In this document: in pieces, positions 1 through 64,000 of the stretch | Layout of the letters: each line of letters starts with the position of its first letter | How positions within the stretch are numbered: position 1 is the stretch's first letter | Virus record (IMG/VR): IMGVR_UViG_3300031555_004294 | Location: 235,071-299,070 of that record | Reading direction: 5' to 3' (one strand) | Length of the DNA: 64,000 nt | Origin: a virus | Lineage: Duplodnaviria > Caudoviricetes | The notes under the pieces: model-generated | What the model was told of the DNA's origin: nothing | What the model saw: only the letters and a program-made list of their open reading frames with translations | The model's database searches: none | Program-made: the position numbers and the translations under genes

Positions 1-45
1 TCTGATAAAATTAGTGCAAGTACTCTTTTTAAAACTAAACCTAAT

Positions 46-654
46 TTGAGTGAGGATTTTTGCAAAAAGTATATTTCCAGATATAGAGACGATGTGGAAT
101 CTTGGGGTTACAGAAATGTATCTGTAGAAATGCTTAAATGGAACAAAAATTTGACAACTGACTTCATGGAAGAAATTTTCCAAGATATGTGTAGTATGGA
201 TGATGAATACAATCATCGTAAACCTTATATTGCTGAAGCAATTGTAGATGGAAAACAACCAATTACAACATCACAGTATGTCAAGTATATTGAAGGTGAA
301 CTTGACGGAGCATTTTCTAAATTTAAGAAATTTGCAGTTTTAGTAAATCCTAGAAATAACTTTTCTGAAAAGTTTATAAGAGAACACAAACGAGATTTCA
401 ACCAAGTTAGTTTCCTTGGTACAGATCAAGTAAAGGAACTTTTAGCATTTACAGAGAATCCAATATCTGAAAATGCGTTAAGAATTTTTAAGGCAAAGAT
501 CGACTATGTTCATCTGCTTAACAAACTAACCAGACCTGAGCTTCTTGATAGTATGGTTAAAGTTTGTAAGAAAGAACTTTTTGATGTTATGATTAAAAAA
601 TCAGGTGATCTAAAAAATCAAAATAACTTAGACTATCTGAAACGCATAATGTAA
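46..654 (+). CDS. Hypothetical protein with degenerate LSE(D/K)FIRE-type repeats; probably 5'-truncated by the window edge
   Basis: Motifs LSEDFCKKY, LTTDFMEE and FSEKFIREH resemble the repeats of the 48055-49088 family. Confidence 0.5.
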   Translation: MSEDFCKKYISRYRDDVESWGYRNVSVEMLKWNKNLTTDFMEEIFQDMCSMDDEYNHRKPYIAEAIVDGKQPITTSQYVKYIEGELDGAFSKFKKFAVLVNPRNNFSEKFIREHKRDFNQVSFLGTDQVKELLAFTENPISENALRIFKAKIDYVHLLNKLTRPELLDSMVKVCKKELFDVMIKKSGDLKNQNNLDYLKRIM

Positions 655-657
655 TCT

Positions 658-685
658 GTATTTTAAAGAAGTTGAAGTATATATT
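658..685 (+). promoter_or_regulatory. Putative early phage promoter GTATTTT-N13-TATATATT
   Basis: The same bipartite motif with exact 13-nt spacing occurs at 34085, 43474, 45707, 46516 (+) and about 30013-30040 (-), each upstream of an operon. Confidence 0.6.
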
Positions 686-747
686 TTAACTGTGAATTAG
701 AACTTAAAACATTCTACTAATCTTTATTTACACAAAGGAGAAATAAC

Positions 748-1224
748 ATGAAGTCCTATCTCGAAACAAAGAAGATCATTGAGAAAATTGAATCATTGGT
801 AAAAAAGTATGACATTGACAATGAAGATTTTAAACAAGACTTGTTCTTAATGTTATGGACTGAAAAAGATAACATTGAGTCTGAGTCTTCTTTAAATGAT
901 TTTCTTTCCAAGCGTATCTTTGCAGAAATTGAGAAAGAAGAAACCAATGACATTGAAATTGTGTCACTTGATAAGGAAATTCTAGATAATTCGCAAAGAA
1001 GAATTAATAACCGCATTGGGTTGAAATATGACATACACAGTGTTCTTATAGATTCTTTAACTCCAGACGAAAGATGTATCATAGAGGAAGTTTTTGGTAT
1101 AAAACAACATTCTGCAGCTGAACTTGATCACTTACTATCCACATATCATGTTACAGAACTTTTAAACAGAGCAATGGAGAAATTAAGAAATCCTAAATAC
1201 GTGTTCTTAAAGGAATACATGTAA
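748..1224 (+). CDS. Sigma-70 region-4-like protein
   Basis: C-terminal LTPDERCIIEEVFGI...RAMEKLRNP resembles sigma region 4; RBS AAAGGAG. Confidence 0.5.
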   Translation: MKSYLETKKIIEKIESLVKKYDIDNEDFKQDLFLMLWTEKDNIESESSLNDFLSKRIFAEIEKEETNDIEIVSLDKEILDNSQRRINNRIGLKYDIHSVLIDSLTPDERCIIEEVFGIKQHSAAELDHLLSTYHVTELLNRAMEKLRNPKYVFLKEYM

Positions 1225-1231
1225 GTATAAT

Positions 1232-1642
1232 ATGGAAAATGGCAATAATAAATTCTTTCAAGAAGCAAAAGATGTAGCAAAACTCTCAACTTTCTATAAA
1301 TGTCATACTGGATGTGTTATTGTATATAAGAATCGCATAATCTCATCTGGTTGTAATTCTACTAAAACACATCCTTTACAAAGAAAGTACAACAAAGAAC
1401 GATTTGATGATGACAATACACCGCATTATATGCATGCAGAGGTACAAGCTCTAACCAATCTGATAAATGACGATTCTATAAAATGGAAGAAAGTTCATAT
1501 ATACAACTATCGGATATCTAAAAATAAATATGCAATTTCAAGACCATGTGCTTCTTGCATGGCATTGATTAAACATCTTGGAATCCATCATTTGCATTAC
1601 ACAACAAATGATGGATTTACATATGAGTTTTTAGACTATTAA
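1232..1642 (+). CDS. CMP/dCMP-type zinc deaminase
   Basis: HAE and PCASC zinc motifs; N-terminal HTGCVIV. Confidence 0.85.
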   Translation: MENGNNKFFQEAKDVAKLSTFYKCHTGCVIVYKNRIISSGCNSTKTHPLQRKYNKERFDDDNTPHYMHAEVQALTNLINDDSIKWKKVHIYNYRISKNKYAISRPCASCMALIKHLGIHHLHYTTNDGFTYEFLDY

Positions 1643-1667
1643 AAATAGAAATATAAATTCCTCCTTC

Positions 1668-1679
1668 AACAAAATATTA
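1668..1679 (+). promoter_or_regulatory. Putative late promoter AACA-N6-TA (AR9 nvRNAP type)
   Basis: The same motif lies upstream of genes at 5464, 14900, 49164, 58281, 58935, 60722, 62987 (+) and 12704, 18407, 19859, 20579, 23247, 54786, 58240 (-). Confidence 0.7.
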
Positions 1680-1707
1680 TAATCTTCGTTGTAAGGGGGT
1701 ATTATAA

Positions 1708-1965
1708 ATGTGTTACGATAGTATAAATGACAGAATTCATGCTGAAGCAGAATACATTGTCGTACATAAAGCAACTGTTAGAGAAGCAGCTAGGGTATTT
1801 GGATTAAGTAAATCAACTATTTTTGTAGATGTAACCGACAGGTTATATTGGTTGGACTATGATTTATATAATCAGGTTAAGTTAGCACTCCAGTATAATA
1901 AAAACATGCGTGCTATAAGAGGTGGTTTAGCTACCAAATATAAGTATGCTAGTATGAAGAAATAA
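1708..1965 (+). CDS. spoIIID: Stage III sporulation protein D homologue (HTH regulator)
   Basis: TVREAARVFGLSKSTIFVDVTDRL...RAIRGGLATKYKY matches the SpoIIID signature (TVR.IAK.FGVSKSTVHKDLTERL...RH.RGGEATK.KY). Confidence 0.9.
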   Translation: MCYDSINDRIHAEAEYIVVHKATVREAARVFGLSKSTIFVDVTDRLYWLDYDLYNQVKLALQYNKNMRAIRGGLATKYKYASMKK

Positions 1966-1970
1966 AATTA

Positions 1971-2012
1971 AAATAGGAATTCTTGTTATGGGAATTCCTA
2001 TTTTTTTTTTTT
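1971..2012 (+). terminator. Rho-independent terminator
   Basis: AATAGGAATTC/GAATTCCTATT stem followed by a long T run. Confidence 0.8.
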
Positions 2013-2075
2013 GTTAAATTTACTTTCAAATATATATAATGATTGTGTAAAATAATAAAAAGGAAATAACCATTT

Positions 2076-2399
2076 ATGTTACTTTTTAAAAAATTGAAAG
2101 AAAGAAAGTTTAGACAGAAACAGATAGAATTTGAGTTTAGATTAAATTCTTTGGAAAGTTTAAAACGTAGTATAGAGCATGCTAGAGAAATAGGTGTTAC
2201 GGATTTTTATATAGAATTAACAAGGCCTAGTAATGTTAATGCAATTTGGACTGCTAGGACTGTATATTACCATGCTGGAGTTAAAAATATAAAGGAAAAA
2301 GAAATTGAAAAATGTATTAAAAAATGGTTAAAAGAAGAAAAATATAAAAAAATAAAAACTTTTAAAGATCCATACGTAATATACATACGTCTTAAGTAA
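2076..2399 (+). CDS. Hypothetical protein, paralogue of 2677-3063
   Basis: Shared N-terminus (RQKQIEFEFRLNSLESLKRSIEH vs RRKQVKFDLELLCLDDLRKALEH). Confidence 0.6.
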   Translation: MLLFKKLKERKFRQKQIEFEFRLNSLESLKRSIEHAREIGVTDFYIELTRPSNVNAIWTARTVYYHAGVKNIKEKEIEKCIKKWLKEEKYKKIKTFKDPYVIYIRLK

Positions 2400-2419
2400 T
2401 AAAGGAGATAAAAATTTTT

Positions 2420-2680
2420 ATGAGTTTATATGACGATTATCGTGCAGACATCCAATTTAGTAGAGATTTCCCATTTGGTATGCCGTCAGATACTTGGACC
2501 ACTAAAGATGGTATAAAAATTAAATTAGCTGACATGACAGAGAAACATATAAAAAACTGTATGAAACTAGTTGGTGAAGATGATGATTGGTATTGGAAGT
2601 TTGAAGAAGAATTAAAAAGAAGAGGTAAACACTCTAGAAAGATTGTAATAAAACGAAAGGGCTATTCTGATATAAAATGA
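2420..2680 (+). CDS. Hypothetical phage protein
   Basis: ORF with RBS AAAGGAG; WTTKDG...DMTEKHIKN motif. Confidence 0.6.
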   Translation: MSLYDDYRADIQFSRDFPFGMPSDTWTTKDGIKIKLADMTEKHIKNCMKLVGEDDDWYWKFEEELKRRGKHSRKIVIKRKGYSDIK

Positions 2681-3063
2681 TTAAGAGATTGATTCAAAAG
2701 AAAAAAGAAAAAGAACTTAGAAGGAAACAAGTTAAATTTGATCTTGAATTACTTTGTTTAGATGATTTACGTAAAGCATTAGAACATAGTATGAGTAGAA
2801 CAGATATTACTCTTCACCACTATAATATTGGAATTGGAGTTAGAGGAGGTATATATCACGACATTACATTGTACGATTATACTATTTACCATCAGAATAT
2901 AACTGATTCAACATATGTAATAGAACGATGGTTAAAACAAAATGGTTATGTTTATCGTTCTATAAGATATTTTCACTATAATGTCATAGAAGTAGACTTA
3001 ATTAAAACTAGAAAAAATATTATAAAAACAGAAAGAAAGGGATTGAAGAATGGCAGAAACTAA
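2677..3063 (+). CDS. Hypothetical protein, paralogue of 2076-2399
   Basis: ATGA overlap with the upstream gene; shared N-terminus. Confidence 0.6.
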   Translation: MIKRLIQKKKEKELRRKQVKFDLELLCLDDLRKALEHSMSRTDITLHHYNIGIGVRGGIYHDITLYDYTIYHQNITDSTYVIERWLKQNGYVYRSIRYFHYNVIEVDLIKTRKNIIKTERKGLKNGRN

Positions 3064-5401
3064 GAAAAATCTAACTTATAACGAGGATAGTATTAAAGTA
3101 CAGCAATATCCTGATAACGTAAGATCCAATCCAACTGTCTACATTAGTAGCTTAGGTAAAGAAGGAAATTCACACCTTTTAAGAGAGGTAATTGATAACT
3201 CTATCGACGAATTCTTGAATGGATTTGGAGAAACAATTACAATTGAAGTTTCTAATAAAAATGGAGTCTTCAGAGTAATAGATGAGGGACGTGGTGTTCC
3301 TGCAAAGTCTATAGAAAAGGCATTTACTACGCTTCATGCTTCAGGAAAATTTGATAAGAACAGTTATAGTACATCAGGTGGTCAGCATGGTCTTGGCAGT
3401 ACTTGCGTTAACGCACTTAGTAAATATTTCCTTGTTATTACACATGAGAATGGTCATGAATACTCTCAGAGATTTGAGTATGGTAAGAAAGTTACTGAAT
3501 TGAAAGATCTAGGTAAATCTACTAAGAAGGGTACTATAGTAGAATTTGCCCCTGATGAGTCAGTAATGGAAGTAAACCAGATTGATTTAGAGTCCATTAA
3601 AGAAGAATGTAAGATGAAGTCCTTTATCAACAGTGGACTTACATTAATTATCAAAGATCTTGATGAAAAGAAACAGTCAAAGTATTATCATAAGGATGGT
3701 TTAAAGGAATTTGTAGAGCTTAATGCACCAAAGGCTCTGTTCGTTCCTATTACATTTGCTACTAGTTCTACTGTAAGCAAAGCTAATAAGGAACTGAATG
3801 TAGAAATTGAATGTTCTTTCACATACAATAACTCCACAGATCCTATCAATATTAAATCCTTCTGTAACTCTATCTATACCAGTGATGGTGGTACTCATGA
3901 AACTGGATTTAAGATGGCTTTGACAAATTTAGTTAAGAAATACATTACAGATAACAATCTACTTTCTAAGAAAGATGAAAAGTTAGAAATTACTGGTGAT
4001 GCAGTACAGGAAGGTGTAGTTGCAGTTGTATCAATTAAACATCCTCATCCTATGTACGATCAACAATCTAAAAAGAAACTTAATTCTACTGAGGTTTCTG
4101 GTGCAGTAATGAAGGCTGTTAATACTGAATTTGGTAAGTGGATTGAAACTCATACTAAAGAGATGAAAACAATCTGCAATAAAGTCATTGAGTCTGCTAA
4201 AGCAAATTCTGCTGCTAAGAGAGCTAAAGAGCTGGCAAATAAGAAATCTGAAAGTGGAATTACTGCAGTGTCTGACTTATCAAAGTTAGCAAACTGTATT
4301 TCTAAAAAGCCTGAAGAATGTGAACTCTTTGTAGTAGAGGGAAATTCTGCAAGTTCATCTGCTAAGAATGGTAGAGACAAGAACATTCAAGCTGTGTATG
4401 CATTAAGAGGTAAAATTCTTAATACTAATAACTTAGCTGAAGGTAAAATCTTTGAAAATAAAGAACTTTCAGATTTAATCTACATTTTGACTGGTAAGAA
4501 AACTGCAATTGGTAAGAACTTCAATATCGAAGATATGAAGTATCATAAACTTGTAGTATTAACTGACGCGGACGACGATGGATTACACATAGCAAGTCTT
4601 ATCTTAGGATTTGTATATAGACACGCAAAGCCTATTTTGGATGCAGGTTATATGTATATTGCAATGCCTCCCCTTTACTCCATTGTAGAAAGAAATAAGA
4701 AGAGATATTTCCTCAATCAAGAAGAGTATGATGCTTACATTGATGAGAAGATTTTTGAAACTTATACTTTCACAGAGGATGGAGTTGTTTATGGTAAGGG
4801 TAAAGTAAGAACTAGATTAAAGCAGTTTGAAAACTACAAGAAACAGGTTACTAAACTTGCAATTGACAATGCTATGAATGTTAATTTAATTGATGATGTT
4901 TGTCGTTTCTTAAGAAAAAATGAAAAAGCTGACAGTAAAGCAATTATGACATTCATTAAGTCTATTGGAGATTTTGAAATCTTCAAGAATGAGGAAGGTA
5001 ATACTGAACTTAATGGACTTTACAATGATACATTTGTAAATGCAGTTGTTAAAGATTTGGTTAAAGTTGCTAAGAAAGCTAAGGAACTTCTAAACGAATT
5101 TCCTAAGTCATTTAAAATTGGTGATGATGAAATTAGTATCATGAACTATGAAGCTATGTATCAGCAGGTTACACCTAAATCTAGAAGTCGCTTTAAGGGA
5201 CTTGGCGAAATGGATGCTAGTGAACTTTGGGAAACTACCCTTGATCCTTCAGTAAGAAACATCATGCAAGTAGTTCTTTCTGATGATGAAAAGACTGATG
5301 ATGTTATGGATACCTTATTAAATTCCAATAGCAAATATGCAGATAAGCGTAAGGTATTTTTAATGAAGAATCAACAAAAGATCAAAGAACTAGAGATTTA
5401 A
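3050..5401 (+). CDS. gyrB: DNA gyrase / type IIA topoisomerase subunit B
   Basis: GHKL motifs EVIDNSIDE, DEGRGVP, HASGKF, GQHGLG; TOPRIM motifs EGNSA, LRGKILN, DADDDG; RFKGLGEM. Confidence 0.95.
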   Translation: MAETKKNLTYNEDSIKVQQYPDNVRSNPTVYISSLGKEGNSHLLREVIDNSIDEFLNGFGETITIEVSNKNGVFRVIDEGRGVPAKSIEKAFTTLHASGKFDKNSYSTSGGQHGLGSTCVNALSKYFLVITHENGHEYSQRFEYGKKVTELKDLGKSTKKGTIVEFAPDESVMEVNQIDLESIKEECKMKSFINSGLTLIIKDLDEKKQSKYYHKDGLKEFVELNAPKALFVPITFATSSTVSKANKELNVEIECSFTYNNSTDPINIKSFCNSIYTSDGGTHETGFKMALTNLVKKYITDNNLLSKKDEKLEITGDAVQEGVVAVVSIKHPHPMYDQQSKKKLNSTEVSGAVMKAVNTEFGKWIETHTKEMKTICNKVIESAKANSAAKRAKELANKKSESGITAVSDLSKLANCISKKPEECELFVVEGNSASSSAKNGRDKNIQAVYALRGKILNTNNLAEGKIFENKELSDLIYILTGKKTAIGKNFNIEDMKYHKLVVLTDADDDGLHIASLILGFVYRHAKPILDAGYMYIAMPPLYSIVERNKKRYFLNQEEYDAYIDEKIFETYTFTEDGVVYGKGKVRTRLKQFENYKKQVTKLAIDNAMNVNLIDDVCRFLRKNEKADSKAIMTFIKSIGDFEIFKNEEGNTELNGLYNDTFVNAVVKDLVKVAKKAKELLNEFPKSFKIGDDEISIMNYEAMYQQVTPKSRSRFKGLGEMDASELWETTLDPSVRNIMQVVLSDDEKTDDVMDTLLNSNSKYADKRKVFLMKNQQKIKELEI

Positions 5402-5504
5402 AACTACAAGAGAGAATGTATTAATTTACATTCTCTCTTTTTTTCTTGTTAAATCATAAAACCAACATTTTTATATAAGAATTTTACAAAAGGAGAACTA
5501 TACT

Positions 5505-5855
5505 ATGGCACAGGTTACAATTGATGCTACTAATAACAATAAAACGACAAATGTTAGAAAAAATGTAAATCCAAAGTATGATCAAACGATCACTGCACTT
5601 AAAAAGTGGACTATCGAGAATTTTTATTTTAACAACAATACAGTTCACTATTTACACCCTGAAACACAATATACTACACAGTTAAGCACATCAATTAAAT
5701 GCAATGAAGTGGTATATAAAAAGTCTGAATTTGATACTGCGTTATCTCATCTGATGTATATTTGTATCGTAGTTGGTAAGACTATGGAAGAAACAGAAAG
5801 AATTGCAGCTATCGAAGAATTATGTCAGTCAGTAAATGACGAATCTGAACTATGA
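5505..5855 (+). CDS. Hypothetical protein (late promoter upstream)
   Basis: RBS AAAGGAG; AACA-N6-TA at 5464. Confidence 0.6.
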   Translation: MAQVTIDATNNNKTTNVRKNVNPKYDQTITALKKWTIENFYFNNNTVHYLHPETQYTTQLSTSIKCNEVVYKKSEFDTALSHLMYICIVVGKTMEETERIAAIEELCQSVNDESEL

Positions 5856-5964
5856 ATCCCATCCCTAAGATGGAATAGAACGAGAAAACGTAAGAAATTT
5901 TAAATTTTCATTAACTTCTAATCTCCTTTTTATCTATATATTATGTCTTGGTAACTAAAAATAT

Positions 5965-6435
5965 TTGATTCATCAGGAGGTTTCTAAAAATAATATGTAC
6001 AGTTTTGGAAAAGAAGTAAGGGATTTAAAAGAAGCAGAAAAAATTGCTATTGAAATGATTGAGAAAGGAAAGTTTAATAACTTTCTAAAAAAGGCAAAAA
6101 TAAATAAAGTATTCTTAATTGACAACATTACGGTAGCTGAATGTTTTACATTAGGAATTGACTACGATATTTTTCTAGAAGATTGTTTTGATAGTAAAAC
6201 ACAACAGACAGTTATTGATGAAATTAAAAAACGAGAAAGCTATGCAGATAATTCACTAATTGTAGGAAATAGCTCAATGTATTTAGAAGATTCAGATGAT
6301 TTGTTATTTGGATTCTTTTTATGTAGTGACGCTTTTTCTAAAACTAATAGTGATAAAATACTTCTTTTAGCTATAGGATTTGCTTTAGGTGAAGATATTG
6401 CTGAAGCAATCAAACAATTTGTAATCGTAAAGTAA
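5965..6435 (+). CDS. Hypothetical protein
   Basis: ORF track; start probably at the later ATG (MYSF) behind AGGAGG. Confidence 0.55.
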   Translation: MIHQEVSKNNMYSFGKEVRDLKEAEKIAIEMIEKGKFNNFLKKAKINKVFLIDNITVAECFTLGIDYDIFLEDCFDSKTQQTVIDEIKKRESYADNSLIVGNSSMYLEDSDDLLFGFFLCSDAFSKTNSDKILLLAIGFALGEDIAEAIKQFVIVK

Positions 6436-6507
6436 AATTTTAAAAGAGAATGTTTTATTGAGAAACATTCTCTTTTATCTATTGCTAGATAAGGAGGAAA
6501 GTATGTT

Positions 6508-6798
6508 ATGAACAATGGAAAGTATTTCATAATCGAGATTGAAGAGATCTTACAAAAACTAGTTGTAGTTAAAGTTCCACCAAATAGTGATGAACATGAA
6601 GCTATAAGAAGAGCTAAAGAAAACTATAAACATGGATTTTTTAAGTTAGGTTTAGATGACTTAAAAGAAGTCAACTATAATGTTTTTGAGTATAACCATC
6701 CTGATGAAGTACAAGAATTAATAGAAAAAGCAATGTTAGAAGAAGAAAATGAAGATGAATTTAAAGAGTACTTAGAAATTTGTAATTCTGATTTTTAG
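6508..6798 (+). CDS. DpnD/PcfM-like small protein
   Basis: IEIEEILQKLVVV...A...Y..G..KL...DLKEVNY pattern. Confidence 0.45.
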   Translation: MNNGKYFIIEIEEILQKLVVVKVPPNSDEHEAIRRAKENYKHGFFKLGLDDLKEVNYNVFEYNHPDEVQELIEKAMLEEENEDEFKEYLEICNSDF

Positions 6799-6809
6799 GA
6801 GTACAAAAA

Positions 6810-7103
6810 ATGAAAGAACTAAAATTTGTTGTAAAACTTAATGATAAAACTTATAACTCTTGGGCGTTTGTAGATAAAGAAATCAAAGAAGTAACTGGTA
6901 AATATAGCTTTTTTGGTGAACAAGAATGTTTTGAAAGTATAGAAGAAGCAAGTCTTTTTATTAAAGACGTGTTATATACTCCTAGAATTAATAGATGGAG
7001 ACCAGAAGTTGATGAAACTTGGTTTGAAATTGTACCAGTTTATTTTTCAAAAGATTTTAAGAGATATGTAACAAAAGAAATATTAGAAGAGGAGAATAAA
7101 TAA
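6810..7103 (+). CDS. Hypothetical protein
   Basis: ORF with RBS, coupled to gyrA (TAATG). Confidence 0.55.
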   Translation: MKELKFVVKLNDKTYNSWAFVDKEIKEVTGKYSFFGEQECFESIEEASLFIKDVLYTPRINRWRPEVDETWFEIVPVYFSKDFKRYVTKEILEEENK

Positions 7104-9607
7104 TGGCAGAAAATATAATCAAGAAAGATATAATTGACATACAAGAAGATAATATGTTACAGTACATGTTATCACTGATGTATGACAGAGCTATTCCAGA
7201 TATTAGAGATGGATTAAAACCCGTTCAAAAATATGCCATCTGGGAATGTTATACTAGTGGATACCTTCCAAATAAACCTCATGTAAAATGTGCTAAGATT
7301 GTAGGTTCTATTATTGGTTCTTGGAGTCCTCATGGTGATACAAGTGCTTATGATGCGTTGTGTCGATTAGCTCAAGATCATTCCATGTCAATTCCACCAA
7401 TTGACTTTCATGGTCAGTGTGGATCTATTGATGGATCAGGTGCAGCAGCATATCGTTATACCGAAGCAAGACTTAGTAAATATGGTCTTGATTTAATGCA
7501 AGAAATTGATAAAGATGCAGTTGACTTTGAAAAGAACTTTGATGTGTCTAAAGATCAACCTACTGTTCTACCAGTTGTCATTCCAAATATCCTTGTCAAT
7601 AGTTCAATGGGTATTGCTGGCGGATATGCTAGTAGTATTCCTCCACACAATATTAAAGATATCTGTAATGTAGTCATTGAATTAATTGACAATCCAAATA
7701 TGTCAGTTAAAGAAATTGCACATAAACTAACACCAGACTTTCCTACAGGTGGTATACTTTGTTCTAAGAAGGATATTGAGAAAGCATACATTACTGGACA
7801 AGGTTCAGTTAAACTTCGTGGTAGAGCAAATATAGTGAGAAATAAGAATGGAACATCAGAAATTGTAATTACTGAAATTCCATATATGACTACTATTGGT
7901 CCTCGTATGTCAGGTACATCAACCAATACAGATGGTGGCTTAATCAATTCTATAGTCGCTAAGATTAAAGATGGAACTATTGAGGGTATAAAGGACATTC
8001 ATGACGTTTCTGATAAGAATGGTCTTTGTATTAAAGTTTTCATCAAAAAAGACTATGATCCTGATATTATTCTTAATCAGCTGTATAAATTCACTCAGTT
8101 AGAGTCTACCTATAAAATTATTCTTGTTTGTAAAAATGGAAATGACTTCAATGTTTACAATATTAAGAAAATTTTAACTGAATGGTTAGAATTTAGAGCA
8201 ACTACAATCAGACGTATTATAGCTCATGACATTAAAAAGGCTAAATATAGAGAACATATCTTAGAAGGTTTATTAAAGGCTCTCAAAGATATCGATACTG
8301 TTATCAGTATTATCAGGAAAGCTAAAGGCAGAACTGAAGCTAAAGAAAAGTTAGTTGAAAAATATGGTTTTACTGATCTCCAAGTAGAAGCAATACTTGA
8401 TATGAAACTGTCTCAACTTAATTCTCTTGATGGTAAAAAACTTGAAGATGAAAGAGTAAGCAAACAGAATGAAATTATAACTCTAAAAACTAATCTGAAA
8501 GAAGAAAACATCTATAACAGAATTAAGGAAGAACAAAAAGAGTTTGCTAAGAAATATGGTAAAGATAGAAAAACTACTGTAGAAGAAATTGATACTGAAA
8601 TTACAACTGAGGATATTATTGCTGATGAAGATACACTTATTGTGGTAACTCAAGATAACTATATCAAGAGAGTTTCTAATGAGTTCAAAACTCAGAAACG
8701 TGGTACTCAAGGTATTTCTATTGGATCTAACAGTATAACTGAAATGTTTGCAGCTTCTACTAAAGACCATTTACTTTGTTTTACTAATACTGGTCGTGTA
8801 TATGATCTCAAAGCTTATGATATCAAAGAATCTAAAGATTTGAAAGCTAAGGGATTGAGAGTTGAAAGTTACTTGAATTTGAAAGAGAATGAAACTGTAA
8901 CTAATATTCTTTGCATTAGTAATACACAGATGAATGATAATGAGTCATTTTTAGTATTTGCTACCAGAAACGGAATGATTAAGAAGACTAAACTAGAAGA
9001 TTTTAACAACATTCGTTCTAATGGAATTATTGCGTTGATGTTAAAAGCTAATGATGAGCTAGTTTGTGTTAAGTATATTGACACTAGTAAAGATATGCAA
9101 GACATCTTGATATCTACTAAAAATGCTCAAACTGCCAGATATGATCATGAAGAAATCAAAGAGTTAGGTAGAAACACTTATGGTGTAATTGGACTTTGTT
9201 TAGAAAATGATGATAAGATTACAGACATGACAGTCATAGAAAGTGATGATCAGCTTATCTTCTTTGCTACTAAGCAAGGTTTAGGTAAAACTATTCTAGT
9301 TACAGATAATGTTGAAAAAACAGATCCTAATTCTAAAGAGAAAACAATCATTAATGATGGCTTTCCAAGATTAAAGCGTTCATCTAACATCAAGGGCAGA
9401 TTGTGTATGAAACTTAAAAAAGATGATGAACTTGTATCTATGGTAGCTGTCAATTCTGAAGAAGATGATTTAATGGTAGTAACAAATACTAAACTTTTAG
9501 TAGTTGAATCAGGTGAATTCAGAAAACCTCTAAAAAGACCAACTTATGGTAAGAAACTAGTAAATCTAACAAATGATGACTTTGTAAGGAAGGTTATTAC
9601 AAGATAA
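7103..9607 (+). CDS. gyrA: DNA gyrase subunit A
   Basis: RAIPDIRDGLKPVQ, SPHGDT, catalytic AAAYRYTEARL, GyrA-box-like QKRGTQG, C-terminal pinwheel repeats. Confidence 0.95.
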   Translation: MAENIIKKDIIDIQEDNMLQYMLSLMYDRAIPDIRDGLKPVQKYAIWECYTSGYLPNKPHVKCAKIVGSIIGSWSPHGDTSAYDALCRLAQDHSMSIPPIDFHGQCGSIDGSGAAAYRYTEARLSKYGLDLMQEIDKDAVDFEKNFDVSKDQPTVLPVVIPNILVNSSMGIAGGYASSIPPHNIKDICNVVIELIDNPNMSVKEIAHKLTPDFPTGGILCSKKDIEKAYITGQGSVKLRGRANIVRNKNGTSEIVITEIPYMTTIGPRMSGTSTNTDGGLINSIVAKIKDGTIEGIKDIHDVSDKNGLCIKVFIKKDYDPDIILNQLYKFTQLESTYKIILVCKNGNDFNVYNIKKILTEWLEFRATTIRRIIAHDIKKAKYREHILEGLLKALKDIDTVISIIRKAKGRTEAKEKLVEKYGFTDLQVEAILDMKLSQLNSLDGKKLEDERVSKQNEIITLKTNLKEENIYNRIKEEQKEFAKKYGKDRKTTVEEIDTEITTEDIIADEDTLIVVTQDNYIKRVSNEFKTQKRGTQGISIGSNSITEMFAASTKDHLLCFTNTGRVYDLKAYDIKESKDLKAKGLRVESYLNLKENETVTNILCISNTQMNDNESFLVFATRNGMIKKTKLEDFNNIRSNGIIALMLKANDELVCVKYIDTSKDMQDILISTKNAQTARYDHEEIKELGRNTYGVIGLCLENDDKITDMTVIESDDQLIFFATKQGLGKTILVTDNVEKTDPNSKEKTIINDGFPRLKRSSNIKGRLCMKLKKDDELVSMVAVNSEEDDLMVVTNTKLLVVESGEFRKPLKRPTYGKKLVNLTNDDFVRKVITR

Positions 9608-9691
9608 TTACAATACTCATCTAACTAAAACAAATGATAAAAATGGTTATTTCAAGAATCTAAAATCTTGAAATAACCATTTTAAATTTAA

Positions 9692-10123
9692 TTGGAAGGA
9701 ATATCCAAAATGGAAAAGAAAGTTTTTGATTTAAAGGTAGAAGTCAATTTAAAAGTTACAGAAGACGATATTGAAGATATCATGGTAACAGCTTTAGAAG
9801 GTGGAATTTCTTATTGGGCGTGTCTTGATAATACAAGAGAAGAATGGAAAAATTATGAAAATGATGATGACACACCAACTAGTATTATTGCAACTAAAAT
9901 ACTTCTTGATGGGAAGTCACTTTATTTCAGTGATGTTGAGGATCCTGATGAAATTTGGGAATTAACGTTAGACAAATTAATGATAAGTATTGGAACAATT
10001 ATTTTACATGATGAACATGAGTTGAGTTGTTCAAATAATACTTTAAATTTAGATTGTTTAGATGCATGTCTAGCAGATTCAATCATACAATACGCACTTT
10101 TCAATGAGATAATTTTTGGTTAA
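9692..10123 (+). CDS. Hypothetical protein
   Basis: ALEGGISYW and DACLADSIIQYALFNEIIFG motifs typical of small phage proteins. Confidence 0.6.
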   Translation: MEGISKMEKKVFDLKVEVNLKVTEDDIEDIMVTALEGGISYWACLDNTREEWKNYENDDDTPTSIIATKILLDGKSLYFSDVEDPDEIWELTLDKLMISIGTIILHDEHELSCSNNTLNLDCLDACLADSIIQYALFNEIIFG

Positions 10124-10328
10124 AACTTTTATAATTCTTCTGGAGGAATTAAAAATGAGATGTCCTAAATGTAATGGTGAAGTATTACTTACTGCAACTG
10201 CAACTGATAGTACAGGTGAAGACATTATTCTTCAGTATCATTGCGATTCTTGTAAGACAGAGTTAATAGAAAAAGATATTTTAGATTTGGATGGAACAAA
10301 TTATGACTTAGATGGAATTTTAAGTTGA
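10116..10328 (+). CDS. Small zinc-ribbon protein
   Basis: CPKC...CDSC; probable start MRCPKC behind GGAGG. Confidence 0.55.
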   Translation: MVKTFIILLEELKMRCPKCNGEVLLTATATDSTGEDIILQYHCDSCKTELIEKDILDLDGTNYDLDGILS

Positions 10329-10335
10329 TGGAAAT

Positions 10336-10746
10336 AATTAATCAGAGAAGTTGATGGTATCAGAGTAAAATAATGAATCATGAAATATAAAATAGTATCA
10401 AAATTGTATAATGAATCAATAATCTAGACAGTATCAATAATAGAAATGAATCATTCGAACAAATAGTATCACGTTGGTGTAATGAATCAAATGAACTTAT
10501 AGTATCAACATACAGAAATGAATCAGAACAAGAAATAGTATCAGGAATACACAATGAATCAATGATATTAATGTAGTATCAACCCATCTAAATGAATCAT
10601 TGTTGTCTACAGTATCATATATAAAAAATGAATCAACATGGTCAAATGGTATCACTTTCAATTAATGAATCAAATAAAGAAATAGTATCAAATACTTATA
10701 ATGAATCACGATCACCAATACAATAGTGTCAGAGCGTTTCAATGAA
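10336..10746 (+). ncRNA. TIGR-like dual-repeat guide array 1 (11 units, orphan)
   Basis: Alternating AATGAATCA and ANAGTATCA repeats with mostly 9-nt variable spacers (range 8-14), period about 36 nt; ends at a terminator. Confidence 0.85.
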
Positions 10747-10750
10747 AAAA

Positions 10751-10789
10751 AAGAATATACCCACCAAAGGATATATTCTTTTTTTTTTG
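10751..10789 (+). terminator. Bidirectional terminator closing array 1
   Basis: AAGAATATA/TATATTCTT stem with A run before and T run after. Confidence 0.75.
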
Positions 10790-10824
10790 TAAAAACTTCT
10801 AGTTACCAAGTTTCATCTTAAAAT

Positions 10825-12666
10825 CTATCGTTCATATTTGTAATCATAATTTCCACAATCCCAAATTCGACAATACTTAGTTTTGTCCATTATCTGGAAC
10901 TCAGTTAAGTTATCATCGTAAATCTCTGGAAATAATTTCTTTAGTTTATGCTTCTGAAAATTAAACCTAGTTTCTCTAGTAACAAAGTCTGTATAAGAAT
11001 AACCAGGTTTACTAATATCATCTAGAACAAATCCAGTTGATTCATATAATCCACCTTTAGACCATCTTCTATCAGCATATGTTATAATACTCTTCCATTC
11101 ATAATTCTCTTTAAAGTATCCAAATAACTTATCAAATGCTCCATAGACTTGAAATTCTATATCAGTAGCAAATCTAGAAAGTTCATAGTCATACTTTCCC
11201 TTTTTTGTAAATCTAGGTTTACAAAATGTCATAACTGCAACTAATCTATTTTCTTCATCGTTTATAGGATACCATAATCCAAGCTTTACATTAGCTTTAT
11301 CTTCACCTTGAATGTGATTTTCATTTAGGAATTGATTCTTATCTGAAGCATTAAGCTCAGCTATAAAGCATTTAGATGCTCTAATTTTAGGTAGTTCTTT
11401 AGAACAGCCTAAAATGTGTTTTAACTTAGACTTGACTATATCTTGCTTAAAGTTCCATTCATCTTCAAAAACATGTATTAATTGTATACCTTTCTGTTTA
11501 CAAGCAATGGTTTTGTTTAAGTGATAGTTTTTATCTGATAACATTTTCTCACTATGCCAATACAAACCATCAAATTCGATTGCTATATTTTTCTCTGGTA
11601 GGTAAATATCTAACTCTTTTCCATTTAAAATTGTACGATCATTTTCTATAATCGTTCCAGTGTAAAATGATTTGATAAATTCGATGATTTCTTTTTCATC
11701 GTCACTGTAACCCTTTATCTTAGAACATTTAGGACAACGATGCATTCTTGATGTAAAATGATGAGGAAGTACTGGATAATCATGTCCACAGGTATTATGC
11801 ATCATCTTAATAGAGACGCTTGCATTTACATATTTTCCAAGAACAGTATATTCATCACCTACTAGATCATAGACTTGCTTTTCAAATTGTTCTTGGGTGA
11901 ATGTTCTCTCTACTAGTCTACAATCCTTACAACGAACTCCTTGTTTAAATGAATGGGGAGTAATGTAATCAAGATCCTTTCCACATGTATTATGTCTCAT
12001 TGCTATTAGAGTGTCTGTATTAACATACTCGCCTAGCACAGTGTACTCGTCACCTACTAGAGCATAGACATCTTTCTTAAATCTTTCAGTTGTATAAGCT
12101 CCACATATCTTACATCTAACTCCACCAGTTATAAATGCATGAGGAGTTGTAGGAAAAGTTTCTCCACAAACAGAATGTAACATTTCAACTGGTTCGTTAT
12201 ATTTAGTAAACGGAGTTACTGGTAGGTACTCTCCACCAACCAAGTCATACACTTTTTGCTTAAACTTTTCATCCTTCTCCTTTGCTAAACATGTCTTACA
12301 ACGTTGCTGTCCTTTTTTAAATCTAGCTGGTATGATTGGATAAATTTCTCCGCACTTATGTTTTATATCGAGTTCTGTATTGTTATTTACATAGGTTCCT
12401 AAAACTGTATAGTCAGTTCCAACTAATTTGTACACTTCTTTCTTAAATGTTTCTGTAGTTCCTTTAAGGTTACCAAAACATACTGGACATCTTGTATTAT
12501 CTTTAAAATGTGCTGGTGTAATATACCACTCATCATAACCACAAACGTTATGTTTCATTCGTATCTTTGTCTTATCATTTGCATATTCACCTAGAACAGT
12601 ATATTCATCACCAACTAAACTTTCTACTAAAGCCTTGTACTCTTCAGTATTAGATCTTGGCCACAT
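10825..12666 (-). CDS. Putative homing endonuclease: repeated H..CG...CxxC zinc modules, a DUF559/Vsr-like nuclease domain and a Hef-like C-terminus
   Basis: Five repeats of (VY.LVG.EYTVLG.Y...H..CG...C..C); ELDIYLPEKNIAIEFDGLYWH; YELSRF, TYADRRWSKG, RIWDCG. Confidence 0.7.
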   Translation of the reverse strand: MWPRSNTEEYKALVESLVGDEYTVLGEYANDKTKIRMKHNVCGYDEWYITPAHFKDNTRCPVCFGNLKGTTETFKKEVYKLVGTDYTVLGTYVNNNTELDIKHKCGEIYPIIPARFKKGQQRCKTCLAKEKDEKFKQKVYDLVGGEYLPVTPFTKYNEPVEMLHSVCGETFPTTPHAFITGGVRCKICGAYTTERFKKDVYALVGDEYTVLGEYVNTDTLIAMRHNTCGKDLDYITPHSFKQGVRCKDCRLVERTFTQEQFEKQVYDLVGDEYTVLGKYVNASVSIKMMHNTCGHDYPVLPHHFTSRMHRCPKCSKIKGYSDDEKEIIEFIKSFYTGTIIENDRTILNGKELDIYLPEKNIAIEFDGLYWHSEKMLSDKNYHLNKTIACKQKGIQLIHVFEDEWNFKQDIVKSKLKHILGCSKELPKIRASKCFIAELNASDKNQFLNENHIQGEDKANVKLGLWYPINDEENRLVAVMTFCKPRFTKKGKYDYELSRFATDIEFQVYGAFDKLFGYFKENYEWKSIITYADRRWSKGGLYESTGFVLDDISKPGYSYTDFVTRETRFNFQKHKLKKLFPEIYDDNLTEFQIMDKTKYCRIWDCGNYDYKYER

Positions 12667-12780
12667 AAGTTTTCCTCCTTTATCTCGGTTCGAACAAATA
12701 CTTTATTGTATTGTTTCGAAAAATTTAAAGGAAAAAGTAAAAGGGATTACCCAAATAGGTAATCCCTTTATAAAGTTGAC

Positions 12781-13071
12781 TTAAGCGTTAAGGTCCTTCT
12801 TAAGCTGTGCGCCAGAAGTGAAGGAAGGCTGCTTACGTGCAGGAATGAGAATCTTTTCAGAAGGATTCTTAGGATTATGACCTTCTCTTGCTTCTACAGT
12901 TCTAGCCTTAAAAGTACCGAAGCCAGTAATCTGAACGATACCGTCAGTACGGAGACCAGAAGTGATTAGGTCGAGAAGAGTATTAACAACTTCTGCAGCT
13001 TCATTCTGAGTCAGCTTTACGCCCTCCATGGGGGTCTTAGAAAGTGCCTTAATTAGATCAGTCTTAGTCAT
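12781..13071 (-). CDS. hup: HU-like DNA-binding protein
   Basis: MTKTDLI...VQITGFGTF...REGHNP...IPARKQPSF. Confidence 0.92.
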   Translation of the reverse strand: MTKTDLIKALSKTPMEGVKLTQNEAAEVVNTLLDLITSGLRTDGIVQITGFGTFKARTVEAREGHNPKNPSEKILIPARKQPSFTSGAQLKKDLNA

Positions 13072-13419
13072 GATTTTTTACCATCCTTTATTAATTTTTT
13101 AAATTTTTAGCATTTACTTATAAAAATGAGTTTTTCTATGTATTACAACCAAAAACTAATTTCTATATGCATTATAAATATGTTTCTAGATTTTGTTTCT
13201 TTTTTATATAAAAAATCCCATTTTAAAGTTTTAGACAAGTGTACTACAAATATAGTTTCTACAACAATTAGTAATATTTTCTCTAAAACTTTCACATTAT
13301 CCTACAAAAGTATCTTCTAATCAATTATTCGTTTTTCATATTTTTTATGGTAAAAATATAGAAGTAAAAATTAAATATATATTTTAATCTTGTAAAATAT
13401 AGTAAAGGAGAAAATTGCT

Positions 13420-14889
13420 ATGTATAATTTATTACAAGCTTATTCAGATGAAAACCCAGAGAAATTTAACGAAGAACTGATCTATCTAAAGGAACATGAT
13501 GAAGTATTAACACACATCAACTCTATCTTTAAGGCTCTTGAAGTTATTAATGGAGTTGAATTTTTAGGAAGTACTATTAATAAAGATGAATCTAGTTTTC
13601 CAGATTATATTAAGAACGAGAAGCACCAAGTCAATATTGAAGAGTCTAGACATATGTTAATTACATTTAAGTTTAGGATTTTTGATAACAAAACAGGTGA
13701 AGAGGAAATTATTGAAAAGAGCTTGTTCTTTCCTAAATTGATAGACAAGACTTATTTTATTTTGAATGGAAATAAGTTTTTCCCAATTTACCAAATTATC
13801 GATAGCGCAACATACAATAACAATAGTAGTTTAACTTTAAAGACACTATTGATGGGTGTTACAATTCGTACTAAAGATATCGAATTTTATGATATGGACG
13901 ACAATAAATATGAAGGAGTCATTAAAGTAATCGATCTGTTTAAAAATAAACTCAATTACTTGATGTATTTCTTTGTAGATAGAGGTTATAACGATACTTT
14001 AGAATATTTCCTAGGTAGCGAAAATGTAAAGAAAATCCATTTAGTATTAGAAAACAGTAAAGAACATAAAAAGATTAACAATAACAACTACGTACAGTTT
14101 AAGTTAAAGGAAGAAACCATACTAGCTGTTGAAAAAGAATTATTTGATAGGTACTTTAAGTTCTTTACAAATGTAATTGATATTCTTAGTGATACTGAAA
14201 TGTTTCAAATTCTTGATAAAAACTATTGGAAGTTAGAAATGGGTAAGCTATTCAGTAGAAATAAGAATAATTACGAAAGCAAAGCAGATGATATTTTAAT
14301 TTCATTTAAGAGAATTCTAGATAATTCTACACAAAGTACTTTAAGATTAAAGGAAGAAAATAAGAGTGATATTTTTGCCATCATTAGATGGATGGTAAGA
14401 AATTATGACACTCTAATCTATCAGGATAATATGTCATTGGATTATAAGAGAATTCGTATTAATGAGTATCTTTGCTATGACTTGCTTATTAAGATGAGTA
14501 ATTCAACATATAGATTGCTTAATAAGTCTGAAATTACTTTAAAGGATAGACAGACTTTATTTAGTACTTTAACTCCTATGTATATTTTAAAGAAGATTGG
14601 TAGTAACGAACTGTTAAGATATTTTGGTGGCGTAAATGCGATTGAACTATTTAATCCTAGTCTTAAGTTCTCACAACGTGGATTCCAAGGTCTAGGTGAA
14701 GGTAGTCGTGATGTTAATAAGTCTTACAGAGGACTGCACTATTCATATCCTGGAAGGATAGGTCTGACTAGTAGTTCAGCTGGTGACCCAGGTATGTCAG
14801 GAACGTTCACTCCTTTCTCAAAAATTTATGTTGATAATGGTTTTTATTTCTCTGACACGATGTTAGACGAAAACGAACAAGACTTCTGA
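13420..14889 (+). CDS. Phage multisubunit RNA polymerase beta, N-terminal subunit (probably non-virion RNAP)
   Basis: FPKLIDKTYFILNG; SYRGLHYSYPGRIGLTSSSAGDPG is homologous to RpoB RDVHxSHYGRxCPxETPEG; TATATATT promoter upstream. Confidence 0.8.
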   Translation: MYNLLQAYSDENPEKFNEELIYLKEHDEVLTHINSIFKALEVINGVEFLGSTINKDESSFPDYIKNEKHQVNIEESRHMLITFKFRIFDNKTGEEEIIEKSLFFPKLIDKTYFILNGNKFFPIYQIIDSATYNNNSSLTLKTLLMGVTIRTKDIEFYDMDDNKYEGVIKVIDLFKNKLNYLMYFFVDRGYNDTLEYFLGSENVKKIHLVLENSKEHKKINNNNYVQFKLKEETILAVEKELFDRYFKFFTNVIDILSDTEMFQILDKNYWKLEMGKLFSRNKNNYESKADDILISFKRILDNSTQSTLRLKEENKSDIFAIIRWMVRNYDTLIYQDNMSLDYKRIRINEYLCYDLLIKMSNSTYRLLNKSEITLKDRQTLFSTLTPMYILKKIGSNELLRYFGGVNAIELFNPSLKFSQRGFQGLGEGSRDVNKSYRGLHYSYPGRIGLTSSSAGDPGMSGTFTPFSKIYVDNGFYFSDTMLDENEQDF

Positions 14890-15000
14890 GAAATTTTATA
14901 ACAATTTTATAAGTAGTGAAGGTCATAAAGAGAAAGTTTTATTCACTTTTTCTTTATGACTTTTCTACAAAAATTTTAATAAAATGATTGGAGACTTATA

Positions 15001-15711
15001 ATGAGTAACCTAATGAACAAAATTAGAACATCAAAAATAATTTTCAACATTCTTTTTATTTTATCTGAAGCGTATGCTGTTGTTACAAATTTACTTCCTT
15101 CAAAAGAAGAAAGAATTAAAAAGAACTATGAAGCTGTAAAGAAATTCACTAAAGAAGATGGTAAGGAATACATCAATGGACAAGGTTTAGGAGAAGTAGC
15201 AACTTTACCATTTGGAAAGAAAACATTTAGTTATTGCGGATGTGGTGCAATTGCAACTTACAATTCCTTAGTAACTTTAGGCTGTAAAGATTGTTTGGCT
15301 GATACTGCTAAATATTATGAGACCAGTGGACTTATTTTAGACGGTGCCTTTGGTATCCATCCAAATGCTGTTAGAAATTATTTTGAAGATGTTCAATGTG
15401 ATGTAAACGTACATATACTCTACAATTCTGATGTAGATAACAATTATGAAAAGTTTGATGAAATTTTTAAAGATGCAAAATCTGCAATCCTTTTATCTTG
15501 GAATTCTGTAAATCTAAAGCATGATAATGGTAATTTTGCAGGAATGCATTATGTATCTATATCACATTCATTAGACAAAGATGGTAATCCAAGAATTGAT
15601 GTTTATAATGCATACAGTAAAGTAAACCATCTTGTACATTACAACTCAATCGAATCGTACATTAAAACACAGAAAATACTCCCAGTAGTTTTATTTACAC
15701 TCAACAAGTAA
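15001..15711 (+). CDS. Putative C39-like cysteine peptidase
   Basis: GCGAIATYNSL and MHYVSI motifs; late promoter at 14900. Confidence 0.5.
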   Translation: MSNLMNKIRTSKIIFNILFILSEAYAVVTNLLPSKEERIKKNYEAVKKFTKEDGKEYINGQGLGEVATLPFGKKTFSYCGCGAIATYNSLVTLGCKDCLADTAKYYETSGLILDGAFGIHPNAVRNYFEDVQCDVNVHILYNSDVDNNYEKFDEIFKDAKSAILLSWNSVNLKHDNGNFAGMHYVSISHSLDKDGNPRIDVYNAYSKVNHLVHYNSIESYIKTQKILPVVLFTLNK

Positions 15712-15798
15712 TAATATTTAATCCGTACTATATCTATATATTTTAGATATAGTACGGATTAAATTTATGCTTAAAAATGAAAGGAAATAATACAAGAT

Positions 15799-16320
15799 AT
15801 GTATGAACGAGAGAATTATATATCATGGGATGAATATTTTATGGGAGTAGCTTTATTAGCTGCTAAGAGAAGTAAAGATCCTAGAAGACAAGTTGGAGCT
15901 TGTATTGTAAAAGACAATAAAATTTTAGCAACTGGATACAATGGTTTTCCTAGAGGATGCTCTGATGATGCTTATTGTTGGGCTAAAGATGTTGACAAAG
16001 AAGTAAATGAAAGAGAAAAAAGATTTAATAATAGACTCTCACGTAATAAGTTCTGGTATGTTATTCATGCAGAACTAAATGCAATTCTTAATTGTAATAG
16101 AACTGACTTAGATAATAGCATCATTTATGTTGATCTATTTCCTTGTAATGAATGTGCAAAAACAATCATTCAAGCTGGAATAAAAGAAGTTGTTTATATG
16201 AGTGATGAGGATATACACAAAGAGTCATATAAAGTGTCTAAACTAATGTTAGATGATGCAAATGTCAAAATAAGAAAGATTGAAAGAACTGAATTTTTGA
16301 TAAAACTAATGGAGGTTTAA
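15799..16320 (+). CDS. dCMP deaminase
   Basis: WDEYFM, RSKDP, QVGACIV, GYNG, HAELNAI, PCNECAK. Confidence 0.92.
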   Translation: MYERENYISWDEYFMGVALLAAKRSKDPRRQVGACIVKDNKILATGYNGFPRGCSDDAYCWAKDVDKEVNEREKRFNNRLSRNKFWYVIHAELNAILNCNRTDLDNSIIYVDLFPCNECAKTIIQAGIKEVVYMSDEDIHKESYKVSKLMLDDANVKIRKIERTEFLIKLMEV

Positions 16321-16322
16321 GT

Positions 16323-16691
16323 ATGTTTATACGTGTAGGAACTGTAGAAAGATACAATGAGAAAAAAGATGAAATTCTTGAAAACTTTGGTGAGAAAATT
16401 TTAGAAAGAACTAAAGAAATAGTAGAAATGCTGGATGAAGAATATGGAAAGGACAGAGATGTCTTTAATTCTGATGGTGGATGGGTTGTTTTAATTAAAA
16501 ACTACAAAGGTTTTGATGACTATGATGAACATTCAGAAACTGAAAGTCTATCAGAATCTGTGTATGAATATTGTAATGAAATTGATTTTGATCCATTTGT
16601 AGAAGTTCTCTATCTAGTAAATAACGAAACTGGTATCACTGTTTTTATGCCAAAGGAAATCTTCGAGACAGAATTAAACGAAGATGATTGA
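16323..16691 (+). CDS. Hypothetical protein
   Basis: ORF in operon with RBS GGAGG. Confidence 0.6.
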   Translation: MFIRVGTVERYNEKKDEILENFGEKILERTKEIVEMLDEEYGKDRDVFNSDGGWVVLIKNYKGFDDYDEHSETESLSESVYEYCNEIDFDPFVEVLYLVNNETGITVFMPKEIFETELNEDD

Positions 16692-17092
16692 AAGGAGAGC
16701 ACTCTATGAATGTTCTGTTAAGGAAAATCATAATTACATCAGACGAAGAAATTCAAATCCTTAATGAGAATACAAAAAAGACATTGTTTGGTAGAAATAA
16801 AGTTGTTGAAAATATAACTACTGAACAAGAACACTATGAATATTGGATTGAATTCCATATTGATCAAGGTAGATTTTACTATGGTGAGAAAAAACCTATA
16901 GAAATTGAAGGTAGGAATGGTATTTACAAATATCAAATCACTACTAGTCACACTAAACGTGGTCTTGATAAAAGTTTAGAAATTATCAGTGAAATTATGG
17001 AAAGAACTAAACTTATACATCCAAAATGGGAAATTGAATTGTATCAGGTTAAGAATATGCCATTCTATAGACAATTCGATAAAGATAATTGA
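16688..17092 (+). CDS. Hypothetical protein
   Basis: ORF in operon; lies immediately upstream of array 2. Confidence 0.55.
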   Translation: MKGEHSMNVLLRKIIITSDEEIQILNENTKKTLFGRNKVVENITTEQEHYEYWIEFHIDQGRFYYGEKKPIEIEGRNGIYKYQITTSHTKRGLDKSLEIISEIMERTKLIHPKWEIELYQVKNMPFYRQFDKDN

Positions 17093-17115
17093 GACATATA
17101 ATGGTGCCTTGTAAT

Positions 17116-17626
17116 AGAAAATCAATGTAATCGACAGTATCAATATTTGAAAATGAATCACTAGAAGAGATAGTAACATAACTTATGAATGAATCAATAT
17201 GTAAGACAGTATCAGACATATGCTAATGAATCAATACTAATTACAGTAACAGTCACCACTAATGAATCACATCGGGTAACAGTATCAAATAAATATAATG
17301 AATCAAATAACTTGAAAGTATCAATTGTAGCTAATGAATCAGTGCACATTAATAATATCACAGCGGTAATAAATGAACCATAATTGCGGATAGTAACAGA
17401 AGGAAATAGTGAATCAATGTCAGGGAACAGTATCAAGAGGTGAAAAATGAGTCAGCGAGAATGACAGTATCATATGACAGCAACGAATCAATATATTAAA
17501 CTCGTATCTTTTGTTCAAATGAATCATTCATACGGACAGTATCATGCTAAATCAATGAATCATGGATGAAAATAGTATCAGTGACTTATAATGAGTCAAG
17601 ATAAAAAACTCGTATCATTACAAATA
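17116..17626 (+). ncRNA. TIGR-like dual-repeat guide array 2 (14 units, orphan)
   Basis: AATGAATCA-9nt-ACAGTATCA-9nt periodicity, e.g. aatgaatca atatgtaag acagtatca gacatatgct; some repeat variants (aatgagtca, atagtaaca). Confidence 0.85.
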
Positions 17627-17635
17627 AACAATAAG

Positions 17636-17678
17636 AAATGACTAAATGAGATTTACTCTCATTTAGTCATTTTTTTTT
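17636..17678 (+). terminator. Terminator closing array 2
   Basis: AAATGACTAAATGAG/CTCATTTAGTCATTT stem followed by a T run. Confidence 0.8.
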
Positions 17679-18367
17679 TACATTTTTATAGCAATGTTAA
17701 GTTCTGGGAATCTAGCTTCTACTAAAATTCTGTCTTTACTATATCTATCGTTAGCGTTCCATTCTTCCTTTAGATACTTAAGACCACGAATAACTTGCTT
17801 TGTTACTTCCTTTAAGTCAGAAGATTCTCTTACAAGAATAGGATATGCTTTAGGATTAAAAGATAAAATCTTTAAAGGATCACATTTGATCTTTAAGCCA
17901 TTTTCATCATAAGCAACTGCTTCGTTAATCATCATGTTGTGATTATGATATTCAGTTTCTAAAACTAAAGTTTTTGTATTGGATGGCATATTGTAATCTA
18001 AAGATTCGAAATAAGATTGAATGTCCAAATCTGTATTGTTAATTGCAGTATCAAAATTAAAACTGCTTTCAGAAATAACCTTACGTTTGTAAACTAGATT
18101 CATTTCATTTAAACGATGATCCCAGAATTCATCAGTAGATTCCTGAGTTAAGGACTCAATCGAAATTGTATCAGACCATTTTGTATAATAATTTGCTACT
18201 AAAATCTTACCTAAGTCTGTAAAGTCTTCAGTATACATTTTAGAATCAACACCAAATGTCTCTAGATTTTCTATACCAACATCAGTTAGAAGATTTTTAC
18301 CTTCACACCAAGTATAAAACTTTTCTAATATATTAAATGAATGCTGTTTATTCATGATTTCAGTCAA
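17678..18367 (-). CDS. Hypothetical late (virion?) protein
   Basis: Late promoter at 18407-18418 (-). Confidence 0.6.
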   Translation of the reverse strand: MTEIMNKQHSFNILEKFYTWCEGKNLLTDVGIENLETFGVDSKMYTEDFTDLGKILVANYYTKWSDTISIESLTQESTDEFWDHRLNEMNLVYKRKVISESSFNFDTAINNTDLDIQSYFESLDYNMPSNTKTLVLETEYHNHNMMINEAVAYDENGLKIKCDPLKILSFNPKAYPILVRESSDLKEVTKQVIRGLKYLKEEWNANDRYSKDRILVEARFPELNIAIKM

Positions 18368-18427
18368 TACTTCCTTTCTTTTAAAAGTTTTTGTATCATA
18401 TTACATTATTTAGTTGTTTGCTTTTAT

Positions 18428-19120
18428 TTATCCAACAAAGATCTTTCTATGTCTAGCAGACTTGTTAAAATTACTTCTCCAACGTTCTAACAATTGTTTC
18501 TTATCTTCAAAAGCTGAGTCAAGTTTATCCATGAAAAGTTCAACATTTCCGAATGTAGTATTGATTGTACTAAATCTTTGTCTAATAGGATAAAGTGCAA
18601 TACGTACATCATAAAGAGCACACTCTAAAAACTCATTTCTATACCCCAATGGAATAGTAGCTAAATGCTCTGGATGGATTGTTTTAACCTGTACTGTAAA
18701 ATTTCCAAGTAATTGTGTTTTTGGGAATACAGATACTATATTTGGTGATTCATATTCAAATGTAATAGGCTGTAAGAACATAGATGCTATGTCTGCAGTC
18801 ATCTGTCTATTAATTGGATCACTGTCATAATATGCTAAAGGGAGACCTGAATTACCCATATAGTTTTCAGCTAATACTTTAGAAACACCTAATATTTCTC
18901 TATCAGTCTTTAGATAAAACGTATTAAAACGATTAGGTACCTTATCCTCAGCTACACGAATGGTAAGATACTCATAGTTTGGATAGTAGATACTAAATGT
19001 TGGAAGTGTTTGTGTTCTAACAATTTCCATAATCTCATTTGCATCTAATTCCAATACTTGTAAGGATGCACCTAAATTTAGTTCGATGTATTGTAAAACA
19101 TCAGTAGGATTCATTGGCAT
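18428..19120 (-). CDS. Hypothetical late protein, possibly neck/head-completion
   Basis: In a late cluster; YI...LGA...V.EL N-terminus recalls myovirus neck proteins. Confidence 0.4.
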   Translation of the reverse strand: MPMNPTDVLQYIELNLGASLQVLELDANEIMEIVRTQTLPTFSIYYPNYEYLTIRVAEDKVPNRFNTFYLKTDREILGVSKVLAENYMGNSGLPLAYYDSDPINRQMTADIASMFLQPITFEYESPNIVSVFPKTQLLGNFTVQVKTIHPEHLATIPLGYRNEFLECALYDVRIALYPIRQRFSTINTTFGNVELFMDKLDSAFEDKKQLLERWRSNFNKSARHRKIFVG

Positions 19121-19147
19121 ATTTATTCACCTACTTTCTTTATCTGC

Positions 19148-19801
19148 TTAAATCAAAATATCTGAGTCGTGTCTTTCACTATTAACTTTTAGATACGAAT
19201 AACTAGAACTATTAGGAACTGTCATTTTACCAACAATTGGATTTGCTAATACTCGATTATCAGTCTTAATAGTTACTTCGTCCTTTAGATCTTTAGTAGT
19301 TGCACCAGCAATATCATCTGGTGTAATTTCGTATGTGTTTACTGTAAAACCAGGAACCATAGACTTTACCTTATCATCAATCATATCAGAAGTTGCGGCA
19401 TTTATATCAATGGCTTCTTTTTTGATAGCTAATGCAAAGTTTTTATACTTTTCAGTATAATTTCCACATAGATCCATTAAAGCTGAAGATTCAGAAAAAC
19501 TCTTTAACTCAAATAGATTCTCTAATTTGTCTCTCTTTAAGTAGTGAAGAACAGTCTCCTGTAAGAGTCTCATATTGTTAAGAAATCTTACTTCTTCCAT
19601 TTCATCTAATGAGTCTTCTATATTTAAAGGTCTAGAATTTAAAGCAATTCCAATAAAATCTTCATTGTCTATAAACTGAATGCTACTTTCTGTAAAATAT
19701 GGTTTAAAATATTCATTCATCTTACTACGCTGTAAATCATGATTGATACTTTTTGCTGTTCTCAATCCAATTTTTTTTATGTCTTCCTTATTATAGGTCA
19801 T
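19148..19801 (-). CDS. Hypothetical late protein
   Basis: Late promoter at 19859-19870 (-). Confidence 0.6.
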   Translation of the reverse strand: MTYNKEDIKKIGLRTAKSINHDLQRSKMNEYFKPYFTESSIQFIDNEDFIGIALNSRPLNIEDSLDEMEEVRFLNNMRLLQETVLHYLKRDKLENLFELKSFSESSALMDLCGNYTEKYKNFALAIKKEAIDINAATSDMIDDKVKSMVPGFTVNTYEITPDDIAGATTKDLKDEVTIKTDNRVLANPIVGKMTVPNSSSYSYLKVNSERHDSDILI

Positions 19802-19945
19802 TTAGATTATACCTTGCCTTTCTTTATATTTTGCCATGTATTTTTGTATCCGTCTAATTAATGATATGTTTTATCATATTAAAGAAAAAAGATGATTTAC
19901 AAATATAGAGAAGTATAGCCACTAAAGACTATACTTCTCTATAAC

Positions 19946-20527
19946 TTAATCTTGCATGAGCAGAGTGTCTAATACAAAATCTTCTTCGTCACAACAATCA
20001 ATGCGATCAAAAGGAGGTCTGCACTGACATTCCATTCCACCTAAAGGCATAGGAGGACGGCACATATTGTAGACATCTCTATTATTTAATGCATTAGAAT
20101 TTTCATCTGCACCATCTTCATTATCTTCATCATAACCAGAAAAATCATCATGACTTAAAATACGAATAGCATCATCATTAAATCCAACCAAAATGAGAAT
20201 AATGTTTACACCAGATTGTGCCAGATGACCCTTTACTAATACAGAGTAGAAAGGAACACGTTTACCACCTTTAGTCTCATACTTTTTTACCATTTCAAAA
20301 GCATCAATAACTAAAGTAGTTGGAATAGAAATAACGTACTTTCTCTTGTTTAAGTCCTTCTTAAATTTTTTAGTATTTCTTAAAATGACGGTAATACCCT
20401 CTACATCAGCTTCAGATTGAACTGCCATGTCAAAATATTTTAAAAATACCTCATGTTCATCAAATTCAAGTAAAGCTGATTCTATTTCATTAAAAGCTTC
20501 AGCTGTTCTAGCTGTAATTTTTAGCAT
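19946..20527 (-). CDS. Hypothetical late protein
   Basis: Late promoter at 20579-20590 (-); RBS AAAGGAG. Confidence 0.6.
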   Translation of the reverse strand: MLKITARTAEAFNEIESALLEFDEHEVFLKYFDMAVQSEADVEGITVILRNTKKFKKDLNKRKYVISIPTTLVIDAFEMVKKYETKGGKRVPFYSVLVKGHLAQSGVNIILILVGFNDDAIRILSHDDFSGYDEDNEDGADENSNALNNRDVYNMCRPPMPLGGMECQCRPPFDRIDCCDEEDFVLDTLLMQD

Positions 20528-20599
20528 AATACTTTAAATCTCCTTTCATCATTTTTAATATTCACAAACACCATAAAGTAATAATTTGTTTTTGCATAA

Positions 20600-21997
20600 T
20601 TACTCACTGAGAATTTCCATAACAGGAGACTCATAATATTCGTTAAGAGCTTCTGAAAAATTTTCTGTCATATAATATTCAATACCAAGATCTTCTTTTC
20701 TGATTTCAATTTTATCTTTAAGCAAATTAGTATCAAAATCATAAATTTCTTGATCGCTAACGTCTATACTTCCAGCAATATCACGTTTTCTTTCCATATT
20801 TGAAAACAGAGAGTTTATTGCTTTTCTAAAATAAGGTGTTTTCTTTAATAATTTTTCGATAGCTTCAATATCGTTTTCAATCTCTTCAATCTGCTTGGGA
20901 GACATATTTTTACGGTTATTATTTAATTCATATTTTAACTTTTCTAAAGTAAATATAATTCGCTTTCTATCAGTAGGATGTTCGTCATTCATATATTTTA
21001 CGAAATCAAATAAAACCTCGTGATAATAATCTAAAATTCTAATTAATGGAATTTTTGACGTAATTTTTCTTTTATAAGATAAATCGTCGGTATTATTAAA
21101 TGTCGCTACGACACCTTTAGCATAACCATATGAAGCAGCAAAATTATCGGCAAATCTTTCATTAGTGTATCCTTTACCTTTCTTTTCCTGCTTACTTAAT
21201 TCTTTATATGACGCAGAATTAATAATAATTGGAAGAAATAAAGTATAAAAGACTGTTTTTGCCAATCTAAAGCCAGATGTAAGTAGTTTTTTACTAACAG
21301 TAGACAATGTATAAAATAATTTACCAATACCAGTATGGTCTGATTTATATTTTTGATTTACAATATCATGTGCCTTATCTGTTAAAAATTTTTTTGTTTG
21401 CTCGTAAGTCGTATACTGTAAACCCTGTTTAAAACTAATTCCTTCTTGTATTAGAACCTTTACTACTTCTACAGTTAAATTTGGATCGTAATTATAGTAA
21501 TCTAACAACTGTAAGAGATATAAAACCAATTCAGTAAATACTTTAGCTTTACGATTTTGAATTTCTTCCTTAATAAAAAAGAAATTATGTCCAATTTCAT
21601 GTAATAAAACTGCCATAATGCTTTCTATATTATAATTTCGTATAGTGTAGCTATTGGTATAAATGTAAAGAGTCTTACCAACAGATGATTTATAGCGTAT
21701 ACCACTACTATCAGAAACTAATTCAAAAAAACTGTCATTATAACTACGATTTTTTTCATAATAGAATGGCATAGTATACGCATTCATACCTCTCTCATCA
21801 GCTATAATGGAAAAATATACCTTTTCACAGTTAAATTTTTTAGCAATTAGATTCTCAAATTTAGTTTTTTCTGGAACTCCATTTGGATTTTTATTATTTG
21901 CAACTGCATCTTTTAGAGCCTGAATACAATTTTCACATTCTAGTAAAGTTTCATCCTTACCAAAATAAGACTCTTGTAGGATTATATTTTCATTCAT
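20600..21997 (-). CDS. Zinc metallopeptidase (M48-like HExxH)
   Basis: NAY, VLLHEIGH, ERFADNFA, EHPTDRKRI. Confidence 0.7.
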   Translation of the reverse strand: MNENIILQESYFGKDETLLECENCIQALKDAVANNKNPNGVPEKTKFENLIAKKFNCEKVYFSIIADERGMNAYTMPFYYEKNRSYNDSFFELVSDSSGIRYKSSVGKTLYIYTNSYTIRNYNIESIMAVLLHEIGHNFFFIKEEIQNRKAKVFTELVLYLLQLLDYYNYDPNLTVEVVKVLIQEGISFKQGLQYTTYEQTKKFLTDKAHDIVNQKYKSDHTGIGKLFYTLSTVSKKLLTSGFRLAKTVFYTLFLPIIINSASYKELSKQEKKGKGYTNERFADNFAASYGYAKGVVATFNNTDDLSYKRKITSKIPLIRILDYYHEVLFDFVKYMNDEHPTDRKRIIFTLEKLKYELNNNRKNMSPKQIEEIENDIEAIEKLLKKTPYFRKAINSLFSNMERKRDIAGSIDVSDQEIYDFDTNLLKDKIEIRKEDLGIEYYMTENFSEALNEYYESPVMEILSE

Positions 21998-22025
21998 AGG
22001 TTTTCAATTTCACCTTACTTTCTTT

Positions 22026-23222
22026 TTAATATTTGTTCAGGATAACCTGTTGTGTTGCAATACAGAAAAAGATGAAAATCGACTTTCTATAAGCAATGAG
22101 AGATGCAACTCTACTTGTTTTTAAATATTTCTCAGAATTTTCTTTTAACCAAGTATCTAATATTTCTTTGATACGAATTATACCCTTGTCATTAGTATTT
22201 GACTTACCATAGATTTTATTAGCATACACTAAGAAATTATTACTGGAGAATGTTGCTTCTGGATGCTTATCAACTACCAGATATTGATGCAAGAACAGTA
22301 TTATGAATTCCTTTATCAATTTGTCGTCTTTTTCTATGATCCGTTTGACAACATTATGAACCTCATTAATAGATACGCCAGCTATTTTAGCAGACATTTC
22401 TATGATATTTTGGTTCAAATTAGATGTGATGATTGTATTTGCACATTTTTCACCCATCTGATATATTTTAGCAGATACATTAGTTGTCTCATAGAAATCT
22501 TCAACATCAGTTCCTTCTCTTTCAGTATTCATGTACACTTTACTGTCTTTGTACTTGTTGTAAAGTGTTAGAATCTCTTTGATGAAGTTATTGATACGAA
22601 CGTACATATTCATAATGTACTGGAAGATAAGATAGTCAGAAAATTCCTTATCGTTTAGATATTCCTCGTATTTTTCATGACAACCAAGTGAAACCTTTTG
22701 TAATACCTGTATGATTGTACCATATTTTTTTATGTCATATCTGTTACTCATAGTACTGATGATGTAAGCCAATTTATTAGGATTGAATGGGTACTTTAGT
22801 CTTGCATTTATAATTGAAGAGTACAATGCTAGTGCAAGATATAAAATAGATAACTTCATTTCGTTATCTTTTTTATTGTCTCTGTAATACTTAATTACAT
22901 TGGTTAAAGCCCAATATTCTGGTTTGTTATATAAAACCCAGTGACTATCAGTCTGTCCACTTTCTTTTATGAGTGCTTTAATTTCATTTGGTGTCTTACC
23001 TACGCTATTAAAAAGTACTTCTCCATCTAAACTATCAACTTTCCAGTATAAGTACTTAAAGTCAGCATTAAATAGCTTGTCGTGATTTCGGTCTATATAT
23101 TTTGGAATGTACTCTAAAAGTTCTTTTCCTTTATTTCTATCAAGGTTCATCTTTATATCTGGATAGCACTTTTCTTTAAAAACAAATGTGCTAGTATTTT
23201 TAGACGTAGCCATATAAATCAC
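22026..23222 (-). CDS. Hypothetical late protein
   Basis: Late promoter at 23247-23258 (-). Confidence 0.6.
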   Translation of the reverse strand: MIYMATSKNTSTFVFKEKCYPDIKMNLDRNKGKELLEYIPKYIDRNHDKLFNADFKYLYWKVDSLDGEVLFNSVGKTPNEIKALIKESGQTDSHWVLYNKPEYWALTNVIKYYRDNKKDNEMKLSILYLALALYSSIINARLKYPFNPNKLAYIISTMSNRYDIKKYGTIIQVLQKVSLGCHEKYEEYLNDKEFSDYLIFQYIMNMYVRINNFIKEILTLYNKYKDSKVYMNTEREGTDVEDFYETTNVSAKIYQMGEKCANTIITSNLNQNIIEMSAKIAGVSINEVHNVVKRIIEKDDKLIKEFIILFLHQYLVVDKHPEATFSSNNFLVYANKIYGKSNTNDKGIIRIKEILDTWLKENSEKYLKTSRVASLIAYRKSIFIFFCIATQQVILNKY

Positions 23223-23325
23223 CTTTCTTTCATTATAGTTTTGTATTATAGAATTGTTTTGAATGCATTATAGAATGCAAAAAAAAAGAAATAGTTTTCC
23301 ATGAGAAAACTATTTCTTTTTAATT

Positions 23326-24813
23326 TTAGTAGTTGCTTACTCTTAGCTCACGAATCTTATTCGTCCAACCATTATCTACAGAAAGATGATCTCGTCTTCC
23401 AGTAAGCACCCACATAAGTTTTGTTGAAGAACTAGGTCTATACGTTTCGTCAATATGAGACTCACCAAATCCATCAGTGAAATAAATTAGCAAGTCTGGC
23501 TTTTCGCTTCCACGTAACTCTTCCTTTAAGTATTGAAAGACTGGTTGAAAACGAGTTCCGCCTCGTCCTGTTACTTTTGTACTCACTTCTTTAATGTTTG
23601 AAGCTGTATAGACTCTTCCAATTTGCATATCGCATTCAATAATGGTCAACTCAAATTCTACTAACTTAAGAATTGCAAAAATCTCATTGAATACAAACTG
23701 AAGATCTTTTTCGCTCATTGAACCAGATGTATCAATAGCTACTGTAATCTTAATCCTTCTATCAGAAATACGTCCTTGTACGTCATATCTGTCATCTTGT
23801 TTTACTATTGAACTGTTACATTCTGACATTAGATCATATACTAGATACGTGCCTTTAGTTCTTCTGGATCTTCTAAGAGGAGTTGTCTTATAAGGAACTC
23901 TAACTGAACCAACCATTCTCTTTAACTCATCTTGCCATTTGATAATTGTAGGTGCGTTAATCTTTTTGATAAGTTCTTGTAATTCACCAGGAATATTACC
24001 ACAGCTCTTAGCTGCTTCATTAACCATGTGTTTTACAATTTCTTTCATGTTTTGCACATCCGAACTATCTGACTCTTTCCAAATAGAATGGTCAACAGGA
24101 TACTTTTTATCAAGAATCTCATCAATCATATCACTGATTGATTTTCCAGATCCATTGCCATTTTGACCTTGCTGTCCATCCCCCATTTGTTGACCTAATT
24201 GCTCGAGAATGTCCTGCAAGTCCTTCATCATCTGTTTGTACTTTTCAGAACCATTTTTATAAGCTTCAGAATTCTTTACCAATTCCAAATAATACTCAAA
24301 TGCTTCTTTGCGATTTGTGTTATACTTGTTGAGATTAAACATCTCACAGAAGTTATCAAATGTTATACATTCGTTGGGAATATCAGGAATAAACTGATTG
24401 ATAGCTACATCCATTACAATGTTTTCAATATAGCTATCAAAACGGTTGTTATTTTCTTTGCTTCTCAGCAAATGCATATGAAGCAAATGGTATACTTCAT
24501 GTTTGAGAATTGCTTTTACTTCTTTGTGAGTATATCTTAACAACAGAGCTGGATTAAGAACTAACAAAGGATTTCCTTTTTTAATAGTAACTCCAGCTGG
24601 TGCAGAAAGGACATAACTAACCTCTCTTTGCATATGAATGATAAACGTACCAAAGAAATGGTCTGAAACTAGCAAATTGAACACAATTAGTTCAATATAC
24701 TCTTTAAAGTAGCTAGTTGCAGTTTTTGTATCTCCTTCATTCATCGCTGTCAGACATCTTGTTTTAAGTTGTTCAACATTCATGTCGTCTAAACTAGTCA
24801 TCTTAGCTGCCAT
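23326..24813 (-). CDS. DUF2201-type metallopeptidase-vWA protein
   Basis: ILKHEVYH; MIDAS motif AIDTSGSM; GRGGT.F; YFTDG. Confidence 0.85.
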   Translation of the reverse strand: MAAKMTSLDDMNVEQLKTRCLTAMNEGDTKTATSYFKEYIELIVFNLLVSDHFFGTFIIHMQREVSYVLSAPAGVTIKKGNPLLVLNPALLLRYTHKEVKAILKHEVYHLLHMHLLRSKENNNRFDSYIENIVMDVAINQFIPDIPNECITFDNFCEMFNLNKYNTNRKEAFEYYLELVKNSEAYKNGSEKYKQMMKDLQDILEQLGQQMGDGQQGQNGNGSGKSISDMIDEILDKKYPVDHSIWKESDSSDVQNMKEIVKHMVNEAAKSCGNIPGELQELIKKINAPTIIKWQDELKRMVGSVRVPYKTTPLRRSRRTKGTYLVYDLMSECNSSIVKQDDRYDVQGRISDRRIKITVAIDTSGSMSEKDLQFVFNEIFAILKLVEFELTIIECDMQIGRVYTASNIKEVSTKVTGRGGTRFQPVFQYLKEELRGSEKPDLLIYFTDGFGESHIDETYRPSSSTKLMWVLTGRRDHLSVDNGWTNKIRELRVSNY

Positions 24814-26000
24814 TAGATAAATAACCCTCCATCTTCAGTCATTGCTTTTGAAAAAAGCAATGTTTTAACTGACTTTTTTATAGTATTTGCATTCATTATA
24901 ATGTCTTTGTAGAACTGATCTTGGTTTTTATAATAGAATCCATACTTCTGATAATACTTGTGTTGAGATAACTCTAAGAGCAGACTCATAGAGTTCTTAA
25001 CTTTAGGAATTGGAGATTTATTCCATGTGTATATCAGAGCATTTATAAAAATCTTTTTTACAGTTGGATTCATTCTTCCATATAGTTTCCAAAAATATTC
25101 TACAGGACCTTCATCAAGATATATCTTTTTGTAAACTAAACCATATCGATGTTGGATTTTTTTAGTGTACAAAAATGTATTCATAAATCCAAGTTTTTCT
25201 ACTTCGAGATTTTCCTTAAAAATCTTATTCAAATTGTTTTGCAATTTCGTTATGATTTTCTCGTTTTCCTCTCCATAGATATCTATCACTGCAGTATAGA
25301 AATCAATAATGGTTATTAGCACGTTGAAAAAAGTTTTACTGTCCTCATAATGTGAAGTACCTTTTTTTATTTCTTCGATCTTCTTACAGATTTTATTATT
25401 GAAGACGTTAAAAATATTGATTTTGTATCCCTTAGACTTTAAATATGATAGCCATACTCTTAAAAAATTCTGATTGAAGTGGTTATAGTACAACCAATAA
25501 CCAGTTAGTTGAGCATCAAACATAGTTTCTAGAACTTTTTGTTCTTGATCTTTCTCACCACTAAAAGTTTTGATTTGGTTGTCCCAGAACTCATGTAACA
25601 AATTTAGATAGATGTCGTAAAAATTTTCATTTTTTATTTCATACTCTTCTTTTTCCTTATCTATAACACTAACCCAACAATCATAACCATTTGTAGATAC
25701 AATATCTTCCATTATGTGTGAGTTATAGGGAGAGTAGTCGTTTGCATAATAGGAAAGAGTACTTCTACTAAAAAAGTTTTCCTTTAAGTAAGTTTCTAAA
25801 AAGTATTTAGCAACTTCAATTCTCAAATCGTATGGTAAAACATCAACAATGTTGTCTACTTTTGTTGATTTTGGTCTCAAAAAGCTAATTATATTACGTT
25901 CGCTAACTGCGTCGTCATAATATTTACTGTGAGTTGATTTGAAAAATACAGTCATTAACTTTTTTGTAAAGTCTAATAACTCTTCTTTGTTTTCATACAC
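24813..26000 (-). CDS. Hypothetical protein between the AAA and vWA genes
   Basis: Long ORF coupled to the vWA gene (TAATG). Confidence 0.6.
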   Translation of the reverse strand: MYENKEELLDFTKKLMTVFFKSTHSKYYDDAVSERNIISFLRPKSTKVDNIVDVLPYDLRIEVAKYFLETYLKENFFSRSTLSYYANDYSPYNSHIMEDIVSTNGYDCWVSVIDKEKEEYEIKNENFYDIYLNLLHEFWDNQIKTFSGEKDQEQKVLETMFDAQLTGYWLYYNHFNQNFLRVWLSYLKSKGYKINIFNVFNNKICKKIEEIKKGTSHYEDSKTFFNVLITIIDFYTAVIDIYGEENEKIITKLQNNLNKIFKENLEVEKLGFMNTFLYTKKIQHRYGLVYKKIYLDEGPVEYFWKLYGRMNPTVKKIFINALIYTWNKSPIPKVKNSMSLLLELSQHKYYQKYGFYYKNQDQFYKDIIMNANTIKKSVKTLLFSKAMTEDGGLFI

Positions 26001-26108
26001 TTAAAAATTCACCACACTTTATAAAAAATTTTAACCATTCAGTGTTAGATAAGTAAAGTTTGGTTCTCTACTTATCTAACACTAAAACTTTGTTATGTTT
26101 CCTCCAAG

Positions 26109-27284
26109 TTAGATATTGCTTGCAGCCATCGTCTTCTTATTAGTATCAAAGAAGAGATCCATGTAGTCATCATACTTTGTAAAAGTATCGTGGATCTTTT
26201 TATAGTTCACACCGATATTCTTAAGTACGCCTACCATGATATCCTTGGGAAGTACTCTACATACTTCAATGAAACGCTTACAAAGCTTATCTCCAGTCTT
26301 CTTATCATTGAAGTCCTTAAGATTCTCATCGATATAACGAATACATCTGTCAATGATAACGAACTGTCTTGTAGAAGTATCACCCTTAATCTTGGAAAGA
26401 ATATCACGCTCAAACTTCTCATCTGTGCTTTGGAAGATTTCTTTCACAGTAGTAATGGGATTCTTCTTGTTTCTGAGAAAACTAGTCAGAGAAGTTGCAG
26501 GAGTCTGACCTACTACACCCTTTGCTGCTTCAAACAACATACCTTCAAAGTTCTCAGGATAGTAGGTCTTGATCTGTCTCATTACCTTTGAGAGCAATTC
26601 CCAACCACGAGGAGTAGGTTTAACCTCTTCCTTACTATGGGGGTCATGAAGAAGATTAGGCATTTCTGCAATGAATTCGATGATGTCAGTATCGATAGCT
26701 TCAGAACCAGTTTCAGGATCATCCTTAGTATTAGATGCCCACTTAAGCCAGTCCTTGACATCTGCTTCAAGTGTATACTTTACAAAACGATTCTTCATAG
26801 CGTCATTCATGACGTTAACCTGATAATCATTGTCATCATCATATTCAGGGTTTCCTGCTGCAATGACAATACAACCTTCAGGGAGAATAGTTTCGTTGAT
26901 TCGTCTATCGAGAATTAACTGCATCAATTCTTGGTTTACAGCATTCTCGCATCTATTCAACTCGTCGATAAAGAGAATCGTGTTTATACCCTTCTTATCG
27001 TTCTCCAAGATCTGATTGAGTTTTACATGCGTAGTATAGTCATTAACCATTCTACCCGATTCATCATCTTTTCTTGGTACGGGAATGCCACCCAATTCTC
27101 CTTCCTTCAAGAGTGCACCGAAAAGTGTGACAACAGGGACATCATCAAAGCCATTTTCCTTATAAAGCTTTGCTACTTCCTTGATCATCTGTGACTTTCC
27201 TACGCCAGCATGTCCTTCGATATAAGGTACAACACCTGCTACACTTGTTACGAATACCTGTGGCAATAATTCCGAATACTTCAT
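26109..27284 (-). CDS. MoxR-like AAA+ ATPase
   Basis: Walker A GHAGVGKS, Walker B LFIDELNR, AAGNP, NRF, PTPRGW; start re-called to MKYSELL behind AAAAGGAG. Confidence 0.88.
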   Translation of the reverse strand: MKYSELLPQVFVTSVAGVVPYIEGHAGVGKSQMIKEVAKLYKENGFDDVPVVTLFGALLKEGELGGIPVPRKDDESGRMVNDYTTHVKLNQILENDKKGINTILFIDELNRCENAVNQELMQLILDRRINETILPEGCIVIAAGNPEYDDDNDYQVNVMNDAMKNRFVKYTLEADVKDWLKWASNTKDDPETGSEAIDTDIIEFIAEMPNLLHDPHSKEEVKPTPRGWELLSKVMRQIKTYYPENFEGMLFEAAKGVVGQTPATSLTSFLRNKKNPITTVKEIFQSTDEKFERDILSKIKGDTSTRQFVIIDRCIRYIDENLKDFNDKKTGDKLCKRFIEVCRVLPKDIMVGVLKNIGVNYKKIHDTFTKYDDYMDLFFDTNKKTMAASNI

Positions 27285-27410
27285 TTTCTGTTTATCTCCT
27301 TTTTGTATTAAAGTTTTACTAAGTAAAAATATATAGTTATAAACGTTTTTAGTGTTTATAACTATATATCTCTCCAACAGTTTTAAATTCTGTCGTAAAT
27401 TTGGTCATTA

Positions 27411-27927
27411 AGACTCAACTAAAAGTTGTTACTATTTGAAAGTTTTGATTCATTTTTTGGACGTGATACTATAAACGTCGATGATTCATTACAGGCAAGT
27501 GATACTGTTCTTATTATTGATTCATTTGACAGCTGTGATGCTATAAGGAACAATGATTCATTAAACTGCTTTGATACTATTAGGCATCGTGATTCATTAA
27601 AGAATAGTGATACTATTTAGCAACGTGATTCATTATAAAATATTGATACTATCATTGAAATTGATTCATTAATTGAAAGTGATGCTATTTTGACCATGTT
27701 GATTCATTGCGCGTTACTGATACTATTCGCTGTTAGTGATTCATTACACAACCATGGATACTAATTGTTAGACTGATTCATTCACTACATATGCTACTGT
27801 CAATTATACTGATTCATTTTTGCTTCATGATACTATTGTCGCTATTGATTCATTAAACCCAGATGATACTATAAATTACTCTGATTCATTTTTCCACGAT
27901 GATACTATAAAGTTCCAATGATTTCAC
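27411..27927 (-). ncRNA. TIGR-like dual-repeat guide array 3 (14 units), directly downstream of the Tas-like gene
   Basis: Plus strand shows TGATTCATT and TGATACTAT alternating with 9-11 nt spacers, i.e. the same repeats as arrays 1 and 2 on the minus strand. Confidence 0.9.
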
Positions 27928-27941
27928 AAAAAATTTTATAA

Positions 27942-27977
27942 AAAGCAACTACTAGCTAAAATACTAGTAGTTGCTTT
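27942..27977 (-). terminator. Hairpin between the tas-like gene and array 3 (terminator or processing stem)
   Basis: AAAGCAACTACTAG/CTAGTAGTTGCTTT inverted repeat. Confidence 0.65.
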
Positions 27978-27993
27978 ATTTTTCATAGTTCTA

Positions 27994-29043
27994 TCAGAAG
28001 CTATCTCTGCCAGGCTTCAAACCAAGGATTTCCTTATGAGGAGGCTCAATGATATGAACATGCCCAAGATGTACTTCGGCAAAAGGACGAGGAGCAGGTC
28101 TACCATTTGCATATTCATACCAAACAGTAAACAAATGAGATAGGAAGATCTTTTCTGCATATCTCTTAGCCATTGAAATCATATGTGCCATGGGTAACTT
28201 ACCACTCTCATAAGTTTTCTTAGCTTCAGTTTCTTTTTCAAAGTTCTTCTCTTTCAATGTAAGAGCTGCCAACTCTGTAAAGCCACCTCTCTCATTTCTT
28301 TCAATGTATTCCTTAAGCTTTTCTCTGTAGAGATGTCCATAGATTGCATCGGGAATTCTATCAATAGGATTTCCATTCTCATCAAGAAGAATATTACCGT
28401 CACTGTCCTTCTTATATCCAGATACCTTGGCAAACTGTTCTCCAGCTTTCCAGCAAAGTACCTTAAAGTGAGGGTTATAGTCAAGCTTTACTCCCTTCTT
28501 ACGGGGTGCTCTATGACCTTCAATACCGCCATATCTCCAAATGGAACCTGCAGTTTGACACTTAGAAATGTCGATATAAGAAAGGAAACCTGCTGCAAGC
28601 ACAGGTCCAATTCCCTTTACAGTAAGAAGCCACTTTCCAATGGGGTCTCTCTTAACATAGTCTTCCAGCCAAGATGCAATTACTTCCTCGATGTCCTTAA
28701 GACCTGCCTTTGCATATGCAAACGAAATATTGTTGGTTGCTTCATTTTCCTTTACAGTGCTTTCAATTTCCTTATCACTTTCATCTTTACTGTCCAACTG
28801 GAACTGTCTGTTGCCAGCACCAATTCTAAAATCCTGAATATCATAATACATTCTGATTGCACTGGTTGCTTCTTCTCTGGAAGTGATAGGATTACTCTTA
28901 ACAATGATCCTACCAAATCCTCTTTCGTAAGTATCTTGGAAACTTACCTTTTGCTTCTTGTTGTTTTCCGTGGGGTTTGCTGCAGAGATGGTGTCCATTA
29001 CTTCATTCTCTGCCTGTTCATTAGTGCTCTTCTTTCTAGCCAT
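27994..29043 (-). CDS. Nop-domain / IS110-related RNA-binding protein, TasA-like (no RuvC or HNH domain seen)
   Basis: Coiled-coil IRMYYDIQDFRIGAGNR, then WLLTVKGIGPVLAAGFLSYIDI...AGSIWRYGG and HMISMAKRYAEKIFLSHL (IS110-Cterm/Nop fold); start MARKKS behind AAAGGAG; adjacent 36-nt array. Confidence 0.8.
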   Translation of the reverse strand: MARKKSTNEQAENEVMDTISAANPTENNKKQKVSFQDTYERGFGRIIVKSNPITSREEATSAIRMYYDIQDFRIGAGNRQFQLDSKDESDKEIESTVKENEATNNISFAYAKAGLKDIEEVIASWLEDYVKRDPIGKWLLTVKGIGPVLAAGFLSYIDISKCQTAGSIWRYGGIEGHRAPRKKGVKLDYNPHFKVLCWKAGEQFAKVSGYKKDSDGNILLDENGNPIDRIPDAIYGHLYREKLKEYIERNERGGFTELAALTLKEKNFEKETEAKKTYESGKLPMAHMISMAKRYAEKIFLSHLFTVWYEYANGRPAPRPFAEVHLGHVHIIEPPHKEILGLKPGRDSF

Positions 29044-29080
29044 TTGATACTTCTCCTTTGTATATGATTTTAAATGGGTT

Positions 29081-29335
29081 TCAGATGCTATAAGGGGTCG
29101 GGTACATAGAAAAATTATCGAATTTGGTAACCACAACAGTTTTACCATTTTCTAATTTAGTATGTAAATTTCCATTGTCATCTACATACTGAACTTCTGC
29201 CTTAATTCCATAAGAAGGTAAAATTCTACCATTGATATGGTAGATCTTAATTACTGTTCCTTTTGGATAAGCTGTTTTTAACAGCCTAATTTTCTTTTCT
29301 TCTTCCATTGTACTAGTGTACATCATATTTTTCAT
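29081..29335 (-). CDS. DUF4314-like protein
   Basis: LKTAYPKGT...G...V..VDD.G.LH...ENG pattern. Confidence 0.6.
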   Translation of the reverse strand: MKNMMYTSTMEEEKKIRLLKTAYPKGTVIKIYHINGRILPSYGIKAEVQYVDDNGNLHTKLENGKTVVVTKFDNFSMYPTPYSI

Positions 29336-29343
29336 TCTCCTTT

Positions 29344-29946
29344 TTATTTATCCTTGGTAAAATAACCAAAGTAAGTATGGTCATAGACTTCATAAGGTTC
29401 ATAGCCGTCATCATACCAGTTTTCAAAATGATGATCTGCTCTAAAGTACATTACATATTCAGGAACAGTACAACCATTCTGAAGAACATAGTCAACGACT
29501 TCATATTGAGTTTCTGTGGGTGTAGTATCAGGGATAAGATATGCAGGTGTAAATTGGTAGGGAGCAAATACAACTTCTTCCAAAGTGTCACCCCATGTAC
29601 CATCTATCCAACGATTGATTACTACAGAGACAATAGCTCTTTGGCATTCAATGCTTTCTCCTCTAGCTTCAAGAAATACCAGACGTGCTAATGTTTCTCT
29701 ATCTTCATCAGAAATAATATATGTGCAGTTGGATTTATTTTCATTAACCTTTTCTACGATAGTTTCGTTCTTTTCTCTGATGATATTTTTGTTGAGGTTT
29801 TTATTTTCATCAGTAACAGAATCAATGATACCCATTGCTGCTACAGACATAAGAAATGCTACAATAGTAATTGCTACCATAACGATGACAATTGTTAGCA
29901 TTTTTCCTTCAGACATATTTTCAAGTTTTTTAAGTAAGTTTTTCAT
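29344..29946 (-). CDS. SleB/Hydrolase_2 cell-wall hydrolase with N-terminal membrane anchor
   Basis: LARLVFLEARGES...AIVSVVINR...VVFAPYQF; hydrophobic N-terminus. Confidence 0.85.
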   Translation of the reverse strand: MKNLLKKLENMSEGKMLTIVIVMVAITIVAFLMSVAAMGIIDSVTDENKNLNKNIIREKNETIVEKVNENKSNCTYIISDEDRETLARLVFLEARGESIECQRAIVSVVINRWIDGTWGDTLEEVVFAPYQFTPAYLIPDTTPTETQYEVVDYVLQNGCTVPEYVMYFRADHHFENWYDDGYEPYEVYDHTYFGYFTKDK

Positions 29947-30123
29947 GAGTAAATCTCCTTTAGTAAGTTAAAACTAGTAATAAAAATGCTTAATTTTCTA
30001 AGTCATATTAAAAATATGTGTTTATAAAATTTAAAAATACGGATTTTTATAAAAGTTAAAAGTGCGTATAAACATATATCATAAACGTACACTAAATTTC
30101 AGAGGAAAGGAAATTAATTTGTT

Positions 30124-30342
30124 ATGAGTGACGAACTTTTTGAAACTTTAAAGGAAAATTTTCCCATTTTAGAGAAACTTGAAGGCGGTCTTAGAATCAA
30201 AGTAAATGAACAAGAAAAACTCTGTTTGGATACTAAATATTCTATGGAATTGACTCAGCAAGATTGTTTAGAACTGTCACAGTTATTTGCTTTATTGGCA
30301 ACTGGATTTGAAGAAAGTGAGAAGACAAATGATGGAGAATAA
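30124..30342 (+). CDS. Hypothetical protein
   Basis: First ORF of a rightward operon with RBS. Confidence 0.5.
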   Translation: MSDELFETLKENFPILEKLEGGLRIKVNEQEKLCLDTKYSMELTQQDCLELSQLFALLATGFEESEKTNDGE

Positions 30343-30598
30343 GTTTGATGCTATAGTTACTGACATTAAAGTTTCAGAACTTTATCAACATTTTAAAGGA
30401 AACACCTATAAAGTTATTTGTGTTGCAAAACATTCAGAAACTTTAGAACCACTAGTTGTTTACAAAGCTATGTATGATGTTGATAATAAATATTGGGTGA
30501 GACCTTTATCAATGTGGAATGAACTTGTAAAGGTTGATGGAAAAGAAGTACCAAGATTTAAACATATAGGAAAGGATAATAGTGAAAATGATGACTAA
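30287..30598 (+). CDS. DUF1653 family protein
   Basis: YQHFKGNTYKV...AKHSETLEPLVVYKAMY...WVRP..MW...RF. Confidence 0.85.
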   Translation: MLYWQLDLKKVRRQMMENKFDAIVTDIKVSELYQHFKGNTYKVICVAKHSETLEPLVVYKAMYDVDNKYWVRPLSMWNELVKVDGKEVPRFKHIGKDNSENDD

Positions 30599-32612
30599 GG
30601 AAGACATGATCAAGGATTTAAAACGAACATTAGATAGAGCTTGTGATGCATATTATAACTCTAGCATTCCAATTATGAGTGATGAGGAATTTGACCAAGC
30701 TTGTATTACTTATCGCAAACTAAGCGGTGAGAACTATAATACAATGACGGCATCTAGAAATAATAAGGATGACTCTAAGAAAACTAATGGTAAGAAATTA
30801 GTAGATACAAAGCACACATTTGAAAATTTACTTTGTACTATCGACAATAAATTCCAAAACTTAGATGATTTGAATGAATGGATTGACTCACTTTATGACA
30901 ATCTCAATCTTAATAAGTCAGACGAGTTAGAACTTTTAGTATCTGAAAAATATGATGGTAATTCTATCTGCATTGAGTATGAAGATGGTAAATGTAAACT
31001 AGCTGTAACTCGTGGTGAAGATGGTCAGGGTGCAGATCTTACAGAAATTTTCAAAGATGAAAAACTTTTAAAGAAACCTAAGTGGTATTGTGGTATCAAG
31101 TATGAGGTTATGCTTTCTTATCCTAACTTTGACAGACTTAACAAAGTTAGAGAAGCAAATAAGGAAGACACTTATGCTAACCCTAGAAATACTGTTGCTG
31201 GTATTCTTTCTAGATTAGATGCACCTAAGTTTAGAGAGTACCTGACTTTAGTACCTCTTTCTATGAGAATTAAGGATAAAGAAATTGACCGTTATAAGGA
31301 ACTTGATTACATTGAGAAACTTCAAAGCAAAGGTGATATTGAGTTTAATGGTGAAATTCTTTCTGGCACTAATGGTGAGTTAAAAGACTACATTAGAGAA
31401 ATCTATGAAAGATATACTAATTCTAGAGAGAACTTGAATTATATGATCGATGGTTTGGTAATTGAAGTCATGGATGAAACTTATAAAAAGCAGTTAGGAC
31501 ATTTTGCTGCTGGTTCTCCTAAATGGCAAGCTGCTGTAAAATTCCCTTATATGGAAAAAGCTACTACCGTTGAGGACATCGTATTTGAAGCTTCACCTAA
31601 TGGAACTGGTAAGATTACACCTTCTGTAATCATCAAACCTGTTTACTTTAATGGTGCTGAAATGAGAAAGATTTCTCTTGCTAACTATAAGCGTTTCAAT
31701 GAGTTAAGACTTGGTAAAGGTAGTAGAGTCTTGATTGAGTATCGCAATGATGTCTTAAGTTATTGTAGTCCTTTAGATGACCCTATCAATGACACAATCG
31801 ATCCAATTCCATTTACTGATCATTGTCCTGCATGTAAAAGTACTAAAATCAGAATCAATGAAAATGAGACATTTGCATATTGTGACAATCCTAACTGTGG
31901 TATGAAGCGTATTGGTAAGATTAACCATTACACTAACATGGTTGGAATCAAGGGTATTGAAACAACTACACTTGAAAAGATTGTCAATGCAGGTTTACTG
32001 AATACTTCAGCTGATCTTTATAGACTCAACTATAGATCTCTTTCTAGAGTTGATGGTCTTGGATCTAAGAGTGCTGAAAATATCGTTGATGCTATCCATC
32101 AAAATACTCCTAACGACTATGATATTCTTGCTGGATTAGGTATCGATAATCTTGGTAAGGATTGTGCAAAGAATATTCTATCTGAAGTAAGTTTTGATAA
32201 ACTTTGTGATAAATCTTATGTAGAATCCAATCAATTTAAAGACACACTAACTGGTATTGAAGGAATTGGTCCTGTTATGACTGAAAGAATTCCTAAAGAA
32301 CTCGCAGCAAATAATGCATTGCTTAATGACTTACTTGCAACTGTTAAATTTAAGACAGTTAAGAGAGCTAAAGCAGATAATCAGCTTATCTTTGTAACAA
32401 CTGGCGATCCTGACCACAGATATTTTGATAACAGAGATGCACTCAGAAAGTACATTGAAGATAAGGGTCATAAGCTAACAAGTGCAGTAAGTAAGAAGAC
32501 CAATTATTTGATTACCGAAACACCTAATAGTGGAACGACTAAGAACAAAAAAGCAATTGAATGTGGAACTAAGATTATCACCTGTGAACAATTAATTGAC
32601 ATGTTAGGCTAA
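30582..32612 (+). CDS. ligA: NAD-dependent DNA ligase
   Basis: YYN...MSDEEFD, EKYDG, TRG.DG.G, NPRN, DGLV, zinc finger CPAC...CDNPNC, HhH motifs, BRCT (VSKKTNYLI). Confidence 0.95.
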   Translation: MKMMTKEDMIKDLKRTLDRACDAYYNSSIPIMSDEEFDQACITYRKLSGENYNTMTASRNNKDDSKKTNGKKLVDTKHTFENLLCTIDNKFQNLDDLNEWIDSLYDNLNLNKSDELELLVSEKYDGNSICIEYEDGKCKLAVTRGEDGQGADLTEIFKDEKLLKKPKWYCGIKYEVMLSYPNFDRLNKVREANKEDTYANPRNTVAGILSRLDAPKFREYLTLVPLSMRIKDKEIDRYKELDYIEKLQSKGDIEFNGEILSGTNGELKDYIREIYERYTNSRENLNYMIDGLVIEVMDETYKKQLGHFAAGSPKWQAAVKFPYMEKATTVEDIVFEASPNGTGKITPSVIIKPVYFNGAEMRKISLANYKRFNELRLGKGSRVLIEYRNDVLSYCSPLDDPINDTIDPIPFTDHCPACKSTKIRINENETFAYCDNPNCGMKRIGKINHYTNMVGIKGIETTTLEKIVNAGLLNTSADLYRLNYRSLSRVDGLGSKSAENIVDAIHQNTPNDYDILAGLGIDNLGKDCAKNILSEVSFDKLCDKSYVESNQFKDTLTGIEGIGPVMTERIPKELAANNALLNDLLATVKFKTVKRAKADNQLIFVTTGDPDHRYFDNRDALRKYIEDKGHKLTSAVSKKTNYLITETPNSGTTKNKKAIECGTKIITCEQLIDMLG

Positions 32613-32669
32613 GTATTTAAGACGTTGATAATATTATACCAACGTATATTAGTATCAACGTCTTACTAA

Positions 32670-33461
32670 TTGTTCTCAGGAGGTTATAAAATGGATTTCT
32701 TTCAAAAATTAGAAACTTTACCATTGTGGTTTTGGTTCTTTGCTGCTTATATGCTAGCTTGTGCAATTAGTTTTCATGTTTTATGTAAAGGAGCCGAAAA
32801 AGAAGTTAACAAAATCCTTGAAGAAGAAAACGAAGATGTTAAAACTAGCATTGACTGGACGCACTTATATGTATATGCTCTTTTTAATCCACTAATACTA
32901 ATTCTTGAATTCTTATTAAATGTAATAGATGTCATTGTTGAAGTTATTAGTTGGATTGTAAGGTTTGTAATATTTTTATTTGCATTCGTTGTATATTTTA
33001 TCACAGGTTTATTTATAAAAGGAGACAAAAAGAAAATGAAAAATAATAGTGTTTCTACACCTAAAGTTATGACAAAAGATAATGTACTACTTTATGAAAA
33101 GCACGACATTACTACTACAGAAGCTTTAAGTACAGAAGATGGAAAAACATATATGGTACATGGAGTTAAAATTTTCAGAGTTATTAAACCTGAAAATGGA
33201 GAATTCAATGTAATTGCTCAGTATTTAGCAGAAACAGATAGAATTGACCTATCTGTACTGCATAACTATATTGGCTGGTATATGGTATCTGTAGATAGAG
33301 ATACCTATGACAATAAAAAGTTTGTATGGAACTGTGTTGAATTAGGTGAAGGTAGTGAAAATTCTGAAGTTTTCACAATTAAGAATCCTAGAGCATGTAC
33401 TGAAGAAGAGGTAAAAATGCTTAACGAACTCTTCCCTGAGTACTATGACCATGCATTCTAA
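32670..33461 (+). CDS. Membrane-anchored hypothetical protein
   Basis: Hydrophobic N-terminal segments. Confidence 0.5.
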   Translation: MFSGGYKMDFFQKLETLPLWFWFFAAYMLACAISFHVLCKGAEKEVNKILEEENEDVKTSIDWTHLYVYALFNPLILILEFLLNVIDVIVEVISWIVRFVIFLFAFVVYFITGLFIKGDKKKMKNNSVSTPKVMTKDNVLLYEKHDITTTEALSTEDGKTYMVHGVKIFRVIKPENGEFNVIAQYLAETDRIDLSVLHNYIGWYMVSVDRDTYDNKKFVWNCVELGEGSENSEVFTIKNPRACTEEEVKMLNELFPEYYDHAF

Positions 33462-33530
33462 ACATATAACAAAATGTGTATAATGGAGTTTATCCATTAT
33501 ACACATTTTACTTTTTAAAGGAGAAAAACC

Positions 33531-34034
33531 ATGGATTATTTTATTGCTGATACACATTTCTATCACGAGAACATCATAAAGTACGAAAATAGACCGTTTA
33601 GAGATGCAGAACATATGAATGCTGAATTGATAAAGCGATGGAACAATACAGTCAAGAAATCAGATAGAGTATTCTTGTTAGGTGATGTAGGATTTGCTAA
33701 TAAAGCTAAAGTAAGTGAAATCATTCAGCAACTTAATGGTACTAAAATTCTCGTTATGGGAAATCATGATAGTAAGAACATAAAGTACTATCAAGATATG
33801 GGATTCAAAGAAGTATACAAGTACCCAATAGTGTACAAAGAGTTCTTTATACTTTCACATGAACCACCTACATATTTTAATGAAAATTGTCCATATTTCT
33901 ACATCTATGGTCATGTACATTCTACCGATATGTATAAAACTGTGACTAAGAATTCTGCTTGTGTTTCTGTTGAAAGATGGGACTATAAGCCTGTTAGTAT
34001 GGATACTTTAATGGGATTAGCTAAACTTGCTTAG
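33531..34034 (+). CDS. Calcineurin-like metallophosphoesterase
   Basis: DTH, LGD, GNHD, SHEP, GHVH. Confidence 0.9.
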   Translation: MDYFIADTHFYHENIIKYENRPFRDAEHMNAELIKRWNNTVKKSDRVFLLGDVGFANKAKVSEIIQQLNGTKILVMGNHDSKNIKYYQDMGFKEVYKYPIVYKEFFILSHEPPTYFNENCPYFYIYGHVHSTDMYKTVTKNSACVSVERWDYKPVSMDTLMGLAKLA

Positions 34035-34160
34035 TTTAATACGGATTTTGACAATTTTCTATGATCCAAGAAATGTCAAAATCCGTATTTCTACTTTTTT
34101 TGTCTATATATTATTCCTTTGTAAAGAAAAATTATATTTTTACAAAGGAGATTTGTTAAA

Positions 34161-34406
34161 ATGTTACATCCGTATCAGGCGAATGAGCCTACTACACCTA
34201 TTACTGAGGAAGAATTGTTTGCAGCAGTTGAATTGTTACGTCATGAAGGACGTAGATTATGGAAACTTGCAAGCGAAGACTCTTTAGGACATCAAAGTGA
34301 AAACTTTAAAAAAGGTAAAGCATTCTTTATTGCTGCTGCAGAGTTAGAAAAAACTTATGCAAAAGTTGGAATTAGACTTGGTCTTACGCCTGGTCAAATA
34401 ATCTAA
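34161..34406 (+). CDS. Hypothetical protein
   Basis: RBS AAAGGAG; early promoter at 34085-34112. Confidence 0.55.
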   Translation: MLHPYQANEPTTPITEEELFAAVELLRHEGRRLWKLASEDSLGHQSENFKKGKAFFIAAAELEKTYAKVGIRLGLTPGQII

Positions 34407-34409
34407 GGA

Positions 34410-34892
34410 ATGTATGATATGAACAAGAAGAAACTATTATTCGATCTTGAAATGTTACAACCAGAACAAGTTCTAGTTAATGTCATGGACGAGATTGGAT
34501 ATAATTATCAAGACCATTTCTTCTATAGCATAAATGGCACATTTTGTATGCTTAAGACAGCCATGACTTTCAAAGATGTAAATGATCTGAATGCATTTAT
34601 ATTTTTATTTGGCGAAATTTTTGGTCTAACTTTCAAAGAAAATGATAAATCTGGACTCAATTTTTATTTAGAACTTACAACTGATAAGGTAAATGATAAT
34701 TGCTGGTTCTTTATTCGAGTTGGTAGGAATTATCCAGACTTTATACATTTTGGAATTCGTTTTGATAAACCAAGATTTACTAAAGAAAGTAGAATAAGAA
34801 TAAAACCATCAGAATTAAGTCATAAAACTTTACACAAAAGAGAGGAAATTATAGATGAAAAGACTCGGAAAATTTACTGGAACCATTTATGA
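34410..34892 (+). CDS. Hypothetical protein
   Basis: ORF in operon. Confidence 0.55.
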   Translation: MYDMNKKKLLFDLEMLQPEQVLVNVMDEIGYNYQDHFFYSINGTFCMLKTAMTFKDVNDLNAFIFLFGEIFGLTFKENDKSGLNFYLELTTDKVNDNCWFFIRVGRNYPDFIHFGIRFDKPRFTKESRIRIKPSELSHKTLHKREEIIDEKTRKIYWNHL

Positions 34893-35049
34893 TGAAAATT
34901 ATGATTTTTCTAACTGTCCTGAATGCTGTACTATGATTACAGATGAACAAGAAAAAGATGAAAATTTCATAAAAGAAAAACATACTAAAGATCTTTTGAC
35001 ATGTATAGGATGCAATGGTTGTCCTGCAGCTCAGAAATCTATTGTTTAA
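34855..35049 (+). CDS. Small Cys-rich protein
   Basis: CPECC...CIGCNGC. Confidence 0.5.
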   Translation: MKRLGKFTGTIYDENYDFSNCPECCTMITDEQEKDENFIKEKHTKDLLTCIGCNGCPAAQKSIV

Positions 35050-35654
35050 AGAGGAAAATAATTATGAAGAACATATTTGGAAGAACATACACTATAACTG
35101 AGGGTAACTATAAGAAAATCCTCAAAAAAATTCAGAAAATTACCAATAAGTTTTATATGCACAACGCATTTAAAACTGGTAAAACAGGACGAAGAATAAT
35201 CAGAACTTTTGGTAAAGTGCAATATGTCAATAAGAACGGAGTAGTAAAAACAAAGATTTACAACGAACCGTATTTTATTATTACCAAAGAACATTCGTTC
35301 AAAATCGAGTATGACAAGCGTCAGTCTGGTGAAAAATCTGATGATGTCTTTTCATCTCTCTATGAAAACTTAAAACCTCTGATTCATTTTAGCTTAGACA
35401 CTGAACGTGCATGCGTTATCTATTTAGATGATGAAATCACATTTTATCCTTTTGGAATTTTTAAACATTGTCAAAAAGAATTGTATGGTGAAGATTATTA
35501 TTACTGTTACTCAACCTATATTCCTTACATTTTCAAAAGAGTAAAGAATATTGATACTCTGATAGAAGAAAGAAGACAGGAAGAAGAAAGAGTAGCGGAT
35601 GCGTATAATGACTGCTTTAAGGAGGAAATATATAATGAAGACCTTATGGATTGA
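35001..35654 (+). CDS. Hypothetical protein
   Basis: ORF in operon; likely start MKNIF. Confidence 0.55.
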   Translation: MYRMQWLSCSSEIYCLKRKIIMKNIFGRTYTITEGNYKKILKKIQKITNKFYMHNAFKTGKTGRRIIRTFGKVQYVNKNGVVKTKIYNEPYFIITKEHSFKIEYDKRQSGEKSDDVFSSLYENLKPLIHFSLDTERACVIYLDDEITFYPFGIFKHCQKELYGEDYYYCYSTYIPYIFKRVKNIDTLIEERRQEEERVADAYNDCFKEEIYNEDLMD

Positions 35655-35949
35655 CGATGTAAGATATCCTCCTTTAGACTTTGATGGTTACTGGGCGAGA
35701 AGTGTAAATGACGCAAAGAAAATCATCAAACATGCTGAGGGTACTAACGAATATTTCAGAATCAATTTGATTGACATCGACCATGATGCAGGTGATTATG
35801 CAAAAGATGGCGGTGACTATATCAAGCTTCTTGATTGGCTTGAAGAAACAGGACGTAATTACCCCATAAGAATTCATAGTGCCAATCCTGTTGGTGTAGA
35901 AAACATGAGACGTATCATCAAGCGTAATGGTTGGAAAGAAGTATTTTAG
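35635..35949 (+). CDS. Cyclic-phosphate-processing receiver-like domain protein
   Basis: LWIDDVR, DIDHDAG, IHSANPVG; start re-called behind AAGGAGG. Confidence 0.75.
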   Translation: MKTLWIDDVRYPPLDFDGYWARSVNDAKKIIKHAEGTNEYFRINLIDIDHDAGDYAKDGGDYIKLLDWLEETGRNYPIRIHSANPVGVENMRRIIKRNGWKEVF

Positions 35950-36451
35950 TTTTAGGAGAAACGACATAATGGATAACTACAACGATAACTACCATGACAA
36001 CTACTACATGGACGATTACGAAAACGTAAATACAAATCTTGTTACCAACTTTAGAAAAACTGAGTTGGAAAAGTACCATAAAGCAATCAAGCTTTATGGA
36101 AGTGATAATCTCTATATTACTGATGATGCTACAGACGTATATGGAAATCCTCTTCCTCACTTGTTTGCTCTTAGATGCAAAGAACCTCAAAATTTAAGTA
36201 GATTTTGGAGGATATTCGAGTCTTTAGAAGATGATGAAACTTCTATGGAAAATGAAAACGAGTACCATGTATCCATCAAATTACGAAACGAAGACCATGC
36301 AGCGTATAATTTGAATACTAAAGCTGTGTCAGAAGAAGACGCTATTAATAAGGCAAAACTATTCATAGCTGCATGTGGATATTGGTCCACCAAAATGTCC
36401 ATTGGTGATAGAATCAACCAAATGGAAGTTGTTACTTTGAAAAAATTATAA
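35927..36451 (+). CDS. Hypothetical protein
   Basis: ORF in operon; likely start MDNY. Confidence 0.5.
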   Translation: MVGKKYFSFRRNDIMDNYNDNYHDNYYMDDYENVNTNLVTNFRKTELEKYHKAIKLYGSDNLYITDDATDVYGNPLPHLFALRCKEPQNLSRFWRIFESLEDDETSMENENEYHVSIKLRNEDHAAYNLNTKAVSEEDAINKAKLFIAACGYWSTKMSIGDRINQMEVVTLKKL

Positions 36452-36467
36452 CCAAGGAGAAATAATT

Positions 36468-36983
36468 ATGAACTACGATGTAAGATTTTGTCAGTGTGGA
36501 CGTATCCACGTTATGCCTTATTCTGAGATGACTTGGATGGCAAAGGATTGCCAGAATAGAAGTGTTACTAGAGTGTGTGCTAATTGTGGAGCAGCATATA
36601 CTACTTTCCTGTCTGAATGTGAAGATGGTTTTGATGTTAACTGCATTAGTCTGAAGACTGGAGTAACTGAATTTAATAATCAGCACAGAATCCACTATTC
36701 CAAGGGTATCACTGTATGTATGAAATCTGGCGAAGAAGCAGATACCTATCAAAATGGCTTCTTTGTTAACAGTAAAGAATGGAGCTATGAAACCAGTGAG
36801 AAAAATCTTAGTTATGCTGATAAGCAAAGACATGATTTTGTAACTGTTGACACTGAAAGACTCATCAGGGAAGTTGAAAGGGAATACAAAGAAAAAGCTG
36901 ATGATATTCTCAAGGCTATCAGTGGCTATGCAGTTAAGATCCATTGGGAAGGTACTAAATACTGTAAGAGCTTTAACACGTAA
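36468..36983 (+). CDS. Zinc-binding hypothetical protein, tandem copy 1
   Basis: FCQCGRIH...CANCG; near-identical ends to the next gene. Confidence 0.7.
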   Translation: MNYDVRFCQCGRIHVMPYSEMTWMAKDCQNRSVTRVCANCGAAYTTFLSECEDGFDVNCISLKTGVTEFNNQHRIHYSKGITVCMKSGEEADTYQNGFFVNSKEWSYETSEKNLSYADKQRHDFVTVDTERLIREVEREYKEKADDILKAISGYAVKIHWEGTKYCKSFNT

Positions 36984-36999
36984 AAGGGAGAAAAATATT

Positions 37000-37524
37000 A
37001 TGAACTATGAAGTAAGATTTTGTAATTGTGGACGCATCCACGTTATGCCTAAAGACGAGTTAGACTGGTTGTCAGAAGATTGGCAAAACAGAAGTATCAT
37101 CAGAATCTGTGCTAACTGTGGTGCAACTGATATTATGTTCCTTTCTGAGTATATGGAAGGATACGCAGTTAACTGTAATAGTTTTAATGATGGTTTGAAT
37201 AAGCTGTTCTCTAAAGAAACTAAAGTTTATTATACCAGAGGTATCAAAGTTCATATGATGTCTGGTACTGAAGCTGATAGTGAACAGAGTGGATATTTTG
37301 TTAACTGTCAAGAATGGAAAAAGATAATGGGCAATGGTTATGAATCTCTTCCTGAAGCTGAAAAAGCAGGAAAAAAATGGGCAACAGTTGATACTAAAAG
37401 ACTCATCAGAGATATTGAATGGGAATTCAAAGAAAAAGCAGATGATATTCTCAATTCTATAAGTGGCTATGCAGTTAAGATCCATTGGGAGGGTACTAAG
37501 TATTGCACTGACTACAACAAGTAA
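37000..37524 (+). CDS. Zinc-binding hypothetical protein, tandem copy 2
   Basis: FCNCGRIH...CANCG...ISGYAVKIHWEGTKYC; start re-called to MNYEV. Confidence 0.7.
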   Translation: MNYEVRFCNCGRIHVMPKDELDWLSEDWQNRSIIRICANCGATDIMFLSEYMEGYAVNCNSFNDGLNKLFSKETKVYYTRGIKVHMMSGTEADSEQSGYFVNCQEWKKIMGNGYESLPEAEKAGKKWATVDTKRLIRDIEWEFKEKADDILNSISGYAVKIHWEGTKYCTDYNK

Positions 37525-37541
37525 AAAAGGGAGAAAATGTT

Positions 37542-37763
37542 ATGGAAACAAGATTCTTCACAATTAATAAAACCATCATCAATGTAGCTGACGTAAACTA
37601 TATACATTATGACGAGGTTCATGACCAATTAAAAGTTGCAATGCGTAATGATGAAGTACTGGTATTTGTTGGAAACTCTAATACTAACAGTGAGGATACT
37701 CCTAAAAGAACTTTCTTTAAATTACGAGACCTCTTATCAAAAACGAATATATTCTACACCTAA
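37542..37763 (+). CDS. Hypothetical protein
   Basis: RBS GGGAG. Confidence 0.5.
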   Translation: METRFFTINKTIINVADVNYIHYDEVHDQLKVAMRNDEVLVFVGNSNTNSEDTPKRTFFKLRDLLSKTNIFYT

Positions 37764-37779
37764 AAAGGAGAAGAAAAAT

Positions 37780-37983
37780 ATGGCATTAGGACTTAAAGAA
37801 ATCACATCTGCAAAGAAATATTTGGATCAAGCAGAAAAAGGTACACTGAAGGTAAAAATATCATCACCAGACTCTATTTTAGAAAGAGATGCAACTCTTA
37901 AGCTTGGAAAGGATAAAGATGGAAACTATTCAGTTTCTATTCAATCCAGTGGTGGTATTATAAAAGTTAGTCTCTATGAATAA
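37780..37983 (+). CDS. Hypothetical protein
   Basis: Start re-called to MALGL behind AAAAGGAG. Confidence 0.5.
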   Translation: MALGLKEITSAKKYLDQAEKGTLKVKISSPDSILERDATLKLGKDKDGNYSVSIQSSGGIIKVSLYE

Positions 37984-38001
37984 AAATGAGGTAATTTTAC
38001 T

Positions 38002-38232
38002 ATGGAAAAACTTAGAATTGCAAAAGAAGATACTGGCTATGTTTTAGTCCACAGAGAGGACTTTAACGAAATTGCAGAAGCTATGGATACACTGAGTGGA
38101 TGTATTGCTTCTCCTGTTGGTGGAAGAACTATCAATGGTGAAGAATATGTGGACTTTGTTAGTGTAGAAAGCAAAGAAGACGTAGCAGACGCTATTAAAA
38201 CTATTACTCTTGCCTATAAAATCAAGCTGTAA
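38002..38232 (+). CDS. Hypothetical protein
   Basis: RBS GAGG; terminator follows. Confidence 0.5.
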   Translation: MEKLRIAKEDTGYVLVHREDFNEIAEAMDTLSGCIASPVGGRTINGEEYVDFVSVESKEDVADAIKTITLAYKIKL

Positions 38233-38292
38233 TGATAGCAAAAAAAAATCTAGTACCCAATTAAGGATACTAGATTTTTTTTTGTAAACTTT

Positions 38293-40332
38293 TTAGTCTT
38301 CTGATAACTCAGCTTCTACTTCTAATTCATCTAACTCTTTATCTACAGATTCTACATCTTCAATAATTTCAGGTATAGATTGTTTGTTAACCAAACCAAG
38401 AGTTAACATCTGAGTCTTTACAATACGAGACGTAATAGACTTTTCACCAATCAGATTGATCTTGTCAATGTCAAATACATTTCTAGTTAGAAGTGCTGTA
38501 TTGAAATTCTTTCTTTCTTCAGGGTTAGTAGATGTCTGAGCTAAATATCTCATTACAAGTGGCATATTCTGGGTCAACAGTAGTGAGTTAAACTCCATTT
38601 CTCCACATCTTACTGGGGTCTTTGAGAAAAGTGCAGTATGATATTTGAAGCTACTGCTCTTACTAGGAATGTTATTTAAACTTAAATCTCCACTTGAACG
38701 TGCTGACAACTTTGTGGAAGGATCATGTTTTAATCTCATATAGTAGAGATTGCCTATGATAAGCGGATTTTCAATTTCTTTACCACTAATTGTGCAGTGA
38801 TAAGGTTCCCAACCAAATTCTTCATAAAGTTTGTTCATATTTTCAACTGTAATAGTTCCAAAGAACGGAGGTTGATGTATAAACAAACCATGTTCATAAC
38901 TGTCATTGATGAACTGTTCTTTTTCAGCTAGAGATACTACATTGTTGACTATGAACTCAAACTGTTTCTCATTTACAATTGCATAGAACTTCAAAATGTG
39001 TTTAAACTTATCTCTTATGGATTTCATAGTTTTAGTCTGTCTTAAAACTTGATCTCCCATAAAGTTAAGTTCCTGCTCATACAACTGTGCAATATTTTCT
39101 CTACCTATAACTCCAAACGGATTCAGTATGATTTCAGCTCTCTCACCATACTCGTTTGTAGGCATTTCAGAATCTGGCAGGATCGCAGAAATAACTCCTT
39201 TAGAGCCATAGCGTCCTGTAATTTTACTACCCTTGACTAGAGGTTTCTGATTATAAGTACGAATCTTGACAATCATGTTATCAAATGTACTACCATCAGC
39301 AGTAAATTGGGTGTTCTCGCTAATCATGTCAATACAACGCTTATAAAAATACTTAACGTCACTAGAACAATTGTAGCTACCATCTTCCATATATGGTGCG
39401 ATAGTTGTTACTACATCATAGTAGTAATTGTAGTTCATGTCATAGTACTTCATTATCTGGTCGTAATAAGGATACTCTTTTAACTTTTCGATATCCCCAT
39501 TACAGAATACATCTACATCATAGACAATAGAATCTTTAGAAACAAAGAAAATACTATCAATGTCTGGATTAATCTTCTTAATGTTCTTGCTATTCATTTC
39601 AAATAACATCGACTCATAGTCAATTCTACGTCTACTACATAAAATTGTCGAATTACATGTTTCACCTATATCTGGAAATGCCTTATACTGTCTGTTGTTA
39701 CCTAATAAGTTTAGTAAAATGTCGTTGTTGTTTAGTGAGATGTCAATCTCATCAACTGCATAGGAACCTAACTTTTTAGCTGCAGATTCTGAACATAAAA
39801 TACCATCCTCATATGTCAAATTATATGCCGCCAAGAATACTGCTTTCAAATTTCTACCATAACAGAAGTTCATATTTTCATCATAGGTAGTGCTACTATA
39901 TAACAGTTCATCAGGCTCTAAGAAATCTCCAGTATCTTTCTCTAAGATAGGGTTCTTGTAAGTGTAACCATATCTTTCAGTAATTCTCTCTGCAGGTTTG
40001 ATATGATAGATCTCCAGATTGTTATCTTTATCTTTCAATAAGTAAGTGTAGTTTAATTCATTCTTTTTGAACTTTTTCAAAATTTCCCAGTGTCTATCAG
40101 ATTTCTTATAACTGGTAGAATACTTACCAATTTGATTCTCAAAGTTAGTAAATACATTTGGAAAATCTGGTTCAGCTAATACTAGTGCTTGAGGTAAGTG
40201 ATTATCAAACATGTTGATTCTTACCTGGTCACATCTTTGTAGATTGGGTACAAGTAATTCCTCTGCTAAGAACTTATGGGTACCTTCTAGTTCTTTGCAG
40301 TTATCAATTACTTTTTGAATGTCTAACGGCAT
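38293..40332 (-). CDS. Phage multisubunit RNA polymerase beta, C-terminal subunit (probably non-virion RNAP)
   Basis: YNLTYEDG, GSKITGRYGSKG, IILNPFGVIGREN, YYMRLKH, RCGEME are conserved RpoB motifs. Confidence 0.92.
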   Translation of the reverse strand: MPLDIQKVIDNCKELEGTHKFLAEELLVPNLQRCDQVRINMFDNHLPQALVLAEPDFPNVFTNFENQIGKYSTSYKKSDRHWEILKKFKKNELNYTYLLKDKDNNLEIYHIKPAERITERYGYTYKNPILEKDTGDFLEPDELLYSSTTYDENMNFCYGRNLKAVFLAAYNLTYEDGILCSESAAKKLGSYAVDEIDISLNNNDILLNLLGNNRQYKAFPDIGETCNSTILCSRRRIDYESMLFEMNSKNIKKINPDIDSIFFVSKDSIVYDVDVFCNGDIEKLKEYPYYDQIMKYYDMNYNYYYDVVTTIAPYMEDGSYNCSSDVKYFYKRCIDMISENTQFTADGSTFDNMIVKIRTYNQKPLVKGSKITGRYGSKGVISAILPDSEMPTNEYGERAEIILNPFGVIGRENIAQLYEQELNFMGDQVLRQTKTMKSIRDKFKHILKFYAIVNEKQFEFIVNNVVSLAEKEQFINDSYEHGLFIHQPPFFGTITVENMNKLYEEFGWEPYHCTISGKEIENPLIIGNLYYMRLKHDPSTKLSARSSGDLSLNNIPSKSSSFKYHTALFSKTPVRCGEMEFNSLLLTQNMPLVMRYLAQTSTNPEERKNFNTALLTRNVFDIDKINLIGEKSITSRIVKTQMLTLGLVNKQSIPEIIEDVESVDKELDELEVEAELSED

Positions 40333-40402
40333 ATATTTTCTTCCTTTCTTTATAGTTTACTGAGTTAGTATATATAGCCATAAACTTTATTTAGTTTTAC
40401 CA

Positions 40403-40777
40403 TTACGAAATACAGTAATACATTTTATGTTTTGTATCATCTTCACAGTACTCATTCGCAATGATACTAAGCAAATTGATATAGTACATTGCACTAATAA
40501 CATCTTCTAATTCTTCACGAAGACTCTTTATGTCTTCCAAACACTGAAGGGCATCTTCATACTTCAATCCAGTAAGTAACTTTTCTCTGTCATTAATTCT
40601 GCTAGTGTACTTGATTCTATCATTTTGAGCTTCTTCAAAAGCAGCCTTAATGTCTTCATTAGTTAGTTCTTTCCAGCTTTCTGTATATGGTAACTCAAAG
40701 AACTTATATACATTAGAACTACGAGAGAAACTACAAAGATTTTCATTATTCTTTCTGATACATAAATACTGACTCAT
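40403..40777 (-). CDS. Hypothetical protein
   Basis: RBS AAGGAG; leftward operon. Confidence 0.55.
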   Translation of the reverse strand: MSQYLCIRKNNENLCSFSRSSNVYKFFELPYTESWKELTNEDIKAAFEEAQNDRIKYTSRINDREKLLTGLKYEDALQCLEDIKSLREELEDVISAMYYINLLSIIANEYCEDDTKHKMYYCIS

Positions 40778-40792
40778 TTTTACTTATCTCCT

Positions 40793-41071
40793 TTAGTTTT
40801 CATGTTCATTTTTCATCCATGATAAAAACTTCATCCAGTCCTCTTTATCACAATCATCACCATAGTAAGGACATTCTTCAATTTCCTTTATCATGATTCT
40901 TAAGAATTTATCACTTAACTGTCCTTTACAATTTCTCATGATGAAGTTTGTAACTACACTTGGCATATAAGTTCTTCTACCAAGAGAATACCTAATAGCA
41001 CAGATTAGAACGGATTCAAAATCGTCATAATCATCAATGGATAAAGTTATTGGAGTCTTATCTGTTCTCAT
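40793..41071 (-). CDS. Hypothetical phage protein
   Basis: CAIRYSLGRRTYMP motif. Confidence 0.6.
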   Translation of the reverse strand: MRTDKTPITLSIDDYDDFESVLICAIRYSLGRRTYMPSVVTNFIMRNCKGQLSDKFLRIMIKEIEECPYYGDDCDKEDWMKFLSWMKNEHEN

Positions 41072-41246
41072 TAGTTTTACCTCCTAAGTACTTTTCTCTA
41101 ACTTCAGCGATATTTTCACGTACTGTTTTAACTTTAATCAGTTCTATGCCACAGCAATTGAAAATATCATCTTCATCTATAACAATAGCTTTCTCAATTT
41201 CGTCAAAGATTTCTTTTATAAGTTCTTGATCTTCAATTTTACTCAT
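41058..41246 (-). CDS. Hypothetical protein
   Basis: Overlapping operon ORF. Confidence 0.45.
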   Translation of the reverse strand: MSKIEDQELIKEIFDEIEKAIVIDEDDIFNCCGIELIKVKTVRENIAEVREKYLGGKTNENR

Positions 41247-41616
41247 TACTTCTTTCCCTCACAATAAAGATTTTACCATTTATTGCATTGATTATTTCAT
41301 ACTTTTTGGAAAACTCGTTCATATCAACAGTTTCATCAATGATTATTGTATACTGGATTCCACTTAGATATTCTCTTCCAAAAATTATTCCAAATCCAAT
41401 ACTAGCGAAACAATTAAAGAAGAGAAAGAAAATTATAAAACCAATTTTTCCTATAGTTCCTTCACCTAAATCCAATATAAATATTAAACTAAGTTCTAAA
41501 AGAAATGTAGATACAAAAGTAATCCAAAAAGCTAATTTTGAGAAAGTACGTTTATACAGATTAACTTTATCTAAAATTTCTACACCTTGCATAATCAAAT
41601 CCTTATCTTTCTTCAT
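41239..41616 (-). CDS. Hypothetical membrane protein
   Basis: Two hydrophobic helices. Confidence 0.5.
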   Translation of the reverse strand: MKKDKDLIMQGVEILDKVNLYKRTFSKLAFWITFVSTFLLELSLIFILDLGEGTIGKIGFIIFFLFFNCFASIGFGIIFGREYLSGIQYTIIIDETVDMNEFSKKYEIINAINGKIFIVRERSNE

Positions 41617-41959
41617 TTACAGTTTCGACAAATTTAGCTCCACATCTGCTACAATAATTATCTTCTTCACAGACAGAATCATCATTTCCACAGTTGTCGC
41701 ATCTATAGTCAGTAAAAGGAGTATCTGCTCTGTCAGAAATAAATGCAATCTTCTTAGTTTCTATGATTCTACAATATCCCATATCAACCAATTTTTCTGC
41801 TTGCTTTATTTCGGTACAGTTATCAGTATTTTCCATACCATACTGTTCATACTTGCAACCATGACAATGCCAAGTTTCACAAAATTCAACTTCCGTGTCT
41901 CTTAAATCATTTGCCAATTCTTCAACTTGTTCTTTTCTAGTTTTTTCTATAAATTCCAT
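41603..41959 (-). CDS. Zinc-ribbon hypothetical protein
   Basis: CDNCG...YCSRCGAK. Confidence 0.55.
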   Translation of the reverse strand: MEFIEKTRKEQVEELANDLRDTEVEFCETWHCHGCKYEQYGMENTDNCTEIKQAEKLVDMGYCRIIETKKIAFISDRADTPFTDYRCDNCGNDDSVCEEDNYCSRCGAKFVETVNEER

Positions 41960-41977
41960 TTTGTATACCTCAGGCTA

Positions 41978-42220
41978 TCATCTTCCTAAAACTTTATCTC
42001 TAGCTTCATAACTTTCTGTCATATACGCATCTATAAAATCACTAGCTTCTCCTCTATTAGAACATTGTTCTGCTTCATTTAGTAAATGAGGAAGATAATG
42101 TACAATTGTTCTCATAGCTTCTAACTGTTTTTCAGTAATTTCTTTAAATCGCCATTCACCATATTCACATTGTTGATGGCAGTATCTTTGATATTCTTTC
42201 CCTAGTACAAACATTTTCAT
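41978..42220 (-). CDS. Hypothetical protein
   Basis: RBS AGGAGG. Confidence 0.5.
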   Translation of the reverse strand: MKMFVLGKEYQRYCHQQCEYGEWRFKEITEKQLEAMRTIVHYLPHLLNEAEQCSNRGEASDFIDAYMTESYEARDKVLGR

Positions 42221-42237
42221 TTCCTCCTATCACACAT

Positions 42238-42672
42238 TTAATACATGTCATAGAAATTCAAACCAGCTATTCTTTCTATAGCTTCATCAGGTGAATGTCC
42301 ATCCCATTCAGGTGCAGTTTCTAATTCTTTAACGTCAAACATGTTCCAATAAGGATCGATGTCATAGTGATAAGTAGCTTGACCATTAGGTGTTTCAATA
42401 CCAACTATAAACATTCCTTCATACATGGTACCATCATGATGCTTTTTAGACTTCCAAGCTAATGGATACTTCTTACAGATTATACTAAACAAAATTGCTC
42501 TATGATGATACAGTTCATTGAAAGTATGATAACCATCAGAAGTTTCACCATTGACAATAAAAGTATCTAATTCTTCTATGTCTTTCTTAGGAGTCATTAC
42601 GTATGGATATGACTTGTGGAATTCATCAAGTACTCTCATTACATCTTCTTTAAGCAAAAATTCGTTCTTCAT
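42238..42672 (-). CDS. WDGH-motif phage protein
   Basis: SDGYHTFNELYHHR...AWKSKKHHDG...EWDGH. Confidence 0.7.
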   Translation of the reverse strand: MKNEFLLKEDVMRVLDEFHKSYPYVMTPKKDIEELDTFIVNGETSDGYHTFNELYHHRAILFSIICKKYPLAWKSKKHHDGTMYEGMFIVGIETPNGQATYHYDIDPYWNMFDVKELETAPEWDGHSPDEAIERIAGLNFYDMY

Positions 42673-43088
42673 GATTTTATATCCTCTTTCTTTTTTATTT
42701 TACGGTTCTTTGCTATATTTTCAATGACTTTTTTACTAGCTAGTTCTTTTTGTTTCCTATTAGTTTCAATAGCTAAATCTTTGTACTTAGAAATAAATTT
42801 GCTAATCTGTCTTTTAGTATAGCAATTCTGTCTTTCATATCGTAAACTTGGAATTGCGTAACATATAAAATCAACCAGTTCTAATTGTTTTTCTGTAGGT
42901 TTATAATTTTCTGGAAGGTATAATTTTTCAATTCCATAATCAGCAATGCTCATATTCATAAAAATTTTAATACTACAGTTAAGACAGTCGTACTCAAAAA
43001 TAGCCGAACTTGAACCAGTTTCTTCATTGACAATAAATTTTTCTTTGCCAACTAACTTCATTTGTTTTTGGCATTCAATACATTTCAT
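42669..43088 (-). CDS. Hypothetical zinc-ribbon protein
   Basis: CIEC...CLNC; PTEKQ. Confidence 0.5.
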   Translation of the reverse strand: MKCIECQKQMKLVGKEKFIVNEETGSSSAIFEYDCLNCSIKIFMNMSIADYGIEKLYLPENYKPTEKQLELVDFICYAIPSLRYERQNCYTKRQISKFISKYKDLAIETNRKQKELASKKVIENIAKNRKIKKKEDIKS

Positions 43089-43411
43089 AACTTTATGATT
43101 CCTCTAGATTCTAATGTAGAAATACTATCATCTATAAAATCATCAAATTCTGCAAGTTTATGTTCATCAAGTATAGATTTTTTGATGTAATCTTGATTTT
43201 CTTCCCAGTTAGTCCTCATTGTCATGAAATACGCTAATTCTGGATTAGCTCTAGAACGTAAAGACAAACAATAAATATTACGACCACTAATTTCACATTT
43301 AACTTCATAAACTGTTGGAGGATTACCATAGTACTTGTCATATTCTCTACAAAGTATTACATACTGATCTTCTATGTCTTTCTTATTTAGCATAGACTTC
43401 ATAATTCTCAA
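43085..43411 (-). CDS. Hypothetical protein
   Basis: First ORF after the TATATATT motif at about 43443 (-). Confidence 0.5.
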   Translation of the reverse strand: MRIMKSMLNKKDIEDQYVILCREYDKYYGNPPTVYEVKCEISGRNIYCLSLRSRANPELAYFMTMRTNWEENQDYIKKSILDEHKLAEFDDFIDDSISTLESRGIIKL

Positions 43412-43556
43412 CTTTCCTTTCTAAAAGTATTTTCAAGTTAAGAATATATAGATAAAATCTCTGTTTACTTTTCGTATTTTCAAAATTTACAAACATATAT
43501 TCTTATTTTAGAAAAGAAGTACATAAATTTTATACTTCTAGAAATATTTTTATAAA

Positions 43557-44171
43557 ATGGAGAAAAGTATCATGACAAACTTTATTAAAACAAAAGCCTA
43601 TCCTGAAAACCTTTACTATGACATTTTTGGTTTAACAGAAAATGACAATTCTTATACTCATGAAATTGGAGAACGATTAATTGAACTTGTTGAAAATGAT
43701 AAAAGATTTGTAGAACTTTCTAATGCAAGAAATATCATCTTAATGAGATATAAATCAAAACTAACTTTTGATAAAATCGGAGAAAAATTAAATCTTTCAG
43801 GAGAAAGAATTCGTCAAATTAATAATAAGACATTAAGAATTTTTAGAAATTCTGTAAGAAAAAAATATATTTTATTTGGTTCTGTACCATACAATAATGC
43901 ATTTGATGCTATTTATTATAACGATTTTTGGAGTCTAAATGATGTAAGAATTGATATTTGTATCATCAGCGATTTTTCCCCTAATACATTAATACGAATC
44001 ACTAAGTGTATGCTTAGAACTAACTGTGGTTCTTTTGGTGAAATTCTTCTTAAGTTTTCTAATAGAGAGGAACTTAGTAAAATTTGTAATTTAGATAGTG
44101 AGTCCATTGATAGTATCATCCAAATCTTTGAAAGATGTAATATCAACGTAGATCAATTCAAAGAAGCTTAA
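43557..44171 (+). CDS. Sigma-70 region-4 HTH protein, possibly with an RNAP alpha-CTD-like tail
   Basis: IILMRY...LTFDKIGEKLNLSGERIRQINNKTLRIFR; REELSKICNLDSESIDSI. Confidence 0.7.
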   Translation: MEKSIMTNFIKTKAYPENLYYDIFGLTENDNSYTHEIGERLIELVENDKRFVELSNARNIILMRYKSKLTFDKIGEKLNLSGERIRQINNKTLRIFRNSVRKKYILFGSVPYNNAFDAIYYNDFWSLNDVRIDICIISDFSPNTLIRITKCMLRTNCGSFGEILLKFSNREELSKICNLDSESIDSIIQIFERCNINVDQFKEA

Positions 44172-44224
44172 AACAAAAGAGATAGAGATTTGTAGTTTCT
44201 CTATCTCTTTTTTTTTAGTTCATT

Positions 44225-45592
44225 TTATTCTTCTTCGTAATCTACTTCTACATACTCACCATCTTCGATGATGTAGTACTTGCCATTCTTATCCATATAA
44301 ACTTCATTTTCTTCATCAATGAGTTCATATTCATCAGCAACTACTACTTCAACTTCAGCCTTCTTCTTGGAGGAGGTAGCTTTTTTAGTATTTGCAGATT
44401 CCTTGATATCTTCTTCAATAAGTTCATCAAGTTTGTTCATATCAATAGAAATTGCTTCTCCAGCTTTAGGAAGGAACTTAGTATATTCTTCTGCTACTGC
44501 TGCATCGAATGCTTTACGAAGTTCTTTAGATTCAGCATACTTATCTTGGAAATCTCTAAGTGAGAATTTTACATCAGGACAAGTATCAAGCTTAAAGGAT
44601 CTACCAGCACCAGTAATTCTTCCTAAATCCTTAAGATTTACAAAGTTGGTAAGAAGATTATTTATACCCTTCTTCTGTTCGAATACCATCTTAAAGGATA
44701 CACCAGCTTCTGTAGAACGAGACTTTACTAAGATACCAGAAAGGTAGAAACCTTTGATACCGAATTCTTTATCAGGTTCGATTTTTGAGCCTGTTTCAAG
44801 TTTTGTAAGAGTATTGGTTAAGTAACTTACAGCCTTACCACCAGGGATTGATTCGTCTTGCTTAAGATAATTTATCTGAGCTTTAGTACGAGCCATAGGA
44901 TTTATATCAATCTTCTGAGTAAGATGGTTTACTAACATGAGAATGATATTAGCATTCTGCATAGGAGACATAATTCTCTTAAACACGTTAGTATTAGCTT
45001 TAGCGATTGCAGTAGCACCCATCGAGCCTTTAAGTTCGTCATCATCTTCTACGTCCTCTGGAGCTAATAAAGCAACCGAGTCTACTATCATTATTGTAGG
45101 AGGTAAAATATAAATAGGTCTACCAGCACCATCTTTCTTACCAGTGTTAATCTGAATAGATTCTTTATTTTCCATTTTGATTTTTTCAATTTCCTTACAA
45201 GCTCTAAATAGAGTCTCTACAGAAATATCTTCTTGGAAAATCTGGTATTTTTCTTCATAATGTTCAGATGTCCAACCAGTTAGAGCCATAACTCTTTCCT
45301 TAGTAGTAGATCTTTCATAGTCATAGTGCCATACGTCAGCTTCTTCAAATTGGTCTGCAATATAACATGCTTGCTGAATGATTTTACTAGTTTTACCAGT
45401 ACCAGAGTTACCTACATCCATCATAATCTTACCGCCTTGGATACCTAACTCAATTGTACCATCAGCTTTTCTCGCACCATTGATGTAGTCAAAAATATCA
45501 ATACCAGTTCTGTAAAAAGGTACATAATCAATTCTTTTACCTAACTTACCTTTATCAATTGCTTCGTTAAATTTTGATTTTAGCAATCCCAT
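44225..45592 (-). CDS. RecA/UvsX-like recombinase
   Basis: TGIDIFD, Walker A GNSGTGKT, IVDSVA, PGGKA; acidic tail. Confidence 0.85.
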   Translation of the reverse strand: MGLLKSKFNEAIDKGKLGKRIDYVPFYRTGIDIFDYINGARKADGTIELGIQGGKIMMDVGNSGTGKTSKIIQQACYIADQFEEADVWHYDYERSTTKERVMALTGWTSEHYEEKYQIFQEDISVETLFRACKEIEKIKMENKESIQINTGKKDGAGRPIYILPPTIMIVDSVALLAPEDVEDDDELKGSMGATAIAKANTNVFKRIMSPMQNANIILMLVNHLTQKIDINPMARTKAQINYLKQDESIPGGKAVSYLTNTLTKLETGSKIEPDKEFGIKGFYLSGILVKSRSTEAGVSFKMVFEQKKGINNLLTNFVNLKDLGRITGAGRSFKLDTCPDVKFSLRDFQDKYAESKELRKAFDAAVAEEYTKFLPKAGEAISIDMNKLDELIEEDIKESANTKKATSSKKKAEVEVVVADEYELIDEENEVYMDKNGKYYIIEDGEYVEVDYEEE

Positions 45593-45781
45593 AATTACTT
45601 ATCTCCTTTGAAAGTTTAAATTATTTATTCTCGCTTAGATATAGTAAAATTTCTCTTACTGTAATTTATAGTTTTATCTTGTTTTTTATGAAAAAAATAT
45701 GGATTTGTATTTTAAAATTTTTTAAATATATATTCTAAATTTAATAAAATTAAAATATTTTTATAAGGGGAATTTTTTAAA

Positions 45782-46462
45782 ATGTTACTGAGTGTTAAAA
45801 AATTAGCAAAAATTTTAGATGTAAATGAAACATATATTGAAACACAAATTGAAATGGGAAATTTAAAAAGAGTACCAGACTCTTGTGCGATAGTTAAGTA
45901 TAATCAGCTTCAATGTTTAGATGTTCTTGATATAGTTGACTTTATTTCTAAATCTGATGAACTTAAATTTTTAGAAGCATTTCATCGTTGGATGAAGGAA
46001 GAACAAAAGGATACTTTAAAGGAAGAATATCAAGATTCTTATTCAAAATCTTTACGTAAAATAAAGAAACAAATAGACAAGATTGAAAAAGTTTTAAGAA
46101 AAATAAAAGAAAGAGAAGATAACGAAAAAGAACAACGCAGACAAAGAGAAATCATGTTAATAGCTGATGATATACTAATTGCATTAAGTGAGGAAAAAAC
46201 TGTAGTTGAAATTGGTATAAATTACAAACGATGTTATAAGTCCATAATCAAAAATATTGGAAATGATATGTTTAGTTTAAAAATACCTTTTCAAACTGGT
46301 CCTCACTATCGAATCTATAAAAAAGAATTAGAAGATTTCTTACCAAAGCTGTTATACCATTGTTATTATAGTAAACAAGAGATAAAGGTTTATACAGATG
46401 AGAATATTAACATGAAGAATTTAATAAGATCGAGATATATCTATCTCCCCATCTTACACTAA
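45782..46462 (+). CDS. Hypothetical protein with N-terminal HTH-like segment
   Basis: LSVKKLAKILDVNETYI...GNLK; own early promoter; related N-terminus to 46592. Confidence 0.5.
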   Translation: MLLSVKKLAKILDVNETYIETQIEMGNLKRVPDSCAIVKYNQLQCLDVLDIVDFISKSDELKFLEAFHRWMKEEQKDTLKEEYQDSYSKSLRKIKKQIDKIEKVLRKIKEREDNEKEQRRQREIMLIADDILIALSEEKTVVEIGINYKRCYKSIIKNIGNDMFSLKIPFQTGPHYRIYKKELEDFLPKLLYHCYYSKQEIKVYTDENINMKNLIRSRYIYLPILH

Positions 46463-46591
46463 GCTAACAATAAAAAAAAGATAATACTTTTAAAAAGTAT
46501 TATCTTTTTTTTAGTGTATTTTAGAATTTTTTAAATATATATTTTTGATGTAATCTTAAAATAAAATAATTTTTTAAAGGGGATTAAAAAA

Positions 46592-48058
46592 ATGATTTAT
46601 TTTACTACTGACGTATTAGCAGAAAATGTTTTATATACAAAAGAAAGTCAAATTTTTAAATGGTTTGATGAAGGCAAACTAATTCATCATACTGTTGCAG
46701 ATGATGGAATTGAAGGAGATTTTGTTGAATTTTTCAATCTCATAGATTTTGTCATAAATGAATCAATGATAATGAAAAGCAATATCTATGTAAGTAGATT
46801 ATATAGGTGGATCAATAGAAATCGTAAATTTGTAAAAGAAGAATTACCAGATTTTCTTAAAAGTGAAACTTTTAAAAAAATAAAGTGTATTTCAAATATT
46901 CCAGATACTAAAGATTTCTATATTCTGTATGAAAGTATATACGATATAACTGATGATTCAAAAATAGAAATAATTGAACCTGATAGAAATTTTGTTAAAA
47001 ATTTTATAGTTTTAAAAGTAGCTGGTAATAATGATATAATCGATGTCAGAGAAATTTGTACTAACAATATATCTTACATAAAACATTGGTATGGTAAAAA
47101 ATATGTTTGCTATAAATCAGAGTTTAAGTATAAATTTTATAGCGATTGTGATGTATTAAGTGAACGTCTTAAAAAATTTTTACATCTTGTTAGGACCACG
47201 CATCCTAATGCAGGTTTTGATTCTAATGATCCTTATTTTGATTCAATATCTGTAGCTAAAAAACTTTTAAAAACTTTAGAAAAAATAAAGAATTTTTTAC
47301 TTGAAGAGGAAGAAAAGAAAAAATATAAAGAACTACTTAGACAAGAAAGAATACAACGAGAACAAAAAAGGGAAGAACGAAAGAAACAATTAGCTGAGCA
47401 GTTTAATAAGAAAAGAGAATTAATTAATCAGTTGGTTGATGAAATAGTTCATGATAACAAAATAATTGACGATTCTTTATCAATTCTTGTTTACCATCAA
47501 ATTATCAGAGATACGAAACAAGAAATGCATTATAGTTCTATCTATGATCAAGAAAAATTGAAAAAAGCTATTCTAAAGAAGCTTTTAGCTAAGAAAAAGA
47601 AAAAATTAGATGACGCAATGGTTATAAGAAAAAAGGAGGAACTTGCAGAATATATTGACAATATGATCAAACATATAAAACTTCCTGATGAAGAGCTTTT
47701 AACAAAGTTTGATTTTGATGCTATTGAAGATAAACTTATCTTTGAAATTTGGAGAGTAGAATTAAATAAACCAAAACATTATAATAGGTTTGACTATGTT
47801 ACCAAACGAGTAAACGAAGAGAAAAAGGATTATATAAAACGGCATATTGCTTTTAGTAAACGACAGAAAGAAGACAAAAACGAAAGAAAACTCCTTTCAA
47901 GTAGATATGATTGTGGGGATTCTAATTATCGTGATGATTATATTCCTCATGACCGTAATCATTTCATGGACATTCATCCTACATATAAGATCAATGAAGC
48001 AATCCAAGAATACTTAGATGAAGTTTCTTTAGGTTATGAAGGAGGATACTACGATTGA
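46592..48058 (+). CDS. Hypothetical coiled-coil protein with HTH-like N-terminus
   Basis: FTTDVLAE...IFKWFDEGKL; own early promoter. Confidence 0.5.
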   Translation: MIYFTTDVLAENVLYTKESQIFKWFDEGKLIHHTVADDGIEGDFVEFFNLIDFVINESMIMKSNIYVSRLYRWINRNRKFVKEELPDFLKSETFKKIKCISNIPDTKDFYILYESIYDITDDSKIEIIEPDRNFVKNFIVLKVAGNNDIIDVREICTNNISYIKHWYGKKYVCYKSEFKYKFYSDCDVLSERLKKFLHLVRTTHPNAGFDSNDPYFDSISVAKKLLKTLEKIKNFLLEEEEKKKYKELLRQERIQREQKREERKKQLAEQFNKKRELINQLVDEIVHDNKIIDDSLSILVYHQIIRDTKQEMHYSSIYDQEKLKKAILKKLLAKKKKKLDDAMVIRKKEELAEYIDNMIKHIKLPDEELLTKFDFDAIEDKLIFEIWRVELNKPKHYNRFDYVTKRVNEEKKDYIKRHIAFSKRQKEDKNERKLLSSRYDCGDSNYRDDYIPHDRNHFMDIHPTYKINEAIQEYLDEVSLGYEGGYYD

Positions 48059-48387
48059 AACTCATATCAAAACAATTAACTAAAAAACAGTTATTTGATT
48101 TGCAATTCAAGTATGATATAAATCCTATCTATAAAGTGCAATTCGTACTTTTCTGGGATAAAATTTCTATGGAACTTTTGTCTGAAGAATTTATGAGAGA
48201 ATTTGCAGATTTTTTAGACTGGAAGCTTATTTCTGATATGCAAGAAATGTCAGCAGATTTTATTCTAGAGTTCAAAGATAAAATAGTTTGGAGTAGACTT
48301 GTTTATAACAAAAAACTGTCATATGAATGTAGGAAGGAACTATATGAAAGAAGTGAAGGAAGATATCCATCCTGGGGAGTTTTTTAA
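48055..48387 (+). CDS. Trp-repeat (LSEEF.REF.D..DW) protein, paralogue 1
   Basis: LTKKQLFDLQFKY plus repeats. Confidence 0.65.
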   Translation: MKLISKQLTKKQLFDLQFKYDINPIYKVQFVLFWDKISMELLSEEFMREFADFLDWKLISDMQEMSADFILEFKDKIVWSRLVYNKKLSYECRKELYERSEGRYPSWGVF

Positions 48388-48829
48388 TTTAACTAAGAAA
48401 CAGTTGTTTGATCTTAAATTTAAATACAGTAATCTCATTGTACCAGATGGTTTAAAAGGTCAGTATCATCTTAGAGCATTTTGGACTAATCTTGCAACTA
48501 CTCAAAAATTGTCTGAAGACTTTATGAGAGAATTCCAAAATAAATTACCTTGGTATCTTATCAGTAGTTGTCAAAAATTATCTGAGGATTTCATTAGAGA
48601 ATTCCAAGATAAAGTAGATTGGGAAACGATCTCATTTAGACAGGAATTATCTGAAGAATTCATATTAGAATTCAAAGATAAATTAGACTTACAACTGGTT
48701 AAAGACTATCAAGTCAATATATCGAGAGATTTTATAAATAAACTGATCAATGAGGTTTACAATGGAAGAATTTATAAGAGAGTTGACAACAAAGATGACA
48801 AAGAAACAAGAATTCGATTTAAAGTTTAA
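48344..48829 (+). CDS. Trp-repeat protein, paralogue 2
   Basis: LTKKQLFDLKFKY plus three QxLSExFxxEF repeats; start re-called. Confidence 0.65.
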   Translation: MKEVKEDIHPGEFFNLTKKQLFDLKFKYSNLIVPDGLKGQYHLRAFWTNLATTQKLSEDFMREFQNKLPWYLISSCQKLSEDFIREFQDKVDWETISFRQELSEEFILEFKDKLDLQLVKDYQVNISRDFINKLINEVYNGRIYKRVDNKDDKETRIRFKV

Positions 48830-49088
48830 GTATGACTTTAATCTACCGAGTGATGTAAGATTTAATTCTATTAAATACTGGTTTTACATCTGTTTAAAAA
48901 GAAAATTGTCTGAAGATTTCATAAGAGAATATCAAAATCATGTTTCATGGCTTATTATCAGTCAACATCAAACTTTATCCGAAGACTTTATAAAAGAGTT
49001 TAAGGATAGAGTAGACTGGAGGGCAATTTCTAAATTCCAAACTCTATCTGACGAGTTTAGAGAAGAAATGAAAGAGTATTTACGCTAG
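48750..49088 (+). CDS. Trp-repeat protein, paralogue 3
   Basis: MTKKQEFDLKFKY plus repeats. Confidence 0.65.
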   Translation: MRFTMEEFIRELTTKMTKKQEFDLKFKYDFNLPSDVRFNSIKYWFYICLKRKLSEDFIREYQNHVSWLIISQHQTLSEDFIKEFKDRVDWRAISKFQTLSDEFREEMKEYLR

Positions 49089-49220
49089 TCAAAATTAAAA
49101 AGAAAATAACTCTCATTAAGAGTTATTTTCTTTTTTTTTGTAAGGTATATAAAAACCCATGAAAACATTTTATTAATATGACAATTTTGTATTCTACTAT
49201 AAGGTAAAGGAGGAATATTT

Positions 49221-51254
49221 ATGTCAATTATGAACGACAACGATTACATATATTTAGACGAAGCTAAAGATAATAAAAATCTCTATGGAAATATATTTGA
49301 AGGCATCTTAGGTAAAGTTACTTTAGACGATAAAACAAAGACATTTAAGATTTCTAAAATGAATTTTAAAAAGTTCCTAATCCGTCTAAGAGAAATGTAT
49401 AAATCTAGAGGTTTGTCTAATTTATTTGACAAGCGTTATTCTGCTTGGTCTACTTTTATGTGGGAAAAAGAAAAGATTTCTAAAGATAAGATGAAAATAG
49501 TAGAATTGTCCGTTCCTTTATTCTTTGCTCTTGAAATTTATAGTTTGTTTTTAGATATAGGTGAGTTTTATAAGTTACCTTGGTATAATAATGTAGCTAA
49601 AGGTATTTATAAGAAGACTTGGATTAGTAATTATGAAACCAGAGAACAAGTTATAACTAATACATCTGCACTTTCTAAACTAAACTTTAAACCCAAGGAT
49701 TACCAGTTGGAATTCATAAAACAATATGAAACCTTAAAGCACATTTATGATTTGGAAGGTTATATTCTTTCATTCGACCAAGGATTAGGTAAAACATTTA
49801 CAGCTATTGGACTAGCAGAATGTTTAGGTAAAGACCAAATAGTTATAGTTTGTCCTAACTCACTTAAGGAAAACTGGGCGTATGAAATAAGGTCTTACTT
49901 CAAGATTTATTCACTCAATGAAGAACATTGGAAAAAATCTGTATATGTACATGGAGTAGAAAAACTACAAAACTATACTAGACAAACTAAGTACATCATA
50001 GTTAATCAGGAATCAATTCCAAAGATCTATGACTTACTCAAACCTAATAAAAACTCGATGATAATTGTAGATGAATCTCACAATTTTAGAAATAACGATG
50101 GCAAACGTACTAAGGAATTACTAGCACTTAAGGAAATACTAAATTGTAAGGATAACTTACTTATGTCAGGTACGCCAATTAAAGCAACTCCTGATGAGTT
50201 AATACCAGCATTGAGAATGATTGACCCATACTTTACTGCTGATTTAGCTAGTAAATATGAAAAAGCATTTAGTAGTGACTCTGTAGAAATCTCTAGAATT
50301 GTTAAAAACAGATTCAGTCGTACTATTTATAGACGAACTAAAGATGAAGTTTTAAAACTACCTGAGAAACATATCAGAGAACTTTATGTAAAAGTAACCA
50401 ATGAAGAAGAATTTTATTTATCTACGTTACAGAATCTTATAGCTGAAGAATTTTCAAAGGTCTATAAAGAAAAACTAACACATCTAAAAGCTTACCAATC
50501 TGAGTTTAATGGACTTGTAGAAAAATATTCATCTGCATCACCAAAAGAAACTAAAGATTACTTAGATTTCATTAATTGTCGTGTTGATCCAACTAAAAAT
50601 GATATAATTATACATGAACGTCGTGAAGAAATCTATAAAAAATTCTTAGAAACATATGTGTTCCCTAATATAAAGAACGATAAAGACAAAGAAAGATTAA
50701 AATTCCTGTTAACACAGTATGTCTATATGGTTAACTCTGCTAGAGGAATTGCTCTTGGTAAAATCTTACCTAAAGCTAGAACTAAATGTTTCATTGAGAT
50801 GTGGAAACAAAATAGACAACAGTTTTTAAATATAATTGATGAATGTCCTAAGAAAACAATTATTTTTACCCAATTTTTAGGTGTTGCTAATTTTATAGCT
50901 GACGATTTACATAGTCAAGGTATAAAAAATATAAAAATAATTGGTGCAACTAAAAATCGAATGGATGAAATAAACAAATTTAAGTATAGCGACGAAGTTG
51001 ATGTATTGATTGCTACATCACAAACATTAAGTACTGGCGTTACATTAATTGAAGCTTCACAAATGTTTTTCTTTGGTACTCCATATCGTAGTACTGATTT
51101 TGATCAAGCTTGTGACAGAATATACCGTATAGGACAGACTTTAGATGTGTATATTTATAATGTACTTTTAGCAAGTAAAGAGAAAAATATTTCAAATCGT
51201 ATTAATGACATTATGGGATGGTCCGAAGAAATGTTTGATAGCATGATAGAATAA
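49221..51254 (+). CDS. SNF2-family helicase
   Basis: DQGLGKT, VDESH, SGTP, RRTK, GVTL, QACDRIYRIGQ; late promoter at 49164. Confidence 0.9.
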   Translation: MSIMNDNDYIYLDEAKDNKNLYGNIFEGILGKVTLDDKTKTFKISKMNFKKFLIRLREMYKSRGLSNLFDKRYSAWSTFMWEKEKISKDKMKIVELSVPLFFALEIYSLFLDIGEFYKLPWYNNVAKGIYKKTWISNYETREQVITNTSALSKLNFKPKDYQLEFIKQYETLKHIYDLEGYILSFDQGLGKTFTAIGLAECLGKDQIVIVCPNSLKENWAYEIRSYFKIYSLNEEHWKKSVYVHGVEKLQNYTRQTKYIIVNQESIPKIYDLLKPNKNSMIIVDESHNFRNNDGKRTKELLALKEILNCKDNLLMSGTPIKATPDELIPALRMIDPYFTADLASKYEKAFSSDSVEISRIVKNRFSRTIYRRTKDEVLKLPEKHIRELYVKVTNEEEFYLSTLQNLIAEEFSKVYKEKLTHLKAYQSEFNGLVEKYSSASPKETKDYLDFINCRVDPTKNDIIIHERREEIYKKFLETYVFPNIKNDKDKERLKFLLTQYVYMVNSARGIALGKILPKARTKCFIEMWKQNRQQFLNIIDECPKKTIIFTQFLGVANFIADDLHSQGIKNIKIIGATKNRMDEINKFKYSDEVDVLIATSQTLSTGVTLIEASQMFFFGTPYRSTDFDQACDRIYRIGQTLDVYIYNVLLASKEKNISNRINDIMGWSEEMFDSMIE

Positions 51255-51271
51255 AGAAAACAAAAATAAGT

Positions 51272-51922
51272 ATGATAATCTCTGTTATAAGAGAAAGGAA
51301 GGTAATTATAGAAATGGCAACTAAAATGAAAAAAGATACTACTTTACTAGATGAAGCTGAATCTCTAGTAAAAAATATAGATTTGTGTGATCTCATTGAT
51401 GACGAATTTGATGAGAAAGAAAAAATAACTCCAGAAGAATTAGAAAAAGCTAGAAAAAGATATTTGAAAGAACAATACTTAAAGAAACTTGATGATGCTG
51501 AACGAGAACTATCTAAATTCAGCCATAAGGACTATGATGTTAGTGATATTAAGAATGATCTAGTTATTAGAAACTTCTTTTCAACATTTGGAAAAGATAT
51601 TTACATGATCATGGAGCCAGAAACTTATGATAATGGAACTAGACTAATCAGAGATGAAAGATTAATCAGACAAATTAAAGATAAGAAGTTCCAAAAGTAT
51701 GTTACCATTCGTAAAAGTTTACATGCATTTAAGAAAAAACTAGAAAAAACAGATAGTCCTAACAAAGATTATCTAAACACTGAGATAATGACCATCACCA
51801 AACGTCTTGATGCTTATATCTCTTCTTACTTGCTAGTACTGTTAGTTTTAAGCAATACTGAGCAAATGACTGATTATGTTTGTTGCAAATTAAAACAGAA
51901 AAAAGAACATAATATTAAATAG
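51272..51922 (+). CDS. Hypothetical protein
   Basis: ORF track; likely start MATKM. Confidence 0.55.
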   Translation: MIISVIRERKVIIEMATKMKKDTTLLDEAESLVKNIDLCDLIDDEFDEKEKITPEELEKARKRYLKEQYLKKLDDAERELSKFSHKDYDVSDIKNDLVIRNFFSTFGKDIYMIMEPETYDNGTRLIRDERLIRQIKDKKFQKYVTIRKSLHAFKKKLEKTDSPNKDYLNTEIMTITKRLDAYISSYLLVLLVLSNTEQMTDYVCCKLKQKKEHNIK

Positions 51923-52200
51923 GCAAGCGAATTGTTTATAATGTCTTAAGCATGAAACCCTTTGTTTAAGAGCTATAGACGAGTGTAGATTATTTTAAAT
52001 TTGACATTTTGTTAATGTTTCTCGCACAATTTTCAAATTTAAAGTAGGGTGATCGTGTAAACTCATGTCTATATTACCTTGCTGAATAATTGTTCCTTAA
52101 CAAGAACAATTGGTCGTAAAAATAATTGTGGTGTTTGTATTTTTACGCTTTTTTGGGGAGCGTGGGTTTTGATTTTTTCTTCTTTTTTTTTATCCTTTTG
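51923..52200 (+). ncRNA. Candidate structured non-coding RNA
   Basis: Region without a long ORF, containing a long interrupted hairpin (51974-52073) and two further hairpins (52088-52111, 52115-52147). Confidence 0.4.
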
Positions 52201-52210
52201 AATAAAAACA

Positions 52211-52242
52211 TGAGAGTAACTACCATATGGTAGTTACTCTCA
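52211..52242. terminator. Perfect 32-bp palindrome between convergent units
   Basis: TGAGAGTAACTACCATATGGTAGTTACTCTCA. Confidence 0.6.
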
Positions 52243-52251
52243 AACCTTTAC

Positions 52252-52407
52252 TTACTTTTCAGATTTAGTTTTATAGTTGTCACTAAAGTTAAAGGAAGCC
52301 AAAGTACCATCTTCAGTAATTACACTACTGTAATCTTCTTTTTTAGTTTGTCTTCTCTTTCTTTCTTCCTCTTCTTGTAACTTCTTACGTCTTTCTAATT
52401 CAGTCAT
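52252..52407 (-). CDS. Small 51-aa protein missed by the ORF track (MTELERRKKLQEEEE...)
   Basis: RBS AAGGAGG, ATG at 52407, TAA at 52252-52254. Confidence 0.6.
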   Translation of the reverse strand: MTELERRKKLQEEEERKRRQTKKEDYSSVITEDGTLASFNFSDNYKTKSEK

Positions 52408-52421
52408 TTTTATACCCTCCT

Positions 52422-54755
52422 TTAATCAAATTTTTTGGTTATAGATTTACCTTTATACTTACCTTTTTTATAAAACTCTAAGTATTCCTTCAATGTATGA
52501 ACTTTATTATCATGACTTCCAATATACACGTCAATATGTCCATCAGCTGGTATGTTCCAATACTCTTTTTCACCATGAATGTGAGCATGTACATTTATCT
52601 TATCTCTTGGATGTACTGGACAATGTGAGAAGATATATTTGTCAGTTTCTATAATGTCTGTGACAAATGTAAATCCCATATCATAGTAATCTTTAAGATT
52701 TAGATTGTCATGATTACCTAAAAGCAATATTTTCTTACTAACATTCAGTTTACTAACGAAATCTGAAATGTATTCTTTCTGTAATTGACCTTTATTTCCA
52801 ATGTCACCACAAATCATCAATGTTCCATCAATTGGAACTTTAGCATTGATCTCACTAATCATTAGATTTGCAAAATTAGCAGAATTACGATTCTTGTGGT
52901 TTAAATGTAAATCTGCAGTGATAAACATGTCTTCATTGATATATGGTAGAACTAGTTCTTTTCTAGTTTGATCTTCATATTCGTTATCATTTAACTTGAT
53001 GAAGTAGCAACCATTATTATCATTGTGACACGTATATCTATCAACACCAACTATAACATCTGTAGATTGATCCTTGTAATCTACTATTTCACTGTCAGGT
53101 GCTGCAGATCCATCAATGTCTTCAAACAAAATAGTTTCTTCTAGTAATTTAGCTCCACGTTTTCTCAAGATAGTGTTAAGCCTCTCAAGATACTTACCAT
53201 AGGAATTCGTAGTGTATTCCATTACTGCACAAAGTAAAGTCTTAGTAGGTTCTTTACTGTATTCTGAATCCACAATACCAATTACATATTCGTACTGTGT
53301 GGAATTTTTAGTTTCTAAGATTTCGATAAAGTATGATACTAGATTCGATCTCTTATACCAAGCTGTTACTTTGATAAGAGCATCTGTATTTTTAAACTTG
53401 TCAAGTTCCTTTGTATCTACTTTTAATTCTTTTGCTAAATCTTTCAATGAAATGCTCTTATGAGATAACTTTGAAACATCTAAACATTGGTCATAAGCTT
53501 TTCTATACTCTTTGATCGCTTTGTCAATCTTATAATTAGCAGACTCTTTGATACGTTTAGCTACAAACTTACCAATTTTGAAAGGTAAAGAAACTACGAA
53601 TTTGATAACATCCCAGATTATGGCTCCTACAACACCTGAACCTTCATTGATTGCATCTTCATCTTCCATCATAGCTTGAGGTTTCTTGATTGTACTAGTT
53701 GAGTTTTTATCTCTGTCAACTTCACTTCTAGCTACATCAACAGGTTCTGTAAAACCCTTGTTATCTGTCTCGGAACATACAAAAAAACTGTCATTTTGCT
53801 CAAAAAACTCATCGTAATCGAACATATTAGGACATTTTTTGGCAAGTATCTTGGAAGTATTTACTACATAAGGTTTTCTTATAGTTTGTCCAGCTAATGG
53901 AACAACACATGCAACGCCAGCAACAGATGCTTCTAACATGGAATTTAAGTAATCTTCAGTTTCAGTTACAATATCCTTGTTTGATAGTAGTTTTTCAACA
54001 CATAAATCTAGTTCTTCGTTAATAGTTTCAACATTTAGTTCAAAACTTTCATTTAAACCAGCTTTTCTAGTCATCAGTATTTTTCCACCAATGTCTTTAC
54101 CCTTTACAAAACCATTGTTTTCAAAAAAAGATTGTAAACGAGTATCTTCAGTCTTTATAAATGTAACTGACGCTAACCTACCAATCTCAGTATTTAGTAA
54201 TTTACTACCAATTCCTTGATGTCTATAAATAGGATTAACTTCAATGTTCTTAAGGTAACCTGTTTTACTATCAATTCTGATATGACCTGCAACTTGATCA
54301 TTCTTGTCAACTAAAATAATACCTTTGGTTTCTGGCTTGATATTTAAAACAGATAGTTCTTTAAAGTCTTCTCCATATTTCTGTATGTTTTCCTCGTTTA
54401 AAGGATACTGATAGAACTCAACAAAAGATAACATAGAACTACTTTCAATGAGTTCTTTACGTTTGCTATTTTTATTGAAAACTTCTTTTTGCTGAGTTGT
54501 TGTCAAATATTTAAATACTAATGCTTTTTCTGAAATTTCTACATCAAATCTCTTAGCTGCTTTGTAAATGTTACTTGCTAGTTCTTTTCTATTACTTTCA
54601 GAACAATGATTAAACATCTGTATTGCTTTTCTTACATGTTCTGCATCATGTAAAGGATATTGTCTGGTTTTTGGCAGTCCAAAGCTAGAATCTGGTAATT
54701 TATCTCGTTCACTCTTTACTAACTCTGATTCAGTGTAAATGTTATAGAGATTCAA
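52422..54755 (-). CDS. Multidomain late protein: DUF6582-like, GNAT acetyltransferase and calcineurin-like phosphoesterase
   Basis: RDKLPDSSFGLP...YPLHDAEHVRKA; IEVNPIYRHQGIGSKLL; DLH, GD, GNHD, HAHIH. Confidence 0.75.
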   Translation of the reverse strand: MNLYNIYTESELVKSERDKLPDSSFGLPKTRQYPLHDAEHVRKAIQMFNHCSESNRKELASNIYKAAKRFDVEISEKALVFKYLTTTQQKEVFNKNSKRKELIESSSMLSFVEFYQYPLNEENIQKYGEDFKELSVLNIKPETKGIILVDKNDQVAGHIRIDSKTGYLKNIEVNPIYRHQGIGSKLLNTEIGRLASVTFIKTEDTRLQSFFENNGFVKGKDIGGKILMTRKAGLNESFELNVETINEELDLCVEKLLSNKDIVTETEDYLNSMLEASVAGVACVVPLAGQTIRKPYVVNTSKILAKKCPNMFDYDEFFEQNDSFFVCSETDNKGFTEPVDVARSEVDRDKNSTSTIKKPQAMMEDEDAINEGSGVVGAIIWDVIKFVVSLPFKIGKFVAKRIKESANYKIDKAIKEYRKAYDQCLDVSKLSHKSISLKDLAKELKVDTKELDKFKNTDALIKVTAWYKRSNLVSYFIEILETKNSTQYEYVIGIVDSEYSKEPTKTLLCAVMEYTTNSYGKYLERLNTILRKRGAKLLEETILFEDIDGSAAPDSEIVDYKDQSTDVIVGVDRYTCHNDNNGCYFIKLNDNEYEDQTRKELVLPYINEDMFITADLHLNHKNRNSANFANLMISEINAKVPIDGTLMICGDIGNKGQLQKEYISDFVSKLNVSKKILLLGNHDNLNLKDYYDMGFTFVTDIIETDKYIFSHCPVHPRDKINVHAHIHGEKEYWNIPADGHIDVYIGSHDNKVHTLKEYLEFYKKGKYKGKSITKKFD

Positions 54756-54866
54756 ATTGTCACCTTCTTCCTTTTTCGTTTTTTATAATGAATTGTTTCA
54801 GGAAGAAATCTCATTCTTAGTAAAAAAAGATACTAGTTTCTTGTAAAACTAGTATCTTTTAATTTT

Positions 54867-56594
54867 TTAAGACTTGGAAATTGAAATGGAAAGGTTACCA
54901 GAACCAATTTCTTCCATTCTAGCCTTCAGGAAATTGATAACCGATTCAATGTTACCCTCATTGAAGGAGATATCCATATTGAGATTGTTGATGAAGCTAG
55001 TATCAACTTTAGTCTGCTTAACAACCTTTTCAGTCTTAGGCTTACTTTCTTCAACAATTTGAGTTTCAGTTGTTTCCTGAGTTTCCACCTTCTTCTTTCT
55101 AGTAGAAGGAATATTTTCTTTAACAACAACAGGCTCAGGGGCTTTTTGCTTAGTAGAAACAAACTCCCATCTAACACTACTATCTTCAGACAAGACAGGA
55201 TTGTTCATGGTCATCTTTTTAAGAGTGAAGAAGTAACTTCTAAAGGACTTCTTCTCGATCAAATCATCAATGACCTGAATCAATCTTTCATTGGAATCAA
55301 GTTCGAAACCATTTCTTTCAATCTCAGTCTTGAAGTCAAAGATAGAAATCCACTCATGATGATCATTGTAAAGACTCTTGATAACCTCACGAGTGATAGC
55401 AATCAAATCCTTAGTAGGAATTATCTTGCGATTATCTCTTTCAAAGTTCAAAACTTCTTCTTCGGTAAGATTGGTGATTCGAGTTTTCTTCTTGTAAAAA
55501 TTAATTGCTTGAGTGATGATCTTTTTACAGAAAGTTTCCCAATCCTCAGCAACCAAACCCTTTTGCTTGCTATAGGTTACATCAAAATATGTGTCAGCAA
55601 GAACCTTAAAGTTTTTCTCATTCAAACCGAACTCAGAATATCTATTCTGGGAGATAATGTCACCAACCAAGACTTGGCATTCTTCAAAAGTTTTAAACTT
55701 CTTGAAAGCTTCCTTAAGCTTTTCATGCTTATAGAAACAGAAAATCATATGTCTTGCTTGAAGCTTTCTCAAATATACTTCAGAAGGAATACCGAGAATC
55801 TTTTCGATCTCATGGTTCTTTAAAGAGTACAATAGAATAAGATCTGTCAATTTCTTAGTTCTTTCCTTCTCAGGAAGATTCAAGAATGTAATGATCGACA
55901 TATTCATCATCTGCTCTTTCCTACGTCTATTTTGTTCTTCAAAAGACATAACAGGAGGCGTATCGACCAATTTAGATTCGACGCCAATTACAAGTCTGCT
56001 TTCAGGATCTATAGTGGTGGTATACTCATATGTCTTATTTTTGTTCATAACTGTTTCCCCTTCTTTTTGTGTAATGATACTTTTTTCTTCTTCAGTTAGC
56101 ATAGAAAATGACTTGAATGTTTCAAGATTAGTGCTAGTAAAATTTTCCTTCTCGTTAACATCAAATGCATCGAGATAGAATATGAAAGCTTCATCAGTTA
56201 AACCGTAGTAAAATGCCAATGTTGGAACTGTATATTTACCAATTGCATTTATAAGTCTTTTCCTAATTTCCTTGTTAGAAACATTTTTTGACGAAATTAA
56301 AAAGTTTAGCTCATAGGCTAACTTATTATCTTCATCAAATATTGCAACATTATTTGCAATGAAAAACTTGTGAAGAGTAATTTTATTTTTCCGAAGTCCC
56401 CATTTTACAATTAACTCGTCAATTGTAAAAAGATTTCTAACCTTTTTCAGATACTCTTTTCGGTACTCTTCACTGAATTTTTTAGAGGTAAGCGTGTTGA
56501 ATGAAAGTAACGGATCGTTCTTACTTATAAGCTCGATAGGCTTATAAGTACTACCAATCGGTACCCCCATATTCTTCTTTTGTGCCTTTGCCAT
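54867..56594 (-). CDS. Hypothetical protein
   Basis: Long ORF with RBS AAGGAG; TATATATT upstream. Confidence 0.6.
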   Translation of the reverse strand: MAKAQKKNMGVPIGSTYKPIELISKNDPLLSFNTLTSKKFSEEYRKEYLKKVRNLFTIDELIVKWGLRKNKITLHKFFIANNVAIFDEDNKLAYELNFLISSKNVSNKEIRKRLINAIGKYTVPTLAFYYGLTDEAFIFYLDAFDVNEKENFTSTNLETFKSFSMLTEEEKSIITQKEGETVMNKNKTYEYTTTIDPESRLVIGVESKLVDTPPVMSFEEQNRRRKEQMMNMSIITFLNLPEKERTKKLTDLILLYSLKNHEIEKILGIPSEVYLRKLQARHMIFCFYKHEKLKEAFKKFKTFEECQVLVGDIISQNRYSEFGLNEKNFKVLADTYFDVTYSKQKGLVAEDWETFCKKIITQAINFYKKKTRITNLTEEEVLNFERDNRKIIPTKDLIAITREVIKSLYNDHHEWISIFDFKTEIERNGFELDSNERLIQVIDDLIEKKSFRSYFFTLKKMTMNNPVLSEDSSVRWEFVSTKQKAPEPVVVKENIPSTRKKKVETQETTETQIVEESKPKTEKVVKQTKVDTSFINNLNMDISFNEGNIESVINFLKARMEEIGSGNLSISISKS

Positions 56595-56727
56595 ATGTAT
56601 CTCCTTGTTAAAAATATTATGTACAATTTTTTCTCTCTCATGTACTTATAAAAAGAATATATAAATAAAATTTCGTTTAAAACGATTTGCTCTATATAGG
56701 CAGTATCACCTATATAGAGCAAAAATT

Positions 56728-58206
56728 TTATCTTTCTGTCTTGTCAGATATTTTTTCAGATGTAGAAACACGACGTCTCTTTTCATCTTCAGTTCTACGT
56801 AATTCTAAGCCAGGAGTAACTAAGTCAGACATTAAACCTGAACCTATCATGAATACATCTACTGTATTTAAAGTATGCTTGTTAGCAAGATCATCATCAA
56901 TATTTTCTAATGAGCAATAACCTTGTTGTGCTATTTGACGATATAATTGAGTTTTAGCCACACTATCGTCACCACGTGGACCAAGCATTTCTTTCATACC
57001 ATCCTCGATTTCCCAAACTGAAGCTGCAAAGTTTTCTGCTTCTGTAAGTCGCATGGTTTTAATGTAAAGTCGTTAATTTTACATCGTTATGCTACATTCT
57101 TAAATGTAGATAAGACTATATCTTTGTCATCTTAAATGACACTATTGTTTTGAATGCACTAACATTCTAAATTAGTCGTTGAACTAGTAATCACTAGCTG
57201 CTGATTGTATTTTATACGTTCCAGCATTTAAAATAAGTTTTGGTGACCCAGTTCTTAAGCCACCTTATCGTCACCCGTGAGCTGATTTGTACGTAGATTA
57301 CGAGAGTCTATTGTTAGACTATACGAGTTCTTCTTCATAAGCATCTGCTGTAATCTTTTGATTATGATATCCATATTTTGTATGTGTAGTTCATTAATCT
57401 ACACTATTCTTTACATCTCTGTAAAGAGAAGACTATATCTTAAGAAACATTTTTGTTTCTTTTTTCCAATTACACTCTCATTTGAGAGTTACTATAGTCG
57501 TTGAACTAAGAAATAAAACTAAACAAAAAAAAAAGCCCACCTGTAAGAGCTTTTTAAAAATGGAATTTACTATTGTAGAAAGGATAAAACCAATAGCACC
57601 ATCCCCTTGACTAAACGGACCATTTTTTTTTTCTCACGTTTGTTCTGAAGTGCAAGAACAATGTTCTCAGGGTTTTTAGAACATTTTGTCGGAAATACTT
57701 ATGAACAACAATACACAACGCCTATACATTTTACAATGTACTAAGAAAAAATATATATTTGAAAGCGAGTTTAAATTTTGTTTAGTTTTAGTTTTTAGCT
57801 GCTGATTAACTTTGCATCATCAAAGTACTTTCAGCAATTAAGGAAATTTTATTTTAGTTGAACACACACAATTCTATCCAACTGGTACTTTGTACTTACT
57901 TCTAATAGGATTATCAATGTTACCATTGTCTCGATAATAAATGTATTCATCCAATGGTACATCTAAATATTCACCAGCTTCCATAAGATCATCTAACTTA
58001 GGTTCATTTTTGTAAGGTAAGATTTCCATATAGAAATTTTCTTCTGGATCTGCTAAGAAAGTTTTAGCCCATTTAGCAAATTGGTCGTCATTCATTGACT
58101 TAAAAAAGTTTTTGTACTTGTCACCATTGATACAAGACTTGTCCATTTTGTTCATGGTTGTAATTATCATGGTTTCTATTTTTTTACGTTTTTCTGAAAC
58201 TGTCAA
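56728..58206 (-). CDS. RNAP beta C-terminal short subunit (probably virion RNAP); 3 exons 58206-57876, 57370-57258, 57051-56728; about 255 aa spliced
   Basis: Spliced frame reads VPVGYIIIKRLQQMLMKKNSYS...LTGDDKVARLTEAE...KEMLGPRGDD, aligning with RpoB GYMYMLKL...QRFGEME...QEMLTVKSDD; late promoter at 58240. Confidence 0.85.
57052..57257 (-). ncRNA. Group I intron 2 (206 nt, no ORF)
   Basis: P AAATGCTGGAA, Q AATCAGCAG, R GTTCAACGACTA, S AAGATATAGTCT; P1 GGTGGCT/GGTCACC with U-G at the splice site; terminal G. Confidence 0.9.
57371..57875 (-). ncRNA. Group I intron 1 (505 nt) with a non-coding insertion
   Basis: P AATTGCTGAAA, Q AATCAGCAG, R GTTCAACGACTA, S AAGATATAGTCT; P1 AGTTGGAT/GTTCAACT; terminal G. 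Confidence 0.9.
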
Positions 58207-58335
58207 AATTGTATTACACTCCCTTCTTATGATATAAATTATAGAATTGTTCTAGCACATATTTTCATTTTAACAGTTAAAACAAAAAATTATAATGAAT
58301 TCCCAATAAAATTTGTAAGGGAGGAGTGTTTAATT

Positions 58336-58935
58336 GTGAAGTATGAATTCATTCGTCTTACTGACGAGTTTAAAGAAAAACATGTTTTTTACAATGACAA
58401 TGGAAATAGATGTATCGATTTAACAGAACTTTTAGCAGAGAATACTAATCTACAACTTCCAGTTAGTGTTTTTATAAATGGTGTTATGCTAAAACAGACA
58501 TCTTTTACTTATAGTAAAAAAATAATCACTATTATGGAAGAAGTATATAATTTATCTGAACACGATAAAGATTCAAACTTTGAATTTTCCACTAACAGAA
58601 TTTATCTGATAATGGGTTCTTTCGATACAGTTAACAACGGTCTTATCAAACAGCATATTTGTAGGAATTTTGCAACATATGATGAGAATTCCATTATCAT
58701 TGATGAGAGTGGTTTTGAGTTTCCTGCACATGAGAATATCATAGGCATTGCTATCAATGGTGTCATTTATGGTTCTGAATGTTTTGAAGAACCTTCTTAT
58801 GGTATTGACCTAGGATTTACCGACGCTAATACTGGTAGGAAAATTTTAAAAGACAGGATTACATTTTTGGAACCATATTATAGACCTGATGAAAACGATG
58901 ACGTAAGTATTTTAGTTGTAGACAGAAAACTTTAA
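58336..58935 (+). CDS. Late structural protein (putative)
   Basis: Duplicated V.INGV motif; late promoter at 58281. Confidence 0.55.
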   Translation: MKYEFIRLTDEFKEKHVFYNDNGNRCIDLTELLAENTNLQLPVSVFINGVMLKQTSFTYSKKIITIMEEVYNLSEHDKDSNFEFSTNRIYLIMGSFDTVNNGLIKQHICRNFATYDENSIIIDESGFEFPAHENIIGIAINGVIYGSECFEEPSYGIDLGFTDANTGRKILKDRITFLEPYYRPDENDDVSILVVDRKL

Positions 58936-59016
58936 ACATAAAAGTACAATCAACGTAGGCAAATCAACAATTTTTGTTTAAAAGTTACCTTAACTTTTAG
59001 AAAGGTAGGTACAAGT

Positions 59017-60156
59017 ATGTCTAGTCTAATCAAACTAAAACAAATCAAAGATGGTATTGCGTTACAAAATGATGTCAATAACCTAAAAATCGCTGTTGGA
59101 GAAATTGATACTAAGATTGATGAACGTATAGAAGCGGCTAATCTTGCTTCTTCTGAAGAACTCAATTCGCATATCAATAATGAAAGCACTGCTAAACATG
59201 TTACTGCAGAGGACATTGTAAAATGGAATGCTGCTGCCGCTATTGTTGGTGATCTAACTGGAGGCGAAGAAGGCGGCTTGGGCAGTATTACTGACACCAT
59301 AAATGCCGCCATTGCAGACCATGCTGTTGAAGCAGATAACAAATATGCAACGAAAACAAATCATGAAGCGTTGTCTGATAGAGTTACTATTACCGAAACT
59401 AACATTGGTAAGAACTCTGAAGACATTCTTGCTCTTGATAATCGTGTTGGAACTCTTCCTGAAGGAACATCAGCTTCTAACATAGTTGCATACATTGACT
59501 TTAAGACTGAAACACTTACCAGTGCAATGCACTTTAGGGGTGTATCTACAACAGACCCTTCTACTGGCATTGTAACCGTTGAAAACGTAGCAGAATTTAT
59601 TAGTGGTGATGTTGTCATTTATGGCAATAAGGAATTTGTCTATGATGGATTTGTATGGAAAGAATTTGGTGATGAAACCATATATGCTATCAAAGGTGAA
59701 ATAGAAGATTCTGATATTGCTGCAAATGCTAACATAGCACAAAGTAAGATCAATGGTTTGACCGATACTTTGAATGCTAAAGCTACTGTAGAATCTGTTG
59801 AAGCCGTTCAAGGAGAAATCAATACTTTAAAGGGATCTGATACTGGTTCCATTAGAAGTATTGCTGAATCTGCGATTGAAAATAATGTTGAGAAATGTGT
59901 TACCAAAAGTATAGCATTTACTAGTATTACTAACAACCCTGTTGGAACTGAAGGAACATATACTGGTTTTACCGTTCCTTTAAATCCTGATACTGGTTAT
60001 ACAGTTGTAGGTGGAATAGTAAAAGTTATCGTCAATTCCATAAGCTATATAGCCAATAACGTAGCACCTGCAGCAACTAGTGTTACCGTAAATACTGGTT
60101 GGGAAGCTGAGGATGATGACGAGATTTACGTTGAGTTTTATGTAAAGAAATCCTAA
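59017..60156 (+). CDS. Tail-fibre-like structural protein
   Basis: HINNESTAKHVT, AMHFRG, FVYDGFVWKEFG, IAANANIAQSKINGL; coiled segments. Confidence 0.6.
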   Translation: MSSLIKLKQIKDGIALQNDVNNLKIAVGEIDTKIDERIEAANLASSEELNSHINNESTAKHVTAEDIVKWNAAAAIVGDLTGGEEGGLGSITDTINAAIADHAVEADNKYATKTNHEALSDRVTITETNIGKNSEDILALDNRVGTLPEGTSASNIVAYIDFKTETLTSAMHFRGVSTTDPSTGIVTVENVAEFISGDVVIYGNKEFVYDGFVWKEFGDETIYAIKGEIEDSDIAANANIAQSKINGLTDTLNAKATVESVEAVQGEINTLKGSDTGSIRSIAESAIENNVEKCVTKSIAFTSITNNPVGTEGTYTGFTVPLNPDTGYTVVGGIVKVIVNSISYIANNVAPAATSVTVNTGWEAEDDDEIYVEFYVKKS

Positions 60157-60231
60157 AAAGTTTCACATAAAGTAGTGAAGTTGCAATCTAATAAAAGAGG
60201 ATATACCCTATTTTGGGTATATCCTCGTTTT

Positions 60232-60606
60232 TTAAAATATACAATCCAGTAGCTGAACTGGTAGTTGGTAACTATCTATTAGTATTTCCTTGTTGTAGTA
60301 AAAGTTTTTAAGTTCAACACCATCTTTAAACAATATGTACTCATCTTCTATTCTCGCTATGCGACTTCCATTTAATACAAAAATGTCTTCAGAATACTGG
60401 ATGTCGTTATCTTTAGATATACAAAGATTATTATTTGGTGTTAGTTTTACTATTTCTAAGATTTTCCATAGTGGGAGCTTTAGTGTTATTTCAGATTTGT
60501 CAGAAAATCTAACAGTGTAAATATCATCATGCAAGTTTGTTAGCATTAGAAAATCTATATGTGCGATGTTCGATAAGCTATCTTTAAGTATTTTTTCGTC
60601 ATTCAT
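60232..60606 (-). CDS. Hypothetical protein, possibly LytTR-like
   Basis: VLNGSRIARIEDEYILFKDGVEL resembles a LytTR C-terminus. Confidence 0.35.
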   Translation of the reverse strand: MNDEKILKDSLSNIAHIDFLMLTNLHDDIYTVRFSDKSEITLKLPLWKILEIVKLTPNNNLCISKDNDIQYSEDIFVLNGSRIARIEDEYILFKDGVELKNFYYNKEILIDSYQLPVQLLDCIF

Positions 60607-60825
60607 GATTGTTAAAATTACATTTTCCTTTCTTTAAATTTTTTAACAAAAGACACCTAATTTTTTGTTATGACGATCCAATTAAAAAGATCTTAGATAT
60701 AATCCAATTATACAAAAAGAGAACAAATAAATAAGAAACTTGAAAAACATAAAGATTTTTCGTGTGAAACTAGATAAAATTTTTATAGTTAGATGGAAAA
60801 TTTTAAGAAAGGAATGGTAAAATAT

Positions 60826-61173
60826 ATGATTCGTACTAAACAAATAAACATGCCTGAACTATATGAAGCTCTTGATAGCAGATACAAGGTTCTAGACGTA
60901 TCTATTCCTAGTGCATGGAGTAAAGAAGAGAACGAAATTTACTATAAACAGAACGTAGCAATCAATGGAGCAACTATTACTTCAGACAGTAAAGTTGTCA
61001 TACAGACAAGATTTGATTTAAGCAAAACAGTTGAAGAGAATGCTGAAAATGAAGCTCTTTTCACTCACATAGTTAAGGCAACTCAAAATGATGATAACAC
61101 AATTACATTTTATAGCGAAACTGCAATGGAGTCTGCTTTAAATGTCTCAATCTTAGTTCTAGTTTTTGAGTAA
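60826..61173 (+). CDS. Tail-fibre-associated protein (putative)
   Basis: IPSAWS...YKQNVAINGAT...; start re-called to MIRTKQ; late promoter at 60722. Confidence 0.5.
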   Translation: MIRTKQINMPELYEALDSRYKVLDVSIPSAWSKEENEIYYKQNVAINGATITSDSKVVIQTRFDLSKTVEENAENEALFTHIVKATQNDDNTITFYSETAMESALNVSILVLVFE

Positions 61174-61223
61174 CTAAGAGATTTTATCCGAACGAAAATA
61201 CAAATAAGAAAGGATGATGAAGA

Positions 61224-62069
61224 ATGGATGCTATTTTAGTAAAAGGTATGAGTAGACCTGTCGATAGCACACCTACAAAAGATAGTACAAATTTAGTTAC
61301 ATCTGGTGGTGTTAAAGCAGCCCTAGATGAAGCTCAAGAAATCCATGTAGGTAGTGCTTCACCTACTGGTAAAGAAGTAATTTGGTTAGATCCTACTAGC
61401 AATCTTGCTAGTGTAAATTATGTTTTACTCGATGATGCTAGTCTAAATGTTAGTAATGCTGCTATGCGAGCTGGTAAAAGTACTGAAGAACAAGTTACTT
61501 CATTTAGTAGCATTTCTGATGCAATTAATGCTCTGCCTAAGAATTTAAATGGTTACAGTGCAACTATCAATGTAGCAGCTGGTACGTATAATGAAGATGT
61601 CGTAATTAATGGATTTACTGGAGGTAAGTTAATTCTTAAAGGTGAATCTGACGAGGTAAATATCAACAGATTAGAACTGGTAAACAACACATATGTAAGT
61701 GTTGAAGGTATTAGCCTTAATGTTTCTAGTATTTCTGCATTTAACAGTGTACTACATACAGATTCCAATATCACTGTAACTGGTGATGGTGCATCTACTG
61801 GAATTGAGTTATCCGATGTAAGTAGATTGTATACTGATGAAGGAGTTACTATTAGTATTGCTAATACAGGAGTTGCAGTCAAGGCTTCTTCTTTATCTAG
61901 TGCTTACATTAGTACTTTGGAAGGTACTAATAATATCGATGGTATTGTAGCAGATAGTGGTAGCAACGTTAGTGCTGGTATTGTAAACTTAGAAGCCAAT
62001 ATTCTTTATAGTGTGGCACATGGTTCTAAGGTATCTGTAGATGCACAACCTACTATCAACAACTATTAA
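61224..62069 (+). CDS. Tail fibre/spike-like protein with a beta-helix-like domain
   Basis: DSTPTKDSTNLVTSGGV; FSSISDAINALPK...INVAAGTYNE. Confidence 0.6.
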   Translation: MDAILVKGMSRPVDSTPTKDSTNLVTSGGVKAALDEAQEIHVGSASPTGKEVIWLDPTSNLASVNYVLLDDASLNVSNAAMRAGKSTEEQVTSFSSISDAINALPKNLNGYSATINVAAGTYNEDVVINGFTGGKLILKGESDEVNINRLELVNNTYVSVEGISLNVSSISAFNSVLHTDSNITVTGDGASTGIELSDVSRLYTDEGVTISIANTGVAVKASSLSSAYISTLEGTNNIDGIVADSGSNVSAGIVNLEANILYSVAHGSKVSVDAQPTINNY

Positions 62070-62866
62070 TGGAGAAAGGAGTGAACTTTAAAATGGCTGG
62101 CGTTTTAGTAAAAAATAACACAGTAGCGTATGACTATGAAAGAATTGTAAAGGGACAATCATTTATTCGAATTTACAATGCTAAAGGTTTTTGCTTCATG
62201 CAATTTTCCGATATTAGCGAAGTAGGTTTCACTGCTTTCAAGATCTATAGACTAACCGAGGATACTTCAAGTGTATCTGGTAAGAAATACTATATTCGCA
62301 ATGGAAATACTTTTACACAAAGTTCTTTTGTAAAAGGTTGCTATGAAGAAGATAAATATGAAGTTGCTAGTGTTGCTGGTGTAGGTGCAGTAGCTGCTGA
62401 TGTAGTTGGTAATGTTGGTGCTGATAAGAAATTGACAGTAAAACTACCTGCAGGTATTTACACTCAAGATGCTTTACAGGTTTCTTTTAAGGCACCTTGC
62501 ACCAATGCTAGTGTATCAACATTAGTAATTGATGGTGAAGAATTTGCTTTAGTATCTGCAGATGGCACTTGTGTTGATAAGTATCTTTCTGGTTTCAAGA
62601 AGGATGACATCGTAACTGTTATCTTAGATTTAACTGCTCCTAAATCTGCAGTAGTTAGAGGATATACATTTGGTGGTAAAGCTCAAGTAAGTGACACTAT
62701 GCCTACAGATGAATCAGTTGACATATGGATCAATCCTAGCGGTGGATTTGGTAGTGATATAGATGACAAGGTAGAAGCAGATAGTAAGAACTTAATTACA
62801 TCTGGTGCAGTTTACGAGTATGTAAATGCAATGATAGCTAAATTGAAAGAAGAACTTTCAAACTAA
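62069..62866 (+). CDS. Tail-fibre-like protein
   Basis: Shares DSKNLITSGAV and PT...IWINP linkers with 61224-62069. Confidence 0.55.
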   Translation: MEKGVNFKMAGVLVKNNTVAYDYERIVKGQSFIRIYNAKGFCFMQFSDISEVGFTAFKIYRLTEDTSSVSGKKYYIRNGNTFTQSSFVKGCYEEDKYEVASVAGVGAVAADVVGNVGADKKLTVKLPAGIYTQDALQVSFKAPCTNASVSTLVIDGEEFALVSADGTCVDKYLSGFKKDDIVTVILDLTAPKSAVVRGYTFGGKAQVSDTMPTDESVDIWINPSGGFGSDIDDKVEADSKNLITSGAVYEYVNAMIAKLKEELSN

Positions 62867-63064
62867 CTAAAACATTTTAGAAAGGATAAATGGGTTTACT
62901 TTATCCATTTATCCTTTCCGTTAAGGATAATGAAAATCCTATAAATTTTTTGATGAAAAATATAGAAACTTTCTTTCATTACAGTCAACAAACTATTAAA
63001 ATGAGAAACGATCATTTTATGTATGACAGAACTATAAAAAATAAGGAAGGAGAAATAATTTAAC

Positions 63065-64000
63065 ATGCCTGGTGTTTTTAATATAAGAAACGCAAATACA
63101 CAAACTTTTACTGCTAGTGGAAATACTGTTACATTAGAATTTCAGCCAGCAAGTATTAAGTCTGTGACAATTAATGGAGTTACTACTACTGATTTTACTG
63201 TTGAACTCAATGTTATTACTTTTGGTAGCACACCTGCTAATGGTGCAACTATTGTAGTAAACTATACGTACTTTTCAAAAGTTCCAGTACTTAATGTTAT
63301 AGATGGATCAAATATTGAAGCTGAAAGTATTACTGCAGATAAGATTGCTGCAGGTGCTATTACTGCAGATAAACTTGCTTTAGGTGCTATCACCACAGAT
63401 AAGATTACTGGTATGGACCAGTATGCAAAGTTAGAAGACATTAATGATGCTGTAATACCTGAAAATGTTTTAACTGCAGATGATGTTGTAATTAGTGAGT
63501 CTACAAATGAGAATGGTATCACCGTACAAAAAATTACTGTTGGTGATAAAGAGTATACAAGTATTACTGATGGCGACTTTGTACTTACAAATGTAGGTTT
63601 AGGTGAGGAGAGTGGTACTTATACTAAGATTTCTTCGGATGGTCTATTAACTGCTAAGAATGCAGTTGTTTACGGTACTGTATATGCTACAGATGGTAAA
63701 TTTACTGGTGATATCGTAGCTAATTCGTTAACTTTAGGAAACGATGTTAAGATTTCTACTAGTAAGATCGATGGTATCGAACAGTATGCAAAGTTAAGTG
63801 ACATTAGCGGATCTGGTGAAGTAATTATCCCAAGTAACGTTATAACTGCAGATGAGGTAGAAATTAGTGAATCTACAACTGAAGATGGTGTTACTGTACA
63901 AACTATTAAAGTTGGTGATAAGGAATATACAAGTATCATTGGTGGTGACTTCGTTTTAACTAATGTAGGTTTAGGTCAAGAAGATGGTACTTATACTAAG
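63065..64000 (+). CDS. Large tail protein with internal repeats (3'-truncated by the window edge)
   Basis: ATG at 63065 behind AAGGAG, open to the window end; ITADKI motifs; duplicated block at about 63410-63630 and 63772-64000. Confidence 0.7.
   Translation, partial: MPGVFNIRNANTQTFTASGNTVTLEFQPASIKSVTINGVTTTDFTVELNVITFGSTPANGATIVVNYTYFSKVPVLNVIDGSNIEAESITADKIAAGAITADKLALGAITTDKITGMDQYAKLEDINDAVIPENVLTADDVVISESTNENGITVQKITVGDKEYTSITDGDFVLTNVGLGEESGTYTKISSDGLLTAKNAVVYGTVYATDGKFTGDIVANSLTLGNDVKISTSKIDGIEQYAKLSDISGSGEVIIPSNVITADEVEISESTTEDGVTVQTIKVGDKEYTSIIGGDFVLTNVGLGQEDGTYTK

Follow-up and report, generated by a model that had tools for sequence, protein, structure and literature searches.

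Array 1 of the gut jumbo phage analysed here is, judged by its sequence, a dual-repeat TIGR array, that is, one of the recently described non-CRISPR guide-RNA arrays. It is probably functional and gives 11 of the phage's 39 tigRNAs to a single TasA protein encoded 17 kb away. The DNA analysed (the window) forms the final 64 kb of an IMG/VR virus record of 299,070 bp, rated complete by CheckV. The genome contains exactly three TIGR arrays with identical repeats and 39 units in total, all inside the window. Chains of at least three repeats are found nowhere else in the 299-kb genome, and shuffled genomes give none. The initial annotation had described array 1 as an orphan guide array and had proposed a genome-wide scan for its repeats and for other Nop genes, as well as a comparison with related phages. 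Both have been run: the scan gives the three arrays and no further Nop gene, and the comparison shows that dispersed arrays recur in four jumbo phages with the same repeats.

Table 1 Features of the window and of the related genomes G001 to G004
Genome	Position	Strand	Feature	Basis
Window	9640–9683	.	Bidirectional terminator-like hairpin, −21.7 kcal/mol, between topoisomerase gene and short unit	
Window	9710–10123	+	137-aa ORF, phrog_2355, unknown function; first gene of short unit before array 1	
Window	10155–10328	+	57-aa CxxC Zn-ribbon ORF; presumed co-transcribed with array 1	ORF, flank reading
Window	10336–10749	+	TIGR array 1, 11 units and terminal truncated edge AATGAAAAA	Repeat counts, chain parse
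Window	10627–10672	+	Array 1 unit 9, spacers ACATGGTCAA / CTTTCAATT; also in array 3, ~27663–27716	Parse, unit comparison
Window	~10751–10790	+	Intrinsic terminator at end of array 1: hairpin of −16 kcal/mol, T10	
Window	10825–12666	−	Hef-like HNH homing endonuclease gene, convergent with array 1	Same gene directly after tas-adjacent array in G001
Window	17116–17634	+	TIGR array 2, ~14 units, partly degenerate repeats; syntenic with second array of G001	
Window	17633–17675	+	Terminator closing array 2, −22.3 kcal/mol, T10	
Window	27329–27369	−	Hairpin (−25 kcal/mol, T5) past array 3 and upstream of MoxR-like ATPase gene	
Window	27418–27935	−	TIGR array 3, 14 units, directly downstream of tas; final truncated edge AATGACCAA	
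Window	27942–27977	−	Hairpin −21.2 kcal/mol between tas stop codon and array 3	
Window	27994–29043	−	tas gene, 349 aa when started at M36 of longer ORF; TasA type with coiled coil and Nop domain but no nuclease domain	
Window	3023–9598		Matches G001 138.9–150.1 kb (+); then two small ORFs at G001 150.7–151.3 kb	
Window	10831–19804		Matches G001 198.3–206.7 kb (+), directly after G001 tas-adjacent array	
Window	20139–27310		Matches G001 161.4–151.4 kb, inverted	
Window	27481–62461		Matches G001 ~197.7–169.3 kb, inverted	
G001, 319.6 kb	196.75–197.69 kb		tas, Tas identity 63%	
G001	197.72–198.22 kb; 203.88–204.55 kb; near 266.95 kb		Arrays: tas-adjacent; second; three-unit mini-array	
G002, 263.8 kb	50.5–51.4 kb		tas, Tas identity 47%; adjacent array and second array 10 kb off on other strand	
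G003 (IMGVR_UViG_3300031555_002387), 247.1 kb	209.1–210.0 kb		tas, Tas identity 44%	
G003	57.8; 85.4–87.0; 153.2; 207.75–208.37; 226.2–226.65 kb		Arrays	
G004 (IMGVR_UViG_3300029305_003110), 209.8 kb, 85% complete	121.2–122.0 kb (121234–122007)		tas, Tas identity 44%	

In the chain parse of the window, array 1 comprises 11 units of 36 nt, in agreement with the initial count of 11 units with the same two repeats. Each unit runs from an edge repeat, AATGAATCA, through the 9-nt spacer A to a loop repeat, A[T/C]AGTATCA, and the 9-nt spacer B. The window holds 33 exact copies of the 9-mer AATGAATCA (2.7 expected), a count reached in 0 of 100 shuffles. Ten copies lie in array 1, at 10372–10708 with a spacing of 36–38 nt, and alternate with TAGTATCA across the array; edge-repeat starts are at 10336 and then from 10372 up to 10700. 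The edge and loop repeats are two distinct 9-nt types in strict alternation. Their positions are 82–100% conserved in array 1; in particular, both repeats carry G at position 4 and a terminal ATCA, which are 92–100% conserved, and box D (5′) and box C (3′) motifs are common to the two. The first repeat, AATTAATCA at 10336, is of the start type (..AATCA) or truncated, and the 3′-truncated edge that follows unit 11 begins at 10741. Perfect edge repeats number 10 of 12 in array 1, 8 of 15 in array 2, and 13 of 13 in array 3; the repeats of array 1 are thus about as intact as those of the array next to tas. Spacers of array 1 are exactly 9 nt in 17 of 22 cases and of other length in the remaining five.

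Published dual-repeat TIGR arrays have alternating repeats of 8–12 nt, 9-nt spacers, and usually 5–15 units of 36 nt (Faure 2025, Science, PMC12045711). Their first edge repeat is 5′-truncated, their last is 3′-truncated and followed by a terminator, and box D and box C motifs are common to edge and loop (PMC12045711). We applied limits of 8–12 nt for the repeats, 9 nt (rarely up to 12) for the spacers, and about 36 nt for the unit. On repeats, spacers, ends, and terminator, array 1 agrees with all published sequence criteria. It differs in its position, as such arrays adjoin tas and the sole tas gene of this phage lies 17.2 kb away on the opposite strand, close to the 17 kb given initially. 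A CRISPR array, defined by one repeat type of about 25–36 nt and spacers of similar length, is ruled out by the two alternating 9-nt repeats and the 9-nt spacers. No Rfam family is matched within the window.

Array 1 directly follows a short unit of two small ORFs. The stop codon of the Zn-ribbon ORF (10326–10328) is followed by 7 nt, and the first repeat starts at the eighth base, exactly as first noted. A hairpin scan finds no terminator between this ORF and array 1, and the terminator reported at the end of the array is confirmed (Table 1). The + strand operon whose tail array 1 was said to be proves short, as the strong hairpin at 9640–9683 lies between the topoisomerase gene (7103–9607) and the two small ORFs. 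Therefore, the operon before array 1 would hold at most these two ORFs, barring read-through. Only about 10 nt separate the hairpin from the ribosome-binding site of the first ORF.

No promoter is recognised for array 1. A scan with the sigma-70 consensus stays at or below the shuffle level near all three arrays, the late motif of phage AR9 (AACA-N6-T[AG], PMC5312081) is absent upstream of all three, and motifs resembling the early motifs of AR9 are not convincingly placed before array 1. Since array 1 lies 8 nt behind an ORF with no terminator between and has kept its own terminator, read-through transcription is the default expectation. Many arrays have a strong hairpin immediately before them, as at 27942–27977 (−) in the window and in the upstream flanks in G002, G003, and G004, which leaves no space for a separate promoter. 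Such hairpins could act as leaky terminators, form 5′ leader structures, or contain the promoter.

The 299-kb genome encodes a single Tas/Nop-like protein, as searched with tblastn and with the Pfam Nop and Transposase_20 models; its gene (27994–29043) is far from array 1, in accordance with the initial statements that there is one Tas-like protein and no Nop gene nearby. Homologues show that its true start is M36 of the longer ORF (27994–29148, −). The protein scores 151.7 bits against NCBIfam TIGR_Tas_endo (NF052498), above the curated cut-off of 100, and phmmer matches it to the TasR structure 9mty and to TasH structures. With its AF2 model (pLDDT 79), the top 11 Foldseek matches are TasH and TasR cryo-EM structures (E 6e-8 to 1e-4), and the next are the IS110-family recombinases IS621 and ISCro4. 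The region before the coiled coil is disordered in the model and varies in length among homologues, and Pfam detects no HNH or RuvC domain; the protein is therefore assigned to the nuclease-less TasA type.

SpTasH cuts its own precursor with residues Y289 and H296 (PMC13421893). In pairwise HMMER alignments, which are not structural, H296 corresponds to the near-invariant H363 and Y289 corresponds to F356 (numbering of the longer ORF). Residue 356 is also Phe in the closest homologues, including the sole jumbo-phage homologue aligned (P0022, from a 263,786-bp contig, G002), and distant homologues have Tyr. Because of this substitution, guide processing by Tas alone is not assured in the clade, which may use other residues for cutting or need a host RNase. 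A His at +4 (H360) always accompanies the Phe, whereas that position is variable in Tyr-bearing homologues. This His may be part of an alternative processing dyad.

By analogy with described systems, we infer transcription through the array, cutting at the edge repeats, recognition of 18 bp by tandem spacers, and repression without cleavage. Transcription from the two-ORF unit at 9710–10328, or read-through from upstream, would enter array 1 and end at 10751–10790. TasA dimers would recognise the edge and loop repeats at their ends, which resemble box C (..UCA) and box D (..UG/AG), and the precursor would be cut inside each edge repeat near AAUGA|AUCA, a site proposed because the first repeats retain only ..AATCA and the last repeats only AATGA... 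Every cut would free one 36-nt guide. The guide would lead the dimer of nuclease-less TasA to an 18-bp DNA site, spacer A base-pairing with one strand and spacer B with the other, where TasA would bind and block transcription or replication without cutting. Published TasA proteins repress transcription in a guide-dependent manner (bioRxiv 10.64898/2026.09.09.750476).

All genomes compared here, that of the window phage with its arrangement of array 1 included, are metagenome assemblies, which is the principal caveat. A single-sequence search of viral contigs with Tas finds no relative; an alignment-based scan of IMG/VR succeeded and gives 331 Tas-encoding loci. At least six jumbo phage genomes share the exact edge and loop repeats, although their Tas identity is only 44–63%. 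Four jumbo phages with the identical two repeats (G001 to G004, one tas each), whose genomes are complete or nearly so, were taken whole and parsed. The distal arrays of G001 are at +6 kb and +69 kb from tas. G003 has five arrays with about 76 edge repeats, of which only that at 207.75–208.37 kb is near tas, and the four distal ones are 17–150 kb from it. In G004, arrays are located solely at 9.1–10.4 kb (9105–10383), 111 kb from tas, with about 30 guides and no array within 10 kb of the gene. In G005 (210.8 kb) and in two phages with genomes of about 160 kb, every array adjoins tas. Of the 13 arrays of the window phage and G001 to G004, nearly all close with a truncated edge and, on the strand of the array, a hairpin plus T-run; start-type repeats (..AATCA) open most of them. 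On this parse, dispersed arrays up to 150 kb from tas appear to be the rule in a clade of related jumbo phages.

Within some arrays, neighbouring units recur at a fixed offset with 2–4 differences (86041/86113 versus 86714/86750 in G003; 9529/9566 versus 9892/9929 in G004), which points to growth by segmental tandem duplication and subsequent divergence. At 107745–108080, G004 has a weak second Tas match (28.6% identity, 140 aa, E 0.006), which may be a Nop-like fragment that has diverged.

How array 1 came to its place is shown by synteny with G001, the closest relative, compared at the ORF and DNA level. In G001, the MoxR-like ATPase gene directly follows the Zn-ribbon gene, and the tas-adjacent array is followed by the Hef-like endonuclease gene, which in the window comes after array 1. 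The tas-proximal array of G001 consists of two sub-arrays with a gap of about 55 nt, the first ending with a truncated AATGA.. edge and the second starting with ..AATCA. In the window, the last repeat of array 3 is AATGACCAA, and the first of array 1 has the form ..TTAATCA. The block that matches the Zn-ribbon/MoxR intergenic region of G001 has its left end at the hairpin at 27329–27369. In the outgroups G002 to G004, and likewise in G001, two genes of the downstream block (window ORFs 20600–21997 and 22026–23222) have homologues no more than about 5 kb from the topoisomerase gene, one of which shares its orientation; therefore, the arrangement in the window phage is derived. Two inversions in total are needed to relate the window phage and G001 in the region. 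On the simplest reading of this gene order, an inversion in the lineage of the window phage split a two-part tas-proximal array, and array 1 is the distal half that was severed. The breakpoints would lie between the sub-arrays and in the Zn-ribbon/MoxR intergenic region, such that sub-array I (array 3) stayed with tas and sub-array II (array 1) came to lie behind the Zn-ribbon gene. By this synteny, array 1 is not an independently founded locus. With exact shared stretches of just 20–22 nt, a misassembly at the unit common to arrays 1 and 3 is improbable.

Array 2 and the syntenic second array of G001 have conserved repeats and no shared spacer pair, and proteins encoded nearby have diverged to 64–90% identity between the two phages. 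A distal array was thus retained while its neighbours diverged, and distal arrays can persist through full spacer turnover. This persistence is the best argument that distal arrays are used.

Targets were searched with the geometry deduced from published 8-nt 3′ overhangs, that is, spacer A, a gap of 0–2, and then spacer B as its reverse complement, and with re-paired spacers or wrong geometry as controls. The phage's own genome contains no perfect spacer-pair match and 14 matches with two mismatches, versus nine in re-paired controls. In five genomes (the phage and four relatives), matches with one or two mismatches are at the control level. The sole perfect match in the five genomes is between the array 2 unit at 17261–17296 and G004:19359 (gap 1); it overlaps an intergenic terminator hairpin in its 3′ arm and tail and is not significant, with an estimated 0.2 or so expected by chance. 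An IMG/VR scan with unit 4 gives three matches in the correct geometry and three in the control geometry. The GC content of the spacers (0.32) matches that of the genome (0.31). Within pairs, spacers A and B resemble each other no more than in shuffled pairs; the targets are thus not palindromic in general. One spacer pair, [A/T]CTTGAATT[G/T] / TTGAATGGG, is nearly identical (2 differences) at G001 204300 and G002 61336, where about 0.005 is expected by chance in a rough estimate, and the Tas proteins of these phages are less than 50% identical. The shared pair suggests a conserved target; no target for it is found in the five genomes.

On the main rival reading, which we consider unlikely, array 1 would be a recently stranded remnant, separated by the inversion from tas and its own leader, silent or only incidentally transcribed, and drifting to loss. 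The inversion origin supported by synteny fits it, as does the lack of a recognised leader or promoter for array 1. In addition, the older distal array 2 is degenerate, namely in its 3′ half, and five spacers of array 1 deviate from 9 nt. As the inversion is perhaps recent, the intact repeats could reflect too little time for decay rather than selection. However, array 1 is expected to be transcribed by read-through, distal arrays with conserved repeats persist in four relatives including the syntenic site in G001, and irregular spacers occur as well in the tas-proximal array 3. A use of distal arrays mainly on the Tas proteins of other phages, either as decoys that soak up a competitor or as guides that load the Tas of a co-infecting relative, would account for repeats that are identical in at least six jumbo phages despite the divergence of Tas, since guides and proteins are then possibly interchangeable between co-infecting relatives. 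We regard this as quite improbable, because the phage's own tas-adjacent array has the same repeats, which makes its own TasA the simplest user, and no target is found in the genomes of relatives. Short conserved 9-mers at an 18/36-bp phase could in principle bind protein as DNA, for example as iterons or as a partition or packaging site. Such a role is highly improbable: all arrays are strand-polar, their architecture equals that of arrays that experimentally yield tigRNAs, and a tas gene always co-occurs with them.

We therefore retain the reading of array 1 as a probable source of guides for the distant TasA. The initial interpretation (an operon tail, processing in trans, and a distributed library) is partly supported by the sequences. 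A wider version is possible yet doubtful: the guides of the clade would form a genome-wide library of up to five loci and about 40–75 guides, up to 150 kb from one TasA, with arrays on differently timed units (3′ tails or stand-alone) for stage-specific silencing of genes of the host or of rival phages, and arrays would perhaps be preferred rearrangement breakpoints.

Among published systems, the dual-repeat TIGR-TasA system of Flavonifractor plautii (FpTIGR, PMC12045711) shares with array 1 and its Tas the two repeats, the two 9-nt spacers, the 36-nt unit, the truncated end repeats, the terminator, and a protein with a Nop domain only and no nuclease. In contrast to FpTIGR, array 1 is 17 kb from tas instead of adjacent and starts 8 nt after a protein gene, three arrays serve one tas, and box C is UCA, not CCA. 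The SpTIGR-TasH system of Salicola phage CGphi29 (PMC12045711; PMC13421893) is likewise phage-borne, with a dual-repeat array and the G-H motif of the C-terminal Nop loop. SpTasH, however, has an HNH domain and cuts DNA, whereas the Tas protein here has no nuclease domain and has F356 in place of Y289. The TIGRFinder catalogue (Xu 2026, bioRxiv 10.64898/2026.09.09.750476) records arrays upstream of, downstream of, flanking, and inside tas. It was searched only around tas loci, so that arrays 10–150 kb off fall outside, and the same study leaves open another guide source for apparently ‘arrayless’ Tas genes.

Array 1 also invites comparison with CRISPR. Orphan or distal CRISPR arrays lie far from the effector whose repeat they carry, and cas genes at other sites presumably serve them in trans. 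Array 1 differs from them in its 9-nt dual repeats, split spacers, and Nop-fold effector, and in having no Cas proteins. We know of no adaptation machinery for TIGR systems.

A full-text literature search returned no orphan or distal TIGR arrays and no TIGR in jumbo phages, although such cases may still be published. The system itself is published, and the advance lies in its organisation, not in a new mechanism. In particular, distal arrays in four related jumbo phages and the origin of array 1, as read from synteny, are new. TIGR-Tas was described in 2025, and natural targets, array growth, and truly arrayless Tas genes are open questions in the field. A tas-anchored search misses most guides, namely 25 of 39 in the window phage, most of those of G003, and all of those of G004, whose tas would look arrayless though about 30 guides sit 111 kb away. 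Inversion through the gap of a two-part array would provide a concrete route to a distal array. Hints at array growth come from the segmental duplications inside arrays and from the unit common to arrays 1 and 3. The set assembled here comprises complete genomes with full guide inventories, the material required for finding targets as soon as a host has been identified.

In G001, the gene for the MoxR-like ATPase (151452–152798) appears to be broken some 65 codons in by an intron-like insert of about 1.15 kb with its own ORF. The copy in the window (start 27291, minus strand) has no such insert.

Contigs of four faecal metagenomes were compared with positions 9300–29200 and contain the same phage at low depth. 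They are identical to the window where long pieces align, for example at 16464–17443 and 27650–28476. In all four metagenomes, a contig matches the window from position 27642, inside array 3, upward. Before this position, the contigs carry 255 nt of unrelated coding-like sequence that is absent from all five phage genomes, and they may stem from a variant or a relative whose tas-proximal array is shorter. The stretch at 15276–16603 has a contig depth about eight times that of neighbouring DNA in the four faecal metagenomes, with many variant joints. This stretch (ORFs 15799–16691) is probably common to other abundant organisms or phages.

Follow-up and report, generated by a model that had tools for sequence, protein, structure and literature searches.

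How TIGR arrays gain their spacers is, together with their natural targets, stated as unknown by the group that discovered TIGR–Tas systems (PMC12045711; bioRxiv 10.64898/2026.09.09.750476). A locus in a giant gut/rumen phage and its relatives bear on this question through observations that can be checked. The DNA analysed here (the window) comprises the final 64 kb of an IMG/VR phage record 299 kb in length, and it contains one pair of spacers twice, in two arrays that lie far apart. An earlier reading of the letters (the original prediction) had pointed out this pair and had taken it as a selected unit that moved between arrays or was acquired twice. We asked how one guide came to be present in two distant arrays of one phage.

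The sequence AATGAATCA, the edge repeat, occurs 33 times in the window against 2.7 expected, in three blocks where it alternates with a second repeat, AyAGTATCA (the loop repeat), at a period of 36 nt. Variable stretches of 9 nt separate the alternating edge and loop repeats of the three blocks; this length was found for 302 of 381 parsed A spacers and for 298 of 337 parsed B spacers. These units match the 36-nt two-repeat form of Faure 2025 (PMC12045711). As read from its sequence, the system is a dual-repeat TIGR–TasA system with one Tas gene, three arrays and about 40 predicted 36-nt guide RNAs (tigRNAs), each with two 9-nt spacers (Table 1). TasA-type systems such as this are a known kind, the family having been described in 2025. 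A CRISPR–Cas identity was considered and is ruled out by the two kinds of 9-nt repeat, the 9-nt spacers and the absence of any Cas family nearby; a domain search of the genes neighbouring the arrays found none.

The Tas gene ends 67 nt upstream of array 3. In a profile search its product scored 149 bits against NCBIfam NF052498 (TIGR_Tas_endo; cut-off 100), and phmmer matched it to 9mty (3.8e-12) and TasH (3.6e-7), while a Pfam search of the protein returned no domain. A fold predicted from the single sequence was of no use (pLDDT 37), and we relied instead on an AlphaFold2 model built from an alignment of 51 sequences (pLDDT 86), for which Foldseek ranked TasH and TasR best and IS110-family recombinases next. 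In the model, residues 1–34 are disordered, residues 41–131 are helical and beta-rich domains are absent; the first ~130 residues hold neither His nor Cys, the earliest of these lying at about residue 160 or later. On the modelled structure, the protein is of the TasA subtype, with no HNH or RuvC domain predicted N-terminal to the coiled coil and the Nop domain.

Table 1. Features of the TIGR–Tas locus, numbered from the first nucleotide of the window
Feature	Position	Strand	Description
Small Zn-ribbon gene	10155–10328	+	ends 7 nt before array 1
TIGR array 1	10336–10746	+	11 units; starts 7 nt past the Zn-ribbon gene stop codon, no leader; last edge repeat truncated
Shared tigRNA unit, copy 1	10627–10663	+	unit 9 of 11 of array 1; AATGAATCA-ACATGGTCAA-ATGGTATCA-CTTTCAATT
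Hairpin with A-run and T-run	10745–10789	.	between array 1 and the convergent endonuclease gene; putative two-way terminator
Hef-like homing endonuclease gene (hef613)	10825–12666	-	613 aa; convergent on array 1
TIGR array 2	about 17116–17672	+	about 15 units; positional counterpart of the second array in relative G001
MoxR-type AAA+ gene	26109–27284	-	downstream of array 3; marks the other rearrangement junction
Inverted repeat	27329–27369	-	between array 3 and MoxR
TIGR array 3	27409–27926	-	14 units; immediately follows the Tas gene
Shared tigRNA unit, copy 2	27671–27708	-	unit 7 of 14 of array 3, truncated first unit counted; AATGAATCA-ACATGGTCAAA-ATAGCATCA-CTTTCAATT
Tas gene	27994–29043	-	349 aa (P0001), TasA type; disordered N-terminus, coiled coil, Nop domain; without nuclease domain

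The arrays stand in different operon contexts, array 1 following the gyrA operon and array 3 following Tas. In array 3 the first edge repeat is truncated and the last one degenerate; no terminator follows it, and the next gene is MoxR. The hairpin beyond array 1 is visible in the sequence and absent from the output of the consensus scan. No unit of array 2 is found in array 1 or array 3. Part of the inverted repeat between array 3 and MoxR (TTATAACTATA) is kept in the spacer between the Zn-ribbon and MoxR genes of the relative G001, and the region is therefore probably the promoter region of the MoxR operon. The 613-aa endonuclease has five N-terminal repeats of ~60 residues, with Cys pairs in each, and a C-terminal part that resembles the Hef-like homing endonucleases known from AR9/PBS1 and from Campylobacter phages. 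G001 has this protein as well; a related contig in which Tas, an array and HU are adjacent lacks it.

The two copies of the shared unit have spacer A, ACATGGTCA(A), and spacer B, CTTTCAATT, in common. They are identical over two tracts, one of 20 nt that runs from the edge repeat through spacer A, and one of 23 nt that runs from the ATCA of the loop repeat through spacer B into the next edge repeat plus one base. They differ solely in the 4–5-nt core of the loop repeat (ATGGTATCA in copy 1, ATAGCATCA with one extra A in copy 2), by two substitutions and a 1-nt change in an A-run. Spacer A is over-long in both copies (10 and 11 nt, versus the usual 9 nt), and the adjoining units are unrelated on both sides. 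The spacer pair thus lies at the coordinates and has the sequences that the original prediction gave, with both spacers exact, and comparison of the units bears out its description of kept spacers, a diverged inner repeat and differing neighbours. We also considered a wider paralogy of arrays 1 and 3 and rejected it, the flanking units and the 4–5-nt spacer prefixes that they share being at chance level by our estimate.

It is extremely improbable that the match reflects chance or an assembly artefact. Taking 0.283 as the probability of a match per site, one expects 6e-8 exact 18/18 matches from 452 cross-array pairs of units, and letter shuffles of 412 family units gave a mean of 0.02 pairs with at most four mismatches between different arrays of one genome. 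Array 3 recurs unchanged in the JGI contigs L148, L149 and L150, and array 1 in L152; these contigs come from other samples, have unique flanks on both sides and cover both junctions of the window. Because separate assemblies with unique flanks reproduce the arrays base for base, misassembly is excluded. The same contigs belong to the same strain (99.95–100% identity) and carry no information on the age of the duplication. Rumen/gut metagenomes in which the strain occurs are JGI 3300018878, 3300024272, 3300023371, 3300032167 and 3300029705 and ENA ERZ27248370. The shuffling and assembly checks that the original prediction had named thus leave neither chance nor artefact as an explanation of the double match.

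To place the pair among other arrays, we compared it with related phages. A pattern scan for both repeats found 22 stretches on 13 viral contigs, whose Tas proteins are 29–63% identical to that of the window, and protein searches added short contigs with Tas proteins 72, 76 and 86% identical. The relatives were parsed into 30 arrays with 475 units, of which 412 comparable units entered the pair counts. Two units were called related at no more than 4 mismatches in 18 spacer positions, with the expectation taken from shuffles. Eight related pairs lie within the same array (0.1 expected), one joins different arrays of one genome (0.02 expected) and three join different genomes (0.66 expected). 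The single cross-array pair is the one described here, and it is the only match among 5042 cross-array unit pairs within single genomes. The all-against-all comparison that had been proposed thus returned eight pairs within arrays for one between arrays of a genome.

The same-array pairs come from block or single-unit duplications. A 40-unit array (L014:5022–6189, identical to L024; G003) holds two collinear blocks of 87% identity about 16 units apart, which differ by point changes, small indels and one exact indel of a whole 36-nt unit. Within these blocks, divergence is much greater in some unit pairs than in the adjoining ones, as would result from the replacement of single units inside the duplicated block. 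Elsewhere in the family, repeated units lie at distances of 3, 7 and 10 units, one of them an exact duplicate 3 units apart. Across 12 within-array paralogue pairs, differences per site amount to 0.19 for spacer A and 0.174 for spacer B, against 0.093 for the loop repeat and 0.037 for the edge repeat; site for site, spacers therefore change at about twice the rate of loops.

Relatives whose Tas proteins are 72–86% identical show a complete turnover of spacer content. The Tas-adjacent arrays of the three closest non-identical relatives have no unit in common with the window phage, and where the Tas gene retains 81% DNA identity, collinear units are at random similarity (5/18 positions); spacer replacement is therefore much faster than divergence of the adjoining gene. 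In L162, the closest non-identical relative (Tas 86% identical in amino acids), collinear units are at random identity with those of the window (5/18). One L162 unit that resembles the shared guide was considered and set aside (p = 0.25 after correction for all comparisons).

Only one relative, the 320-kb G001, has flanks that can be aligned with those of the window; it is the nearest syntenic relative, with a Tas protein 63% identical (tblastn) and neighbouring proteins 40–90% identical. Its gene order is DUF4314, Tas, a 13-unit array, the convergent hef613, HU, an RNA polymerase fragment and dCMP deaminase, beyond which lie two small genes, a second array and a homologue of a 229-aa gene. 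At another place in G001, gyrA, a 137-aa gene and the Zn-ribbon gene stand in a row, and MoxR with its operon comes only 95 nt further on, leaving no array between. In the window, by comparison, the Zn-ribbon gene leads into array 1 and the endonuclease, and Tas leads into array 3 and MoxR. On these gene orders, the window and G001 differ by an exchange of the regions downstream of two points; one predicted exchange point is at or within the Tas-adjacent array, and the second lies in the interval from the Zn-ribbon gene to MoxR. The two genomes are at least two rearrangements apart, at least one of them a further inversion. In a second relative contig, Tas is followed by a 280-nt gap and then by HU on the opposite strand; in a third, Tas is followed by an array and then by a convergent gene. 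In both of these contigs a convergent gene, not MoxR, lies beyond the Tas-adjacent array. The gyrA and MoxR homologues of G001 (G001:C1:146310–150119 and 151422–153778; L155–L158) are each interrupted by an insertion of about 1.2–1.3 kb that is absent from the window genes and that may be an intron or intein.

Arrays 1 and 3 look like the two halves of one former array, because Tas, array and endonuclease are contiguous in G001 and no array follows the Zn-ribbon gene there. Array 1 has a terminator but no leader, and array 3 has the truncated start on its Tas side but no terminator; joined, arrays 3 and 1 would form one canonical-like array of about 25 units in which the two copies would stand 16 units apart. 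We therefore propose, with roughly even confidence, that the shared guide is a within-array duplicate that was later separated by an inversion. One guide would have been duplicated by slippage or by unequal recombination between 9-nt edge repeats while the Tas-proximal array 3 and the Tas-distal array 1 still formed a single array of about 25 units. A rearrangement that broke the DNA once within that array and once in the interval from the Zn-ribbon gene to MoxR would then have inverted roughly 17 kb and left the copies in separate, oppositely oriented arrays. The shared unit is interior to both arrays and does not lie at the proposed breakpoint, so the rearrangement itself would not have created the copy; as there are no related neighbours at the 16-unit offset, either only one unit was copied or only one survived. 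The order of these events would be as given, and their direction, a split rather than a fusion or loss in G001, we infer only from three relatives that lack the Tas–array–MoxR order. The arrays of G001 have no units in common with the window, and the ancestral array can therefore not be reconstructed from them.

Other origins have to be weighed against a duplication followed by a split. A unit could have been copied between arrays that were already separate, by ectopic gene conversion or template switching with the 9-nt edge repeats as microhomology. The bounds of the identical stretch, an edge repeat on one side and the next edge repeat plus 1 nt on the other, with unrelated units beyond, would fit such a transfer, as would the whole-unit indels bounded by edge repeats that occur in relatives. 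Isolated related units are, moreover, common to otherwise unrelated arrays of different phages (G001/G002, c9108/c3690 and G002/G003), and account for the three pairs found between genomes against 0.66 expected. We nevertheless regard a transfer as less likely, though a serious alternative: the pair is a single match in 5042 cross-array pairs within genomes, a simple recent copy would keep its loop repeat unchanged whereas the loops differ at three positions, and the synteny with G001 already connects arrays 1 and 3.

Some acquisition process could instead have captured the same A+B target twice, each unit being built on the local loop repeat, which would give identical spacers around different loops. 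Both loop variants are rare in the family and each recurs once more in its own array (ATGGTATCA in 2 of 381 units, both in array 1; ATAGCATCA in 3 of 381, two of them in array 3), and the complete turnover of spacers between relatives implies that some replacement process exists. When we examined array-specific loop variants as a sign of local templating, however, permutations within genomes gave no significant result (p = 0.18 in the window phage and 0.12 over all genomes). Adaptation machinery is unknown for TIGR systems (PMC12045711; bioRxiv 10.64898/2026.09.09.750476), no source sequence was found for the shared spacers, and the over-long spacer A of both copies (10 and 11 nt) points to common descent; we consider a double capture very unlikely. 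Taken together, duplication and a split of the array explain the pair better than mobility or double capture. The movement of single units, or their repeated acquisition, that the original prediction had put forward is not needed, since G001 places both positions in one Tas-adjacent array and within-array duplication is the common mode in the parsed family arrays.

Whatever the origin of the pair, the sequence of its guide may have been constrained. Three loop differences with none in 18 spacer positions are unusual for a neutral duplicate, a point against the proposed history. The loop variants sit at positions that seldom vary among related arrays: 5 of 381 units have G at loop position 3, and 12 of 381 have C at position 5. 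At the paralogue rates, three independent changes would all land in the loop with a probability of about 0.009, and two events with one of 0.044. These values are no more than suggestive of constraint on the guide. A reading that is compatible with any origin is that the duplication is old, that its spacers are under purifying selection and that both copies are kept because two transcription units have to supply the guide, whether for dosage or for expression both early and late. Paralogue spacers vary more than loops and yet these spacers are unchanged (p about 0.009–0.044), and the two arrays lie in different operon contexts (the gyrA operon versus Tas), as this reading would have it. Against it, the case is a single pair that was found through its matching spacers and so carries an ascertainment bias, the three loop changes lie within 5 nt and may be one or two events, no target came out above chance and no relative examined carries the guide. 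We hold selection on both copies to be a doubtful possibility, in which both would still be in use. The earlier view of the A+B pair as the selected unit stands insofar as spacer A and spacer B of a TIGR array form, by definition, one functional guide (Faure 2025, PMC12045711); its selective part is weakly supported (p about 0.01–0.04).

Searches for the guide outside the window gave no further copy. A scan of viral contigs for the edge repeat with spacer A found six matches, every one within coding DNA and outside any array; no match came from a metagenome scan with the complete shared unit and a free loop, and the 30 related arrays held no unit within 2 mismatches of either shared spacer. 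For the target, on which the two spacers of a TIGR guide would each bind one of the opposite strands, both spacer orders were searched, the published cut position fitting one strand order and the published 3′ overhang the other. Spacer A, a gap of 0–3 nt and the reverse complement of spacer B matched viral contigs seven times (five independent sequences, in unrelated genes), and the opposite order not at all. In 596 Gb of prokaryotic genomes, the A-first order gave 102 matches in unrelated phyla with no preferred gap (30, 15, 12 and 45 at gaps of 0, 1, 2 and 3, with about 17 expected per gap class under uniform composition), which we judged to be chance. The best matches of 34 window guides to the 299-kb phage genome equalled those of two control arrangements in either spacer order, as did those of 412 family guides. 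The target search that had been proposed with this spacer pair thus gave nothing above chance in phage and prokaryotic genomes; a 2026 preprint reports that 18-nt guides give many false positives. In three related viral contigs from different samples (L040, L043 and L044), ACATGGTCA-CG-AATTGAAAG occurs in a conserved gene, a count that fits chance. Repression of transcription has been shown for other TasA proteins (bioRxiv 10.64898/2026.09.09.750476). With the host identified, it would be reasonable to begin a search for targets with the two-copy guide.

[quoted passage not shown] Unlike them, it has three arrays over 18 kb, two of which are remote from Tas, one guide that is present twice and a Tas-adjacent array without a terminator. 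The nucleases TasH and TasR (PDB 9w04 and 9mty) are the best structural and sequence matches of the window Tas, over the coiled coil and Nop domain, but have the HNH or RuvC domain that it lacks. The likeness to CRISPR arrays with duplicated spacers lies in variable guides between conserved repeats and in the duplication and deletion of units by repeat recombination; in contrast to CRISPR, the window arrays have two kinds of 9-nt repeat and two spacers per guide, no cas1 or cas2 and no leader-end polarity, and whereas CRISPR spacers come from a known acquisition machine, none is known for TIGR. Clustered box C/D snoRNA genes expand by tandem duplication followed by divergence of the guides. 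They share with the present arrays a Nop-domain partner, two guide regions per RNA and local duplication, and differ in that TIGR targets DNA, not rRNA methylation sites, and in that TIGR units are much shorter and lack K-turn stems; clustered snoRNA arrays are cited in PMC12045711.

Taken alone, the duplicated unit is a minor point about a known system; it is of value for the family-wide picture of change in TIGR arrays. The observations are duplication of blocks and of single units, gain and loss of whole units exactly at edge repeats, an array apparently split by rearrangement, full replacement of spacers at 81% Tas DNA identity and occasional isolated guides common to unrelated arrays; the 2026 TIGRFinder preprint does not mention duplicated units. 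As a modest clue to how arrays gain spacers, the pair is useful for what it says of array dynamics; what it indicates is duplication and rearrangement rather than an acquisition step of the CRISPR kind. A broader proposal, which we rate as quite unlikely, is that TIGR arrays renew themselves without an acquisition machine: units would be cassettes that are duplicated, deleted and exchanged at edge repeats, within and between arrays and perhaps between co-infecting phages, with selection keeping a few important guides in more than one transcription unit. If so, most guides would turn over quickly while a few, such as the duplicated one, would persist in several transcription units. More speculatively, copying by way of an RNA intermediate may be the reason why the copied unit equals a mature tigRNA in size.

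Among the guides common to otherwise unrelated arrays, one is nearly identical in G002 (L011:7014–7050) and G001 (L021:822–858), in arrays that overlap in no other unit and whose flanks cannot be aligned. Its spacer A is xCTTGAATTx and its spacer B TTGAATGGG; TTGAAT lies in both spacers, and the predicted target would therefore be palindromic (TTGAAT ... ATTCAA). The most over-represented spacer 6-mers of the family are TTGAAT (8 against 1.8 expected) and TTTCAA (6 against 1.3), a weak signal. At the last position, both spacers avoid C (6–7%) and favour G (37–41%) across the family. In the lineage of contig c3690 (L025, arrays at locus 1265–2355), nearly all spacers have a final G, whichever of the two repeats follows, which makes the repeats there effectively 10 nt long; the loop repeat reads AAAGTAyCA in most units.

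Follow-up and report, generated by a model that had tools for sequence, protein, structure and literature searches.

The window analysed here is the terminal 64 kb of a virus record 299,070 bp long, with 31% G+C and a CheckV completeness of 100%, which stems from animal faecal metagenomes. Within it, a dCMP deaminase operon occupies the plus strand at 15799-17092. It encodes the deaminase (15799-16320), a 122-aa protein (16323-16691) and a 134-aa protein (16688-17092), and a PHROGs search with the latter two returned nothing useful. A repeat array, here array 2 (17116-17634, plus strand), begins 23 nt past the last stop codon of the operon and is closed by an intrinsic terminator at 17633-17678, in which a 19-pair stem (17633-17675) is followed by a T run. 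The same terminator also faces a convergent gene at 17678-18367. Two further arrays share the repeats of array 2. Array 1 (10336-10745, plus strand) contains 11 units after the gyrA operon, and array 3 (27411-27927, minus strand) contains 14 units directly downstream of tasA (27994-29043, minus strand), from which it is separated by a hairpin at 27942-27977. Each array is co-oriented with its upstream genes. No further array was detected in the rest of the phage genome, and no near-identical DNA was present in the phage collection.

Array 2 is organized in 14 units, in each of which spacer A lies between an edge repeat (AATGAATCA) and a loop repeat (AyAGTATCA), and spacer B comes after the loop. 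Reading and parsing in register yields 15 edges alternating with 14 loops, spacers of about 9 nt, and units of 36-38 nt. The edges start at 17116, 17152, 17188, 17225, 17261, 17297, 17333, 17372, 17408, 17446, 17482, 17518, 17554, 17590, and 17626, and a loop repeat lies about 18 nt after every edge. The first edge (17116) is 5'-truncated, with AAATCA alone left. The last (17626) is degenerate and lacks a clean 3' truncation, and unit 14 is without a proper 3' edge. Spacer intervals measure exactly 9 nt in 19 of 28 cases, 10-11 nt in seven, and 8 nt in two. Eight of the 15 edges are canonical, and the variants are AATGAGTCA (twice), AATGAACCA, AGTGAATCA, and AACGAATCA. Among the loops, ACAGTATCA is the commonest form (6/14), CTCGTATC(A/T) occurs twice, and the loop at 17352 reads ATAATATCA, with loss of the anchor G. 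In array 3, all full edges are canonical (13/13) and the commonest loop is ATAGTATCA (8/14). Among the three arrays, array 2 shows the most degeneracy. The sequence-only reading had described 14 units at the 3' end of the operon, followed by a terminator, with a biased second repeat and more variants than in array 3. This description is borne out in both layout and repeat statistics.

Particular positions within the repeats are strongly retained. The anchor G at repeat position 4 is found in 13/15 edges and 13/14 loops, the anchor C at position 8 in 14/15 edges and all 14 loops, and the A at position 9 in all 15 edges and 13/14 loops. As RNA, the edge takes the form xxUGxxUCA and the loop xxAGxxUCA, with G4 and C8-A9 nearly invariant across all three arrays. 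The composite pattern edge-N9-NNNGTATCA, allowing at most one mismatch, has 25 matches in the window, every one of them within arrays 1-3, against a mean of 0.03 in 100 shuffles.

This anatomy corresponds to that of dual-repeat TIGR arrays, which consist of two alternating repeats of 8-12 nt and 9-nt spacers A and B in a 36-nt unit, usually in 5-15 units (Faure et al. 2025, PMC12045711). Such arrays open with a 5'-truncated edge, and their last edge, 3'-truncated, precedes a rho-independent terminator (Faure et al. 2025, PMC12045711). Array 1 ends in this manner, with the 3'-truncated edge AATGA followed by an AT-rich hairpin and T run (10746-10789). In TaTasR arrays, edge and loop alike carry UG (box D) at the beginning and CCA (box C) at the end. 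The anchors found here, (U/A)G...UCA, represent a variant spelling of the published UG...CCA. The earlier proposal that array 2 is a guide-RNA array is supported by these features. Its RNA is predicted to fold worse than 100 of 100 shuffles (z = +3.19), as expected if guides must stay single-stranded. Contigs from four further faecal metagenomes match array 2 letter for letter wherever they overlap it, which argues against an assembly artefact. No Rfam family reached its gathering score anywhere in the window.

A CRISPR array was considered and ruled out, as the repeats are 9 nt long and of two kinds, with 9-nt spacers, compared with the 25-36-nt repeats of CRISPR arrays. Nothing Cas-like was found among the array neighbours scanned. 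Translation of the array into repeat peptides was also considered, given that ORFs of 56-74 aa overlap it, among them 17189-17383 (plus strand, 64 aa) and 17212-17436 (minus strand, 74 aa), and that an ATG occurs in every edge repeat. However, units of 37-38 nt break the frame, the ORFs span the array incompletely, and no positional conservation is seen among the variable parts. The same repeats also occur in other phages with unrelated variable parts, and we regard peptide coding as hardly credible.

The repeat anchors, the upstream operon and the terminator T run all lie on the plus strand, which identifies it as the sense strand as far as sequence can settle. The AATGAATCA strand had been proposed as sense from its co-orientation with flanking transcription, and the co-oriented operon, the T-run terminator and the box D/box C reading, which is obtained on this strand only, agree with that proposal. 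Upstream of the deaminase gene, a perfect 20-bp hairpin (15717-15763, plus strand) carries TATATATT in its loop (15735-15742). This motif resembles the early promoter of phage AR9, AAATATATATTAT-N6-G (PMC5312081), and recurs before many genes in the window. The hairpin is a candidate early promoter of the dCMP deaminase operon, a candidate terminator of the preceding gene, or both. In the sister phage described below, an AR9-like motif (L001:15568) also sits in the loop of a long perfect hairpin at the same place (L001:15553-15597), with different stem letters, suggesting that the element may serve as terminator for the upstream gene and promoter for the operon. A scan requiring at least three G-C pairs found no terminator-like site between the motif at 15735 and array 2. 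Expression of array 2 from this putative promoter, as suggested previously, is plausible and would be a reasonable reading of the motif, although the motif lies in a hairpin loop. A search for RNA runs containing window 15700-18400 listed none. The location of TATATATT within a long perfect hairpin could reflect a combined terminator/promoter or a structured promoter.

The probable protein partner is encoded 10.4 kb away. Read from its Met at residue 36, where the public gene call also starts, the longest ORF (27994-29148) gives a tasA product of 349 aa. A phmmer comparison with PDB sequences gave matches over the Nop domain, within the C-terminal 240 residues, to TaTasR (9mty, E 3.8e-12) and to SpTasH (E 3.6e-7). 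An AlphaFold (AF2) model built with 33 homologues reached a pLDDT of 83 and predicts a disordered N-terminus (residues 1-42), coiled-coil helices (56-94 and 106-131), and then a Nop fold. In a Foldseek search with this model, the best 11 matches were all TasH or TasR cryo-EM chains, followed by the bridge-RNA recombinases IS621 and ISCro4. Pfam detected no domain in the protein, including no HNH or RuvC nuclease. A Nop fold without a nuclease domain defines the protein as TasA. Across the whole genome the Pfam Nop model gave no match, being too insensitive for this Tas, and a family profile search identified a single tas copy. Regarding guide maturation, the Y289/H296 pair of SpTasH processes pre-tigRNA. 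H296 aligns with H363 of the long ORF, which is nearly invariant in the 33 homologues, and Y289 aligns with Phe. The Phe at the Tyr position makes self-processing of guides by TasA uncertain.

Array 3 adjoins tasA, and array 2 had been called an orphan. That label does not hold for the genome as a whole, since one tas gene lies in the same window and the repeats are common to all three arrays, which makes array 2 a distal array of one system. It is an orphan locally only. The Tas is present in cis on the same genome, without adjacency to array 2.

Regular short direct repeats in three clusters could alternatively be iterons, that is, DNA bound by a phage protein as a replication origin, partition site or packaging signal, with no RNA guides involved. 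The literature also links some TasA loci with ParB-like genes. Nonetheless, every array follows the direction of the transcription upstream of it, and a strand-specific terminator closes arrays 1 and 2. The tigRNA is matched exactly in unit length, in the two types of repeat and in variable parts of 9 nt, and a cognate Tas protein is present. Pfam scans around the arrays, an 84-aa ORF upstream of tasA (29081-29335) aside, revealed no ParB-like gene. A role of the repeats as iterons is very improbable.

Comparative genomics places array 2 at a conserved site. A Tas-based search identified a sister jumbo phage (G001, 319,626 bp) whose Tas is 63% identical. It carries one array directly after tas and a second between homologues of the 134-aa and 229-aa genes, which corresponds to the site of array 2. 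This second array has about 19 units and ends in a hairpin and T11. A search for more relatives through the 229-aa neighbour recovered G001 again and nothing else. The genes flanking array 2 are 75-79% identical to those of G001 at the DNA level, with about 60% identity at third codon positions and 56% (153/271) at four-fold sites. Between array 2 and its counterpart, spacer identity is at the random level (5.07 of 18), and no related units line up in a collinear chain. Repeats are thus constant while guides have been replaced faster than silent sites change, a pattern that points to selection on the distal array and not to a relic. Spacer turnover between strains had been named as a check. 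None was visible among the four additional faecal metagenomes, whose contigs are identical where they overlap array 2, and it was evident against G001, with which no spacers are shared.

Distal arrays extend beyond this pair of phages. A scan for edge-N9-loop-N9-edge found the same repeats on 12 viral contigs of 30-320 kb. In a complete 247-kb genome (G003), the single tas lies at about 209 kb, and arrays occur near 58, 86, and 208 kb. In a 264-kb genome (G005), tas lies at about 50.5 kb and arrays at 50.2 and 61.4 kb. A 141-kb genome with terminal repeats (G002) has tas at about 87 kb and an array of about 60 units at 74.3-76.6 kb. This array, 10 kb from tas, follows a dCMP deaminase homologue of the same orientation at a distance of about 1.5 kb. 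An array behind a dCMP deaminase operon is therefore found in three phages, namely the window phage, G001, and G002. The distance between an array and the only tas gene reaches about 150 kb in complete relatives, and a location far from tas is the norm for arrays of this clade.

These comparisons also bear on whether array 2 is a decaying relic, an array that once worked and is now drifting, at most transcribed as a passenger, with few or no units loaded into TasA. Its repeat variants and irregular spacing exceed those of arrays 1 and 3, its last unit lacks a proper 3' edge, and searches of its own genome and of G001 (detailed below) found no targets. Yet the box anchors are retained in nearly all units, and the repeats have stayed at consensus while flanking four-fold sites fell to 56% identity. 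The G001 array at the same site has grown to about 19 units, G002 has an array after its dCMP deaminase operon, and array 2 is identical in five faecal samples. Decay is accordingly an unlikely account of the array. The earlier suggestion of an older array agrees with the data, as array 2 has degenerated further than array 3 and occupies an old site, with a G001 array at the same spot.

Altogether, array 2 is very probably a functional distal dual-repeat TIGR array belonging to the single TIGR-TasA system of a 299-kb AR9-like gut jumbo phage, and would be transcribed with its operon and processed into guides for sites that TasA would block. The array anatomy, terminator, Tas fold, absence of a nuclease domain, single tas gene, conserved site, and retention of repeats with replacement of spacers rest on the present analysis. 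For transcription, processing, DNA binding, and target identity, the proposal draws on the literature or on inference. The plus-strand transcript of the dCMP deaminase operon would run on to the terminator, with the array as its 3' part. TasA dimers, supplied from the distant gene, would bind the box D and box C anchors of edge and loop repeats, and the precursor would be cut mid-edge into 36-nt tigRNAs. Each tigRNA would then guide a TasA dimer to an 18-bp DNA site that reads, on one strand, spacer A and then the reverse complement of spacer B. TasA would bind and block this site, repressing transcription without cutting. According to Xu et al. (2026, bioRxiv 10.64898/2026.09.09.750476), MbTasA and nuclease-dead TasR show such tigRNA-guided DNA binding and transcriptional repression, the activity proposed here.

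No explicit target geometry was found in two published application papers, so the one used here was derived from the C-5 rule and an 8-nt 3' overhang, and both orientations were tested. The 35 guides whose spacers are both 9 nt long were compared with the whole 299-kb genome in the two geometries, allowing up to three mismatches. The counts equalled those of reversed and partner-shuffled control guides, with zero matches at 0-1 mismatch. Cross-targeting searches with the guides of the window phage against G001, and the reverse, gave nothing above controls. The guides at 17333 and 17446 (gap 0-2) had no exact match in viral contigs. The guide at 17518 had three scattered matches in unrelated environmental MAGs among 596 Gb of genomes, which is chance level.

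In FpTIGR/FpTasA of Flavonifractor plautii (PMC12045711), as here, two short repeats alternate, pairs of 9-nt spacers occur in a 36-nt unit, the first edge is truncated, a terminator ends the array, and the Tas is Nop-only, with no nuclease. By description, the present system differs in that array 2 sits behind an unrelated nucleotide-metabolism operon, 10.4 kb from tas, that three dispersed arrays go with one tas, and that the anchors read (U/A)G...UCA in place of UG...CCA. The best sequence and fold matches of the protein are SpTasH (Salicola phage CGphi29) and TaTasR (PDB 9w03, 9w04, 21kl, 9mty). Both have dual-repeat arrays like those found here, and SpTasH is likewise phage-borne. However, SpTasH and TaTasR carry an HNH or RuvC nuclease and cut DNA, whereas the TasA described here has no nuclease. 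CsTasR and PateTasR are presented in the same preprint (bioRxiv 10.64898/2026.09.09.750476) as stem-loop systems of CPR bacteria. Stand-alone CRISPR arrays and mini-arrays in phages also keep guides apart from effector genes. Those arrays have 25-36-nt repeats, a single spacer of similar size and Cas proteins, in contrast to the two 9-nt repeats, 9+9-nt spacers and Nop protein of the present system.

TIGR-Tas systems were first described in 2025, and this kind of array has been known since then. What is new is the distance between array and tas, the stable position after the dCMP deaminase operon, the replacement of spacers set against silent-site divergence, and a hint of growth by unit duplication. 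A full-size array can sit far from tas behind an unrelated operon, with its site kept at 56% four-fold identity, and surveys confined to the tas neighbourhood will under-count guides. The array survey of Xu et al. (2026) covered the surroundings of tas, and arrays tens of kb away would not be visible to it. Conserved repeats combined with fully replaced spacers provide direct evidence of selection maintaining distal arrays. For annotation purposes, arrays 1-3 and tasA are best treated as one system.

Guide renewal within these genomes can be approached through near-duplicate units, defined as those sharing at least 13 of 18 spacer letters. They are enriched within genomes (15 of 7,844 pairs) relative to pairs between genomes (about 10 of 71,000, with one near-identical strain pair left out). 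Examples are found in array 2 (17482/17590), at L001:17144/17326 and L022:4855-6131, and in L012. On contig 3300031555_002387, a run of units recurs about 670 nt further on with 2/18 changes. The excess of near-duplicates and the repeated run suggest array growth by segmental duplication followed by point divergence. Such comparisons give a hint that arrays may grow by unit duplication, a testable idea on array growth. A broader proposal, which we find speculative and somewhat doubtful, is that jumbo phages of the clade deliberately distribute TIGR arrays over the 3' ends of different operons, at distances from a single tasA of up to about 150 kb, so that guide sets would be made at different infection times. 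The dCMP deaminase-linked array would then represent an ancient set expressed early, its guides being renewed through duplication of units with rapid divergence and not by capture of foreign DNA.

Arrays 1 and 3 display further features of their own. The array 1 unit at 10627-10663 and the array 3 unit at 27708-27671 (minus strand) have identical pairs of spacers (ACATGGTCA / CTTTCAATT). The two arrays are mutually inverted, and both junctions specific to the window relative to G001 fall at these arrays. The order in G001 is tas-array-p613, with gyrA-p143-AAA ATPase adjacent, and the order in the window is p70-array 1-p613 and AAA ATPase-array 3-tas. These junctions fit an inversion of the 10.8-27.4 kb block, with putative breakpoints in the arrays. 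The two genomes also differ by other rearrangements, and the change could have gone in either direction. Convergent with array 1, a 613-aa gene (10825-12666, minus strand) codes for a large HNH/homing endonuclease (phrog_559, E 9e-187). Partial paralogues of this gene occur at other places in the genome, and in G001 it adjoins the tas-adjacent array. Next to array 3, the listed TTG start of the AAA ATPase ORF (26109-27377, minus strand) is probably too far upstream. Its 5' end contains the TATATATT motif at 27335 (minus strand), followed by a ribosome-binding site and an ATG. This internal arrangement indicates that about 27260-27410 is likely intergenic and carries the promoter of the AAA ATPase gene.

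One guide is held in common between other members of the clade. G001 (204299) and L009:7014 share it at 17 of 18 spacer letters (ACTTGAATT/TTGAATGGG versus TCTTGAATT/TTGAATGGG). The Tas proteins of the phages that share this guide are 63% (G001) and 52% (G005) identical to that of the window, and the near-identity of the guide may point to a common target.
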